The translations under genes were made by a program, and so were the position numbers. Positions 1 through 64,000 of a DNA stretch of 64,000 nucleotides are shown piece by piece. Below the pieces are notes generated by a model. It was not told the origin of the DNA. It searched no databases and saw only the letters and a program-made list of their open reading frames with translations. Position 1 is the first letter of the stretch; every line of letters begins with the position of its first letter. Source of the stretch: Elsinoe ampelina. Its lineage: Eukaryota. The DNA is taken from contig ML992507.1 of NCBI GenBank assembly GCA_010093995.1, positions 679,576 to 743,575 on the forward strand, given 5' to 3'.

Positions 1-298
1 AACGTCAAAGGTATTGTGGTGTAAGTGAGGTTGGCAAAGTGAAGACCCAAACTTTTGGTGCCAAGCAAAGAAGGCGCGCTCGGAATTAAGCGTTTAAAGC
101 CGATCGCAGAAATTCAAGACCTCAAGAATGGAGCTCCACCACTCGCATATTCATTTCCGCTTTCCTGTCATTCACTTCTCGAGTGCCACATCGGGCTGGC
201 CGAGATAGGACGTCTTGAACGAACTTACAAAACACATCGAATCTGGACCGAGGGAACTCCCAAAGTGACGGGCGCTTCCGGCGCGACGCTCACAAATC

Positions 299-2176
299 AT
301 GGCGACAGTCGCAGATGAACTATTGAATGATTTCGAGGACTCTGGATCGGAAGGCGAGCAAGAGAATGGCGACCGCGATGCACCAGATGATGGAATCAAT
401 GGATCCTCCGGCTTGAACGGCAGCTCTCTGGCCAAACAAGTTCTGACAGAACTCGAGGACGGCGATGACGACGACGGACAAGATGAAGATGAAGAGATGA
501 CCTATGACAAGCCCGGAGCAGAGATTGAGAATGAAGAAGAGGCCAAGGAGAAGGCAGCAAAGTTGCGCTTAGCTGGCGTGAAGGATGTCCGGAGTGTCGC
601 AAGTCTGATGGACACGCTCAAACCTGTACTAGAGGTAAGTTAAACCCATCCTGCAAGCTCAAATGCATTTGCTAAAGCTTCATTCTCAAGAGTGACAACG
701 ACTAACTTGGCCGTCGTGCTGCAGAAAATATCACATTATCAGAATCTACCACCAGACAAGCAGACCAAGAACATTGGTTCCATCGAGGACAATCCTGAGT
801 ACAAGCTGCTCACACAGTCGAACACCCTCTCCACGCAAATCGACAGCGAAGTCATTCTGGTCCATAAATTCATCCGAGATCACTACTCTGTACGATTCCC
901 GGAATTAGAGCGGCTTGTACAGAATCCGCTCGACTATGCAAAGACAGTCGCCATCATTGGGAATGGTCCGATGGACAACATTAAGCAGATGTCACAGTCC
1001 AAGGACAATTCAGTCAAGCAGGCACTCAAGGATGTCTTGAACGGTCCTACTTTACTCACAGTCACTGTTGAAGCGTCAACCACGCGAGGTCAACCACTGT
1101 CGGAAGGAGAGTTGTCTATCGTACTCGATGCTTCTGTCATGGTCATGGATCTGGACAAGGCCAAGAACATTCTCACGGGTTATGTCCAGTCTCGCATGAA
1201 TGTCTTTGCGCCTAACCTTACGGCATTGATTGGGTCGAAGACCGCCGCACAACTCATCAACTTCGCCGGAGGTATCAATGGTCTTGCCAAAACTCCTGCT
1301 TGCAATCTTGCGCCATTAGGATCCAAGAAGCAGGCTCAGTCCGGACTTGCTACCAACGTCGGCCTTCGCCATCAAGGCTTCCTCTACTTTTCGCCCGTCA
1401 TCGCCGAGACTGGTATTCCACAAGATCTGAAGAAGCAAGCACTTCGCATTGTCTCTGCCAAGACTGTTCTTGCAGCAAGAGTGGACGCTGCACATCAGAG
1501 CCCTGACGGCTCGACTGGCGACTCGCTCAGAGAACAGTGTTTGACACGCCTGGAGAAGTTGCAGCAGGCAGCGCCGAATCGAGGAGCACGTGCTCTACCT
1601 GCACCCGATGACAAGCCCGCGCGGAAACGTGGTGGTCGACGTGCGCGAAAGGCCAAGGAGGCTACAGCTATGACGGAGCTGCGCAAGGCACAGAACCGTA
1701 TGGCCTTCGGGAAGGAGGAGGCAGAGACTGGCTATGGTGCAGGCGACTCGACGAAGGGACTAGGCATGATCGGACAGACCGATACTGGCAGGATCAGGAA
1801 CACACAGATCGATCAGCGCACGAGAGCGAAGCTGAGCAAGAAGAACCCCGGCTGGGGTGGCGCAACGCCCATGGGAGGGGCGAAGAGCACATTTCAAGGG
1901 TTCGGTGGTGCTGCTGGCGGGAGTGCCAGCGTTATGCGCCAGTCTGGATTGAGAACCAGCGGCGTTGGCGGTGGCGGTATGAGCTCGGTCGCATTCACGC
2001 CTATGCAAGGTCTTGAGCTTGTTGACCCAAAGAAGAGAGCGGAGGTAAATCTGAAAAGGAAGGCTGATGAGGATAGGTGGTTCAAGAGCGGCACATTCAC
2101 ACAGGTCGGAGGAGAGACCGACAGTGCAGGCTTCAAGGTGCCTGGATTACCGCCAAGTAAGATGGCAAAGAAGTGA
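299..2176 (+). CDS. PRP31: U4/U6 snRNP splicing factor Prp31; exons 299-634, 725-2176
   Basis: NOSIC/Nop domain (HKFIRDHYSVRFPELE, APNLTALIG, ARVD) and the C-terminal RKRGGRRARKAKE...RKAQNRMAFG motif. Phase-0 intron GTAAGT 635..CAG 724 with ACTAAC branch site. Confidence 0.96.
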
Positions 2177-2290
2177 GAAGGACGGACAGCATATGATACC
2201 CACGTAGAAGGACAAACATCAATGATGTAAAAAGCTGCATTCGCTGGTCGTCTATCCCATGTTCTGTGTCGAATGAGTGCTTTTGTTAGG

Positions 2291-3313
2291 CTACTCCTCG
2301 ATCGTCTTGACAACCTCCCACCCACCCTTCAAGCTCTCCTTCCACAAACTCACCCTATTATCCCCACCACTAACCGCCAACACATTCCCGCTCAAACTCC
2401 AACTCACCCTCCAAACCACCGCATCAAACTTCAACTCCGTGCTCGACCAATCCTGTCCCACATCCGCACTCGCCGGACACGTCCAAATCCTCACCGTCTT
2501 ATCCTGGCTCGCACTCGCGATATAACTCTTACTCAACGGCGTCGGACTCCAGGCCACATCCCGCACCCAATCCGTGTGTCCCTGCAGTGTCGCAATATTG
2601 TCCCACCCCTGACTCCTCTGGTTATGATCCCAGATCTTGACCAAATTATCGCTGCCTCCCGTCACGAAGCGCCTCACCACCGCCGGCGCCTGCCCTGGTC
2701 CTAGCGCGCTCACGAGCTGGTCCGGCGCTAGACTGGGCGCCCAACTCACCGCGTTGACGCCCAGGCCGTGCGCGGGGAAGATTTGGTGGGAGAAACTGTT
2801 GTCGACGAAGCTGATCACGCTGACGCTGCCGTCGCTGGACGCCGCAGCAAGATGACACCCTGGTTCTGGGGGCGACCAAGCGATGAGATTCACACTTGCG
2901 GTGTGCAGGGTGAACTCGTAGATGCGCTGCCACTGCCCGTTTTGCTCGCGCCAGATGAAGATCCGTCCGTCGTACGAGGAGGAGGCCAGGATGGTGCCGT
3001 ATTTCGGGTGCGACCAGGAGACGCACCATACGGCGCCGTCGTGGCCTTTGAGGGTTTCGGTGAGGCGGTGGGTTTCGGCGTCGATTTCGAAGATTTTGAT
3101 GGTCTTGTCGGAGGAGCAGGTGGCGAGACGGCGGCCGTAGTAGTCGAGGACGGCGTCGTGCTGGGGGGGAGGGGGTTAGGCTGGGGAGGTGATGAGGAGG
3201 GGAGGAGGGGGGAGGGCTTACGATCATATCCTCGTGGCCGGAGTTGGATATTACTTGCGCCTGTACGAGATTAGCGATACGATTGGAGGACTGGATTATT
3301 GGAAGCTTACCAT
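2291..3313 (-). CDS. SEC13: COPII/nucleoporin WD40 protein Sec13; exons 3313-3311 (ATG only), 3260-3222, 3160-2291
   Basis: Spliced N-terminus [42 protein letters not shown] and [20 protein letters not shown]. Both introns GTAAG..CAG with branch sites. Confidence 0.97.
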
Positions 3314-3550
3314 GATGATGTGTGTTGTGAATGCAATTGAGCTGTTCGCTCGTTGAAGCTGGATATTTTGGTCGCGGAGCTTCAGGCTACGTCGGTGTTT
3401 GGCCGCCGCGCTTAGCTGGCGGGTGTATTTTAGCCGCGCGCTTATGTCATGACCTCGGCTGGCCTTCACATGCTTGGTAACCGACGACTTTCCTGTCTTT
3501 CTCGATCACATTCTACAGGCCGCGTGAGGTGGCGCAACCAAAGCCTCGAT

Positions 3551-5598
3551 ATGGCAGACGCATATTGTGGGCCTTCAAACGCCCTACAGAGCTTCCAGAA
3601 GCACACGTCTGTGGATCGGACTCTGCAGCAGGATCGCCTGACGCAGCGAAGGTCACCTCTGCAGGTAGGAGAGTTTGCTCAGCCGTAGGACTGGAGCTAA
3701 TTCTGACAGGGCTTCAGGTCTCAAGATGCGAACGTTGGCTTGCTTGATCCGGAGTTCGAAGCATTTCAAGCAAGCCAGCCTGGTCCTCTAGCATTCGCCG
3801 AACCAGCGCCGCAAACATTACAGTCTTTCAACCAGAAAGGGAAACAGCCCGTCTTCGGAGGCGTACAGAATGGCGCAGATTGGGCAGCTGACTTTCAGCG
3901 CCTGCAAGTGTCATCTTCTGGACCTCAGCTGCACCACTCACCTCCGCCGGCGCAATTCGCGTCCCCACCCGCTTCTCAGTCAAGATTCGCGAGTCCAGCA
4001 CCAGCACAGTCGCCTGCATTCACAGGATACAGGACCTCGGCTTTCGGGACCGGGGGCGGTTATGCTTCGCTAGGAGGAATGGGCCAGGGCTTCATGCCCC
4101 AGCCGCTAATGTCTCAAGGAACGCAGCAACCAAAACAAGAAGTGGACATATTCGACGAGGCTGCTTTCGAGAGAGCATTTGATATGGCGAAAGAGCAGAT
4201 AATGGCGGAGGAGGGGCAAGCGGTGACCGAGGCCTCTGGAATGACTGCTGGACAACAAATAAGAGGGAACGACACATATCCGCATCGTACGTACCCAAAA
4301 GTGAACTGGTGTATGCTCCTGAATTGACTTATATAGTGTCACTGATGCGAATGTTGATGTGGAGTCAGCTTTCGAACCCTACAGAGGAGAACATGCATAA
4401 ATTTGCGCGATCCTTCACTTTACTGGAGAAGCACGACCCGGCAGAGATTGACAGCACTCATGTCCGGCTCTTTGATCCCATGTTCGAACTTCTCCAAGGC
4501 GATCGAGACCTAATACACTCTCCGAGATATGAGCTCTTCCAGCGGGCGTGGAAGTTGCGAAATCAGTGGAAGGCAGTACCTCGTGACCCGGTACCTGATG
4601 TTCTTGCCGAGCGAGTGGAAAGGGCGACTGCGTTCTACAATCGACAGCTTAACAAAGTCCACAACCACAAAGAGAGCCATGTCTGGGCGAAACGGAACGT
4701 ACTCGATGACGAGATGATGCACGATATCGAGCAACAAGTTGGCGATGCCAATGTAAATGATGTTGTTGAGCGGGTGTTCGACAACATGACTGCCTCCCAG
4801 CTGGATCCAATTCTCGCTCTGCAAGATGAGCAGGGCTCGATAGTAGACATCGAGTCGGATCTCTTGCAGGCACGTCTACCAGAAAGAATCGCCAAGGATA
4901 TGGTTCAGGGTGGTAGGACTCAAGATCCTTTGTTGAGATTGTGGGGCGCTGCTTACATGTCCGCCTTGGGACCGGAGACCGTCGAGCTGAGGGATCAAAC
5001 GGCTGCACATGAACCAGAAGCGTTAGACCGGGAACAGTTTGAAGAGGCGATCCAGGTCTTACCGGAGCAGACGCCGCAAGAGCAACAACAGGAAGACCCG
5101 ATGCAGCATGATGAGAATGACGATCTCGCTCGGACTGCTGGGGAGCTGCTTGATAAGGTTAGAGACAACCAATCGACCAAGTTCCAGAACAGTACGTTCT
5201 TGGATCTGATGCGCAAGCTGCGTGACAGAGAGGTCAGGGTGGAGGGGGACAAGATGGTGGAGGTGAGCTGGTTTGTGCACTTCTGAGAAGAAATGACTAA
5301 CCCGCGACAGACAAATCTGTCCGCCCTAGACGGTGACAGCACGATGGATACAGTGGCTGGCACAACGATCCCAACCCAGGCTTCGGACATCTACACGCAG
5401 CCGTATCGCACAGACGGTGTCGCTCCAGATCGTTCCCACTCCGATGATCTTAGCAATCAACGACTACGGGACGGCGACGATGTCGTCCGCATGCTGGACG
5501 AACCGGGTACCATTGATCAAGGTAGATCTCCCTTTTCCGCCTCGACAGAGATAGATGAAGACATGAGTCAGGGTATCCGCTTCCCTGGTCAGCCGTAG
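3551..5598 (+). CDS. PEX20: PTS2 co-receptor peroxin Pex20, about 634 aa; exons 3551-3664, 3710-4286, 4337-5262, 5311-5598
   Basis: N-terminal MADAYCGPSNALQSFQKH with conserved Cys, a WxxxF motif (WAADF) and a Pex7-binding motif KFQNSTFLDLMRKLRDREV. All three introns restore the reading frame. Confidence 0.85.
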
Positions 5599-5957
5599 AC
5601 CAGGTGGCCAAACATTGTGTAGCGAACACAGAGAGAATAAAGAAGAATACACGTTCCAGAACGCTGACTTTGCTGTGCGAGCAGATCCCGAGTTCATGAT
5701 GACGAGTCCGTTCTACGATAACCAGCACGCGGAGCTGGGACGGAGAGGGCTGTTTAACGAATAGCCGCGCTCGTCTCGACATGAGTCAACGGTCATGCAT
5801 ATACAATGGATCACACGGTTCAGCGACATCATCGACACCAGTCCGCAGGTGTCAAATCCCCCTTTGGCAGGAAGTACTTTTTACTACCAGCGTAGTAGCT
5901 CACAGTATATACACTATATACAAACCTTACCACTATTCCCTGCCTTTGCCCTCCTAT

Positions 5958-6764
5958 CTACTCTCCTCCCCCTCCCCCCTCCCCACTCTCCTCCCCCTTT
6001 CCCTTCGCAGTAACCCACAAACTCTCCCCCCTAACCAACACCCTCCCCTCCTGATCCACCACATCGGCCCCACAAACCCACTTCCTCCCTACCCTCCTCA
6101 CCAACTGCGCCCTAACCAACACATCCCTCGGCGTCGTAACCGGCGCAAGGTACTCCACCTCCCACTTCAACGTAAAATGCCTCTCCCTCGGACCCCTCCT
6201 CCTCCTCTCCCCTTCCTCCCCCTCCAATCCCTGCAGTACATTATCATGGTGCGCCAGGATGAGAAACCGCGTGATCTCATCCAGAATCACGCCTTGGAAT
6301 CCCCCGTGGCAGATCCCGGGGTGGGCGTTCAGGCCGGGACGCAGGGCCAGGAGGGCGAGGACTTCGGGCAGGACGAGGGCAGGTTTGGTGGTGGGGACGC
6401 CGGGGGTGAGAGGGGACGGGGTGCGGAGGTCGCGGCGGCGCAGGGCGAGGAGGTGGGGGATTGTGGTTGGGGTGGAGAGGGTGGAGAAGATGGCGTTTTC
6501 GGTGGTGGGCAAGGGGTGGCGGGAGTAGAATGGGAGGGGCTCGTAGGTGGGGTCGGAGAGGATGAGGGAGGTCCAGGGCGAGGAGGAGAAGTAGGTTATG
6601 CTGTCCTGTGGGGGAGGGGTGGTGGTGAGGAAGTGGTGGAAGAAGTCGGCGCGGTCGGTGGGGGGGACCCGCAGGGGAGGGGAGGTGGTGAAGTGGCGGA
6701 ATGTTGCTCGTGGGATGATGATACTACCATGGTGTATTTGGTGGAGCGGTGGTCGCTTGAACAT
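5958..6764 (-). CDS. Hotdog-fold (PaaI/THEM4-like) acyl-CoA thioesterase, probable mitochondrial presequence
   Basis: Motif GLNAHPGICHGGFQGVILDE followed by VEYLAPV and GRKW; basic N-terminus. Confidence 0.85.
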   Translation of the reverse strand: MFKRPPLHQIHHGSIIIPRATFRHFTTSPPLRVPPTDRADFFHHFLTTTPPPQDSITYFSSSPWTSLILSDPTYEPLPFYSRHPLPTTENAIFSTLSTPTTIPHLLALRRRDLRTPSPLTPGVPTTKPALVLPEVLALLALRPGLNAHPGICHGGFQGVILDEITRFLILAHHDNVLQGLEGEEGERRRRGPRERHFTLKWEVEYLAPVTTPRDVLVRAQLVRRVGRKWVCGADVVDQEGRVLVRGESLWVTAKGKGEESGEGGGGGE

Positions 6765-7789
6765 GGTGTTGGTTCCATGAGCCGAGGTTGTCTATGATCT
6801 ATGATGATGCATTTGTTCGCAACATCTCTTTCGCTTCTGACAATGTGCTATTAGACTGACAAGGAATTTTCGTGTTCCCTGAATTGACACGTGTCGCCGA
6901 GGTCGTATGCCATTGAAATGGTAGGCGAGTATGGCGAAGTTGTCGTCCGTGGGGCATGATGTGAGATCCCCGTGGGGTCGATCTGCGGAGGGCATCGGCG
7001 GGGTTGACCGGGGAGACGGCACCAACCAAGAATTTGTACTTCTCATGCCCATGCATCACAGTACTCTGCTACCACGAGAACGAGACCCATCGTGCTGTCA
7101 TCCATAGACAGCACTCAGCTTCAACGGTCCGGCGGTGCATGCTCGCTCAGTCTATGGCTGTCTTTTGTCAGTCTCGGCAAGGCTGAGCCACCGGAACCGC
7201 ACGACATGATACCCATACATTCTGTGCAATCTCTCAGGTCAGCAGAAAGCCGATGGACGTTCATACTGAGAGTGTAAGATCTCAATGTCCGACCTATTCC
7301 AGTGCTTGCACAAATGAACCCCAACCATGCCATGGGTGCATGTTAAGGTAATGAACAGACACCGTCTGCAACGCGTGCTAGGTCAAGTCCGTACTGCATC
7401 ATGCATGCTGGTAGGACTCTTGACGATGGACAAACCGATGTTCTTGCAGGTCTGCTTGATTGGAAATATCCTCTCAAACAAACGGAGGAACATTCCTATC
7501 AATCTCTCCGGGCTCGAATGCTTTTAGATCGCCAATTCTACGAATGGGAGAGCTGCCATACGGGCTCGGGCGTTGCAGCGTTTGAGGGCTAAAACCGAGC
7601 ACGAAATCTCAATGGCAGGATGCCCAAGAGAAATCGTCGCCAGAATGGCCCGAGTATAGTTGTACTTATGCTCGTGCAGCATTACTGACAAAGCTTACTC
7701 TTGGATTATGTGCACGACAAATGATTCCGTGCGACATTATAGCATCAAGTCTTACCTCTCGGGTACAGCTTCGACATTGGCAATTCTGT

Positions 7790-8121
7790 CCTGGGATAAA
7801 GAATCATTCATCATCAGCGACAAGGTAACTTGGAATGAGTTCCTCGCCATCTCCGAGGAAGCCACAGGCGTCAAGTTCCAGACGACTTACGATTCTGTCG
7901 AGACTTTCAAGAAGGGTCAGATCACTGAGTCTTCGTCCCACTCAGCCGCCTATCCTTACTTCCCGAAGCAAATGCTCCAAGGCCTCTTTTCCACGTTTAG
8001 TATCTTGTTTGATCAGGGACACTTTGATTTCAAGGCCGAGAAGACTTTGAACGACCGGTTCCCAGAGATTAAGACGAAGAAGGTAAAGGACCTGGTGACT
8101 GAGGCATGGAAAAGAAGATAG
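7790..8121 (+). pseudogene. 3' remnant of an NmrA/isoflavone-reductase-like oxidoreductase
   Basis: DKVTWNEFLAISEEATGVKFQTTYDSVE...LNDRFPEIK matches the family C-terminus by recall. No upstream Rossmann N-terminus was found. Confidence 0.55.
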
Positions 8122-8951
8122 GCAGCTCTTTCCACGAATCCCAAAGATGTTGAACCCGTTCCTTCGGAGAATACTGTACTGTAAACAGTGCCGCGAGCCG
8201 GGCTCGGCCGGGAATCTTGCCGACACTCTGCCCTGCCGGTCGTCCGAGATTTTGAGATTGCCAATCACTCATTGACTTCACTCCAGTTGCGAATATTGGC
8301 CCTTGTTTGATAGATCAGATCGAGCTTAGGTGATCTGTTGCAATCTCTACGACGCGGGGAAGGTCATTCATAACGCAACGGAATCCAAGATAATCTGTAC
8401 GGCGAGCAATATCTAGCTCCTCAAAGTACATCTTTCGAGCACACTCTCTCAATGAGGAGGGTTGCACGCTATGACGCCGCATCTTGCGCGAACATGTGTA
8501 AGGACCAAGGACTACATCCGCCAGAACCCTTGACGCTGTTTCATGGTCACGATCCAAGAGTGCAACAATTGTTGAAATGCCACCAAAAGCTCCAGCTCTG
8601 GAAGGATTTCTAGCGCAAATACTACCAGGTTTTGGCGTCGTCGATGCGACTGACAACCTCCAAATTGCGGTAGACTTCTGACGACAAACGGTCCAGAACG
8701 GTACTTCGGCAGCATCTACGTCCGAACTTCGCGCCTCGGAGCTATCACTACAACGACGGATTACCTACCTCTCCATGGCCTGGATCGTTGCTGCCCACGG
8801 GTGTTCGGCTTCTCCAAACATTCAAGATGGGTCCAATACGCTACAGGTGTCCTCACGATACCAACTCTTTATTTGCCATATCGCGTTTGGTCTTCCAAAA
8901 GCGCTACAGGATTAGCACCAGGCACAATATAATCGGCATCCACCAGGTACG

Positions 8952-9914
8952 ATGGGTTCGACCATGCCAGTCAGGCAAGGCGTAAGTTCCGCTTCCCATG
9001 TGAATCACTAGATGTTGCGCGATGGCTAAACAGATGTATAGCCGCCATATGCCCCTCCAAGCAGCGCCGGCTTAGGCCTTACCCCTACCGTCCCCGTCGA
9101 TGTCCCAGTCTCTGCAATCCTCATGACCATCTACCTCGGTTTCGCAGCATGGAATATCAAGACATTCTTCACCAACAAGAAGAAAGGCCACAAGTTCCTG
9201 ATATCCTGGTTCCTCGGTGTTTTCAGCATGATGCGCGTTGCCACCTGCGCTTTACGCATCGCCTGGGCTGTCCATCCACACAACATCCGACTCGTCATTG
9301 CTGCCCAGATCTTCACCAACGCCGGGATCCTGATCGTCTTCTTGATCAACATTAATTTCGGCCAACGACTTCTACGATCAGTGCATCCGAGACTTGGTTG
9401 GCACCCGGTGCTCCATTGGGGACCAATCGCCATCTACGCGACCATCGGTTTGACCTTTATCATGGTCATTGTGACGATCATCCTCCGATTCTACACTCTC
9501 GACGAGTACACCCTGTCGATATGCGCGGATTGTCAGAAAGTTGCGACCGTCATCTTGTTCGCGATCTCCGCGCTGGCTCTGGTCATGGTCACGGCTATCG
9601 TGCTCCTGCCACGTTCGGGAGGTGGCGAGCAGCCATTCGGCACTGGCTCGCTGCAGGCCAAGATTGTAATCCTGGCTGTGTCTGCGAGTCTGGCCACTTT
9701 GATTGCCGGATTCAAATGCGGTGTCAACTTCATGCCGCCTCGACCTGTCGACGACGCGCCGTGGTACGACTTGAAGCCGACTTACTATTGCCTTCTTTTC
9801 GTCACGGAGATCATGATCTTGGCATTGTTCGCGGTGACGAGGATTGACCAGAGATTTCACGTGCCGAATGGCAGTGGTAAGGTCAAATCCTATGCTTTCA
9901 AGGTCGAGGGATGA
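8952..9914 (+). CDS. Multi-pass membrane protein, DUF3112/RTA1-like; exons 8952-8981, 9042-9914
   Basis: About 7 hydrophobic segments; MRVATCALRIAW, AAQIFTNAG and RIDQRFHVPNG motifs. Phase-0 intron GTAAGT..TAG gives ...QG|PPYAP. Confidence 0.8.
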
Positions 9915-10623
9915 GGAGGAGCAGGACGATGGTGCTCGATCCTGGTAGGAAAGAGGGCTTGATCAAATAAGTCGAAGCTAGCAGTTATCGGGTTCACCAG
10001 AAAACAATTTGCCGGCATGAACGCCACGGTCGAGTCCACTTGACGGACGCATTGGACCGGCCTCTGTTCCTCCCAAGCCATCCTGACAGCCAATGGCATT
10101 TCGCGGGTATATAGGCCGACGACGATCGCGTAGCCATTGGAACCAGTCGGCTGATGCTCGTCAATCAAAATGCATGAAGGCGCCGCGACGGATCAGAGCC
10201 TGACGGCTATGGGAAGGAACTTCGACGACGCAACATGCTTGATCTTAGTCCTGGTCGTTTGTATCGTCAATATGAGCGGAGTCCTGGTAGTGTCGAAGCT
10301 ACTCATGATGAAGAAGGAGGATACGAAGGATAGGTCGATGACCAAACCTGACGTGGAGAAGTCGGCCGTTGGAGCGATCGGATGCCATGTGGACGGTTGT
10401 GGCGTCGATGTTGATGCTTGGAACAGAGACCGCATTCCATCAAGATCAGAGTGGACATTGACTTCAGCCTGTTTGATGTATTGGGGTAGACCAGAGCCTA
10501 GCAGAACGTACCCCAGTCAGCTACGAGGATCGTCAATGAGATCCGAAGTGTCTATATGTTGGACTAGGCGTAGCACGTTTGTTGCTGTCCGAGAACCATT
10601 TTGACAATCTACATCACAGAGTG

Positions 10624-11508
10624 CTAGTCTCTGATCGGGTAAACACTACCTAGCCAGATTTCGAATCTCGTCATTGGTGGTACAAGAAAGGGTAACAGGA
10701 CATCGCAATAGTCCGACAAGACCTCGTGAAGCTCTGAGATCACAGATAACCGCCAAGCATCACCCGGGGTCACAGTGCGGTTGGGTGGCTCAGACTGCCC
10801 ATCCTCGGCGAGAGGCAAGCATTTTGCCGGATAATCGAAGTCAGTCTGGCCTTCTCTCCAGCTCCATGGGCCGACTTCGTCCACCAAAGTCAATTTCTCG
10901 TGACCAGTGGGGTCTACGTCGTACGGATTCAGAATGAGAATCAGCTTACTAGGAGCCCAGTGTTGTCTGTTCGCAGACAATTCCGGCAACGTCAGTCCGG
11001 GAGCATAGAGTACCAGTCCATAATCGATTGCCAGATCTGTAGCATCCCCATATAGGCCGATGTCGCCTTGAAAGTTGTGCGGATCGAAACCTCGATCATG
11101 TGGCTCGCTCAGGAATGAGTTCCATTGATCTTCCGAGACATAGGTAGCATCGTGCTCGCGGAACGCTCGTTTGTAGACCGGAAGCGCTTCGACTCGCTCT
11201 TCGCAGCACTCTAGTTGGTGAAGTACGGCCCATTCCTGCACAAGATGTCGAGTTTCTGAACAAACATCGCGCACTGCGACGTAAACCTCGCCACTTTCCA
11301 CCAGTGGTTGAGCTGATTCATCTTCGATATCCTCCGACTGACTTTCGGTATCTGATGATGGTTCATGTTCGGGATCAGATGATTTCAACGGCCGAGGTAG
11401 CCAGTGGTGCTCGCGGTAGTTGTATAGATGGGGTATAGAGATATTCGGAAGGCAGTAGTGCCAGATCTGATGGCGAATTTCTGCCGGAAGATCATTGAAG
11501 CTTGCCAT
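10624..11508 (-). CDS. 2EXR-domain protein
   Basis: Starts MASFNDLPAEIRHQIWHYCLP, with downstream VCSETR; single uninterrupted ORF of about 294 aa. Confidence 0.75.
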   Translation of the reverse strand: MASFNDLPAEIRHQIWHYCLPNISIPHLYNYREHHWLPRPLKSSDPEHEPSSDTESQSEDIEDESAQPLVESGEVYVAVRDVCSETRHLVQEWAVLHQLECCEERVEALPVYKRAFREHDATYVSEDQWNSFLSEPHDRGFDPHNFQGDIGLYGDATDLAIDYGLVLYAPGLTLPELSANRQHWAPSKLILILNPYDVDPTGHEKLTLVDEVGPWSWREGQTDFDYPAKCLPLAEDGQSEPPNRTVTPGDAWRLSVISELHEVLSDYCDVLLPFLVPPMTRFEIWLGSVYPIRD

Positions 11509-11695
11509 GATGCAGTCGTTTCCAGAGAAATCGATCAAGGCCCCAGAACTACCTGGATACAGACAATCTGATCATACGCAAATGCTGGTCAACTCTGATG
11601 GTTGATGCCAATGGTTGTGATGGAGTTTGCCAAAATGGCGTGGAGATCTTTGGTGCCGCGTCCTCCGCACGTGTGACGTTGCCGCAAAGTACATA

Positions 11696-13111
11696 CAGTC
11701 GAATTCGCTTCAAACGAGCCACCCCGGTCTTGGCGCTGAACATCAAAGTGTATTTTTGTGATTTTTGCGCGGGGGGGGCTTTTGCCACCCGATTTTATAT
11801 TAGCTTTAGCTTAGTAAATCACTATATAGACTAGATAAGCTATATACTAATCGATAGCTCTCTCTAGACGCTACCTAGTAATATAGAAATTAAAGTATAA
11901 ATAGCCTTATCTAGACTAGTAACTTTACTAGTAAAACTCTTACTATTAGGGGTACCCCCTACCTTACTAGCTATATAGAGCCTTATAGTCTATATTATCT
12001 ATTCTATAAGCTTCTATTAGAGCACCTCTAGGAGCGCGTAGTAGCCTTATAGCTTAAAATAGCTTATCTAGACTAGAATTAACTCTAGAAAGAAATTTTA
12101 TAGTAATTTCCTTAAAGAGCTAATATATAGAATAAAAAACTAGAAAGTAAGACTATTAAAACATCAAAAGAAAAAACTAAACTATAGACAACCTTTAAAA
12201 GAAAAAAAACAGCAAAAAAAACTAGAAATAAAAATAATAAAAAACTACATAACTAATATAATAACTAATATAATAAAAACCAAAACAAATAAGAAAAAAA
12301 AGAAATAACCTACTACAAAAGATAAAAACAAAAATAAACCAAAAGTAGAATAATATAAAATATATATAAGCTATTTAAAAAAAATACTAAAAAAGCACTT
12401 TCTAGAGCTAATTCTAGTCTAGATAAGCTAGTTTAAGCTATAAGGCTACTACGCGCTCCTAGAGGTGCTCTAATAGAAGCTTATAGAATAGATAATATAG
12501 ACTATAAGGCTCTATATAGCTAGTAAGGTAGAGGGTACCTCTAATAGTAAGAGTTTTACTAGTAAAGTTACTAGTCTAGATACTTATTATTAAGCTATAA
12601 ACTATATATCTCTAAATAGGCCTAATCTAGAGCTACTTAGTAGTATATAGCTTACTTAGTCTAGTAGTATATCTAGCTAGATATAAGCTATCTAAAATCT
12701 ATACTATAAAAGTACTTTCTAGAGCTAATTCTAGTCTAGATAAGCTATTTTAAGCTATAAAGCTACTACGCGCTCCTAGAGATAGCTATAGACTATATAC
12801 TTAGCTACTATATATACTCTATATAGCTTTCTAGAGCTAGTAAAGTAGAGGGTACCCCTAATAGTAAGAGTTTTACTAGTAAAGTTACTAGTCTAGATAC
12901 TTATTATTAAGCTATAAACTATATATCTCTAGATAGGCCTAAGCTAGGGCTATTACTAGATAACTTCTCTATTATTCTATTATCAATATATAGCTAGTTA
13001 TAGCTAATATAAAATTAAGTAGTAAAAGTCTCCCCTATATAAAAATTATAAAAATATACTTTAACGTTTAGTACTAAGACTAGGGTAGCTTGTTTAAAGC
13101 GAATTCGACTA
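11696..13111. mobile_element. Non-autonomous fold-back/MITE-like sub-element with about 110-bp TIRs
   Basis: 13002-13111 is an inverted copy of 11696-11805 differing only by transitions, and is followed by TA. It contains internal inverted and tandem sub-repeats. Confidence 0.8.
11908..12582. repeat. 185-bp inverted repeat (11908-12092 / 12398-12582) around a 305-bp A-rich spacer
   Basis: Arms are reverse complements with only about 4 mismatches. Much of the right arm recurs 317 bp downstream, starting at 12715. Confidence 0.85.
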
Positions 13112-13249
13112 TATAGGCTTAGTAATAGTTTATACTAACTTTATATTACTAAAATTTAGTAGCTAGAGGTCTAGATAGAGTACTATTAAATTAAAGCTAA
13201 ATTAAAGCTCTAAAAAGGTATAATAATAGCTATACTACTTAAATTAAAG

Positions 13250-14270
13250 TATTACTATTATAGTTAACTATTAAATTACTCTAATTAAGCTAGCAGAGAT
13301 ATAGTTCTTACTTACTAAGAGATATACTAACTATAGTATATATTATACTACTAAAGTTACTAGAGCTACTATTTATTAAATCTATCTATCTCTTAAGTTC
13401 TTTAGTACTTCTTATCTACTAGTTGATACTTATACCTTATAGCCTTATACTTTCTTATAATAGAAAGAAGATATAAGTCTTATCTAGCTAAGCTCTTTCT
13501 CTACTAACCTTATTAAGAATATAATAGCCTATCTTAATAATATTTCTACTACCTATATTAACAAAATTTAAGACTTCTTACTAGAGATTTATAACTACTA
13601 GGTATTAATAAGTACTATCTAGAGGATAATTTACTACTAGTAGTAGAGTTAGAAGGTAGTTAAGAAGGTAGTAGTAGAGAGAGATATAGTACTAAAGGAG
13701 AACTAAAGCTATTAGTATAAGCTATAGCTAGTAGAGCATATTATTTATATCGACGAGTTAGCTTATAATAAATAGATAGTATAGAGGAGATATAGCTAGT
13801 TACTAGTAAGTAAAGAGTATATAGATATCTAGCTAAAGTAGTATAGTAAGAGGTAAAGTATTTTACTAGCTATATCTATTAATAGCTATCTTTCTAGTAC
13901 CTTAATCTACTATAGATTAATTACTAGTAATATCTTTATTAGCTAGCTAAGAGATATAATATTACTAGAGTTACTAGCTAGTATAATCCTAGTAATAGAT
14001 AATATATTAATCTACTAGTATAACAAGGTAAAAGAGCTAGTATAAGAGTATAGAAGTTACCTTAAATACCTACTACTATATTTACTAGATTTTAATCTAA
14101 TTAAGTAGTTATTTATAGTATTAAAAGTATAGGTAAAGTAATACTATAATCTTATTAATAGCTATAATAATTACACCGATTTCTTAGAGCTAGTAGTAGT
14201 AGCGTATAGTAGATAGTATACTAAGATACACTTTAAGAGCTATAGATATAGTATAAAGTTATAGGAGATC
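13250..14270 (+). pseudogene. RIP-degenerated Tc1-family DD34E transposase (ends approximate)
   Basis: Reversing C>T/G>A changes gives YIDES (D 13752), RRYGWSP, WSILPA, ILVMDNASIH (D 13998) and YLPPYSPDFNPIE (E 14103), all in one frame, with 34 codons between the second D and E. Confidence 0.85.
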
Positions 14271-14329
14271 TATATTAGCTTATAAGAGATTACTTATATT
14301 AAATAATTTAATACTAAGAAATAGTAAAA

Positions 14330-16300
14330 ACTCTTTATAGCTACCTTCTCCCTTCTATACTACCTTTATACCTCTCTAAGTTAGATTAATTAATCTACCT
14401 TAGTAGCTAAACTAGATTAATACCTAATTTACTAGCTAGTAGAGATAAGCTACCTATCTTAGCTAGTAAAATAGCTATTTAGCTAAGCTATAAGATAGAT
14501 AGCTTATCTAGTTTAGCTACTAAGATAAGTACTAATATTACTTATATTAATCTACCCTAGCTCTTTTAAGTATCTTAGCGTAGTACTAGTACTTAAAGAA
14601 GCTTATTTAGTATTAAATCTAGTAAAGGAGGCCTTTATTAAAGACCTAAGTATCTCTCTATCTATTTACGTAAATACCTCTTACTCTATTAAGATTATAG
14701 TTCTTCTTTTTTAGTTTAAATTTGACCTAAGATAATAGCTTAATATTATTTCTAAAGCTTCTTTTACTCTTTAACTAGTTGAAAAATTTAGTTAATACCT
14801 TATAGAGATTAGTCTCTAAGGTAATAGGTAAGAATCTTATATTAGTAGAAGAAGATATAGAGTATATATAAGAGCTTAGAGTAATTATATTAGTAATATT
14901 AATATAGTTAATAAGGGTTATTAAAGGCGCTAGTAGTACTAGTAGCACTAGTATTAGTATTAGAGATATTAGAGAAGTACTTAAAGAGACGCTTCTTATA
15001 CTATATAGCTTACTCTAATTAAGTAATAGAGTAAGACCTAGAGAGAGTTACTTAAGTAAGGCTCTACTATTACGAATAGTACTAAACTAAGTAAGCTTAT
15101 CTATTATAGAGACTCGTTAGTACTTACTAGTTATAGTACACTAGTAAAGGCCTTAATAGTTAATATAGCTATAATTACTATAACTCTATAAGCTTTTTAA
15201 GTCTAGCTTCTTATTACTATTTACGCCTTTAAGTACTTCTTATAACTAGCTTATTACTAACTCTTAGCCTTATAAAGATTATAACTATAGTAGTACTAAC
15301 TCGACTAAAGATATAGTCTACCTTACTAGAGCTAGTTTAAGGCTTAAAAACTATAAAGGCCTTAGTAGAGGTACTATTAAAGAGCTTAGAACTAGTATAG
15401 TTAGTACTAGCTATATAACTTAAAGAGGTAGTATAGAGTTTATAGTAGCTATAGATTTTTTTACCTTAGCTATAAGACTAACTCTAAGTAACTAGTAGCC
15501 TTCTTTAAGCTACTCTATAAGCTTATTAACTAGCCTTTATATCTTAGCTAGCTAGAAGAAGGCTAATTTCTATACGTTACTATAACTAAGACCTTTATAG
15601 ATAGTAGAGTACTTAATAATAAGTAGCTTAAGTTAAGCTTAAGTAATAAAGCTAGCCTTCTCTAGTAACTACTCTAAGATTAATAACTAGCTAATATTAA
15701 TAGCCTTCTTAAATATACGCTTATTATTAAATAGTGTCTTACTACCTTACTTTACTACTAACTTTATCTCTATCTTATAACTATAATATAAAGTATCTAA
15801 GTTATCTAGATTACTCTCTAGTAACTCTAGTATCTACGATAACTCTAGTACTTATATAGCTTTCTCTTATATCGTATCTACCTCTTTAACTAACTATCTT
15901 AGCTAGTCTCTTACTAGTATTAATCTAATTTAGAAGTGTACTAGTTATACTATAGCTTAGAAGGTATAGTATCTAGCTTACTTAGTAAGTTACTTAAGAG
16001 CTTAGTTAGTATTTAGAACACTTAGATAAGCTACTACTAGAGGTACTTAAGGTACTAGAGTACGTAGTCTAATTATTAGTTCTTAGTAGAGGTACTTCTC
16101 TACCTTATCTAGAGAACTTAAGAAGGGAGTTAGTAACTATAATAATTATCTTACTAGTAGTAATAATAGTAGTAATAACGCTAGAAGGCTAGAGCCTATC
16201 TCTATTACCTTCTACGCTACTCTAGAGAGTCTCTTTATATAGCTAGTATAATAGCTAGTCTATATAGTAGTATACTTACGAGCTATAACTACTAGCTTAA
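14330..16300 (-). pseudogene. RIP-degenerated second gene inside the Tc1 element, convergent with the transposase (ends approximate)
   Basis: Minus-strand codon structure with only TAA/TAG stops in the parts read. De-RIP near 15188-15040 gives W-x-C-x4-C-x-N-x4-C-W-x4-GKH...W..AI..G.A. Confidence 0.5.
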
Positions 16301-16740
16301 TCTATACTAGTGCTCTATTACACCTTATTTTAGCTTCAATTTTTGCTTAATTCGGCGTTAGTAACGAGCAATTACTATCTATATTTTCTCTCGACCTCTG
16401 GCTACTAAATTTTGGTGATGTAAAGTCGGCACAAACTATCGCCAAGCCCGGGGTGGCTCGTTTGAAGCGAATTCGACTGTAACCATTGATTTCAGGTCTT
16501 TCGCTTTCTCCTGCTCTCTTTTGTGTCTGACCACATTTTTGCCTCGTTGCCTAATCTAGGATTATGTGGCGCTCGTTCATTTCGATGATGCCTAGACAGG
16601 CGGTAATACAATAATCATGGAAAAAGGTGAGACTAGTGCATTGGCACCAGGCGGCACAGCAGGTAATTTCCCACCTGTCTCTTTTGCGATTTTATGTAGC
16701 AAGTCCTATTCTACGCATGCTGTTCCATGCATCAGATATC

Positions 16741-18374
16741 ATGACGAGAAATTTGCCTTTGCGACTTCGCAATGCGAGCAGGCCGACAGCTGATCTTCGG
16801 TATCGACCATTACCCAGACCTTTGACGAGCTCGAGAGCACTTGCAGCGGTGTCACATCTGAGAGTGTCCGCGCAGCATCCGCCGACCAGCAACATAGAGA
16901 CCGGCCTCGATTACGAGCGGTGCGCTGCTTTACACAATGCGATAGTACGATATGCATGGGATACTGCTGGGTTTGAGCCCGCTCTCATGCCGGAAACAGT
17001 CTGGTGGGATGCGGAACACAACCTCAAACACAGAGATGAAGCTGGAGCCATGATGCATCCGACTGTTCAAGCCTTCCTGCAACTGGCTTTGGAAGTCCCG
17101 GTGCACCCGGGCGCATTGCCTGGCGGTCGCTTCCATTATTACGCTGAGACCCTAGTCTACGCGGAGTGCATTGTCGATGGGTTTTACAGCGGCTTTCAGT
17201 ATGACAATGAGCCTCTCCGAATTGTCCCGCTATACTCTACCGACCCAGAAATTACAGAAAGTGCGATAGGTGTCATGTGGGTATTGTGTCCGCCTTTACG
17301 GACTTGGCTGACAGCCGGAACAGCTACGACCAAACCAGACACATGTGCTTTTATAACGAGTACGACCCTGACATCCTCTGGGGTATCGAAGATGATGAAG
17401 ATGATACCTCACATCTCTGGCACCCTCTTGAGACTGTTCTGACACTATTCATTGAGCTGATCGAGCGGGAAAAGTTTGTCGTTCTTCACCATACAGTGAA
17501 ACGGGCGCCAACAGGCTTTGGGCCTACCACACTACCAGATGGGTCGCGAGAGTGGGTCAGTAACCCTCCTGCCGAACAACCACAACAGGATCCCGTTTCA
17601 GGAGCGAGAAGGCACGATGAGACCCAGGAGCCATGGACTGTGCAGCCATTTACAAAGCAAGACTTGGCACTGACATTGGATAACTGGAATGCACTCCTTG
17701 ACGCTATCGAGAGCCGCCTCCCTGGACATGCCGAGCCCGCCGCACAGGAAGATGTCGCCTTCACGGAGACTATGCTGACAGAAGCGGGTCTGCCAAAGGA
17801 GCACTTCATCTGGCAATTCCTCTCCAAAACAAGGAAGCCCCGCTTCACTCATCTGGGCCCTGGTCTCCGCCTCGTCTCCCCCGATGAGTTGATTCATCCA
17901 CCCCATCGCCACATTGGTACTTTGAGCAACGTCGAAAATTGTCCAATCCTTTTCCTGATTGGCAGCGACGATCAGCAGACCCGCGACGTATGGAACCACC
18001 ATCTCGAGACTCGTATACCATGGGGCTTGTACTTCGACGAAGTCCGCGACAGGTGTCTCTTCGAGGATGGTTGTAAGCTTGTCCTGCCGTTTCCGGTGGC
18101 CTCTCGAGATATGGAACTCAGAGACGGCCGGCGATACAAGAACAACGAGGGCCTATTCCAGCTTGGGATTTCCAACCCCTTTATACTATCTCACGCTCCG
18201 CAACTAGCCATGATACTCGGGTACTTCACCGAGTTCGTGAGAAGCGGAAAGTGGCAAGTTGGAGTGGACGGAGTGCTCGACGGTACCGACTGGTGGAAGA
18301 TTGCAGATACGGAAGACGAGGACATCTTGAAAGACTTCTTCCCAGAGGTCGGTTGCGGGAGAGATTGGGTGTGA
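16741..18374 (+). CDS. Conserved fungal hypothetical protein; exons about 16741-17276, 17324-18374 (start could be 16717)
   Basis: Two long ORFs joined in frame by intron GTGGGT 17277..CAG 17323 with GCTGAC branch site. LDYERCAALHNAI and WQVGVDGV motifs; Arg-rich N-terminus resembling a mitochondrial presequence. Confidence 0.75.
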
Positions 18375-19037
18375 CATGTAGCTCACGCTTGGGCACCGTC
18401 ACGATCTCAATATTGTTGACGCTTTGAGAGATCATGGGCGTCTGGCTAGCACTCTTCCGCAACGTGAAAAGCTATTGCGGTAGAGCGACCTCCGAATGTG
18501 CGGCACAGGCTCTGGAGCCTCCCAGAACTGACGTTCCTTAAAGACCGAGTACGTTTCGAGGTGTGACTGACAACCTCGCGGACGCGTACGGCAGTCTTGC
18601 TCCCGCTCTCGTCGTAATCGGAGTCAGCTCCACCAGTCTTACCCTTATGCAAGGGGAATGTCCCTTCCTTCTTCCAGTGGTACTTCCTGGGCGAATCAGT
18701 ACCATTTTCCAATGGTGGTTATTGTGACCACTCGCTGCCTCAAAATATACTGGATTTGCTTCAAGTGCGCCATATAATCCTTGCCCGGCTTATCCTCACA
18801 GGCCCAGTCCAGTTCGGCAAGCTTGACCACATCTGCACGCATCTCCTTCGGCATCTGCATACAAGCGCGGTTCTTGTTGGCGAAAGTTGTACATGCCCAT
18901 GCATAGCGTTCCACTCTTGTCTGCTTGCCTTTGTTCAGAGTGAGGTCGTCATCGGGGAATTAGCACTTGCGCTCACTCTGAATGACACACTGGACACATG
19001 GGTTGAAATGAGATGACATGGAAAAGCGCCTACATGT

Positions 19038-19445
19038 TTACATGAGTCCGAAGCCCGTCGCCAGCAGGCCCAACATCGCCAGACTCAGGAGTCCTTGCTT
19101 GCCTCCACCAAGAATGGGCGCGGCGTCGCTCGCGCCACTGCTCGCGGTCCCACAAAGAATCGCATTCCTAGCTGTACCATTACTAGCGAATCGCGCAGCA
19201 CTACTAACACACGCAGAGAAGAGTGGCATGTCAACCGTCGTTGCACAATACTGCGTGCAATTGTTGTATGTGCGGACGTCGGTGGTGTTGCAACATTCGG
19301 AGAAGCCTCCTAGTGGGACAGGAAAGTTGATACTGCAGTAATCGGTGCCGGGAGTGTAGTTGGCCAGTAGGCTGTAGGGCACCTGGGGTGTTTGGAAGGG
19401 GTCGCATCTTGAGAAGTTCTGGGCTGGCGGAAGAGTCGAATTCAT
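19038..19445 (-). CDS. Small 8-Cys protein (135 aa) with a hydrophobic C-terminal GPI-like or tail-anchor signal
   Basis: C..C..CC..C..YC..C..C pattern, several N-glycosylation sequons, and a Ser/Gly/Ala linker followed by LLSLAMLGLLATGFGLM. Confidence 0.7.
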   Translation of the reverse strand: MNSTLPPAQNFSRCDPFQTPQVPYSLLANYTPGTDYCSINFPVPLGGFSECCNTTDVRTYNNCTQYCATTVDMPLFSACVSSAARFASNGTARNAILCGTASSGASDAAPILGGGKQGLLSLAMLGLLATGFGLM

Positions 19446-19754
19446 TGTCGATTGTCGGAACCTCGTTACATCTAGCAATGAGTTGATGATGTGCTATGGT
19501 TTACCCTTTTGCAAAAATGGAGATGAGAGGGGAAAGTGCTTGGAACTGATTGCTGTAAAGGACCAGAACGACGCGTAGTAAAGGGATAACGACATTCTTT
19601 AATGAAATAATCACAAACGCTTGCTCTCACCTTCAGCTCCCGGCGCAGGCTCAGAGGCTGAAACACGATGTTGCGGCTGTGGTAGATTGAGCAGGGTAAG
19701 AGCTCGGGCGGGAACCAAAATTCCACACCGCTGCGCCGCCAGCTCCACTTTACT

Positions 19755-19823
19755 CCGCTCCGCGCCAAGCAATGTCAACCGAGGTTCTGGCCGGCGCAGC
19801 TGTTTGACAAAAACCTGGTCACC
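19755..19823 (+). repeat. 69-bp flank sequence duplicated exactly at 25159-25227
   Basis: CCGCTCCGCGCCAAGC...AAACCTGGTCACC occurs on both sides of the copia element. Confidence 0.95.
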
Positions 19824-22731
19824 TGTCAACCGAGGTATAAGCTGGAGCGCCAAGAAGGACCCTGATTCAGTTCATCCCCTAGTAGAACTGAATACTTATC
19901 TACTACTCTACTAATTTATGATCAAATTAGATAGTTATTGTCTTAATCTATTATTATTTAGGAGTTCTATTAATTTAGTTATCTCTTAGTTTATTAGGTT
20001 AAGTATTTATGTAGTTATAATCTACCTTAGTTTAGTAGATTAGGTAGTAATAAATCTCTTTCTCTTTATATATAAGCTAATAGTTATAAGCCCGGTATAA
20101 CTACCCCTATATAAGTATATTACTTAGTTACTTTCCTACTTAATCTATTAGTTAATTCTCTATTATTTTGCTTTTTAAGCATTAGAATCTATTAAGAACT
20201 ATCTTAATTATAACTATAGGATTTAAGTATTAATAAAGAGATAAATAACTATAGATACTAATACCTTAATAGCTAGAACACCTATTATTCTTACTATATC
20301 GGCTAAATAGGCTAGCTAGCTATATATTATTAAGATAAGAGCTTTAAATACTAAGATATAGAACCTTATTAATCCCTAGAAGACTATTAAGCTAAAGAAG
20401 CTCCCTAAGCCTTAGAGGCTAGAGGTAGTAAGTATTAACTTCTTAGTACTCTTCTAGATATATAAGGAGGAATAAGTATAGTATAATAAATAATATAAGG
20501 CCTTAGCTAATTTAGCTAGCCTTATTTAGTTATTAATTATACTATAAGTTCTTACTATTATTTAGCTAGAAGAGAATTCTTATCTATAGACTATTCTTTA
20601 AGCTTTAAAGAACAAATTTACTCTATCTAATATAGCTATTTAGCTTAAGGTTAAAGTACTCTAGAGGAAGTAGCTATCTAGTTCTTCCTTATAGAATATA
20701 GACTATTAGCTTTAGTAATAGAAAGAGATTATAGATAAGGCTAGGAATTATAATCTACTAGAAGCTTAAGGCTTAAGGCTATAGAGAGACTTCTTACTCT
20801 CTATCTCTAAAACTAAACTAGTATTTACTAATAAGTACCTTATTAATCTAGATTTACTAACTCTACTAACTATACTTAAACTAATTACTAAATTTAGATA
20901 GTTCTATAAGCTTTATAAGCTATATAATACTATAAAGACTAGTAAGGGAGCTATAGCCTTCTCTATAGCTACTAAGAATATTCTTTATAAGAAACCTAGT
21001 CCTATTAGGGAGCCTAAGTATATATATTAAGGCTAGTATAAGTAGAATAAGTACTATTACTTAAATAAGTATATAAGGCTAAATAGATAGATACTAAACT
21101 AGTAAACTATAAAGGAGATTAGATAAAGGCTAAATAATAAGATGCTTAAGGAGAGAATTAATACTATTCTTACTAAAGAAGTATAACATTAAAAAGAGTT
21201 AACTCTACTAGTACTAATTAATATAGCTATAACTATAGAATTATACTTAGTATTTATTTTAGCTACTAGTAATATCTTAAGCTTATAGATACTAGACTCT
21301 AGAGTAACTAATTATATCTATAATTATACTATAAAGGATAGATATAAGGTTACTAGAATTATAAAACCCTATAAGAAACTATTCTATAGTAATACCTTAC
21401 TTAGTATTAAGAGTTAGAGAACTATTAATATTATAGCTCTTTATAAAGGAAAGTCTATAACTATCTATCTTATAAAGGTAGCCTATATACTATTAATTAT
21501 AACTAATCTAGTTAGCCTTAGAAGGTTTATTAATAGTAGAGTCTACTAGAATACTTAAACTATAGAAGTTAACTATAAAGAAAAAGTACTTTTCTTAGTT
21601 ATACTAAAGTATAACTAATATATACTAGAGAATAACTCTAAAGCTTTCTATATTACTTCTATAGTATTAAAGGAGAATAAGGATTCTTAACTATCTATCT
21701 TTACTATAGTTACTATAAGGACTAATTAGTCTTAGTATAAAGTTATAGGCTATCTAAGCTTAGAATCTATTAATTACCTTCTAACTACTATAGTTAGTAG
21801 TAAACTAACTCTAACTAAGCTTAGCTTAGTTTAACTAATCTATCTTAGGTCTTTATATTAGACTTATAAGCTATTAAATACTTAGTAGATTATATTAAGG
21901 AGCCTAGATACTAAAATTACTATATTAAAGCTATTTAAAAGAACTACCTTTAATATTATTATTAATAGATTTACTAGCTATAATAAAGTAAGATATATAA
22001 GCTACTTTACTTATAGGACTACTAACTATTAACTAATTACTAACTATACTTATAAATATAAGATTAATAAAATCTATATTAAGATAATTATCTATATTAA
22101 AAGTAATTTTAGTTTTAAGATTAGATTCCTTAGGAGTAATAATAAGAGAGTCTTTAGCCTTAAATTTACTATCTTTCTAAATAGTAAAGAAATCTATTAT
22201 AAGCTATCTACTCTATATACTTAAGCTTAGAATAGTTATAATAAAAAGATAAGATCTATACTATTAAGGAAAGTAAGAGTAATTACTATCTTTACTAATC
22301 TACTAAGAGAATTATACTCTAAATTATATAGATTAGTAGCCTATCTAATTAATAGAATACCTCTTAAGAAGCTAGACTAGAAGACTCCTTTTAAGCTAGT
22401 TTATAGATACTTTCTATTAGTTACTTACCTTAGGCTACTTAGATATAAAGCTTATACTTTAGATAAGCTTATTATAAGTAGTAATAAGCTTATACTAAGG
22501 GCTTATATTAGCTATCTAGTTAGTTATAACTTAACTAATATATTTAGAATCTTTATACTAGCCTCTAAGAAGGTTATTAGAATAAGAGATATTAGATTTA
22601 ATAAAACTTAGTTCTATAAGCTAGAGGAATAGCCTTAACTAAAACTAATTAGATTACTTAATCTACTAAAGCTCCTATAGAAGGTTAATAAATCTAAAGA
22701 AGTATATAAAGTAGAGGAAATAACTAAACTA

Positions 22732-22820
22732 AATCTAGTTTAGAATCTAGTTTAGAATCTAGTTTAGTATCTAGTTTAGAGTCTAGTTTAATATCTAGTT
22801 TAGAATCTAGTTTAGAGTCT
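22732..22820 (+). repeat. 12-bp tandem repeat (AATCTAGTTTAG, about 7 copies) in the IN-RT linker
   Basis: Directly visible; frame-preserving four-codon unit. Confidence 0.85.
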
Positions 22821-24745
22821 ATCTTAGCCTCTAATATAGACTAAGACTCTAGCTAAGAATCTAGCTTAAGGGCTAAGCCTATCTTAGTTACTAGTTTATA
22901 AGCCTTATAATTCTTATTTACTAGTATAATTAGTACTAAATCTACTATCCCTAGATCTAAGCCTAGCTTAGATTAAGGATAGTACCTTAGTAGACTAGTT
23001 CTTTAATACTCTAGCCTTACCTCTATTAATAGTAATATAGCTATCTCCTCTACTAATAGGAGGAGTTAAAGCTAAGAGAAATAAGAAGGAAAGTTAAACT
23101 AAAGAGGTAGTTAAAGCTTAACCTAAGTAACTCTCTTAAAGAATTACTACTAGGTTAGCTAACCTTCTTTCTAAGTATATCCTTACTATAAGAAGAATAA
23201 GAAAGCTAAGGAGGTAAGTATATATTACTACTCTTATATAAACTAATAAGGCTTCTAGATATTACTAAGCCTTTAATACTTATCTATTAATAAAGCTAAT
23301 ATAGCCTAAGCTAGAATTAAGAGATAATCTCCCTCTACTACTAGCTAATATTAAAGAGCTTAAAGCTTACTCTTATAGAAAGTAATTTTAAGAAGCTATA
23401 AAGGCTAAATTACTTACTTTATATTTAAAATATATATAGACTATTATACTAGCTACTTAAGTAATAAGTAAGCTTATCTCTTTAATATAGATATTTACTT
23501 ATAAAGTTAATAATAAAGAAGAAGTTATAAAGTATAAAGTAAAAATCTATATAAGAGATAATCTCTAATTAATAGAATTAGAGACTTATATAGTAACTCT
23601 AGTAGCTAAGATCTTTAAAATACTTATAGCTCTACTTACTTATAAAGATATAAAGGCTATCTAGATAGATATTATTAATACCTATATTAATAGCTCTATT
23701 AATAAGACTACCTACTATACTATTCTTTCTAGATTTAAGTTAGTTATAGAGAAGCTTATAAAGGACTACTTTAGTATTACTCTATTAGATATAATTCTCT
23801 TACTTAATAAAGCCTTATATAGTCTTAAATAAGCTCTAGCTCTCTAGTATACTAAATTTACTACTACTCTAAAGAGTATTAGTTTTACTTAGGCTTCTAA
23901 GGCTTCTTACCTCTAGCTAACCTCTAAAGTAATAATCTTCTTCTTTATAGATAATATTACTATTATATATCTTAAAAAGTATAAGGAGAAGGCTAATTTT
24001 ATTATTATAGCTCTCTATACTAAATATAAGATAAAGGTACTTAAAGATCTAAGCTAGTTTCTAGCTATCTAAGTTATAAGGAATAGAGTAACTAAGAAGC
24101 TATAGCTTAGTTAAGTCTAGTATATATAGTAGATATATAGCAAGTTTATTATAGAGCTAATAAGGCTAATATTAATACTACTTCTAATTAAGATACTCTA
24201 GCCTTATAAAAGCTAAGTATTACTATAAGAGATCTACCTATACTAGTAGAAGGTTAGATCTATTAACTTTATAGCTATTATTATAAGGCCTAATATTGCC
24301 TTTACTACTTCTAGATTATTAAAGTACTTAACTAATCTATTACTAACTTACTAGAGGCTAGTAAATAGAGTAATCTAGTATCTCTATAAAACTAAAGATC
24401 TAGCTCTTACCTTTAATAACTTAATACTACCTCTAATCTTCTAAGCCTTATTAGATACTAGCTTTAGTAGTTACCCTTTAAGGAAGAGCCTTTAAAGCTA
24501 TCTATTTAAGATATTCTAAGGCTTAATTAACTAGAAGACTACTAAGTAGCTAATAGTTATAACTTTAAGTATAGAAGCTAAATTACTTACTCTTATAGAG
24601 ACTACTAAGTAAGCTATATAGTAGAGGAGGCTAATAGCCTCTATCTATCCCCTTAAGTATATTAGTATTTAGTATAATAATTAGTAAATAATTAGCCTTA
24701 TTACTAGTCTAATTAAGAAGCTTAATATATATCTTTATTATATTA

Positions 24746-25050
24746 NNNNNNNNNNNNNNNNNNNNNNNNNNNNNNNNNNNNNNNNNNNNNNNNNNNNNNN
24801 NNNNNNNNNNNNNNNNNNNNNNNNNNNNNNNNNNNNNNNNNNNNNNNNNNNNNNNNNNNNNNNNNNNNNNNNNNNNNNNNNNNNNNNNNNNNNNNNNNNN
24901 NNNNNNNNNNNNNNNNNNNNNNNNNNNNNNNNNNNNNNNNNNNNNNNNNNNNNNNNNNNNNNNNNNNNNNNNNNNNNNNNNNNNNNNNNNNNNNNNNNNN
25001 NNNNNNNNNNNNNNNNNNNNNNNNNNNNNNNNNNNNNNNNNNNNNNNNNN
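24746..25050. other. Assembly gap (N run)
   Basis: 305 N characters. The gap hides the RNase H end, the PPT and the start of the 3' LTR. Confidence 1.
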
Positions 25051-26007
25051 TTTATAATTAAATTAGATAGTTATTGTCTTAATCTGTTATTATTTAGGAG
25101 TTCTATTGATTTAGTTATCTCTCAGTTCATCAGGTTAAGTATTTATGTAGTTACAATCCCGCTCCGCGCCAAGCAATGTCAACCGAGGTTCTGGCCGGCG
25201 CAGCTGTTTGACAAAAACCTGGTCACCATTTTCGGCGACGCAACTTCGAAGTACCAGACTTGGTCTACACAGATGACCTCCATATCGCGACTCCGAGATC
25301 ATGTGGCGCAGTACTGGACCCGTCGCTCTGTCCCGTCGAGATCCGACAATCGCCGACTCTTCTACATCATGGGAGCTTTGCTGGACCATCTCATCTCAAT
25401 GGAAAATGCGCATCTTCCTGCGGTGGCATGTCAGTCATGTTGAATTCGATGTAGCCCGCTGAGTGGAAGCCTGGTATTCTTCAACACGACGACCCTGCTA
25501 GTATGCTCGTACCACTAGATGAATCAGGCTGCGTATGGCATCGCTTCTACCCCGTCACCACGCTTTGCATCATGGGTGTGGAACATACTAGCCGTCACTC
25601 GGTAAGGAGACAATCAATTTCGACATCCCACCGTCCCTCAGCCTCATCGTGTGGCCGTGAATGTCCCGTAGTATGCACGATCATACACGGCTGCCGATGG
25701 TGTTGGCATAACTTCGCCGCATCCGTGGTGATTGTCAACGGGACATGGTGTCTGATAGGATTCGCAAGCTGATGTTATGAAGCGTCTCAACGTACTTCAG
25801 CTTCGGTGACCGCCATGGTATCGCTCTTCAGCTCGCAGGTGAGAGACAACTTGATCTGAGTTGAAGCAAGTAAGGAGAAGCTATAAAGATGCAAGGAAAG
25901 TACGATGTAAGTTGATCGAATACCATCTGAAAGACACTGAACGACTCGTATCCATCATAGCTGCTACTTCACCAATTCTGATTGTTCGGTTTACCTCCTC
26001 AGTCATC

Positions 26008-27111
26008 ATGTTGTCTATCAAAGCTTTCACGATCCTAATGCCACTTTCAGTGCTTGCCGTACCTCTTTCTGGCTCATCTCAAGAGATTCGTGTTATCTGG
26101 TCCCGGCAGGTCGGATCAGGAGCCACGGTCCTGAAAGTCTTCACGAGCGACTCCTCCTCAATCCTAGCCGAAGCTACCACTACAAGGATCGATGGGGGCT
26201 TGTTTGCCTCCGAACCTCTCTCGGTCGATGTCAATGACACTGGTGCTGGCACGCTCGTCCTCGGCGACAAGACATACACAATCACCACTGATCGAGAACG
26301 ATCCGGCGGCATATCCTGTACCCGCATGTACACCAACGAGCAAGCCTTCGTCAATTGCCTGGTCCCATTCTCTGGCGATCTTGGACTGGTCCGACGTGGC
26401 CCAATGAAGGATGCCGCAACCCTCCGAGCTGAAATGAGCGTCGGAGCGCTCCCAGCATTTCAAGATCTATCACCTCTCATCAAAAGAGACAATGCCCTAC
26501 CAGAGCAGAGGGGGCACAATCTTTCCCCTCCCGCCATCTTCAACGAGACACGTCTCACAAAGCGCCAACGCGAGCCTTGGCCAGTCCAGACCACCGTACT
26601 CCACGGTGACGGCAACCCCGCACCAGAACTATTTCCATCAACAGAAGACAGTAAGTATCTCTCAACCCAATGTTCTCCGCAGCACGTCATCTGACCAAGA
26701 CAGTCTCCAGTCCAATGTTCCCAAAACGGCTGCTCCGCCACCTACACCCAAGGCGACTCCTTCACCGTCGGCTGGAGCGCCAGCTTCCCCATCTTCAAAT
26801 GGATCGGAGGCGGCTTCAACGTGGGCATGACCTGGACCACGTCCGAAGGAACGACATGCAACGGTAACCCAGGCGAGGAGGTCTGCGTCTGGTACAACAC
26901 CGCCCACACGGCTTATACTGTGGAAAACTGGACGACGGATGACGTCTGCATGAACAATGAGCGCATGGAGTCGTTGAGTATCGTCAAGAGCCCGAATGCC
27001 CTCAATCGTGGTGGGAAGATGTATTGTGTAATTGGAACTTGCAGAGCGGTGACGGATAGCTACTGGGACAATACGCCGGTACCGGGTGGTCCTTCCGGGG
27101 AGCTTCCCTGA
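26008..27111 (+). pseudogene. Secreted prepro-protein with Cys-rich C-terminal domain, interrupted by a +1 frameshift (pseudogene or sequence error); intron 26651-26703
   Basis: Signal peptide MLSIKAFTILMPLSVLA and KR sites. GDGN continues as PHQNYFHQQKT only if one C is removed from 26616-26619. Intron GTAAGT..CAG then leads to SPVQC...VCVWYNTAHTAYTV...YCVIGTCR. Confidence 0.7.
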
Positions 27112-27466
27112 AAACTCCCCGCCGGGTAAGCGTAGTGTGCGGGAAAATGGCACAATTCCGGTGTAATGGTGAAAAGGTACGACAGGAAGCGGTAGCAAGT
27201 TTTATCAGATGGATGAGGCAAGACAGCGCGGCCGGCGGATCGCGATGCTACAGGCCTGAAATGCATGTCCAGGCCCTCTGCAATGATCCCGTCCAAGATT
27301 CCCCTTCACGTGATCGTACGCTGTCTGGAATACAACCTCACGCCCATGTCAAGAGGAAGCCGAGACAAGCAATGTTTGATACGAGATACGAGTCCATTGC
27401 CGCCGCGAATTAAATGCTACAAACTGTCCTAACAGAAGTGCGAGAGGGGCACCAGCCTGTCTAAAT

Positions 27467-29175
27467 CTACTGGGCGCATCCGCCATCAATCTCAGCAAAA
27501 GGAATCGTCTCCACGACCGGACCGCCCGGTCTGCCAATCCTCACAAGCTGCTCTTGGTCCACAGTCGGCCATCCCACTCTGTCCCCCAAGCCTTCGGGAT
27601 CCCGCATGAAAGCAAGAATATAGTCCTGCAGCTTCTCGCTTACTTGAATCTGATAGTCTGATGCAGGACCCCGAAAGTCTCCGAACGTACCGAATATATA
27701 TGCGAGGTCCACATCGTGATAGGCACCAAGCCATGGCGTCGGGCTCGTGGTGGAGAAGTTGCCTGCGAACTCGTAGCGGTAGACAGCTTGGACTTGCTGA
27801 GATCGAAGCTGTGCCGATGTCCGGGCTGGGCATTTAAAGATCACGTTTGTGGTGGCGTCGACGATCCGCTGATCGGGTCCGGCGACTCGGTCTGCTGGGT
27901 AGGGGACCGCTGCGATGCCATCGTTGGTTGTCGATGAGTAGATGGCTGGTAATTGGGCGTACTGTCCGTCCACAAAGCGCTGGGTGAAGTTGGAGAAGAC
28001 GATTCGGTCGTCTCGGACGGGGTAGAATGCGAGGCCGATGTTCGGTGTCCCTTGTGCCACAGTGACAAGCGACTCGACCGGGACAGTCTTCATGCATGCT
28101 AGTTCTGCTGCGGAGGAGGTAGTGTTGCCGCATCCGACTTGGGAGGCCACATAAGAAAAGTTACTACCAGATGCAGGCGCACTGATGATGCCCAAGCCAA
28201 TGTTGCCGCTGTTCATCACGTAACCTTTGACAACAGGATCTTCTGGCTTATGGAAAGACTGAATCTCCGTTGAGTAGCCGCCAGCTGATTGACCCTGATG
28301 TGTGTCAGTAGCGAATGCACATGGCGCGGAAAGGCTCTGACCCAAAGCGTTATGCGATCCGGATCACCGCCAAATGCTTCAATATTCTCCCGGACCCATT
28401 CCATACTATATCTGGTCAGTGCTGAGCCGCAAGTACTGCCACATATGGTGACTCACGCCGCCCTCTGGTCAAGCAAGCCAAGATTACTGTTCTCGAGAGC
28501 TGGAGAATTGGGGAAGCCCATGATGTTCATGCGGTAGCTGCATCAATCAGCAATTCGTTACTTGTTGCGAGTCAAGGTCGTCTCACTTTGTAGTCACCAC
28601 GATGTGGGATCGAGTGCGCTGTACCCAATTCTGCGGAATCTGATACTGAATGTCGATTCCTCCAGTGACGAACGCTCCTCCGGTCAGGAAGATGATGACT
28701 GGTAGTTTCTTCGGTCGACCAGTGGGAGTCCAAATACCAACATACAAGCAATCTTCGCCAGACGACCGAGCAAATTCTCCAGCGGTAGAGTTCTGACCAG
28801 GGCCTTGTACTAGCCATTCTGGTACGTCAAGGCCATAAATCTGGAACCCTGTCAGATCTATCATCTCCTTTCATGCAGGAGGTTGCCGACCCATGGAGCG
28901 GACTGGATGTACTGGGAGCAAGAAAGAGGATACTCAGATGCGTCGACCACTCCGCTTTGATTGGCAGATCTCTTTTGAGGTGGCTGCCATCTCCTCTCTC
29001 CTGTGGGTGGCAGTGCATATGGCACGCTGAGGAATTGCCTGACATCTGGTGCGGTGCCGTTGATAATGCCTCGAAAGGTACCTGAGGGTGCCCTCACTGT
29101 TAGACCACCGCTACGCGGCGGTCTTGCGCTGACCACAGCAGCCAATAACGTCAGCAGACTAAGCGAAGACACCAT
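27467..29175 (-). CDS. Secreted type-B carboxylesterase/lipase; exons 29175-28891, 28840-28587, 28537-28457, 28405-28342, 28294-27467
   Basis: Signal peptide, FLSVPYALPP, GEDCLY, NYRMNIMGFP, GLLDQRAA, nucleophile motif W|GQSAG and GAYH. Confidence 0.93.
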
Positions 29176-30195
29176 GGTAGGGAGCTTGACTATGCCAGCA
29201 AAAAGAAGGACGGACGAGCAAGCTTCTGGTAGTGCTTGCGACTTCCTTACATGCCAGGGCTCACAGCGACAACGGAAATTGTCATTGATCGGATCTCCAG
29301 CCGTGCAATCATGCTTTGCATATCGAGGCGCAATTGATTGGTCAATGGAGACACCCTCTGGTGGTGCCCTTGCTGATCGTCAAGTCAACAAGGCGGGCAT
29401 GCACAGAGAACTACCTAGTAGCTTGGCGGTGACACAAACATTGACGACTACCAGGTCAGTTGTCCTGCAGAGCACCTTGATGAGGGGTCGTAGTTCTCCA
29501 TGTGGCACCTTGGCACGATCGACATTGAGCTTTATGCAAGATGGATTGTGCAGAAGGTCGTCTTCATGGTCAGGCCTTTTCCCGCCGTTCTGGGAGGCAT
29601 TGCTTGCCGTCACGGGAGCCTCTTTCCGCTGCTGCAGCTGCACAAAATCCACTCGAGACCGGGCATTCGATGTTGCATCGCGCGAGGTTGTGCCAATGTA
29701 GGGCATGATGGGGCCCGGGGGCGGAAAGAAAGACGTGTGCGTGTTCAGCACAAACATGGTTCCGGGACTGACGCCTCCCGAAATGTCACTTTTTCCACGC
29801 CGTCGGACCACTCCTCTCTCCTTTTGTCCTTCCTAACACCTTATGCACGAAGCTAACAATTTATTTACCTGTTTACATAAGGCTTAGCTTCTGCTCGAGT
29901 ACTCAAGACCACATGATTGATTGGCGAGAAGTTGTGCTACCTGCCAATCACGTCTACGTGCCATGCAAGATCGACATGGCGAAGTATCACAATACGAGTA
30001 TCGATTGGCTGCCCCCTCGCTTGTCATGCATTAGAGGTCACAGCGACAACCTGATTCCGACAGACTGCATGTTTGCCATGTGATCATTATCGTACTGCAC
30101 CTGGTAGTATTACTTTCTTACACTGTTCCCCTCGCAGTTTACATCTTTCCCATGCCTTTCTGATATCGTTGGCGAGATCGAGATTCCTCGCCAAC

Positions 30196-32133
30196 ATGTC
30201 CGTCCCACTACCAGTACCGCCGCAGCCTGCACACGTGGCGGAACAAGCTGCAAAGGCCCAAGAGCATGCGATGCGTATCCAAGCGCGATACGCAGAAGAG
30301 AGAAACAGACGTGTCAAGGATGAAGGTCTCGGCCAGTACATCGACCTGATCAAGTCGGACAAGTTCAAGCATTATGCAGAGGATCCATGGGTCGACAGGA
30401 GTAAGCCTGGGAAGAGACCACCGACAGATAATTGCAAGGCTCTGATCCTCGGAGCTGGCTACGCAGCATTGCTCTTTGCTGTCGGACTTGTCGAAGTTGG
30501 CTTTGAACCCAAGGATATCCTGTTCGTTGACTCTGCAGGAGGCTTCGGTGGAACTTGGTACTGGAACCGCTACCCCGGCTTGATGTGCGATGTGGAGAGT
30601 TACATCTACATGCCTTTGCTGGAAGAGACTGGCTACATGCCAAAGCACAAGTACGCCTATGGCCCCGAGCTCCGCGAGCATGCCGAGCGTATTGCCGCCA
30701 AATGGAATCTTACCGACCAGCTCGTCCCCAGCGCGACCATCAAGGAGTCCACCTGGGATGATGCCACCAGCACATGGAACACGACCATCCATCTGGACCG
30801 CTTCTCGGAATCTACCACCATCACCTCCAACTTTGTCCTTCTCGCATCCGGCGTCCTCAACACCCCCAAGATTCCCTCCATCCCAGGCATCGACACCTTC
30901 GAAGGACACATCTTCCACACCGCCCGCTGGGACTACAACTACTGCGGCGGCACCCCCGAAGACCAAACGCTTTCCAACCTCCACGACAAGAAGATCGCCA
31001 TCATTGGCACCGGGGCCACCGCCGTACAAGTCGTCCCCGCCCTCGCCTCCAAATGCGCCCATCTGACCGTCTTCCAACGCACCCCCTCCGCCGTGGACGA
31101 GCGTAACCAACGCCCAACTGACCCCACCGAATGGCGCACCATCACCTCCCAACCCGGCTGGCAACGCGCCCGCATGGCAAACTACTCCTCCTACCTTTCC
31201 AACCTCCCCGACAAACCCGCCCAAAACCTCGTCGACGACGGCTGGACGCACTTCCCCTCCTACTCGGCCCTCGTCGGCGGCCCAGCCTGCGCCAACCTTA
31301 CCCCGGAAACCATCGGCCCCCACATCGCCAAGATGCACGCCCTCGACTTCCCCCGGCAAGAACGAGTCCGCGCCCGCGTCGACGCCACCGTCAAGGACCG
31401 CGCCACGGCCGAGGCCCTCAAGCCCTGGTACCCAGGGTGGTGCAAACGCCCGTGCTTCCACGACGAGTACCTGCCCGCCTTCAACCGGTCCAACGTCACC
31501 CTCGTGGACACAGCGGGGCGGGGCGTCGAGCGCCTCACGCCCCGCGGCATCGCGTTCGACGGCCGCGAACACCCCGTCGACCTGGTGATCATGTCGACGG
31601 GCTTCAACTCCCCCGCCGTGGGCAACCCGGCGTCCAAAGCCGGGGTGAAAATCACGGGCCGCGACGGGTTGACCATGGACGCCAAATGGGCCGCTGGGGT
31701 CGGGACCCTCCACGGTGTCGTCACCAGGGGTTTGCCGAATTGTTTCTTCCCTGGTCCGGCGCAGGCAGGGGCGTCGGCGAATCATGTCTGCACGCTGGAT
31801 GTGATTACGAGGCATGTGGCGCATATTATCTCCAAGGCGATGGAGAGGGCGGGGGAAGGAGGGAAGGTGGTGATTGAGCCGAGTGCGGAGGGGGAGGAGG
31901 GGTGGACGGGGAGGATCATGGGGCAAGCGATCAGTTATGCGGTGCTCATGGGGTGTACGCCTAGTTATTTGAATAGTGAGGGGGAGGCGGATAGGGAGAA
32001 GAGTATGGAGGAGAAGATGAAGGGAGCGAGGGCGGCGGGGTGGTCGAGGGGGTTGTTGGATTATGAGAAGGTGTTGGGGGAGTGGGAGGGAGAGGGGAAG
32101 TTGGAGGGGTTGGTGGTGGAGGTCAAAGCTTGA
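30196..32133 (+). CDS. Type I Baeyer-Villiger monooxygenase
   Basis: GAGYAA and GTGATA Rossmann motifs, GGTWYWNRYPG, BVMO fingerprint FEGHIFHTARWD, and WCKRPCFHD. Confidence 0.95.
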   Translation: MSVPLPVPPQPAHVAEQAAKAQEHAMRIQARYAEERNRRVKDEGLGQYIDLIKSDKFKHYAEDPWVDRSKPGKRPPTDNCKALILGAGYAALLFAVGLVEVGFEPKDILFVDSAGGFGGTWYWNRYPGLMCDVESYIYMPLLEETGYMPKHKYAYGPELREHAERIAAKWNLTDQLVPSATIKESTWDDATSTWNTTIHLDRFSESTTITSNFVLLASGVLNTPKIPSIPGIDTFEGHIFHTARWDYNYCGGTPEDQTLSNLHDKKIAIIGTGATAVQVVPALASKCAHLTVFQRTPSAVDERNQRPTDPTEWRTITSQPGWQRARMANYSSYLSNLPDKPAQNLVDDGWTHFPSYSALVGGPACANLTPETIGPHIAKMHALDFPRQERVRARVDATVKDRATAEALKPWYPGWCKRPCFHDEYLPAFNRSNVTLVDTAGRGVERLTPRGIAFDGREHPVDLVIMSTGFNSPAVGNPASKAGVKITGRDGLTMDAKWAAGVGTLHGVVTRGLPNCFFPGPAQAGASANHVCTLDVITRHVAHIISKAMERAGEGGKVVIEPSAEGEEGWTGRIMGQAISYAVLMGCTPSYLNSEGEADREKSMEEKMKGARAAGWSRGLLDYEKVLGEWEGEGKLEGLVVEVKA

Positions 32134-32640
32134 GGTAGGATTTGATTCTATCAGGCCAGTGGGTCATGTAAGCAGTGATAGACAGAGAATAGACAAGTCA
32201 TTAAAGGAAATCTCATTCGTAGGCTTTTATCTGGCGGCTTCTCAAGTGAAAAGGCCAAGTAGGAACTGCTCAAGTGAGCGATCCCATCGTCCCAACCCCC
32301 ACTGAGAGGGAAGGAAACGTCAATCTAACAGAAAATTGGGAATGGTGAGGTGGTTGGGTAGCAATCTGTTGTTTTGCTCAATCTTCTCTCTCGCTGTCTT
32401 CTTGTACAGCATGAGCAGTCTTTTTCTTCTCAAAGGCTCGTGCTGCAGTCGTGCGGCTAGAAGCCGCTTCCCCTTTGAACGCCATTTCGCCGTTATGCTT
32501 GATCCGTCAGAATCATGCTGAAGATGTAAAGAATCCGACCCATGCCATGCCGCAAAACTCCGATGGAAGCCAACATGGTTGTAATAAAGATCCAATGCCG
32601 TGTGATGATGATGCCATTGAAAGGTTGTGTGAAGGGATCA

Positions 32641-34310
32641 TCACACGACAGGGGTTTCGCTACCAGAGTCGGTGGCGAGATCAGCACCATCAAGGTAGGT
32701 AGGTGCCCATTTCTTGGCCCATTGGCGAAGGACGATAGAGGCTGTAATTTGTCAGTAGCGTTCAAGAGGAGCATGTGAATGGGAGACTGACCCTTGAGGA
32801 ACTTCTTGCTTGCGTATTTGCGGAAGAAGGCATCATGGGAGACAGGGCCATGGAGGTACTCAACCATGAGCTTGAAGACGGGCTCAATGTCTTGCTCGGT
32901 GTAACCGGCATATTTGGCAAGAGTAGCATCCTATCATAATTAGCAGATGTCAATGACGTACATGTAGATGATGACTTACCCATTCACCCCTGTCAAGCAC
33001 AAGGCGGGCGAGGTACATGGACGCAGCAGCGACGTGCGAAGGTGGGTATTTCAAGAAGCGGTAGTCAACGCACCCGATCTCGAGGAGATACTTGCCCAGG
33101 GTACGTGTCTGGATGTCGTAGTTGTCGGCCTTTGAGATCCTGCGGAGGAAGTTCATGGGGTTGGGGTATGAGAGATCGTAGTCGAGAGCAGCAAGAATGA
33201 AGCGTTCAGCGCTGAGGATCTCAGCCTCGGTGAAGCCATCGTCGGCGACGTGACGGAAGTTCTGAACATGAGGGGAGAGGACCTCCTCATACTTGGAAGC
33301 AATGAACATAGCTGTGACGCCAACGAGCTGAAGACGGTCGAGCTGAACCACCTTCCGTGAGAGGAAGCGGTCGATGATGTTGACAGCCAGGAAGAGAGTC
33401 TCCGGTAGAAGTCGGAAACGGCTGTGGACCTCGAGCAGCCAGTCGACGAGGATACCACGCATCTTCCACTCCAACTCGCCTTGCAGGTCCATATAGTCGG
33501 GGTTAGGCAGCGTGGTGATCTCCAGCTCCTTCATGTAGTCGAAGATCTCGTGAACATACTCGGCGACCATGAGTGGGTCATCAAAGTCTTCCGAGTCAAG
33601 GTCCTTGGCCTCTTTGCAGAGCTCCTCCAGAGTCTTGAAGTCTCCCTCATCTTCAACCTTGACATCGACGGCTTTGGCGACAGCAGTTTGACGATCGAAC
33701 TTGGACTTCTTCTCCTTCATGAGCTCCTCGGCGGGAGGGTTGTTCTCGACTGACTCGTCAATCTCTTCCTTTGGCATCGACGACTTGTCCAGAGATCTCT
33801 TCTTGGTGACGTTGCCAGTGACACCAGAGCCGCTTGAAGGAGCAGAACGCTTGAGCTCGGACGAGTTGCTGCCCTTGGGCACAAGGGCCTGACGTGAAGT
33901 TGTGCGTGAAATCTTTGTGATACCAGTCGGCTTTTGTGACTTGGCCAAACCGCCCTTGCCGAGTGTCTTTCCCTCTGTATTCTCTGACTTGTTGACGTTA
34001 CTCACATCACCGAGTGCTGACCTTTTTCTCGCAGGCTGAACACCAGTTGTGAGGTTGTTTGTGGAGGTGGCTCTTTTGGTAAGAGGCTTTTTGGCAGGTG
34101 GGTCGGCGACATTGGTGGTCTCGAGAGCGGCAGCTTTGGCACGTGTCAAGCGCGTGGTCGCAGCATTCTCGTCATTCTCGTTCGTAGCGGCCCTTCGGAG
34201 ACCACGTACGGCCTGGCTTCTGGTTAGCATTGAATGTAATCGAGTCATGACTCGTGCGTGATGTGGAAGTGGAGAGGTTGGTTGAGGCTGATAGAACGTA
34301 CTGGAGGCAT
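32641..34310 (-). CDS. nimE: G2/M B-type cyclin (NimE/Cdc13-like); exons 34310-34302, 34212-32980, 32930-32792, 32741-32641
   Basis: Destruction box RSALGDVSN, cyclin box MRGILVDWL...ASKYEE and KYASKKFLKAS. Three canonical introns. Confidence 0.95.
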
Positions 34311-35272
34311 TATATTACTCGATTGAGTGGATGAAGATGATGTTCAGCGTCGTATCAGCTCTTGTCAAATTGATATGTTACTGATCTGGTCGTGAAAGTG
34401 TGCAGTTCGTCAGATATCTGAAGTGGTGTTAGCGTGTTATGGCACGTCAACATGGCGGCAGAAGCCAACCGATTCGCGTGTCGACTGACCATGAACAAGG
34501 ACAATGCTGTCGTAGTCGATTACTTGATGAGACCGGCTCGTGTTACACTGTTGAACAGATATGCTGAGAAGGAAGAAGAGGTTGTTCGACACGTCGGTTG
34601 CAGGACGCAATAATCTATGCCAAGGGAAGAATTGTAGAGCGACGCGAGAGGCTGCTGTCCGACAAGGTAGAGGATGATTGATTGTTCGGGTCACGAGTTG
34701 ACGTGAGTGACGAGAAGCTGCGTGTGTTGTTTGTTGTCGCTCTGAGCGAGAAGGTGTGAGAGGTGTGTATAGCACAGAAGAAGAGCGTAAGTGGAGTTGG
34801 TTCTTCTGACGCTCGGTCCTTGCTGCAACTCGCGGGCGCGTTTTGCGGCTCTGGGGCTGTTTCCCAAGAGTTGTGAAGTCACAGCTGGTTGCTCTGGTAG
34901 TGCCTTTTTAGTCTGCTTTTGAGCGCGTTGTTCTTCACTCCAGATAGACAACGGTTTGATCAGCCAAATTTCGATAGTAGTGGCAAATTGTGAACTGCGA
35001 TGAGTTGCAATCGAGAACCGAGATTGATGATGCAGATATCTTTCACCCAAATGTTTTGCAAGGCATTTCGTGGTCGAAAATGGACGAGACTAGCCGAAGC
35101 AGATCACTCTGTCCCGGCAACGGCCAGCAGAGCCGCATCCTGAACGCCAGATCACGTGTTCGATCGGAGCTGAAGCTTGGCTCAATTTTCTCCGACCTCA
35201 ATCTTGCATATTCGTTACAGAGCTCCACCGCATGCCCTCCCATCACGACCATTGAGCTGCCACCGACCAGGC

Positions 35273-36467
35273 ATGCTCCCTGTTCGTCTGCCTTTGGGCC
35301 ATGCCTTCAAACGGTTAAAGCCCAGCACCATCTTGCCTCTCCGTACCTACGCTCAAGCGACAACCACCACTACTACCTCTTCCTCCCTCAAGGCCGCATC
35401 CGATGGCCCGACCGCGCCCCAATCTGCGGCCTCGGTCCCGCAACGTAAAGAGGCTATCCAGATGAAGACCTACACCCCAAAGACCCCTGGTCTTCGCCAT
35501 CTCAAACGTCCCATCAACTCACATCTCTGGCGCGGCAAACCCCTTCGAGCCCTCACATTCGTCAAGACAGGCCACGGCAAAGGCGGTCGCAACAGCAGTG
35601 GGCGCATCACAGTACGACACCGCGGTGGGGGTCACCGCCGACGAATACGCACAGTCGACTTCTCGCGCATGGCGCCCGGCCCCCACAAAGTCGAGCGCAT
35701 AGAATACGACCCCAACCGCACAGCCCACCTGGCTCTGCTCAGCAAGGAAGGCACAGGCGACAAGAGCTACATCATCGCGGCAGAAGGCATGCGAGCAGGG
35801 GACGTAGTCGAGTCCTTCCGTCCCGGCATCCCAAAAAGCTTGATGGACACCATGGGCGGGACCATCGATCCGGGAATGCTGGCCGCCAAAACCGCGTTCC
35901 GAGGAAACTGTCTCCCCATCCACATGGTGCCGATCGGGACACAAGTCTTCAACGTCGGCAGCCAAGGTAAGAAAGGCGCCGTATTCTGCCGGTCGGCAGG
36001 GACATTCGCGTTGGTCGTCGCGAAGGAACAAGCAGGGAAAAAAGTCCGCAGCGTGACTGTCCGGTTACAAAGCGGAGAAGTACGAATCGTAGCGCCGGAC
36101 GCATGCGCCACGATCGGGGTGGCGAGTAATCCCTTCTACCACTTCGGACAACTAGGCAAGGCAGGGAGGAGCAGGTGGTTGAACATCAGACCAACAGTGA
36201 GAGGTCTGGCGATGAACGCATGTGAGTATTCTCCCCCTTACACACTGCCCTCTCCTGCACCATCCCTACGAATCCAACTGACATCCCCCAGCCGACCACC
36301 CCCACGGCGGAGGGCGAGGTAAATCAAAAGGCAACGTGCACCCCCGCTCCATCTGGGGCACACCCGCCAAATCAGGGTACAAGACGCGCAAGAAGCGCAA
36401 CCCGAACAAGTTCGTCGTCAAAGAACGCGTACGCAACCAGGGCAAGAGAAGGTCAAAGGGCAAATAG
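35273..36467 (+). CDS. RML2: Mitochondrial ribosomal protein uL2m; exons 35273-36221, 36292-36467
   Basis: [22 protein letters not shown] and [19 protein letters not shown] motifs; N-terminal presequence. Confidence 0.96.
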
Positions 36468-36725
36468 ACAGCACGCACACGACCAAGAATACTGTACTAT
36501 ATATATCTTCATAAATTCGTGCTGCATAGTGGCATGGCATAGCATCGCGCTCGTGCTTGTCCTTGTTCTTGAATGACAAATCCTGAATGGCCCCAAGGGG
36601 GGGGCGCGCCGTGGCGGCCCTAGCTGGAAAGAATATACCCGTTTCGCGCCGCGCTAAATGTGGTCAAGAAAAAAAGTATGGTCAATTGGTGCCCAGAATG
36701 ATGTGTTCGTGCTCGGCAGTCCCTC

Positions 36726-38547
36726 CTAGAGAACCCGTTCTTCGGCAGGGAAGCAAATGTCGTCGCCTTCTGGTGGCTCCGCGGGGCGCCATTTGAAGAG
36801 GCCCTTCCTGCCCAGACTGGCCATGGAACGGACTACGCCTGTGGTGCCGGCCATTTCTTCGTCGGCGAGGAACTTCCATGCTACGTTGAATTTGTTCAAC
36901 GGCTCTTCTGGGTCTGCGCTTTTGCTCGTCGGGGGCAGGTCGGTTTCGAGCCTTTTCAAGCGGCCGCCGATGTGGCGGGCTACGGCTATGCTGTACAGGA
37001 CGTCTCGGTTCTCGAGAACGGAGAGGATTTGTCTCATGGCGTTCATGGACTCTGTGAGGTTCCGGTGTGTGTGGCTGCGGAGGTTGAACCACTGACTTGT
37101 GTCGTCTTGGGCGGTGAAGAGGCCGAGGTGGTGCCAGAAGGAGTTTGAGACGAAGTCGGGAGGTGGAACGTTGTCACGACCAGGGTTTGGGGGTGCCAGT
37201 GGTGCTGGTGGAACCAGATTGATGGGTAGTATCGCCCCAGTAATGAGGTGTTCCACCACGTCTAGTCGATGGAGCAGGTCTGCAAGCTTGCCATCAGCTG
37301 ATTGGTGGATTTCCCAGGCGACTCTTGGAAGTGTTGCGAACAGCCAGATTAGCCTCGTTTCGTAAGCTGGCAAAAGACCCGCAGACGGGTGTGGTGGAGG
37401 TGGACGTGTTCGTAGTGCCCGTGAAGCATGTAGGAAGAACTGAACGTCGTGAGGGTGGGTAAAGAGGAATCGATCTCCAACGTCGGTGTACCAAGTAGTC
37501 TCGAAAAACACGTTCAATGCCGGAGCGTGCTGGTGCAGGTACAAGCTCTTGACCTCGTTGATGTCGGCTTCGGGTAATTGTGTTGGTGACATTGGCTGGA
37601 ACTGAGGTAATCCTTTTATCGATGACAGTGTGTCCATCCGGACATCCTGCCGCCGTCGCTGGATTCGTAAATCAGATGTGTATGGGTCGCTTCTCACTGG
37701 TGGCGGGGTAAGTGAAGGCACGTTGGCCACACCTGGCGTGGTTTTGAGTGCAGGGTCTAAGGAAGGGTCATGCGGTGACTCGGGTGGAAGCACGGTGGCA
37801 GATGGTGGATCTCCGGTCGAAGCTGTCCCTACCGGGGGTTGTGCATGTGCTGGCGGCGGTGGTGGTAGACCTTGGTAGCCTGGTGGAGGGAGCTGTGCGC
37901 TTGGTGGCGCGACTGGATATGCAGGAGGAGCTGCTTGGATGTGTACACCCTCTCGTGGGACCGGCGGAGTTAGACCTGATGACTTGAAGATAGGATCGTA
38001 CCCCAGACACTCCCGTTTGCTCTTTGAGCAATTCCGACACGCAGGGTGACCTTCATCGCACTATCTCAATCAGTAGTGCCTCTTGACCTGAGTAGTGTGT
38101 TCTCACCTTTATCCTCCGCTTTCTGCATGTGAGGCATCCCGTTTTGGTTCGTCTCTTGATCTCTCTTTTGGTCGGTCTGGTGTCTGTCCCGTTCTGTGGA
38201 GGAATTGGGTACAAGACTCGGTGGTGACCATTCGAGGTCCCATTCACGCCATTGGTACCATTCGGGATGTACTGCGATGCCGGAGGTGGAGGAGGATGTC
38301 CGTTGGCATACATCGGTGGCTGATGCTGATGTTGTGGAGGCGGGTTTGGTCCGCCATTCACACCAGGATGCGAAGGCGTTGTGTGTGCCTGTAATGGTGG
38401 CAGAGTCGGTGCGCGAGGTTGCGGCGGAGGCGAGGCAGGTTGTGGTGGTTGTGGTGGTTGAGATGGCTGCTGTGAGTGTCCGTTGGTCGCTGGCGGTGGT
38501 TGAGCCTCCAATTGCTGCACAGAAGGAAGCTTTGGAGGCTGCGCCAT
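36726..38547 (-). CDS. Zn2Cys6 transcription factor; exons 38547-38107, 38060-36726
   Basis: KRRTKTGCLTCRKRRIK|CDEGHPACRNCSKSKRECLGYDP across intron 38106-38061; Pro/Gln-rich N-terminus. Confidence 0.92.
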
Positions 38548-39836
38548 GGTGAATGAATAAGAAAGCGGCCTCCCCTGCCCTCCACCAATAATCCGAATGT
38601 AGCTTGAGAGTCACGCGTCTGGTATCGAGGATGGGTAAATGTCCCGGAAGCTCAGACTCTCAAAAGCAGCGGGCCGTGACAAGCGAGGCCCAGAAGACCA
38701 CAAAAATGTCAGGGTTCTTTCGGTTCAGAGGGAGGGTTTGCGACTACAAGCCCTAGCGTGTCATCGGGTGGTTGCAAGGCCGAGCTGTCAAAGAGCAATG
38801 ATTGTTCGCTCAATTAAGCGAAGTTGGGTGGACGGGTGGAGTTGAATGTTGTATATCAGAATCGATAGACGAGAACGGATAGATCACGTCTTTGAGGTAG
38901 ATTATTGTTGGTACGGTAGTATTTCAAATAGCGTCTTTCAACATTGCCTGCATTCTCCTCTTTGGCAAGCTGTTTTGGAGTGGAGATTACCTCTAGCCAA
39001 TCAGCGCGAGCGGGTTTGACATCCCCGCCCAAGCGCGTCTATCTTCTCCTTCATCTCCGCATCCGCTTCTAGACCCGCGCATGGGCTCGTGTACTTCACA
39101 TATAACTCCTACCAGCTCGGCCATGGTACGTTTCCTAGTAGGACTTTCGGTCGGCACGACTGTGGATGATTGACAGCGCGTCCTTTTGTGTACGGTACCA
39201 TTACTGCCTCTCCTTCTGGTAGTGTGGACAGAAAGGTGCTACAGCCACGCGCTCTCTCGACAGGCTGCGCGATCCCGTAGCACTGATTCTGGTAGTACAC
39301 TCTGTGAAGGAAGGCAGCGACTGACAGCATGGCGCTCTGTCTGCAGCTACCTATGCGTCCGGTAGTTTTGACAGGGATTTCCTCCCAGCTTGTCAACCTC
39401 AATATAGAACGCGGTGTCACGGCGTTGATTCTGGTTGGACTTTAGGTAGCGACTGGGGCAGCGACAGACAGCATGGATATCATTTGGTGATCACTATCAT
39501 TCACCTCCTGAGAAGTCGTACGAGGTAGCTGTGACTGGCGCCACGCTTGACACGCTTGGCCCCACAACCCGATTCTCTTCTTCAAAGCCTCCATCTTCGT
39601 CTTCAGCTCTTGGCTCTCCTGGCCATCTTGGGAGATGTCTCTAGACTGTGGTAGGTATGGGAAAAGAGTATGAAGGTGTCGTAAGTTGCGATAGTGCAGA
39701 AGCAAGGTCCGAATGTAGACCCTTATGCACCTTCCACCTTGGCACTATCACATGTTTGCAGCATTCACATGCACAATCTTTCACATTCTACAACAATCTA
39801 TACTCAGTCTACCTTCACTCCCATCTCACATCGCCT

Positions 39837-41090
39837 TTACACCAAATCCTTATGCTCCGGCACCGGACTCCTCAACTTCCCCGTCTCAATCGCAGACCTC
39901 ACATTACTCAGACACCACTCCTCCATCTTGATCTGCGTCTCCACACTCCAAGTGCCCATGTGCGGCAACAACAGCACATTGGGGTTGGCGATGAGTCCAG
40001 GATGAATCTTCGGCTCCTCCTCATACACATCTAGCCCAACAGAGTAGACGTGCCCCGAGTCCAAAGCCTTGACAAGCGCATCCTCATCCATAACCGCCCC
40101 TCTCGCAGTATTGATAATCGTCACGCCCTTCTTCATCTTCTTGAACTCCTCCGTGGAGATGATATGATGTGTGTTTTTCTGCGCCAGTCAGCAATCTCAC
40201 CCGCTTTCCTTCATCCTCATTCCCTTCTTTGCCCCATCATAGAAGGATTAAGCACTCACATTCAACGGCAAATTCAAACTCAAAACATCACTCCTCGCCA
40301 GCAGCTCATCAAAAGAGACATACTCGGCGCCTCCATCCAACCCCGCCTCCAACCTCTTCCGATTATGATAAATCGTCGTCATACCAAACAAATCCATCTT
40401 CGCCTTCAAGTTCCTGCCTATCCCTCCCATGCCCAGAATCCCCAAGACTTTCCCCTGAGGATCATGCCCCAGAGGCGGAGGCGGACTGCCGCGCCACTTC
40501 CCCTCTCGCGCCGCGATGAGGGACGTGTTGAAGTTGCGCAGCGCCCCGATGATGAGGAACACGGCTGTGTCGGCCGTGCTGTCGTCTACGGCGGTGGGGA
40601 CGTTGGAGACGAGGACGGGGGGGGAGCGCGCGGCGCAGGCGGAGACGTCGATTTGGTCGTAGCCTGCTCCTTTTCGGGGGTCAGTGTCATGTCCACAGAG
40701 CCATGTGTACTAGGACGGTGCGGTGGCGAGACTTGTGGATCATGATGGGAGGGGGGGAGGGGGTTGGCGAAGTGAGATTGACGTACCGTTGTGCGCGAGG
40801 AAGCGGAGTGACTTGGGGAGCACGTCGAGCAGCTCGGCGTCGATGAGGCCGGTGAAGGAGTAGCTGGCGAAGGTGCGGAAGGCGGCGACTGCGCCGTCAA
40901 AGGCACCGGATTTGCATTCTTCGATGAATTCGGAGCGGGTGGTGGCTTTGGGGGTGATGAGCTCGGCGATGGAGGCGAGGTCGGATTTGGCTTGGTGGGC
41001 CCTGTGGTGATCAGTGGTGGTTCATGATGATATCGGAAGATTGGTATACTGATCAATATTGCCTATGAGGAGGACCTTGGGTTTGGACAT
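39837..41090 (-). CDS. D-2-hydroxyacid dehydrogenase (glyoxylate reductase-like), multi-exon
   Basis: MSKPKVLLIG start, GILGMGGIG, INTARG, GLDVYEEEP and PHMGT motifs. Introns near 41049-41002, 40786-40664 and 40259-40179. Confidence 0.92.
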
Positions 41091-41576
41091 ATTTGTGTTG
41101 AGGGTCAAGAGGTGGAGTTCGTGGTGTGGGTGGATATCGGCTTTTGAGCACCAAAGACGGACGGTAGCAATGAAGGGGGGGCAATTGCAATATTTTTGCC
41201 CAAAGAATGGACGATATTTTGACAGAGACCTGACAAAGGTAGTACAGATGAAGAAAACTATCAAGCGCCTTCACAACATGTCCATCACTCCGCCAATGGT
41301 AGTGATGCTATATCGGGTATTGACGGGCGTAGACTTGGTTCGGGAAAACTCCGTCCGAAGGGCGTCTTCATCCTTCAGACCGACATCGCAGGAGGATGGC
41401 TTGAGGAACATTAAAAGTATTCAGGTGATAGACGTACAAGTCATCCATTACTATCAGAAATTATCCGTGCTCTGTTATGAAGCACCATTCGCAATAGCTT
41501 GCTGCTCCTTTCGCTCTATCGTACACTTTTACTCTCCCCACTGCAAATGCCGAATATCCCATGCGATGCTGTACAT

Positions 41577-43444
41577 CTATTTCCTACCTTTGATGCTGCC
41601 CTCTCTGCTTGCAGTCCTACTCGCGCGAGTTTGGAAGCTCTCCCTCGTGGCAACACGGTCGATATCGTACGGATTGCCCTCGTAGCTCTTCGTCTTGACC
41701 AATTTGGCGCCATCTGGCTGTCTAGCTTCGTTACCGGTCCTGATGTCCTCGAATCGGGGCTCAAGCGCTTCTTCGTCGTCGTAGCTCATATCTCGAGCTT
41801 CTTGCTCCTTTTCGTCAATGTCCTCGCTCGAGTCACCCTGGTCCTTTTGCTGCTGGAGTCTCTTCATGAACTCCATAGCTTGAGCAGCGTAGGTGCACTT
41901 CTCGCGGATGCTCGCGCCGTACTTGTAGAAGAGGAAAGGGAATGGTACACAGGCGAGGGCGAGGAATGCTGGGATCGATGCTGCCCAGTGAATGCCGAGA
42001 GCGCTGTACATCTGTGTGGTGAAAAGTGGGAAGGCGGCACCGAACAATGATCGCAAGACCGAGTTAGCGGCGAGGACTGATGCCGCGAAGATGACATAGG
42101 AGTCGATGAGGTAGTTCATGATTGATAGGAAGACGAGTACCATGCCGAAACCGAATGGCACGCCGGCAGAGATAGACGCCATGTAGTGCACTGATGGCGA
42201 ATTTGTCCAGGCAAACCAGAACAGTCCTATCACAACGGAGATGGCTCCAATCATGGTCGGTGGTAACCTCGCCTCTGGGGGTGCGAAACCGTTGTGCGCG
42301 TGATTGATCCTGACGTAGCGCTTGTTGTCCCAGATCGAATAGGCCACAGCGAAGACCATACCGACAGCCACACCGAGGAACGCGAGACCGCCAATGCCCT
42401 GTGACCAACCTCGTTGCTGTTGGTATACAATAGGGAAGGCACTGAAGAGCATGTACAGTACGCCGTAGATGATGGCCATGTAAATGGTGAGAAGCAGGAC
42501 GATAGGCTCCTTGAACAGCAAAATCCAAGGCCGACTGAGAGCGGTGCCGAAGACGTGACCAAGAGAGACCGGTCCTTGCTGAGCGTCGCTCTCCGACTTG
42601 TAGATCTGTCCAGTCTTCCTCGACAGAGCTGCAGCGCGCTTGCGTAGCAATACTGGCGGGTAGGTCTCTGGGACTGTCATGCCGCCGACCAGCCAGAGGA
42701 CTCCAGTGAAGATGGCCATTACGCCTTGAACCCAGCGCCAGCCGACTGTCTGACCCACGAATCCTCCAACAATGGGTCCGATGACTGGACCCATGAAGGG
42801 GGCGGCGGCGAACAGTGACATTGCTACACCCCTCTCATTAGCCGAGAACATGTCGGCAAGAACACCTCCAGCGTTGGTCAAGGGACTCGATCCGATGGCT
42901 CCAGCAAAGAATCTCTGGATAAGGAGTGATTCGATGTTTTGACTACCAGCTGCGCCGGCATTGAACGCGGTAAGGCCAGCATAAGTGGTGAAGAACAGCA
43001 CTTGACGGCCGAACATCTCTGATAGAGGTGCCCATAATAGTGGGCCGATAGCGAATCCGAGTACGAACAGTGAAACTCCAAGGACGCTCACCTCCTGTGA
43101 AATTTCGAATTGCTGGATGATTTGTCTAGCACCTCCAGAATAAGCCGACGAGACGAAGGCGACGGCGAGGGTGGCTACCGCGACGATGGCTGTGATGGTC
43201 CATTTCCGTGCCCCTGACCAATTTTGTGGGTTCCGGGGGTCGTCCGGTATCCAGGACACGATCTGATGTTTGATCAGTAAACTATCAAGGCAACATCATT
43301 GTTGAAACCTACGAATGGGTCATCTTCTGTGCCAGCTCCTTTGTAATGATGTGACTCAATCTCCGGAGTGAGTACACCCTGATCGAGTATGAGTTTGATA
43401 TGTGGTATCTTTGTCTTGCATTGTGATTCGAGATCTTTCTCCAT
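41577..43444 (-). CDS. MFS drug:H+ antiporter (DHA1); exons 43444-43313, 43262-41577
   Basis: 12-TM pattern with WAPLSEMFGR, GWRW, PETYPP, PEARL and NYLIDSY. Confidence 0.93.
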
Positions 43445-44672
43445 TGTTGTGGTATTTGATAACCGAGGTTATCGGTTTGTGTATAGCTTGACTTTTACGT
43501 CACCAGTTGTCTGCACTGATAGTACCTGGCAGGTTTAGGAGAGAAGCACGACAAGTTTCCGTCGGAGATCCACAAATGATGGGAGGAAGAGAAAGTAGGT
43601 GACCGAGAATATGTATTGTTGACGACACTGGAAGAGAGCAGGGGTTGGGAATAGCGGGACTATAAAAACTGATGGCATGACAGCATCGACCAAATAGCGT
43701 TTTGCAAATCTGTGGTGACCGGCACGCGAGCAACCGAGTGCGATGCGGCGGATGAGGGTTGAAAGCTCCGATGCAGGGATTTTTGCACACGGCCGATGTA
43801 TCCAAGCAGCTGTGATAAAGCTTGATGGAAACTAGATGGCGTTCATCGGTGCACCACAGATGCACAATTTCACAAAACTTTGAAAATTAGAGGGATCTGC
43901 GTCATCATCCAGGGCGATCTTGCGGGTGCATGTCTTAAGTCCGCTCGCCGTTACGGTCCCAAACTCCAGCCATCGGGATGTCGGAGTCTGCATACCGACC
44001 TTGACGAACCCTGCAACTGCCGGCCAAGAGCTTTACCACTGACTGTCATTGATGTTTTAGAAGCCTGGTATGCAAGCTCCAAGGTCAGTATGTGTCTGGC
44101 GGACAGATGTCGAAAAGTGCTGAAGTCTGCGTTGGCAATAAAGCAGCCACGAGCATCAAGTGTTCACGATTTTGGTGGGTCCTTTTTCTCGGTGGCACCG
44201 TGGACCGTTTGCTCGGGAGCACTTGCACCTGCAGCAGATTGCGCTACAAAAAGCCACGGTCACTCCCGGTCGATCATTGTTCATCAACCAATTTTTTTTT
44301 TATCTTCCAGATGAAGTGGGATAAATTCATGTTGAGGGAGCAACTTCGCTAAATTAGATCATCACCACAAACATGGCCGTTCCTTGTAGACCGCCACGTG
44401 TCCGTAACGTGGAACGCCCACCGTTTCTCACCCGCAGCCCTACCGCCGCCTGTCAGAAAGCCATGTCTCAAAGCAGGACTTGCCGTGATATTGTGGGCTT
44501 GTGACATCCAATCTTATTATTCGGGCTTATCCGGCTGCTGTAGGTTTCCTCACGCTTGCGTCTTGTTCTCGCCATGCACACCCTCATGCCTTACGTGAAC
44601 AACGATCTGGTCCTACCAGCTGCTGACTGTTGATCTCTTTCTCTCTGTCACTGTACTTTGCTGTCGCTGTCA

Positions 44673-46031
44673 ATGGCGTCTGGTCTGCCATGCGAGCTCG
44701 TTCTGCTCATTCTATCAGCTGCAGATCCTTTCACCTACCGGTCTCTGAGTCAGTCATGCACACAATGGTCATATCTTGCACGAGATCCGACGGTGCTCCA
44801 ACCACATCTGGCAAAACTGCCTCTGTGTCCTGCCAATGTTAGGAGACCTGGTGGTGGAATGGTAGGAGAAGACCCTGCGAACCTTGTCGACACATGGCAC
44901 AAGGCGTCTGCAGCTCTTATGCTCAATGCACGTTTACGATCTCACTCGGACACGACAGCAGACTCGCCTTGCGGACGAGAGACCAAGATCGCTTACAGTC
45001 CAGATCTCGAGCGTCATGTAACGCTCAATGCTCGGATGCTGACACTTTATCAAAGCCATCAAGGAGCTGGAGGACAAGGTGCAGTCCTTGGCCAAGCTCT
45101 TCTGAACGACGTCCGTTCTAAATCCCCTCACGGGCCGATCTTACGCAACGCTCCAAGCTGTGTATTCGAGATTGCTCTCGCAAGACATTCCAATCTCGTC
45201 GCTGTGGCCCTAGACAGGATAGTCCAAGTGTACGACCTTGATCAGCCCGACGCGGTCCCTGCAGCATCCTATCTCTCGTCAGCAGCAGGCCACTTCATTA
45301 CCGGGATAAGTTTCGAGCAAGACGACGACATGCTTCGGATCGTTCTGAGCAACAAAGGCGTGGTAGTTTACATCGGAAGTACTACCAGAGGCCACGATGG
45401 ACCTTTGCGCCGGTCACTCGACTACTGGAAGTCGCCTGCTGGCCTCGGAACCACCTACCTGAACTCTACAAAGTTGATCCTACCAGATCGCAATCCTTGC
45501 CGTCTGTCCAACCTCTACATGCTTCGCACCACCTCGATGGACGACATTCTGGTAGTCCAAATGCACTCCGCGGCCGGTCCAGAAGGATATGTCATCTTCA
45601 GATCGCCGCTTCTGCGGTCTGATGAGCCCGACCGGGTCCGGATCGTCCATGTCGTGTGTTACCTCCCGGCCTATCATCAATATCAGGATAGATCTCATAC
45701 CTTATGGTCTATCAGTCCGCAAGCGAAAGAGCACTCTCGCCCTCGCTATGCTCTTAGTCCTGACGGACAGTTTTTGGCCATTGTGGAGGAAGGGCACAGC
45801 CACTTGACGCCAGCCAAGGCCGAGAATCGATTATTTCTTTGGAGAATACCCGTTTTGGAGACTGATAAGGAAGATGGCAAGGATATCGTTGCACGCTTGC
45901 CGTTATTCCTGGGTGAGATGAAAGGGACAGTGCTGAGGCTCGGATTCGCGAAAGCACCTGGGCTGATCGTGGAAGTGGAAACGAGCGCAGCAAAGAATAT
46001 GTTCAAGTTGGACGGCTTGCACATTCGGTGA
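44673..46031 (+). CDS. F-box protein with probable beta-propeller-like C-terminus
   Basis: N-terminal LPCELVLLIL...LSQSCTQW; single ORF of about 452 aa. Confidence 0.75.
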   Translation: MASGLPCELVLLILSAADPFTYRSLSQSCTQWSYLARDPTVLQPHLAKLPLCPANVRRPGGGMVGEDPANLVDTWHKASAALMLNARLRSHSDTTADSPCGRETKIAYSPDLERHVTLNARMLTLYQSHQGAGGQGAVLGQALLNDVRSKSPHGPILRNAPSCVFEIALARHSNLVAVALDRIVQVYDLDQPDAVPAASYLSSAAGHFITGISFEQDDDMLRIVLSNKGVVVYIGSTTRGHDGPLRRSLDYWKSPAGLGTTYLNSTKLILPDRNPCRLSNLYMLRTTSMDDILVVQMHSAAGPEGYVIFRSPLLRSDEPDRVRIVHVVCYLPAYHQYQDRSHTLWSISPQAKEHSRPRYALSPDGQFLAIVEEGHSHLTPAKAENRLFLWRIPVLETDKEDGKDIVARLPLFLGEMKGTVLRLGFAKAPGLIVEVETSAAKNMFKLDGLHIR

Positions 46032-47001
46032 GAGTCATCGACCTCGCCACCCTAGCAGCTGGTTCTTTCATTGTCTTGTGGATCTGGGAGGATTTCGCGC
46101 GTCACGTCCGGCGTGCTTGGTTGATTGGATTGTATAGATGAGATACCCCTTACTGTGACGAATGCATTATTACATGCCACGTTACCACAGTGACATTGCT
46201 GCGCAACCACAATGGTGTTCATGTGTGGTCTGAGGCTGCAAGAATTGCTCTCCGTCATACGGCCGAGACGGACTTGATTGAGCTAGATAGGGCCACCACA
46301 GCGGGACCTGAGTATTAGCCGCAGTTGCGAGATCCTGCCGGGGTCCGTTGGGTGACATGACTCCAGCTGGCAGTACCGCTTGTGGATTCCTCGAGTATGA
46401 AAGTAATGGAGTCAAGAGACACAGAAGATGATTGAATTCATAGTTATACAAAGCGAACACAGCATCTATGGTCCCGATCTGGTGGAGCTCACGGAATCGT
46501 CGGGAGTCGGCGAAATCGGGACCGTTTTTGCGAGCTTTGATCGTCGCTTTAGCGCGACCAGAATGTGGATGCCTGAGAGCAGCTGGTTGAACCTGGTTGG
46601 GCGGAAAAGTTAGGGTCACCGGTACCAACCAGATCAGCTAACCTCCCACGTCCAAGACCAGGGTTGTTGCAGACGCTCACAGAAGCTCATCGTCTGCTCC
46701 TGCCAGCAGGCCGCAATCGACTCGTCACCACCCTCATCACCAGAATCATCCTTTGGACAATAGCAACATCCCAAGACCCTCTCACTGTTCCACAGCGATT
46801 GCTCTCCCTTTCCATTATCCACCCAAGTCGCGAACCTCGCAACGTCTCCCCGCACTGTTGCTGACTTGCCCTCCTTTGCGCTGGTTTGTCAGCATCCACC
46901 ACCGCGCGTCCCTGGATTGCGATTTGGAGTGATCATGCATACCTGAGGCGTAAACAACCTATCCGAACAATTGCACTTCCCCATCAGCAGTACCAGGCGT
47001 C

Positions 47002-49834
47002 ATGGCGGCGGCTGCGGTAATGCAAGATCACGCTACACACATCACCATCGAAGACGAGGAGGAGGACTACTTCAATGATCTGTCGCAAACCAGGAACGGC
47101 GCCGCGACTGCAGACGAAATACCAAAAGCAAAGCGGATAGCATGTGTCCTATGCAGGAAGCGCAAACTCAAATGCGATGGTACCAAACCGAGCTGTGGAA
47201 CATGTAAACGCCTATCGCATGACTGCTCCTACGATGAGGTGCGAAAGAAGTCGGGTCCGAAAAGAGGATACGTGAGGCAACTGGAGGCGCGTTTGGGTGA
47301 GTCTCCTATGCTATGCCATCGTTGGCAGGCCTAGACGAACTGCTCATTCGGCTTGGAGCATTTCCGTTGCTTGAAAGACAGGGGACACATGCTGACCATC
47401 CACAGCCCAAGTCGAGACAATGCTAAAAGGTGGTGATGTGCCAACAGCATCAGCATCGAAGAGCAGAAGTGCCAGCTCTCAAGCCTCTCCAGACCAAATG
47501 AGCGACATCAACCTGGCAGAGTCATTCCCTACATCACACGCATCGCGATCTTCCGGTACAAACCTAACACCGAATGCTCCACCACGAAACGAGCTGATGA
47601 CCCTGGACCTTGAGGAGCCACTACCCACACAAAACATCATCGATGACTTGTAAGAAGGCGTTTCATTAATAATAGATCACATCAATGCTGACACATCCAG
47701 AAATCGATTGTACTTTGAGAAGGTCCATCCAGTGGCGCCGTTAGTCCATCCGGGCAGATACTATGCAGCCATGAGTCTTGATCCTCATCAGCGCCCACCA
47801 ATTTGTTTGAGATATGCAATGTGGGCTGCTGCTGCATCTGTCGTCGACAAGTACGAAGAATTGCAAGAACACTTTTACAAGCGAGCCAGAAAGTACATCG
47901 AACGCGACGAGATGCGAGGTCACGGAGAGGCCATTGTCACCGTACAGCATGTCCAGACCTGGTACCTTCTTGGCATGCTCGAGTTCAAGATGACATACTT
48001 TCCTAGAGCATGGATGTCAACAGGACGTGCTTGCCGTCTTGCTGTCATGATGGGACTCCACAGACTTGACTTTGCTGGACTAGAAGTCAAGCAGTGCTTG
48101 CCGCCGCCTCGCGACTGGACAGATAAGGAAGAGCGACGACGAACATTCTGGATGTGCTTCACCGCCGACCGCTTTGCCTCCATTGGTACTGGCTGGCCCA
48201 TGACGATCGATGAGAACGATATCCGCACACATCTACCCGCCGACGATGAAGCATTCGAGCAGTCTCGGGAGGTTCCAACCATCTCGTTACAACGCGCACT
48301 GGAGGCCGATGGATCTACCAAGCTCTCCTCGGCAGCTGGCGTCATGGTCATGGCGTGCTTGTTCGGTCGCAATCTGGTGCACTTGCACCGCGGTACTCCT
48401 GACGACAATGAGAGGAACCTCAATGGCAAGTTCTGGACTCGTCATCGAGCACTTGACGACCTTCTACTCAACATCGCCCTTACCCTTCCCGACCACCTTC
48501 GGCTACCTAGCGGTATCAATGACCAAAATACGATCTTCCTCAATCTCTGCATCCACACCTCGGTCATCTGCCTACACCAAGCTGCCATTTTCAAGGCCGA
48601 TGCAAACAAGCTGCCCGGAACCATTGCGTCAGAGTCGAAGATCCGGTGCATCACAGCCGCCGCAGAGATTGCTTCCATCATGCGCATGATCTCGCACCTT
48701 GACCTGACCAACGCCAACCCTTTCTCGACTTTTTGTCTCTACGTCGCCGCGCGTGTGTTTGTTCAATACCTCAAGTCAAGACCCTCAGACAGCAATGTCA
48801 AGGCATCATTACATTTCCTGCTCACCGCCATGCAGGCTATGAGGCGAAAGAACCTCCTCACGGAGTCTCTTCTGGTTCAATTGGACATCGACCTCCAGGC
48901 TGCTGGTCTGGAAGAGTCGAGATCATTGAGGAATCGTCTGGCCAAGATGGGAGGAGTAGCACCGATGCAGGCATCAAAAATGTGCACCAACGGCGGCACA
49001 CAAGAGATGCCTGGTCCCACTGGTCCGATGCCTCAAGCTCCACGACAAGGTCGTTCCTTTGGTGACAATACCATTGCCTACCTGCATCAAGCTGCCGCAC
49101 AACCACCCGCGAGTCGTGTGCAGAGTGTGTCAGACTCGGGCCAGAGTCCTGTCAACGGTAATGGCACAGACTTCTCCAGAGTGAGATTCATGCCCACACG
49201 TACGAAGACGCCATCCACGAGGCCGAGTCCAGCAACAGTCTCTGACGAGAACATGGAATTCATGGGCGACGCTTTCGACAGTGCCAGCCCTGGATCATTC
49301 AACGGCTTCTCTTCTCACACTTCATCTGTTTCACAACAGACACCTCCCCTTCTCAATCACCGCGACACATCCAGCTCAACATGGTCAAATGACAAACCTC
49401 TTTTCACACCCACAACAACCACAACCACCAATCCCCTCGCAGCCAACATTAGTGCAATGAGCAACGACGACTTCCAAGCCATGATGAATCAGTACACGGA
49501 CTCTATCTACACGGATAACAACAACTGCAGCAACAATCATAGTAACAGTAACAATCTCTCAGATCCCATGAATGTCATCATGGGCGGCACCAACGATGAC
49601 ACTGCCTTTACCATGCCCAACTTTTCTCTTCTCGATGACGGCTCAAATCAAGCTTCTGGTCTGGACTCGACGGGTTTCACTCCGGGACCTTCGAACGGCG
49701 GCGACTTGCTTGCTATGAGTGATGAGGAATGGAAGCAGATCATCGACTCTGGCATGGTCGACATGGGCTGGAACGGCGGCTTCTTGTCGGACAGAGGTGT
49801 ACAAGGAGACCAGAGGTGGAAGCCAGGCGTATAA
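47002..49834 (+). CDS. Zn2Cys6 transcription factor with fungal-specific TF domain; exons 47002-47296, 47406-47649, 47701-49834
   Basis: ACVLCRKRKLKCDGTKPSCGTCKRLSHDC and EERRRTFW...DR. Both introns are canonical and restore frame. Confidence 0.93.
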
Positions 49835-51100
49835 GGGTCACGAGGGGTTTTTGCGGCAAAACACACGGTTTCATTTGCTAATCGTATGGCGATATCGGGA
49901 TTGGGCGATATCGGGATTGATGTCAACGACGTGTATAAGCATTGTCGGTAGTGGATCGACAGCGAAGGAGTTCAGGGGCGGAATGGCTGGGTAGTCTTGC
50001 TACCTTGGAAAATGGCACGTTTTTGGGAGGAATCGCTGGGCGTATTGTGGCTTTTTAGATACCTCACCTCTTCATGTATACAACGATTGATCACTTTCTA
50101 GCCAAGTACGCCCTCCCACCGAACGCACGATACCTCGGGCCATCGACCATGTGAATCCAGCCGTGGACGGAGCGGCCCATGCAAATCTTTCGTCATCAGC
50201 AATGAGCACGTCGCCGATTTCCCGCTCGGTGACAGCAATGATGCCGCCGCGACCGGAACGAACATGCATAACCATGCGAAAAGGGCAAATGCGGGGGGGC
50301 CGATTTCGCCAAAACGCGGGGCTTTGTATCGCTTCTTGTACTTCCTCCTCGGCCAGAATGCTCGTTTCGCCGAAACCCCATTGATGATAAAAGGAGGTCA
50401 AAGTAGGCAAGGTAAATAGGTGGCATCGTTCTCAATCCAAATCAATACGCGCTCAAGACAGAAAGCCTCTCTTCAGACTCTCTCCATATCCTCATATCGG
50501 GTTCTGTGCAGCACAAACAAATACTACAACCATGGCCATAACACAAGCCACATATCCCTCCACCACTTCCTTTGCATCCACAACGAGCGACGACTCGATA
50601 CAAAAGCCATACACCTTCCGAGATACCACATCCAGCACCAGGGCTTCGAGACTGAGCTTGAGATCATTCATGGCATCCCTTTCATCACGAGAGCACACAG
50701 CTTCGTCAACTTCCAGTCGTGGCGTGGGCAAAGTCGACCACAACCGTCCACCAAAGAGGGAACTTCAAACAGGCTGCTACTTCGAGGATGCATAGAGAGT
50801 CAAAAACAGTACTGGCAGGGCCAGGGAGACATGACTGCAACGATTTTGGGTATCAGAACAAAGCATTAGTAGTGGGACTTATGCTGTTATGTGATTGCGA
50901 TAGGCGAATGTAATTACTTGAACAAATAATGGTTCCTTTCATCTTGATAGTCTGCTCTGGTAGATCCATCGGCTCTGGAGAGCAACTTTGCCGAGGATGT
51001 GTTTCGGCGTTTTGCTCGTCCCTGCCGCTCGAATTCATCGAGGAATTCCCCCTCAACCTTTTCTGAATGACAAACGACAGAACCGTGCAATGATAGAATC

Positions 51101-53416
51101 ATGCCGACGGCGAGGAGGACACAAGCGTGAGTATCCCGGGTTGTCACATTGTGAGGCACTGTGATGCTGTGCGAGTTTACACTGACCCTTTGTCCAGGTG
51201 TTTACCATGTCATTCGAGGAAAGTGAAATGCCCGGGTGGGACACCATGTATCAATTGTCAAAGACACAAGAAGGAGGCCGAGTGTCGGTATCCTGACAAA
51301 GGTCGAAGGAAAGTCACGGTCCGTGAAAGGTCTGTTGTGGTCTGCCGGTCTTCGGCGTCGTGGCCGAGAAGGGGTTCGCAGAGGGTAAGAAGGCAAGCGG
51401 CTGATCAACCACAGCTACATCAATGACCTGGAAGATGAAATCAAGCGCTTGAAACGGCAATCGCAAACACAAACGCCATCGGCTTCGAATTACAGTCCTC
51501 AGCAGCCTGATTTTGCAGTAGCACTACCAGCAACTACTACCACCGCTTCTACCATACTACCAACCGCGGCACAAGACACAGAGCACGTCTTCGATCACGA
51601 TCCATGGTTTGTCGATTACAAGAACCATGATGGTCCGGTGTATATTGGCGAAGCAGCATGTACCGGCTTCACCACTCGCTGTCGCCAGGTCTTTTCATCA
51701 GTCACCGGGCTAGATGGCAAGCACATCGTCAGGACGCATTTTATATCGGACGAGAAATTTGCAGAATTCTCGGTAACGCCATGTCCATGGCCAACGTACA
51801 ACCAAGCTACGCTAATGGCGAGAGTGGTTCAGGGTACTATTGGGTCTTACTACAATCTGTGTCGGTGGGATGTCCTCTTTAGCGATATGAAGAATCTTTA
51901 TTCATCACCCATGGTACCCGGTAGGCTATTGACGTGTAAGCTTTATGCCATCTTCGCTTTGGGAGAGGTGTATTCCGCTAGGTCGAGCAGCAGCGGTGGA
52001 TACCCTGGCTTGCAGTACTTCTTGAGAGCGAATCGAGAAGTGTCTGGCAGGCCAGAGAGGCCGAGGACAGAGAGTATCGAGATTGCCGTCATGCTGGTAA
52101 GACCAACTCATGATTCCAGATACACGGCTTACATGGGACAGTGCTTGTATTCCCTCATACTCAACCGGCGAGACGCTGCATACTTCTGGATAGGCTCCGC
52201 TCTCCGCATGTCCATGACCCAAGGTATGCACCACTCGATTCCACAACACCAGACCGTCGATGTTGCCAAAATGGAGCACCGCACTCGCATGTGGTGGACG
52301 GTCTATGTCCTGGACCGGATGAGCTCTGCCATGATGTCACATCCCATCTCGATTCCTGACACAGACATCGACATTCAACTCCCATCGGATCCGCGGACCA
52401 TACCAGCTCTCGCCAACAACACCGACCTGATCGATCACGAATTTCTCATAGCAACCATCAAACTTGCACGTATCCTCGGCGATATCGCATCCTCTCTATA
52501 CACCCGCGCAAAAGCCCAACGGTCCTCCCTCCATCGGGTCCAGACACTTCTCAAATCCCTCCAAACCTGGCACGACAACCTCCCAAAACACCTCCAGCTT
52601 CCCAAGTCCACACCGATCCAGACCGTCCCCCGCCCCGTAGCAACCATGCATCTCTGGTTCAACCAGACCATCATCCTCACCACCCGGCCCGTCCTCCTCT
52701 ACGTCCTCCGCAACCACCTCTCACCTACCCAATCTTCACCGGCTCAGTTTGGCCCCTACCACCAACCATCAATACCTACCAACACTTCCGACCCCTCCCT
52801 TGCCTTTTCCACAACCTGCATCACCTGCGCCAAAGAGAACATCCGCATCCTGCAATCCCTCTGGGTCGTCGGATCCTTCAGCACCTTTGCCTACTTCTAC
52901 AGCAACTACCTCTTCTCGGCAGGGGTGACCCTCGGCGTCGCCTCTCAACTCCCCTCTCCTACCAACGACCAAGACGCTTGCACAGAGGGCTTCGAGTTTG
53001 TCCTGCAGACCTTGAAGCATCTGACCGACTGCGGGAACTTGCCCGCGAAAGAATTCCACAAAAACCTCGATGCGCTCAAGGCGCAGATCGCGAAGTGGGA
53101 GGAGATGAAGAGCCATAGACAATCTAGCTCGACCGTCCCCATGAACGTGGACAACGTTGGCCCTGGGGAATTCCCAGGGATGGGGGCCAGTGCGATTGAG
53201 ACAGCGAACCAGGTGTGGAGTGGGAACTCTGCATTTCATGATGCAGGTGTCTTCTCGGAGCCGACGCTGCAGGGCTTCCTGGCGCAGGGCAGCTTCGATT
53301 TACCTGATATCATGGCGGGGGCCGAGGGGGAGGGCGATCCGGATTTGGCATTTTTGTATACTTGGCCGGATGAGTTGGGGGATGTGGGTGGGGGTTTAGG
53401 GATGTCGGGGTTGTAG
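51101..53416 (+). CDS. Zn2Cys6 transcription factor (Put3-like middle region); introns 51127-51197, 51330-51414 and probably 52097-52141
   Basis: ACLPCHSRKVKCPGGTPCINCQRHKKEAEC, PVYIGEAAC and EHRTRMWWTVYVLDR. Confidence 0.9.
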
Positions 53417-54131
53417 GGGCAAGAGGTACGGGATGGATGAGCAGGATGAGAATTGAAAGAGGATATCAGGTAAAGAGAGAAGAGTGTGTGTTGTTGTAGA
53501 GGCTGACTGCGGACGGGTCGGCGGCAGTTTATGGAACTACCAGGATTCGAAAGTGGAATGCGGCTTGCTACATGCGCAGCTCTGTTGAAGGGCCTTCTAC
53601 CAGTTCCCCGCCGTGAGTTGGTCACGTGATCAACCGGCCATTGGCTTGGCAGGAACGGATTCCGCTCCTCCCGTTCAATTCCTCGCGTTTCACTCCAACC
53701 CAGTCGCGTCTTCCGCATCACTTCACTGCAAGCTCCACCTTCTCTTCTTCTACTGCTTACTTTTTATCCCAATTAGCATCACAACTCGTGCCGCCACTGT
53801 TGTTATCATGTGTGTATCGGACAGCTTGAGATGGAGTTCCAATCTCCACCACTTCCTGGTCAGTGGACGGTTTGTCGGACAAACCGTGCTCAGCTGGAAA
53901 ATTGCTTAATTCCAGTTGGCCGTTGGAACCACTTCCCATACTGGAGTGCTGCTTCTCAGGGTCTACAACCGATGAACTGTATCAAACGTATGAACTGGAG
54001 CGTTCGTACATCTCCACTATCAACGGCGCCGTTCTTGACGAGACAAAATATCCTTCATGCATCATGGAGGGATATATAAGGCCTGGTCTGCGCATTTGCG
54101 TATGGCTTGACGTTTGTAATAGCTTCGCAAC

Positions 54132-57100
54132 ATGATGTCCAGAACTATCGCACTTCTACTGTACACATGGCTCTTTACTTGTGCCATGGCAGCGGTCCCA
54201 ACACCTGCGGCACCTGCTGTGCATGCTGCTCCAACTCCCTTCTGCTCGAAGCAATTCGCGAAGGCGTTCTCCAAATTCCCCAAGCAGGCCACCAAACTTT
54301 GCAAGACATTCACCAAGAAGAAGATCCATACTGCTTATCCTGATTTCATATGGACCAACTGCAATGTGGATCAGTATCGCCCAAAGAAGGTCAATGTCGC
54401 TCTTTCACAAGTGTGTACCAAGTTCATGAGCCAGCATAGCTCAAAGCCTGCCGGCAGAACTACTACGACCCCGATCAAAACAACACCGAAAAGCAGTGTG
54501 GATCCGACAACGGGACCAGCAGTAAAGACTCCCTCGAGTGTATTCTTGAGCTCACCTTCGAGTTCGTTGCAGAGACCCTCGTCGACCAGCAATGTCCTGC
54601 CCTCTTCAAGCACGTCTGCGACAGCTTCTTCCGTCGAGATGTCGACATCCATTTCTGGCGGAAGCAGCTTTACCACTAGCTCGGTCAGCACCTTTACACG
54701 GATTTCTAGCACGGATATATCGTCTACCACGGTATCTACATTGGAAGCCGCGCCCACCGCGACTTTGATCCCGGTGATGGATGTAACCAATGATCCGAAG
54801 GATTTGAGTAATCTACGGCTACAGAACAGCAGTGCCCTTTTCTATGCCGAGCAGTCTTTGGAGACGAGTATATTTCCCTTGTGCACGTTTCGTGATGATT
54901 TCTGACCATGACAGATCCATATGCGAAGCAGATGATGGCCAAAAGTATGTATCTACTAATCCATACTCACTACGACGACTAATGGAATCCCAGTGAGGGT
55001 CAATTTCAAGTATCCCACCGTCTTGATCGAGAATACCGATTATCTGACAGACGTGGCTTGCAAGACGACTAGCGTCCAACAAGATTCTTTATCATGGACG
55101 TTAGAGCTAGTCATAACAACGAAAACCGCTTACGACTTCATCAAGTCGAACTGGGCCAGACATTTGAACATAGCTGGTAGAGGTGAGGATATGGTCATCA
55201 TTTTCAGGGGCGACGACTGTGAGCAAACGGCCAACCATACACGAAGCTACTGGTTGGGAAGTGTAGGTTACCTGGGCTGGCAGGAAGAGAATGGCTATGG
55301 CTACCTGCGATTCGAAGGAGATGAGATCCTTACACAAGAAGGTATCGAGGATGCTCGATTGGTCTGGGGTTTGTCTTTCCGATGCACAATATGTCAATCA
55401 CTATTCACGCAACCATAGGATCGTCATCCGCACTGAATGACACCTCAATCAGTGGTCTCAATTCGACAGTGTCCTACCAGAATAACCAGACTTGCAAGCC
55501 ATTTCCACCTGACGGCAGCGAGAGCGAAGGCCTCGACGGAATGCAGACGGATCCCTGCGTATCTTCTTTTGATGCAGCTCTCGATGACAAGATAGGCTAC
55601 GACTACTTGGATTCGAATTCCCGCATTCTTGAATCGATTTCCGCTGTCGACGCATACAGAAGGTATCTCGACGCCTTCAATCAACGCAAGAAGGAAATGG
55701 AAGCAACTCCTGAGCCCACTTATACTTTCTGGGACCTGTTATGGGGTGCTATCACCTCTGCGGTGACAACGATTGTCAACATAGTAGTCACAGCTGTGGA
55801 GATAGTTGCTACGATCATCACTGGATACGAGGGGGAATTTTTGCGTGGAAAATTTGACTTGAACCTGGCACCTCCGAATGAAGACGAGTCTCCGTGGGGC
55901 CCGGCCTACCTTCTACTCAAGTACCCGCAAGACGGTTCAGGGCCGCCGGCACGGGCGAGGGCATCTGCAGTTGCGACCGCTGCACCTGGTAGTTCCGACG
56001 ACGATGACGGAGGCTTTTCGGGATCCATAGCAGCTTACTGCGTCGACTGTGGAGCCCGCGGCACAATCGAGTATTGGGGGTCAGCGGATCTCAGTATCAC
56101 AGGAGGTCTACGAAAATTGCAGGTCGGGATGCAAGGCAACCTCGCAGCAGGTCTGAATCTCGGCATACAGGTTGAAGGGAAGTACACAACACCGAAATTG
56201 CGTCGATCTATCATTCCGCCTGTCGGGGTTCCATTCATCAAGATACCTGGTATCATCACGGTCGGACCACAGATGTCGCTCGAAGCAACATTACAAGCAT
56301 CTGTTTCGGCTTCGGGAGAGATCCTTGCGGGAGTGTCCTTGGATGTCCCATATTTCAACGTCATGTACGATTTGGTCGATAAGGAAAACTCAAGGTCCGT
56401 CGGTCTCGATGATATGAACATCAAGAAATACTTCCAGATCAAGGGGAAATTATCGGCAGAAGCGACCCTTGGACTCCCGATCAGCCTGGGAATCGGCGTC
56501 GAGATTCCATTGCTGGAGGCGAACTTTGCTGCCAAGTTGATCAATACCCCTGCGATCACCGCCGAAGCGTCCTACCAGCACGACATCGCATCAGGGGGAA
56601 ATGTTCCTAAACCGGACGATGACGAAGATAAATGCAGCGGCATCGAATGGGGGATCAAGTTCAGCAACACACTTGCGTTCAACCTCCTAGACATCTACGA
56701 AAAGGAACTTCTCGCCTGGAAGCCCCCGCCCTTCGTCAAAGGCTGCATCAACTTCACCTCAGACACAGCGACCATCGGTAACGCATCGTCGGACAAATAC
56801 TCCAACTCCATCTCCACCCCGACCTTCGACTTCGCGACCAACGCCACAACAGGCGCCTCCCTAGTCGACACATCCAACTCCCTCTTCCTAGTCTCAGCAC
56901 TAGACCACAACCTCTACGTCCAAAAGTCCCCCGAAGGCGCCACCTTTTTCCAAAACTCAACAACCACAAGCAACACATGGCTCGTCGACCAGCGAAAGAA
57001 AAAGTACAAAGACGAACCCGTCCTCCTCACCGACGAGCGCAACCAAGCCATGTTCCTCTTCCCCTCGCTCCTCCAACGCTTCGGCGTCTCCCGCGTCCGC

Positions 57101-57427
57101 ATGGCAGGCGTCGACCGCATCCCCGCGGGATCCCGCATGACGGCCCTCGCGGCCGGGGATCTGGACAACAAGAGCGACACCCCGTCGGCGTACTTTTTCT
57201 CGGCGCCGGCCGGTATCCAATTCGAAGATGGACCGAGGGTGTTGCTGCCGGCTGTGTGCGAGGTCGAGGACGCGATGGGGCACAGGTTGCCCAAGGTGTT
57301 TGTCGTCATGCACCCTGTTGATGGCCTGAAGACGTTGATGGAGAATGAGTACATGCCGCGCGTGGTCACGGGGGGTACGGCGAGGAATTGTTCTATTTTG
57401 GCGTTGAAGTTGGCGCGTCAGCTGTGA
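54132..57427 (+). CDS. Large secreted multidomain protein of unknown function, about 1049 aa; exons 54132-54867, 54915-54944, 54994-55368, 55419-57427
   Basis: Signal peptide, Cys/Lys-rich head, Ser/Thr stalk, FKYPTVLIE, YCVDCG and IPGIITVGP motifs. Three GT-AG introns join three ORFs in frame. Confidence 0.8.
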
Positions 57428-57709
57428 GAAGTTGCAGAGCAGTCGTGTGCCGACGCGTGGTGGCAAGTGCTCGACAGCGGCCGGCACTCGGCGACGGCCG
57501 CTGGAGGAGGTCGGCAGGCTGTCTGGTAGGCAAGAGTCACATCGACTGTCTGCGCTGGGCTTGAATCACAGGAGCTTCGAACGGATCCATCAGGTCTCTC
57601 TCTTCTTGAGACTGGTTCTCTTTCATTTCCAGAAATGAAGCTACGGGGTATCATTGCTAATCGTTGCTCAGAAAGCTTGAAAAACATCTCTGTATCTGTC
57701 GTATCATGA

Positions 57710-60700
57710 TCACGTCTGCGCCTGCGCCTGAGGACGCGTGTTTCCATCATCATCCATCTCCTTGATCAACTGCTTCAGCTTCCCCAGCGAAGCAGGCTTG
57801 ACCAGGAAGTCATCTATGCCCGACTTCTCGGCATCGAGCCGAGCGTCCTCTGACGCTACACCAGTGATGGCGACGATGCGGCATTTCCGTAGTCTATGCT
57901 TGTTTTCGAAAGATCGAATTTCTCGAGTGGCTGTGAAGCCGTCCATGATGGGCATGGAGATGTCCATGAGGATGGCATCAAAGGTAGTGGGATCGTTTTG
58001 GTAGGCTTTGACGGCCTCGAGACCGTTTTCGGCTTTGACGTAGTCGACGCCTAGCTTGCGGGACCAAGCTACTAGAAGCTTCATGTTTAGGTCGTTGTCT
58101 TCAACGAGGAGGAATTTTTTGCGATTTACGGATCCTTGACCCCAGTAGAGGTTACCTTGCGTACGGCCAGAATTTGTCGAGCTCTTCCGCGATAGCTGCG
58201 TTGTAGGGCCATTATCATGCTTGTGTAGGGTCTGTGGTCTCGCAGCTGATGTTTGTTGTGGATTGGCATGCGCGACATCGGACAGGATACGGGCGAATTT
58301 GCGAGGGCCGAATGGAGGATCCATCGTGGTGTGGACTGGTAGGTTTGCGTTGTGCTGGCGTTCGTAGCCAGTTCCGAATCTCTCTGTGAGTACGATGAGA
58401 CGGCATACTGGCTTGCTGAGATTCCCCGGAGTCATGTTTGACCATTGTTCAAAGTCTGATTGCAAGATGAAACAGACGTCGTGTGGGGTCGCATCTTCAA
58501 TGCTTTCGATGACTTTAACTGAAGCTCCAAGCCAGTAACGGCTCGTCTGCAGGATAGATGACCTCAGCATATCGTTTCGTGTGATGGTGGAGCGCTTGGC
58601 GTCATTACCATTGGGGCGTACGAGCAGTGCAAGACCTATGTCTGGCAGAGAAAGGATGCCTTGTGGTCCAGAATCAAGGTCGTCGGAGTCTTGCGATGGT
58701 GCTTCCCTGTGAGAGACCGGTATTGTCACAAGGATTTTGGTGCCTTGGCCTCGAGAAGAGTCACTTTCAATGCTGATACTGCCCCGCATTTGCGACACTA
58801 GCTGCTTGACAATGTACAAGCCGAGCCCAGTCCCAGTGGCCATGGTGTCTTCTTGTGTGAAAGCCGTGTACATTCGATGCTTCTGGTAATCCAACGAGAT
58901 GCCACTACCAGAATCCTGAATGGCCAAGGTGACGATTTTGCCATCTGACTGAAGCTTGACATGGACATATCCCTCTTTCGTGTATTTCAAGGCGTTGCCA
59001 ACCAGGTTGGTGAGTATGCGAACCCAAGAACCTGAATGTACATCTACCCCCCAATTTGATCGATGTGCAATGTTCAGAATGACCTGTACAATCTCTTGAG
59101 GACGGCCCTCAAAATCGCGAGGCTGCGGGACATTGCCCGAAGATTCACGCTCCATAGTTTTCGCATTCGCACGATAGCGTTGACCAGCAACAACGGTGTT
59201 GACAACATCTTCGGTCAACTGAGCCAAGTCGATACATGCACCCTCATCGGCAGAACCTTCAGAGTCATGTCTGGCGAGCATGGATTTGCCGTCGGTACTT
59301 TTCCGGTTGTCCGACGATGTATTGATCTTTGTGAAGGTCAGGATGGCGTTTATCGTATCCAGAAGAGCGCTGCCAGCCAACTTGACAGTGGTTGCCATCT
59401 CTTGTTGTACAGAATCCAAGTCCGTGTCGAGCAAGAAGTCTGCTCCAGCTAGCACTCCATGCAAGGGGCTGCGTAATTCGTGAGACATCATTGAGATGAA
59501 GGTGGCCTTGGCTTGATCCGATGCAAGCATGTCGAGCCGTAACAGCTCGCCAGAGATGTTGTGTGAGAACGAAGATAGATAGGCCAGATCTTCTTCGCGG
59601 GTGAAATGTCTACCGGGAGTGGTCACCCAGACCAGAGCACTGGCTCGCCATCGCTCTCGATGAGGCTGTAGCTGTCAGCACGTGTTCAATACAGCATCGT
59701 CAGATACTCACATCCCAGATAGGAATGAAAATGACACTGCGAGCGTCGTCACAAAGCTTGGAAAGAGCATCTGCATCCTTAGTGTGTCGCACATACTTTG
59801 GGTGTTTGTTCTCCGGGTGTTCTCCAGCACCGTCACCTTCTTGACCAGAGCTCGAATCCATAGTTCCATCCTCACTGAAGTTGAAAATCTTGCCTGCCGG
59901 CCAGGTCTTCACCAGGCGCTCCATCCTTCGTTGCAGAAGCGATGCGTACTTTTGTGGAGACGAAAAGTTCCGCATGCTTGAACCAGTTCTTGATGAGTAC
60001 CCGAGAGGTTCACATCGCGAGCTGGTACTATCTCTTTGAGGACCTCGCCTCCGTCGCTTTTCCGCACGTCCAGACCCGGGGTGATTCGACCTCGTGTCGC
60101 CATGATTGGAAGAATCGGTGAGTACTTCGGAACTTGAAGATCCACTAGGAGTTGTCGACTCGTTCTCACGGACCAAGGCAGCACCATCAGCTAATAAGCG
60201 CCTAGCCTTTCCAGATCTGCCGGCCTTGCCCTTTGTGAAGCCGGCATCCAGAAAAATGACACCGTCCGCATTCATGGCCTCCCGGATGAGATTGCTGGCC
60301 CGAGCGAACAGCTGCGACGTCGCATGACGAACGTCAAAGTTGGTTGAGCTCGAGCGACCAGGCAGCCCGTGGGGTCCAGGAGGTCGACTTTCCCCGGCCA
60401 CGTCGCTTCGGGCAAAGTCCTGGATGTTCGTTCCCGCATATGGTCTACCTCTTGAACCTTCCAGAAAGGAGTGGTGTTCCGAAGCCGAATGACCTCTTGC
60501 AGCTATCCTGTCCGAATTCCGGTGGCGATTTGGCATGTCTCCTAGCTCTTCATCTGCTTCTCTGTCACGATTTGAGTCCCGAACCATCGCATCCTGCTCT
60601 TGCCTCCTGCTGCGTTGCTTCTCAGCATCGTAAGACTCAAGCCACCATTCGCGGAAGCTACTACCACCTTGGCTGAAGACGCCCAGGCCCTTGATCAGTC

Positions 60701-61537
60701 GTTCGGCATTTTGCTTCTGTAACATTGCTCTTCTGGCTTCCAAGTGATTGACCACAGTCTCGGCCATGTCCTCGAGAAAGACCATCTCATCTTCGCTGAC
60801 GCCATATCTTGGTACTGTGCTAATGATTGTGTACGCGCCAATGGCGTAGCCGCGCAAGCTCCGCAAAGGGACAGAGCAGAGGAAGCGAATGTCGTGATTG
60901 AACCTTGGGAACACTGGTCTGTATTCACCATTGTGTCTGACATCGCTGACAATCAGGGAATGTGGTGTCTTGCTTTCGACGTGGTAGTAATCCTTGGCGG
61001 AGACACATGGGCGGCGCGTGGAAGTAGCGCTCCAGTAGGGAAGCACTAGATTGCTCAACCCTTCTGATCGTGCGTAGCTTGCTGTACCTATCCATAATCC
61101 ATCTGCTGCGCCATGGGTGGTATCGCTCTGCAGCGACAAGGTCCTGGTCGATTCTGCAAGGACGAATTCATGCTCTTTACTAAACAGGGTGACCAGACAG
61201 CGGTCTGCACTGAGTCGAAGGGTTCCGAGCTGTGCGAAGGCGGCGAGAGCTGTGTCGTCGCAGCCAACGGTGCTATAGGACGACCCGCCACCTGTGGCAT
61301 CTGCGAGAGAGATAGGCTGGAAGACTTTGGAAGCTCGCACTGTACTTCGCCATGGCTCGAGGAAGCTGAGCAAGGGATGGTCAGCGACGGTACATTTCCC
61401 GGAGAGCCTCAGGTTGGCCTGCAGATCGGAAGCTTGAAGGATTCATACCGGAAGACTTCTCGCTCACGCGCAGAATGCGACGAAGGGTCATCCACAGGCG
61501 AGTCTGTACCCGTCAGTGGGCTGCTGGTGTCAGCCAT
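57710..61537 (-). CDS. Hybrid histidine kinase (GAF-like, HisKA, HATPase, REC); exons 61537-61449, 61365-59712, 59665-57710
   Basis: H-box SHELRSPLHG, N-box NLVGNALKYT, DSGSGIS, GTGLGL, and receiver motifs LVEDN, MDISMP and KP. Confidence 0.94.
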
Positions 61538-62039
61538 GGAGGGTGAGATTGTGGCGCGACAGGAGATCGAAGAAGCACGACGCCATTGAAAGAGAATCGG
61601 GGTGCTTCTTCTTGTTGAAAACAAACCGGAAGCAAGCCCGATTTTCCAAGCTGATATCCCCCCAACCCCACAGGGCACAGCCAGGCCTAGAATTCAAGAT
61701 CGTCAGGGATGGCTTTTCAACCGGGAACACCGCAATTCCCATCAATCCCTTTCCTCTGCTTCATATCATATGATTAAAAATGATCTTATCATACCGCTCC
61801 TCCACCCGGGAGGCACTCGCAGATGGCAGGCGTCCGTCTTCATGATAGATCATCTGTCCTGAACGTGCCTGGACAAGAAGGCACATCTTCTGGACATCTG
61901 CAACTGTCACCGGCCCAATCTATAGCCATGTCAATACGGGCTTGGGGTCGATGCTACGGCCCAGAATGCTCATCATTGCGATCAGGACTGACTTGGTAAG
62001 CATTCTTGCCTGAGCTTGAAAGGCATTGAACAGATGATA

Positions 62040-62760
62040 CCGAGCGCATGAACTGTGCTCGGGGTTTTCATGGCTAGTTGGATGGCGTTTTCAGTCTCCT
62101 TCTCCTATGCGGCCCTCTTCCCAGCAATTCCAGAGATTGCTTCGAGCTTCAATACTACTCGGACCATCATAGATATTTCTAACGCTGTCGTCTTCGTCTG
62201 TATGTATGGCCTTGTCAGCATTCACCTGGGTTCCCATCATGGAGGTCTCTGGCAGGAGACTCGCTTGGTATGCTGCAACATTTGTGTTGCTCGCCTTCTC
62301 GATAGCGACAGCGGCGGCCACCCAACGTCGAGACGTGGGTCGCAATGCGATGCTTGTCGCTCCTTCAAGGGACCGTCTTTCACATTGCTGGACAAGCACT
62401 ACTCGCAGATATTTTCCCGCTGGTAAGGCCTTACAATTCTTGCATGACTACCAATCACTGACCCTCATTCTACCAGATTAAGCGAGGTTCTCGTCGGGAC
62501 CATCACCGGTCGGTGGGCTGAACACGTATTGCGTGGAAGCTTGTCCGGCGCAGCGCACAAGGGTGGTCGCGGGGAAGTACATGTTGCAGTATATCGGTGG
62601 GGCAGCGGCGACTGGCGGATTCGTGCCGATGATCGATAGCATCGGGATTGGGATGGCAGGGACGGCGACGGTGGGGATGGTCATGCTTGCTGGGGTGTTG
62701 ACGGCTACTGTGGCTTGGCGTGCAGATGAGTGGAGGGGTGGCGGTACGGGTGCGATCAGA
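62040..62760 (+). pseudogene. Degenerate MFS transporter with frameshifts and a large internal deletion
   Basis: N-terminal TMs (FPAIPEIASSF, GRR) lie in changing frames and are followed almost directly by C-terminal TMs (GLNTYCVE, GKYMLQY, PMIDSIGIG). Confidence 0.7.
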
Positions 62761-63024
62761 GGGGTTGCGCAACAGATTCAAGTACGAGAAGTCACTGGGG
62801 CGCGAAGCTAGACGTCTTTCCCAGGAGCCCAAAGGACACTTCACATGGGATCACTGCTTGGGTGTTTGGAGCCCCACCAGCAGCTTGACTATCACTGGAT
62901 AAGAAATCGCATTCAGGTCCAACGTGTAACGATACCACAAAAGATTGCAAAATTTGTCCAAAATATCCGATCCGTACCGTCTCCCCCAGCCCAATTATCC
63001 AGGATCAAGTCAGTGGTCGTCTCC

Positions 63025-64000
63025 TCACAAAACCGACCCTCCATTCCAAGCAAGACGATTCGGCGACCCATCACCAACAGCATAGATCGCATTCTGAGTA
63101 GCAAGATACTGGATCAAATCCGCCGTCTGCTGCACCGGCAACCCATTCGGGTTCTGCGGCAGAGCCTTGAGGTACACCACCAACCCAGCCACGACCGGAC
63201 TGGAGAAAGACGTGCCCGAGCCCGTCGCGAGTGACGTAGGAGAGTCCTTCCAAGTAGACTCCACAGCTGTACCGTCGGCGAAGATGTCAACATTCGGCCC
63301 GTAATTGGAGTAAGGGGCGCGCGAACGTCCATCGGTAGCGCCGACGCAGATGGCTTTAGGGGCCGAGCACGGCCATCCGTTGGCTGGCTCGTTGGAGTTG
63401 CCCGCGGCCACCACGACGGTGATGCCGTAGTTGTAGGCGATGGTGATCAGGTCGTCGAAGGTCGGGTCTGGACCCCCGCCGTAGGAAATGTTGATGACGG
63501 CTTTGCTGGCGCGGCCGTTGTTGATGATGTCGTGCACTGCCCAGTTGAAGCCGGCCATGATGTCGCCTCCGAGGCCGCCGCCGTCGTCTTGGGCTATCTT
63601 GACCGAGATGAGGTTGGTTCGCTTGGCTGAACCGTAGGTGGCGGCGCCGACCATACCGGCCACGAAAGTGCCATGGCCGCCTAGGTCGGTGAAGCCAGAT
63701 GTGATGCCAGTGGCTGTGACGACGCCGTTGTAGGCACGGCCGCCGAATTCGACGTGGCCAATGTTAATGCCGGAGTCGATGATGTAGGCCCAGGTACCTA
63801 CACCGGCAGAGTCATCGTAAACAAAGGTTGTCGCGGCAGGGTCACGGTTTCCCAGACTTTTTAAAGCTTTGGGCGCATTGCCTTGAGTGATCTTGGCCGA
63901 TGGGTAGTAGATTGGCTCGCGGGCTACTGATTGGACGTCAGACTGGGCCTGCAATTCGGCGACAGTGGCTGGGTCGAAGTGACCCGAGTATCCTTTGAAA
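63025..64000 (-). CDS. Subtilisin S8 (proteinase K-like) serine protease, 5' end outside the window
   Basis: End of I9 propeptide (FKGYSGHF), catalytic triad motifs IIDSG, GHGTF and GTSFSSP, and oxyanion motif AAGN. Confidence 0.94.
   Translation of the reverse strand, partial: FKGYSGHFDPATVAELQAQSDVQSVAREPIYYPSAKITQGNAPKALKSLGNRDPAATTFVYDDSAGVGTWAYIIDSGINIGHVEFGGRAYNGVVTATGITSGFTDLGGHGTFVAGMVGAATYGSAKRTNLISVKIAQDDGGGLGGDIMAGFNWAVHDIINNGRASKAVINISYGGGPDPTFDDLITIAYNYGITVVVAAGNSNEPANGWPCSAPKAICVGATDGRSRAPYSNYGPNVDIFADGTAVESTWKDSPTSLATGSGTSFSSPVVAGLVVYLKALPQNPNGLPVQQTADLIQYLATQNAIYAVGDGSPNRLAWNGGSVL

Follow-up and report, generated by a model that had tools for sequence, protein, structure and literature searches.

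Why one strand of DNA should turn, within a single gene, from C-rich and G-poor to G-rich and C-poor, and whether such flips are landmarks of chromosome function or belong to the genes that carry them, is the question raised by a 64,000-nucleotide stretch of Elsinoe ampelina (contig ML992507.1 of assembly GCA_010093995.1, positions 679,576 to 743,575), called the window below. An earlier note on this DNA had read the flips as a localized strand-asymmetric mutation or repair signature and had named stable replication origins or recombination hotspots as candidates for its source. Here, the composition of these flips (called dipoles, each consisting of two arms and a core), their position relative to genes, and the explanations that may account for them are examined.

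Dipoles in the window

The type example lies in a gene for a Baeyer-Villiger-type flavin monooxygenase (BVMO, P0001; Table 1). The closest named matches of its protein are found in Elsinoe fawcettii (83% identity) and Sphaceloma murrayae (71%), and the full length is conserved in an alignment of 12 sequences. The described run from a C-rich stretch through a GC-rich core to a G-rich stretch was confirmed in place by skew and base counts. The C-rich arm sets in 500 bp past the ATG, the flank before it being only faintly G-rich (skew +0.13 at 30300-30600). Between 30750 and 31350 the arm holds 265 C versus 111 G (binomial p=1e-15), with C at 27-30 of 40 third codon positions per bin. Over 31300-31800 the skew lies between -0.27 and +0.05 at a G+C of 0.685-0.71; in the core, C and G stand side by side at third positions, and T is absent from them in two bins (0/40). 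The skew then stays at +0.59 to +0.73 over 31800-32200 and is down to +0.08 by 32200-32400. With 191 G versus 44 C at 31780-32200 (p=5e-23) and third positions occupied by G in 25-35 and by C in 0-4 of 40 per bin, this 3' arm crosses the stop codon (32131-32133), runs about 100 nt into the 3' flank (skew of the first 100 nt past the stop, +0.30), and ends abruptly. The switch is mostly synonymous, third positions going from 29/40 C to 35/40 G, and its switch score S is 0.78.

Table 1. Dipoles, their parts, and other skew features of the window (positions counted from the first nucleotide of the window; BVMO skews from 200-bp windows)
Feature	Position	Strand	Details
BVMO coding sequence	30196..32133	+	intact, intron-less; 645 aa, stop-free translation
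BVMO upstream arm	30700..31400	+	coding strand C-rich/G-poor; skew -0.40 to -0.45
BVMO core	31400..31750	+	arms overlapping, without net skew; G+C 0.685-0.71 (~70%)
BVMO 3' arm	31750..32250	+	coding strand G-rich/C-poor; skew +0.59 to +0.73, up to +0.8
Sec13-like WD40 gene	2200..3400	-	dipole over whole gene; stop ~2294, switch ~2750, S=0.73
4HBT thioesterase-like gene	5860..6850	-	dipole over whole gene; ORF 5961-6791, switch ~6310, S=1.15
2-Hydroxyacid dehydrogenase gene	39700..41250	-	dipole; Pfam 2-Hacid_dh_C; switch ~40510, S=0.77
Zn2Cys6 / Fungal_trans gene	49200..50050	+	weak 3'-end dipole; ORF 47654-49831, switch ~49670, S=0.50; Pfam
Second Fungal_trans gene	52300..53600	+	dipole in final 1.1 kb; ORF 51389-53413, switch ~53070, S=0.83; Pfam
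DUF7223 gene	56650..57450	+	dipole in final 0.8 kb; ORF 55325-57424, switch ~57150, S=0.57; Pfam
Subtilase (S8) gene, cut by window end	62900..64000	-	ordinary-strength gradient; Pfam Peptidase_S8; S <=0.29
Divergent promoter, cyclin gene (-) / mitochondrial ribosomal L2 gene (+)	34500..35550		S=-0.57, left +0.29, right -0.28; genes from Pfam

The same polarity had been reported to recur at six further sites. This holds for five of them (S of 0.57-1.15), whereas the sixth, at 63300 in the S8 gene, is weak, its coding-strand skew going from -0.15 upstream to +0.14 at the 3' end; a further, weaker dipole was found at 49670. The strongest dipole of the window is that of the 4HBT thioesterase-like gene, whose frame was assigned from phase-specific G+C and whose 4HBT match has E=1.1e-4 (22.8 bits, cutoff 20.6). 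In the gene that we take, from its sequence, to be Sec13-like (its Pfam matches are WD40 families), third positions on the gene strand change from C at 24/30 to G at 18/30. The 2-hydroxyacid dehydrogenase gene is split into exons, with ORFs at 39840-40187 and 40251-40709 and more upstream.

The bias of the switches toward upward polarity (C to G) is real. When switches were called with 500-bp arms throughout the window, five upward and no downward ones reached 0.7 or more, and seven upward and eight downward ones reached 0.5 or more. Read from their coordinates, seven of the eight downward switches are outer edges of dipoles, one of them being the 3'-3' junction of the Prp31 and Sec13 genes. 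The remaining one, at the divergent promoter at 35040, is the sole true G-then-C inversion of the window other than the junctions of dipole arms; the coding strands of the cyclin and the mitochondrial ribosomal L2 gene are both C-rich at their 5' ends.

Site classes and anchoring at gene 3' ends

At 4-fold sites, the C fraction is.66 in the upstream arms and the G fraction.61 in the 3' arms (elsewhere in the same genes,.34 and.24, respectively), the arm limits having been set from the skew profile, so that the size of these excesses is partly given by construction, which does not apply to the following split of C/T versus A/G sites. At C/T sites, the C fraction falls from.85 in the upstream arm to.27 in the 3' arm (T.73), and at A/G sites the G fraction rises from.36 to.93. 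Among the four bases at 4-fold sites of the 3' arm, G ranks far highest, T and C are about equal, and A is lowest; the two arms are reverse-complement symmetric. In the seven cores pooled, 4-fold sites are.45 C,.39 G,.06 A, and.09 T, giving a G+C of.84 versus.58 elsewhere. In four to five of the seven sites, G+C peaks at the switch, with an overall value of 0.66-0.75 in the core.

Noncoding DNA takes part as well. In six of the seven genes, the first 100 nt past the stop codon have a skew of +0.24 to +0.71, the upper value belonging to the second Fungal_trans gene, and a piece of 63 bp between two ORFs of the 2-hydroxyacid dehydrogenase gene (40188-40250), which must hold an intron, has a coding-strand skew of +0.59. 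The earlier note had allowed that the skew might disappear once amino-acid composition is controlled. It does not, as it is strongest at synonymous sites and present in the 3' flank and the intron-bearing piece: the strand bias acts at the DNA level and is not an effect of protein composition. The composition of the BVMO protein is itself pushed in the direction expected from the DNA bias. The skew implied by its amino acids goes from -0.07 (upstream arm) to +0.34 (3' arm), compared to -0.01 to +0.12 and +0.07 to +0.23, respectively, for the same arms in seven proteins at 52-55% identity. Window-specific amino-acid replacements in BVMO (30 events, after columns in which fewer than three of four close relatives agreed or a relative shared the window residue had been dropped) are compatible with this polarity but too few to give a direction.

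Two candidate processes were rejected. Methylation or a RIP-type C>T change was discarded on a CpG observed/expected ratio of 0.80-1.10 in arms and core, so CpG is not depleted. Conversion by cDNA with priming at the poly(A) tail, an idea taken from the 3' anchoring and limited length of the dipoles, was given up upon finding the same skew in the intron-bearing piece within a 3' arm.

Each of the seven strong switches is located 160-670 bp ahead of a stop codon. They had been described as occupying different relative positions in their genes, and switches that track only relative gene position had been named in advance as evidence against a chromosomal landmark; all seven are found in this last part of the coding region. 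When the coding-strand skew was binned by 100 bp from the stop, four of the seven genes had their peak in the final bin of the coding sequence and three in one of the two bins that follow it, hence between -100 and +200 in every case; the mean profile reaches its maximum (0.62) in that final coding bin. By 200-300 bp past the stop, the skew is at most +0.12 in six of the seven genes. The 3' arm thus has the shape of a ramp followed by a cliff: its skew rises outward and then drops within 100-200 bp. Dipole arms measure 300-940 bp and stop at gene boundaries, and the dipole as a whole extends over 0.8-1.6 kb counted from the 3' end, not scaling with the gene. The C-rich arm of the four long genes, which are BVMO, both transcription-factor genes, and the DUF7223 gene, has its start within the coding sequence; the three short genes and the promoter at 35040 agree with a C bias at the promoter or 5' side. 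In the window, about seven genes are, over the final 0.8-1.6 kb of their transcription unit, near saturation at synonymous sites.

Many neighboring genes had been thought to lack the pattern. A gradient was calculated on the coding strand of 20 genes in the window (11 on the forward and nine on the reverse strand), taking the skew over the final 300 bp together with 100 bp of flank and subtracting that of the stretch from -1000 to -400. All of 19 genes have a positive value (sign test p=3.8e-6), as does the S8 gene (+0.29), though mostly weaker than in the dipoles; outside of the seven, the same sign is seen in 12 of 12 genes and the S8 protease gene. Four of the seven strong genes have a convergent neighbor 118-675 bp away, and three have tandem neighbors. 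For four convergent pairs with a common 3' spacer, the amplitudes are 0.66/-0.09 (BVMO and cyclin), 0.21/-0.01 (DUF7223 and a histidine kinase gene), 0.15/0.64, and 0.25/0.44. Because convergent partners sharing a 3' spacer differ, the amplitude is gene-specific rather than spacer-specific.

Contigs from related organisms, with identities of about 95% and 91%, differ from the window by near-balanced exchanges (in one set, X12, C was gained 27 and lost 24 times, over contigs that reach 31840 with 40 of 314 differences listed, all up to 31506, hence mainly over the upstream part and not the 3' arm), and base composition would therefore be stationary. Among the 27 differences listed for 30700-31400, the other letter is C 12 times, versus six losses of C. 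The comparison shows a composition that is unchanged in the related contigs over the mainly upstream part covered or listed. A further set of contigs, X3, presumed to be RNA as a guess and given without starts, ends, or strand, covers 30138-32048 and 32235-32500; nothing is inferred from the gap at 32049-32234.

Comparison with known systems and rival explanations

In a study of 64 species, McLean and Tirosh (BMC Genomics 2011, PMC3315797) described fungal genes as C-biased at their 5' ends and G-biased at their 3' ends, a transcription-linked pattern whose cause was left open. According to the passages of that paper drawn on here, the G bias is maximal at the stop codon, extends into 3'UTRs, is present at 4-fold sites, and shifts amino-acid use; it is strong in many but not all genes, its correlation with expression is very weak (R ~0.07-0.10), and the authors argue against a major role of C>T changes, the AT skew being flat. 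Elsinoe is absent from the species list given there. The dipoles of the window match this published 5'-C/3'-G gene skew, at its extreme end: the coding strand is more G-rich toward its 3' end than upstream, for genes in either orientation (20/20 genes), and the G peak about the stop, the extension into the 3'UTR, the effect at 4-fold sites, and the amino-acid shift all recur. Two of the 64 species are, as we assume, Dothideomycetes. One difference lies in the amplitude, as single genes here reach skews of 0.6-0.9 with synonymous sites near saturation, whereas the values seen in PMC3315797 are species averages in 2-kb windows and modest. Moreover, the dipoles have a fixed scale that does not grow with the gene as well as a GC-rich core, and both C/T and A/G sites shift, with G and T rising in the 3' arm, unlike what those passages report. 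Finally, the strongest C bias is placed there at the promoter and 5'UTR, whereas the C arms of long genes start here in the coding region. In the literature searched, which included passages of the 2011 paper, no single-gene dipoles of such strength came up, and none for Elsinoe.

Positive coding-strand GC skew at gene 3' ends is also known from human genes, where Ginno et al. (Genome Res 2013, PMC3787257) report terminal skew together with R-loops in closely arranged genes. In the parts of that paper used here the R-loops are mapped, whereas the present likeness is one of composition alone. The arms of the window also differ in lying mostly in coding sequence. We know of no C-rich arm preceding the terminal skew of human genes.

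Recombination offers another way of arriving at GC-rich cores. Each core may be a long-lived meiotic hotspot at which GC-biased conversion raises G+C and a repair specific to mismatch type favors G or T on the outward strand, with G.T and G.G being repaired well, A.C less well, and C.C poorly, so that outward G or T donors are favored. This argument on mismatch types derives from yeast genetics. The G+C peak at most switches and the high 4-fold G+C of the cores are in line with it, as are, in part, the polarity of the 3' arm and its base ranking (G is predicted highest and C lowest), and C-G transversions make up 16-21% of the differences to related contigs (16/77, 24/147, and 44/229). Intragenic hotspots in fungal plant pathogens are named in the title of PMC5844332. 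Strand-asymmetric mutation about human meiotic break hotspots was described by Hinch et al. (Science 2023, PMC7615360), and it resembles the dipoles in its scale of about a kilobase, its mirror-image sides, and a one-strand loss of C and A that includes C>G and A>G. The polarity, however, is opposite: in the passages of PMC7615360 consulted, the left flank reads as losing C and A from the forward strand, whereas the left arm is C-rich here. In addition, the human footprint is centered on breaks and consists of an excess in mutation rate, unlike the saturated composition tied to gene ends in the window.

Position speaks against hotspots as well. Instead of decaying from the center, the skew reaches its maximum at the far edge of the 3' arm, with a cliff past the stop; each of the seven centers goes with the 3' end of a gene, and the sign is the same in all 20 genes. 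A central G+C peak as expected of a meiotic hotspot is present, but an effect that is maximal at the center and decays from it, and the polarity of mapped hotspots, are not found. The GC-rich core itself follows from the overlap of the arms without any conversion bias; calculated from the base ratios of the arms, this overlap predicts a G+C of about.79 at two-fold sites, compared to.78 and.62 seen. Candida albicans is a species without regular meiosis. Its genes nonetheless have the pattern strongly (PMC3315797). Mismatch-type biased conversion at a central hotspot had been our first working idea and was dropped on the stop-anchored ramp and cliff and the common sign in all genes; hotspots as the cause are regarded as improbable.

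An equally low probability is given to the possibility that the pattern is selected rather than mutational, be it through avoidance of C in the 3' part of the transcript under CTP shortage, through R-loop-assisted termination in packed genes, or through local codon preference. The confinement of the pattern to the transcribed unit, ending near its 3' end, would suit such selection, and the CTP-shortage hypothesis was published as an adaptive explanation by McLean and Tirosh (PMC3315797, in the passages drawn on here). The convergent neighbors of four of the seven strong genes would fit a need for termination, but the other three have tandem neighbors, and a convergent partner may, like the cyclin gene, have no strong arm. 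Furthermore, one preferred set of codons cannot flip from C-ending to G-ending inside one gene, and the composition of conserved proteins is shifted the same way, which looks like a cost and not a benefit.

The active sites might instead be the spacers, where breaks or nicks in nucleosome-free intergenic DNA would be resected and the surviving 3' tails would lose C and A. DNA to the left of a spacer would then become G-rich and DNA to its right C-rich, which yields a 5'-C/3'-G pattern on either strand by geometry alone. A gene pattern with reverse-complement symmetry does amount to a downward switch at each spacer, a symmetric one of this kind is found at the divergent promoter at 35040, and the ramp and cliff of the 3' arm fit damage that peaks beside a break. 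Human hotspots also show C>N and A>N changes on the forward strand, which is single-stranded to the left of the break (PMC7615360, the side being obtained by combining passages of that paper). Yet the two flanks of one spacer differ widely, as seen for BVMO and cyclin and for DUF7223 and the histidine kinase gene, and in long genes the C arm starts within the coding region, with only the faint G-rich flank before it noted above for BVMO. We consider this explanation about as improbable as the two before it.

Bacterial oriC and mammalian skew domains are marked by an upward jump in GC skew, the outward strand being enriched in G and T; this skew extends as far as the replication terminus, does not depend on gene ends, and is small in eukaryotes. 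Cores as fixed replication origins, with arms formed by leading- and lagging-strand asymmetry, can hardly be entertained: the upward jump with outward G and T resembles this signature, but the arms extend for 0.3-0.9 kb, up to gene boundaries, instead of persisting outward to the next terminus, seven origins would be needed in about 53 kb of gene-bearing DNA, all within the last kilobase of genes, and the amplitude of 0.6-0.9 is far above eukaryotic origin values.

Of the cause proposed in the earlier note, the localized, strand-asymmetric signature at the DNA level thus stands, whereas origins and recombination hotspots are not supported by the sequence composition, given the short arms, the anchoring at stop codons, and the wrong polarity and center.

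Proposed cause and its meaning

The anchoring at 3' ends, the presence at synonymous and noncoding sites, and the reverse-complement symmetry of the arms are observed. Taken together with the comparisons above, the flips probably represent the extreme end of the known gene-anchored GC-skew gradient of fungi, a substitution bias tied to transcription, and not landmarks of chromosome function. The link to transcription is one that we infer from composition and gene anchoring, and the cause would be substitution that is biased between the strands and coupled to transcription. The coding (non-template) strand of the 3' arm would gain G and T and lose C and A, that is, undergo A>G, C>T, and C>G changes, possibly because it is repeatedly single-stranded or unrepaired near termination, for example through terminal R-loops or a lack of transcription-coupled repair. 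The same changes would take place on the template strand in the upstream arm. Where the two regimes overlap, their dominant components A>G and T>C would sum to a GC-rich core without skew. The upstream switch of strands is the least understood step; antisense transcription or a different phase of Pol II could cause it. Important to note here is that an exposure of the template strand in the upstream arm lacks any explanation from these data, which counts against a transcription-coupled reading.

A more specific version, which is rather unlikely, is a self-reinforcing mutational state at the transcript 3' ends of a subset of genes in this fungal lineage. A G-rich coding strand would favor terminal R-loops, the displaced strand would lose C and A and gain G and T, and the next R-loop would become likelier; an antisense counterpart would act likewise on the other strand just upstream. 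If true, a conserved dipole of 0.8-1.6 kb, with almost all of its synonymous sites and some residues of conserved enzymes, would be set by this process and not by selection. This would explain why the fungal 5'-C/3'-G rule holds strongly for some genes and only faintly for those next to them, and would provide a concrete mechanism for the puzzle of 2011.

The dipoles of the window give no map of origins or crossovers, as the earlier note had hoped. They do create long stop-free frames on the wrong strand, which may mislead gene callers, and they break the stationarity assumed in codon-usage and substitution-rate analyses. A signal that is faint in most species can be read here in single genes, the sharp ends of the arms and the pushed composition of conserved proteins (Sec13-like and BVMO) making the bias legible. 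This genome would be a good system for the study of transcription-coupled damage, R-loops, repair asymmetry, or biased conversion.

Skew inversions across the window

At the type site, which lies in a flavin monooxygenase gene, the GC skew of the plus strand (200-bp windows) was -0.40 to -0.45 over 30700-31300, after which G+C stood at 0.685-0.71 with falling skew over 31300-31800. The skew then reached +0.59 to +0.73 over 31800-32200 and was already down to +0.08 at 32200-32400. Base counts gave 265 C versus 111 G in 30750-31350 (binomial p=1e-15) and 191 G versus 44 C in 31780-32200 (p=5e-23). The passage from C-rich through a GC-rich core to G-rich DNA, described at 30800..32160 in an earlier note made from the sequence alone, agrees with both the profile and the counts, and the inversion is real and striking. 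Read on the coding strand, we call this arrangement a dipole, with a C-rich upstream arm, an unskewed core, and a G-rich 3' arm.

A scan of the window with 500-bp arms, from which DNA below 42% G+C was excluded, found seven upward (C to G) switches of at least 0.5 (listed in the table below) and eight downward ones; at a threshold of 0.7, five upward and no downward switches were left. By reading of their coordinates, seven of the eight downward switches are outer edges of the same dipoles, including the 3'-3' junction of the Prp31 and Sec13-like genes, and the remaining one (35040) is a divergent promoter. The recurrence that the earlier note had claimed was thus recovered at 2750, 6310, 40510, 53070, and 57150, but 63300 is weak (score at most 0.29). 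The divergent promoter (34500-35550), between a cyclin gene (-) and a gene for mitochondrial ribosomal protein L2 (+), carries a G-then-C inversion (+0.29/-0.28); each of the two genes starts C-rich on its own coding strand, in line with the bias usual at fungal start sites.

Genes that carry the dipoles and the open frames on their antisense strands
Feature	Switch	Coordinates	Strand	Basis
WD40 gene, read as Sec13-like	2750	2294-3175, continuing further upstream	-	Pfam
4HBT thioesterase-like gene	6310	5961-6791	-	Pfam, E=1.1e-4
Flavin monooxygenase (type example), 645 aa, intact intron-less ORF	31640	30196-32133	+	translation
2-Hydroxyacid dehydrogenase	40510		-	Pfam
Fungal_trans transcription factor	49670		+	Pfam
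Fungal_trans transcription factor	53070		+	Pfam
DUF7223 gene	57150		+	Pfam
Antisense frame of the monooxygenase gene, 651 stop-free codons		30211-32163	-	
Antisense frame of the thioesterase-like gene, 364 stop-free codons		5703-6794	+	

Among named matches, the monooxygenase is closest to proteins of Elsinoe fawcettii (83% identical) and Sphaceloma murrayae (71% identical), and the window accordingly derives from an Elsinoe-like Dothideomycete. An alignment of 12 sequences shows invariant columns along the entire length of the protein, both arms included. The two antisense frames, for which no Pfam match was found at E up to 0.1, are by-products of the base composition of the dipoles, and gene callers could mistake them for genes.

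Over the window as a whole, absolute skew and G+C show a weak positive correlation (Spearman 0.23, p=0.002, n=179; 300-bp windows at or above 0.42 G+C), and skews above 0.3 occur in 22-67% of windows above 0.55 G+C versus 4-6% below. Two AT-rich blocks at 11900-16400 and 20000-25200 (G+C 0.13-0.33 in 400-bp windows) alternate with gene-bearing stretches, whose G+C is about 0.5-0.6, and resemble the RIP-degraded repeat isochores of Dothideomycetes; positions 24746-25050 are 305 consecutive N.

Anchoring at the stop codon

The interpretation of the dipoles is decided by their anchoring at the stop codon. When the seven genes were oriented on their own coding strands and aligned at the stop in 100-bp bins, the skew rose toward the stop, with its peak in the last coding bin in four genes and in the first or second bin past the stop in the other three; the mean profile has its maximum (0.62) in the last coding bin. 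At 200-300 bp beyond the stop the skew was at most +0.12 in six of the seven. The C-rich arm spans a further 470-940 bp upstream of the switch. Dipoles cover the entire gene in the three short genes (about 0.85-1.3 kb) and are restricted to the last 0.8-1.6 kb in the four long ones; in the monooxygenase gene, for example, skew is absent from the initial 500 bp (+0.04). The pattern does occur in genes on both strands, as the earlier note said, but C-then-G reads identically on either strand and this is therefore uninformative; orientation is given by the link to the stop codon.

The gradient, defined as the skew of the final 300 coding bp together with 100 bp of flank minus that of the stretch from -1000 to -400, was computed for the seven genes and twelve others. 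These comprise every gene in the window that has a clear stop and either a Pfam match or a long ORF, shorter unsupported ORFs being left out. It was positive in 19/19 genes (sign test p=3.8e-6), at 0.26-1.17 in the seven and 0.04-0.35 in the twelve; a subtilase gene cut by the window end and initially set aside gave +0.29. The Prp31 gene (644-2176, plus strand), which converges on the Sec13-like gene with 118 bp between them, carries a dipole of intermediate strength (G+C 0.60-0.64 and coding-strand skew +0.08 to +0.34 in its last 700 bp); this suggests a continuum of genes and not two classes.

Strand breaks in the intergenic spacers would produce the observed polarity and ramp. The amplitudes, however, differ greatly between the two sides of one spacer: in the four convergent pairs with a common 3' spacer, the 3'-end skews were 0.25 and 0.44 (Prp31/Sec13-like), 0.15 and 0.64 (an unnamed gene/thioesterase), 0.66 and -0.09 (monooxygenase/cyclin), and 0.21 and -0.01 (DUF7223/histidine kinase). 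Amplitude is a property of the gene and not of the shared spacer, and spacer breaks would not fit it. A meiotic-type break hotspot at the core appears contradicted by the shape, since the skew is maximal at the outer edge and then drops off a cliff, and by the anchoring of the sites to gene 3' ends. The polarity is wrong as well: passages of a study of human hotspot flanks (PMC7615360) report forward-strand C>N and A>N changes, a figure legend there places the single-stranded forward strand left of the break, and the combination would give a G-rich left flank where ours is C-rich. Replication origins at the cores do not seem credible, as their skew should persist outward while these arms are 0.3-0.9 kb long and stop at gene boundaries, and about 53 kb would have to hold seven origins, every one inside a gene tail. 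The map of origins or crossovers proposed in the earlier note thus falls on that note's own terms, because the switches track gene position, lying 160-670 bp before the stop in all seven genes.

Silent-site composition and a possible mechanism

In each 40-codon bin of the monooxygenase gene's upstream arm, 27-30 codons end in C; third positions are a mixture of C and G in the core (T in 0/40 in two bins), and G in 25-35/40 with C in 0-4/40 in the 3' arm. Pooled over the seven genes, the upstream arm is enriched in C and A and the 3' arm in G and T, and the arms are thus reverse-complementary in composition.

Synonymous-site composition of the seven genes, pooled; because the skew profile served to draw the arm limits, the C/G excess owes part of its size to construction, but the opposite shifts of C/T and A/G sites are independent of how the limits were drawn
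Region	4-fold A/C/G/T	C share at C/T sites	G share at A/G sites
Outside arms	.21/.34/.24/.20	.62	.59
Upstream arm	.15/.66/.10/.09	.85	.36
3' arm	.10/.14/.61/.15	.27	.93

The bias is a DNA-level effect. The first 100 nt past the stop have a skew of +0.24 to +0.71 in six of the seven genes (Sec13-like, -0.07), and the dehydrogenase gene has +0.59 in the 63 bp between two of its ORFs, a piece that must contain an intron; CpG is not depleted (observed/expected 0.80-1.10). Protein composition is shifted in the same direction: for the upstream and 3' arms, respectively, the skew implied by the amino acids is -0.07 and +0.34 in the window's monooxygenase, -0.03 and +0.28 in that of E. fawcettii, and -0.01 to +0.12 and +0.07 to +0.23 in seven proteins at 52-55% identity.

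Contigs from three runs of other organisms (X12, X14, X15) were compared with 29900-32500. One related contig covers all of it with 235 differences (about 91% identity), and an X12 contig has 66 differences over 30516-31840, where its cover ends (about 95%). Relative to the window, C is gained 27 times and lost 24 times in X12, and G is gained 19 times and lost 20 times. Among the 40 of 314 differences listed, none of them past 31506, 27 fall in 30700-31400, with the relative reading C in 12 and a window C replaced in 6. These exchanges are near-balanced and composition is therefore unchanged in the relatives over the upstream arm and core. Of all differences, 16-21% are C-G transversions (16/77, 24/147, and 44/229 in X12, X14, and X15), a share that seems high; these transversions outnumber A-C, G-T, and A-T exchanges in X12 and X15, and by a smaller margin in X14. 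Within the conserved FAD-binding part of the monooxygenase gene, a stretch of 34 bases (30545-30578) also matches a second, otherwise unlike contig in X14 and a further run, X3 (records 6 and 16), which would most simply be a paralogous monooxygenase gene with the same motif.

Taken together, the sequence indicates a mirror-symmetric bias that is tied to the transcription unit, as read from the genes, and acts on silent and non-coding sites. By arithmetic on the pooled synonymous sites, the 3' arm has G/A odds raised about 9-fold and T/C odds raised about 4-fold over baseline, which decomposes into two terms, a strong one for strand (about 6-fold for G and T) and a weak one for G+C (about 1.5-fold). 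Averaging the two arm regimes predicts about.79 G+C at two-fold sites where they overlap; the values in the cores are.78 (C/T sites),.62 (A/G sites), and.84 (4-fold sites), and the GC-rich core therefore needs no separate cause. The non-template strand would gain G and T and lose C and A in the 3' arm, as single-strand exposure or missing transcription-coupled repair would yield. In human genes, terminal GC skew accompanies 3' R-loops (PMC3787257). In the upstream arm the template strand would be the one affected; as a guess, the reason may be transcription from the antisense strand or another phase of the polymerase.

Relation to the known fungal gene skew

Pyrenophora tritici-repentis and Stagonospora nodorum are Dothideomycetes. 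Both are among the 64 fungal species surveyed by McLean and Tirosh (BMC Genomics 2011, PMC3315797). In their analysis, the fungal coding strand has a C bias at 5' ends and a G bias at 3' ends, the latter with its maximum at the stop codon and extending into the 3'UTR; the skew is visible at 4-fold sites and alters amino-acid use. As possible causes they weigh mutational regimes that differ between phases of RNA polymerase II and selection to avoid C, without deciding for either, and our literature search found no later mechanistic work on this skew. The window shows the same kind of bias, to which it adds strength in single genes, a fixed length from the 3' end, and a GC-rich core. The dipoles are thus an extreme member of a known, mechanistically unsolved kind. 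A further addition is that C/T sites are clearly shifted toward T in the 3' arm, which bears on the paper's argument against a large contribution of C>T.
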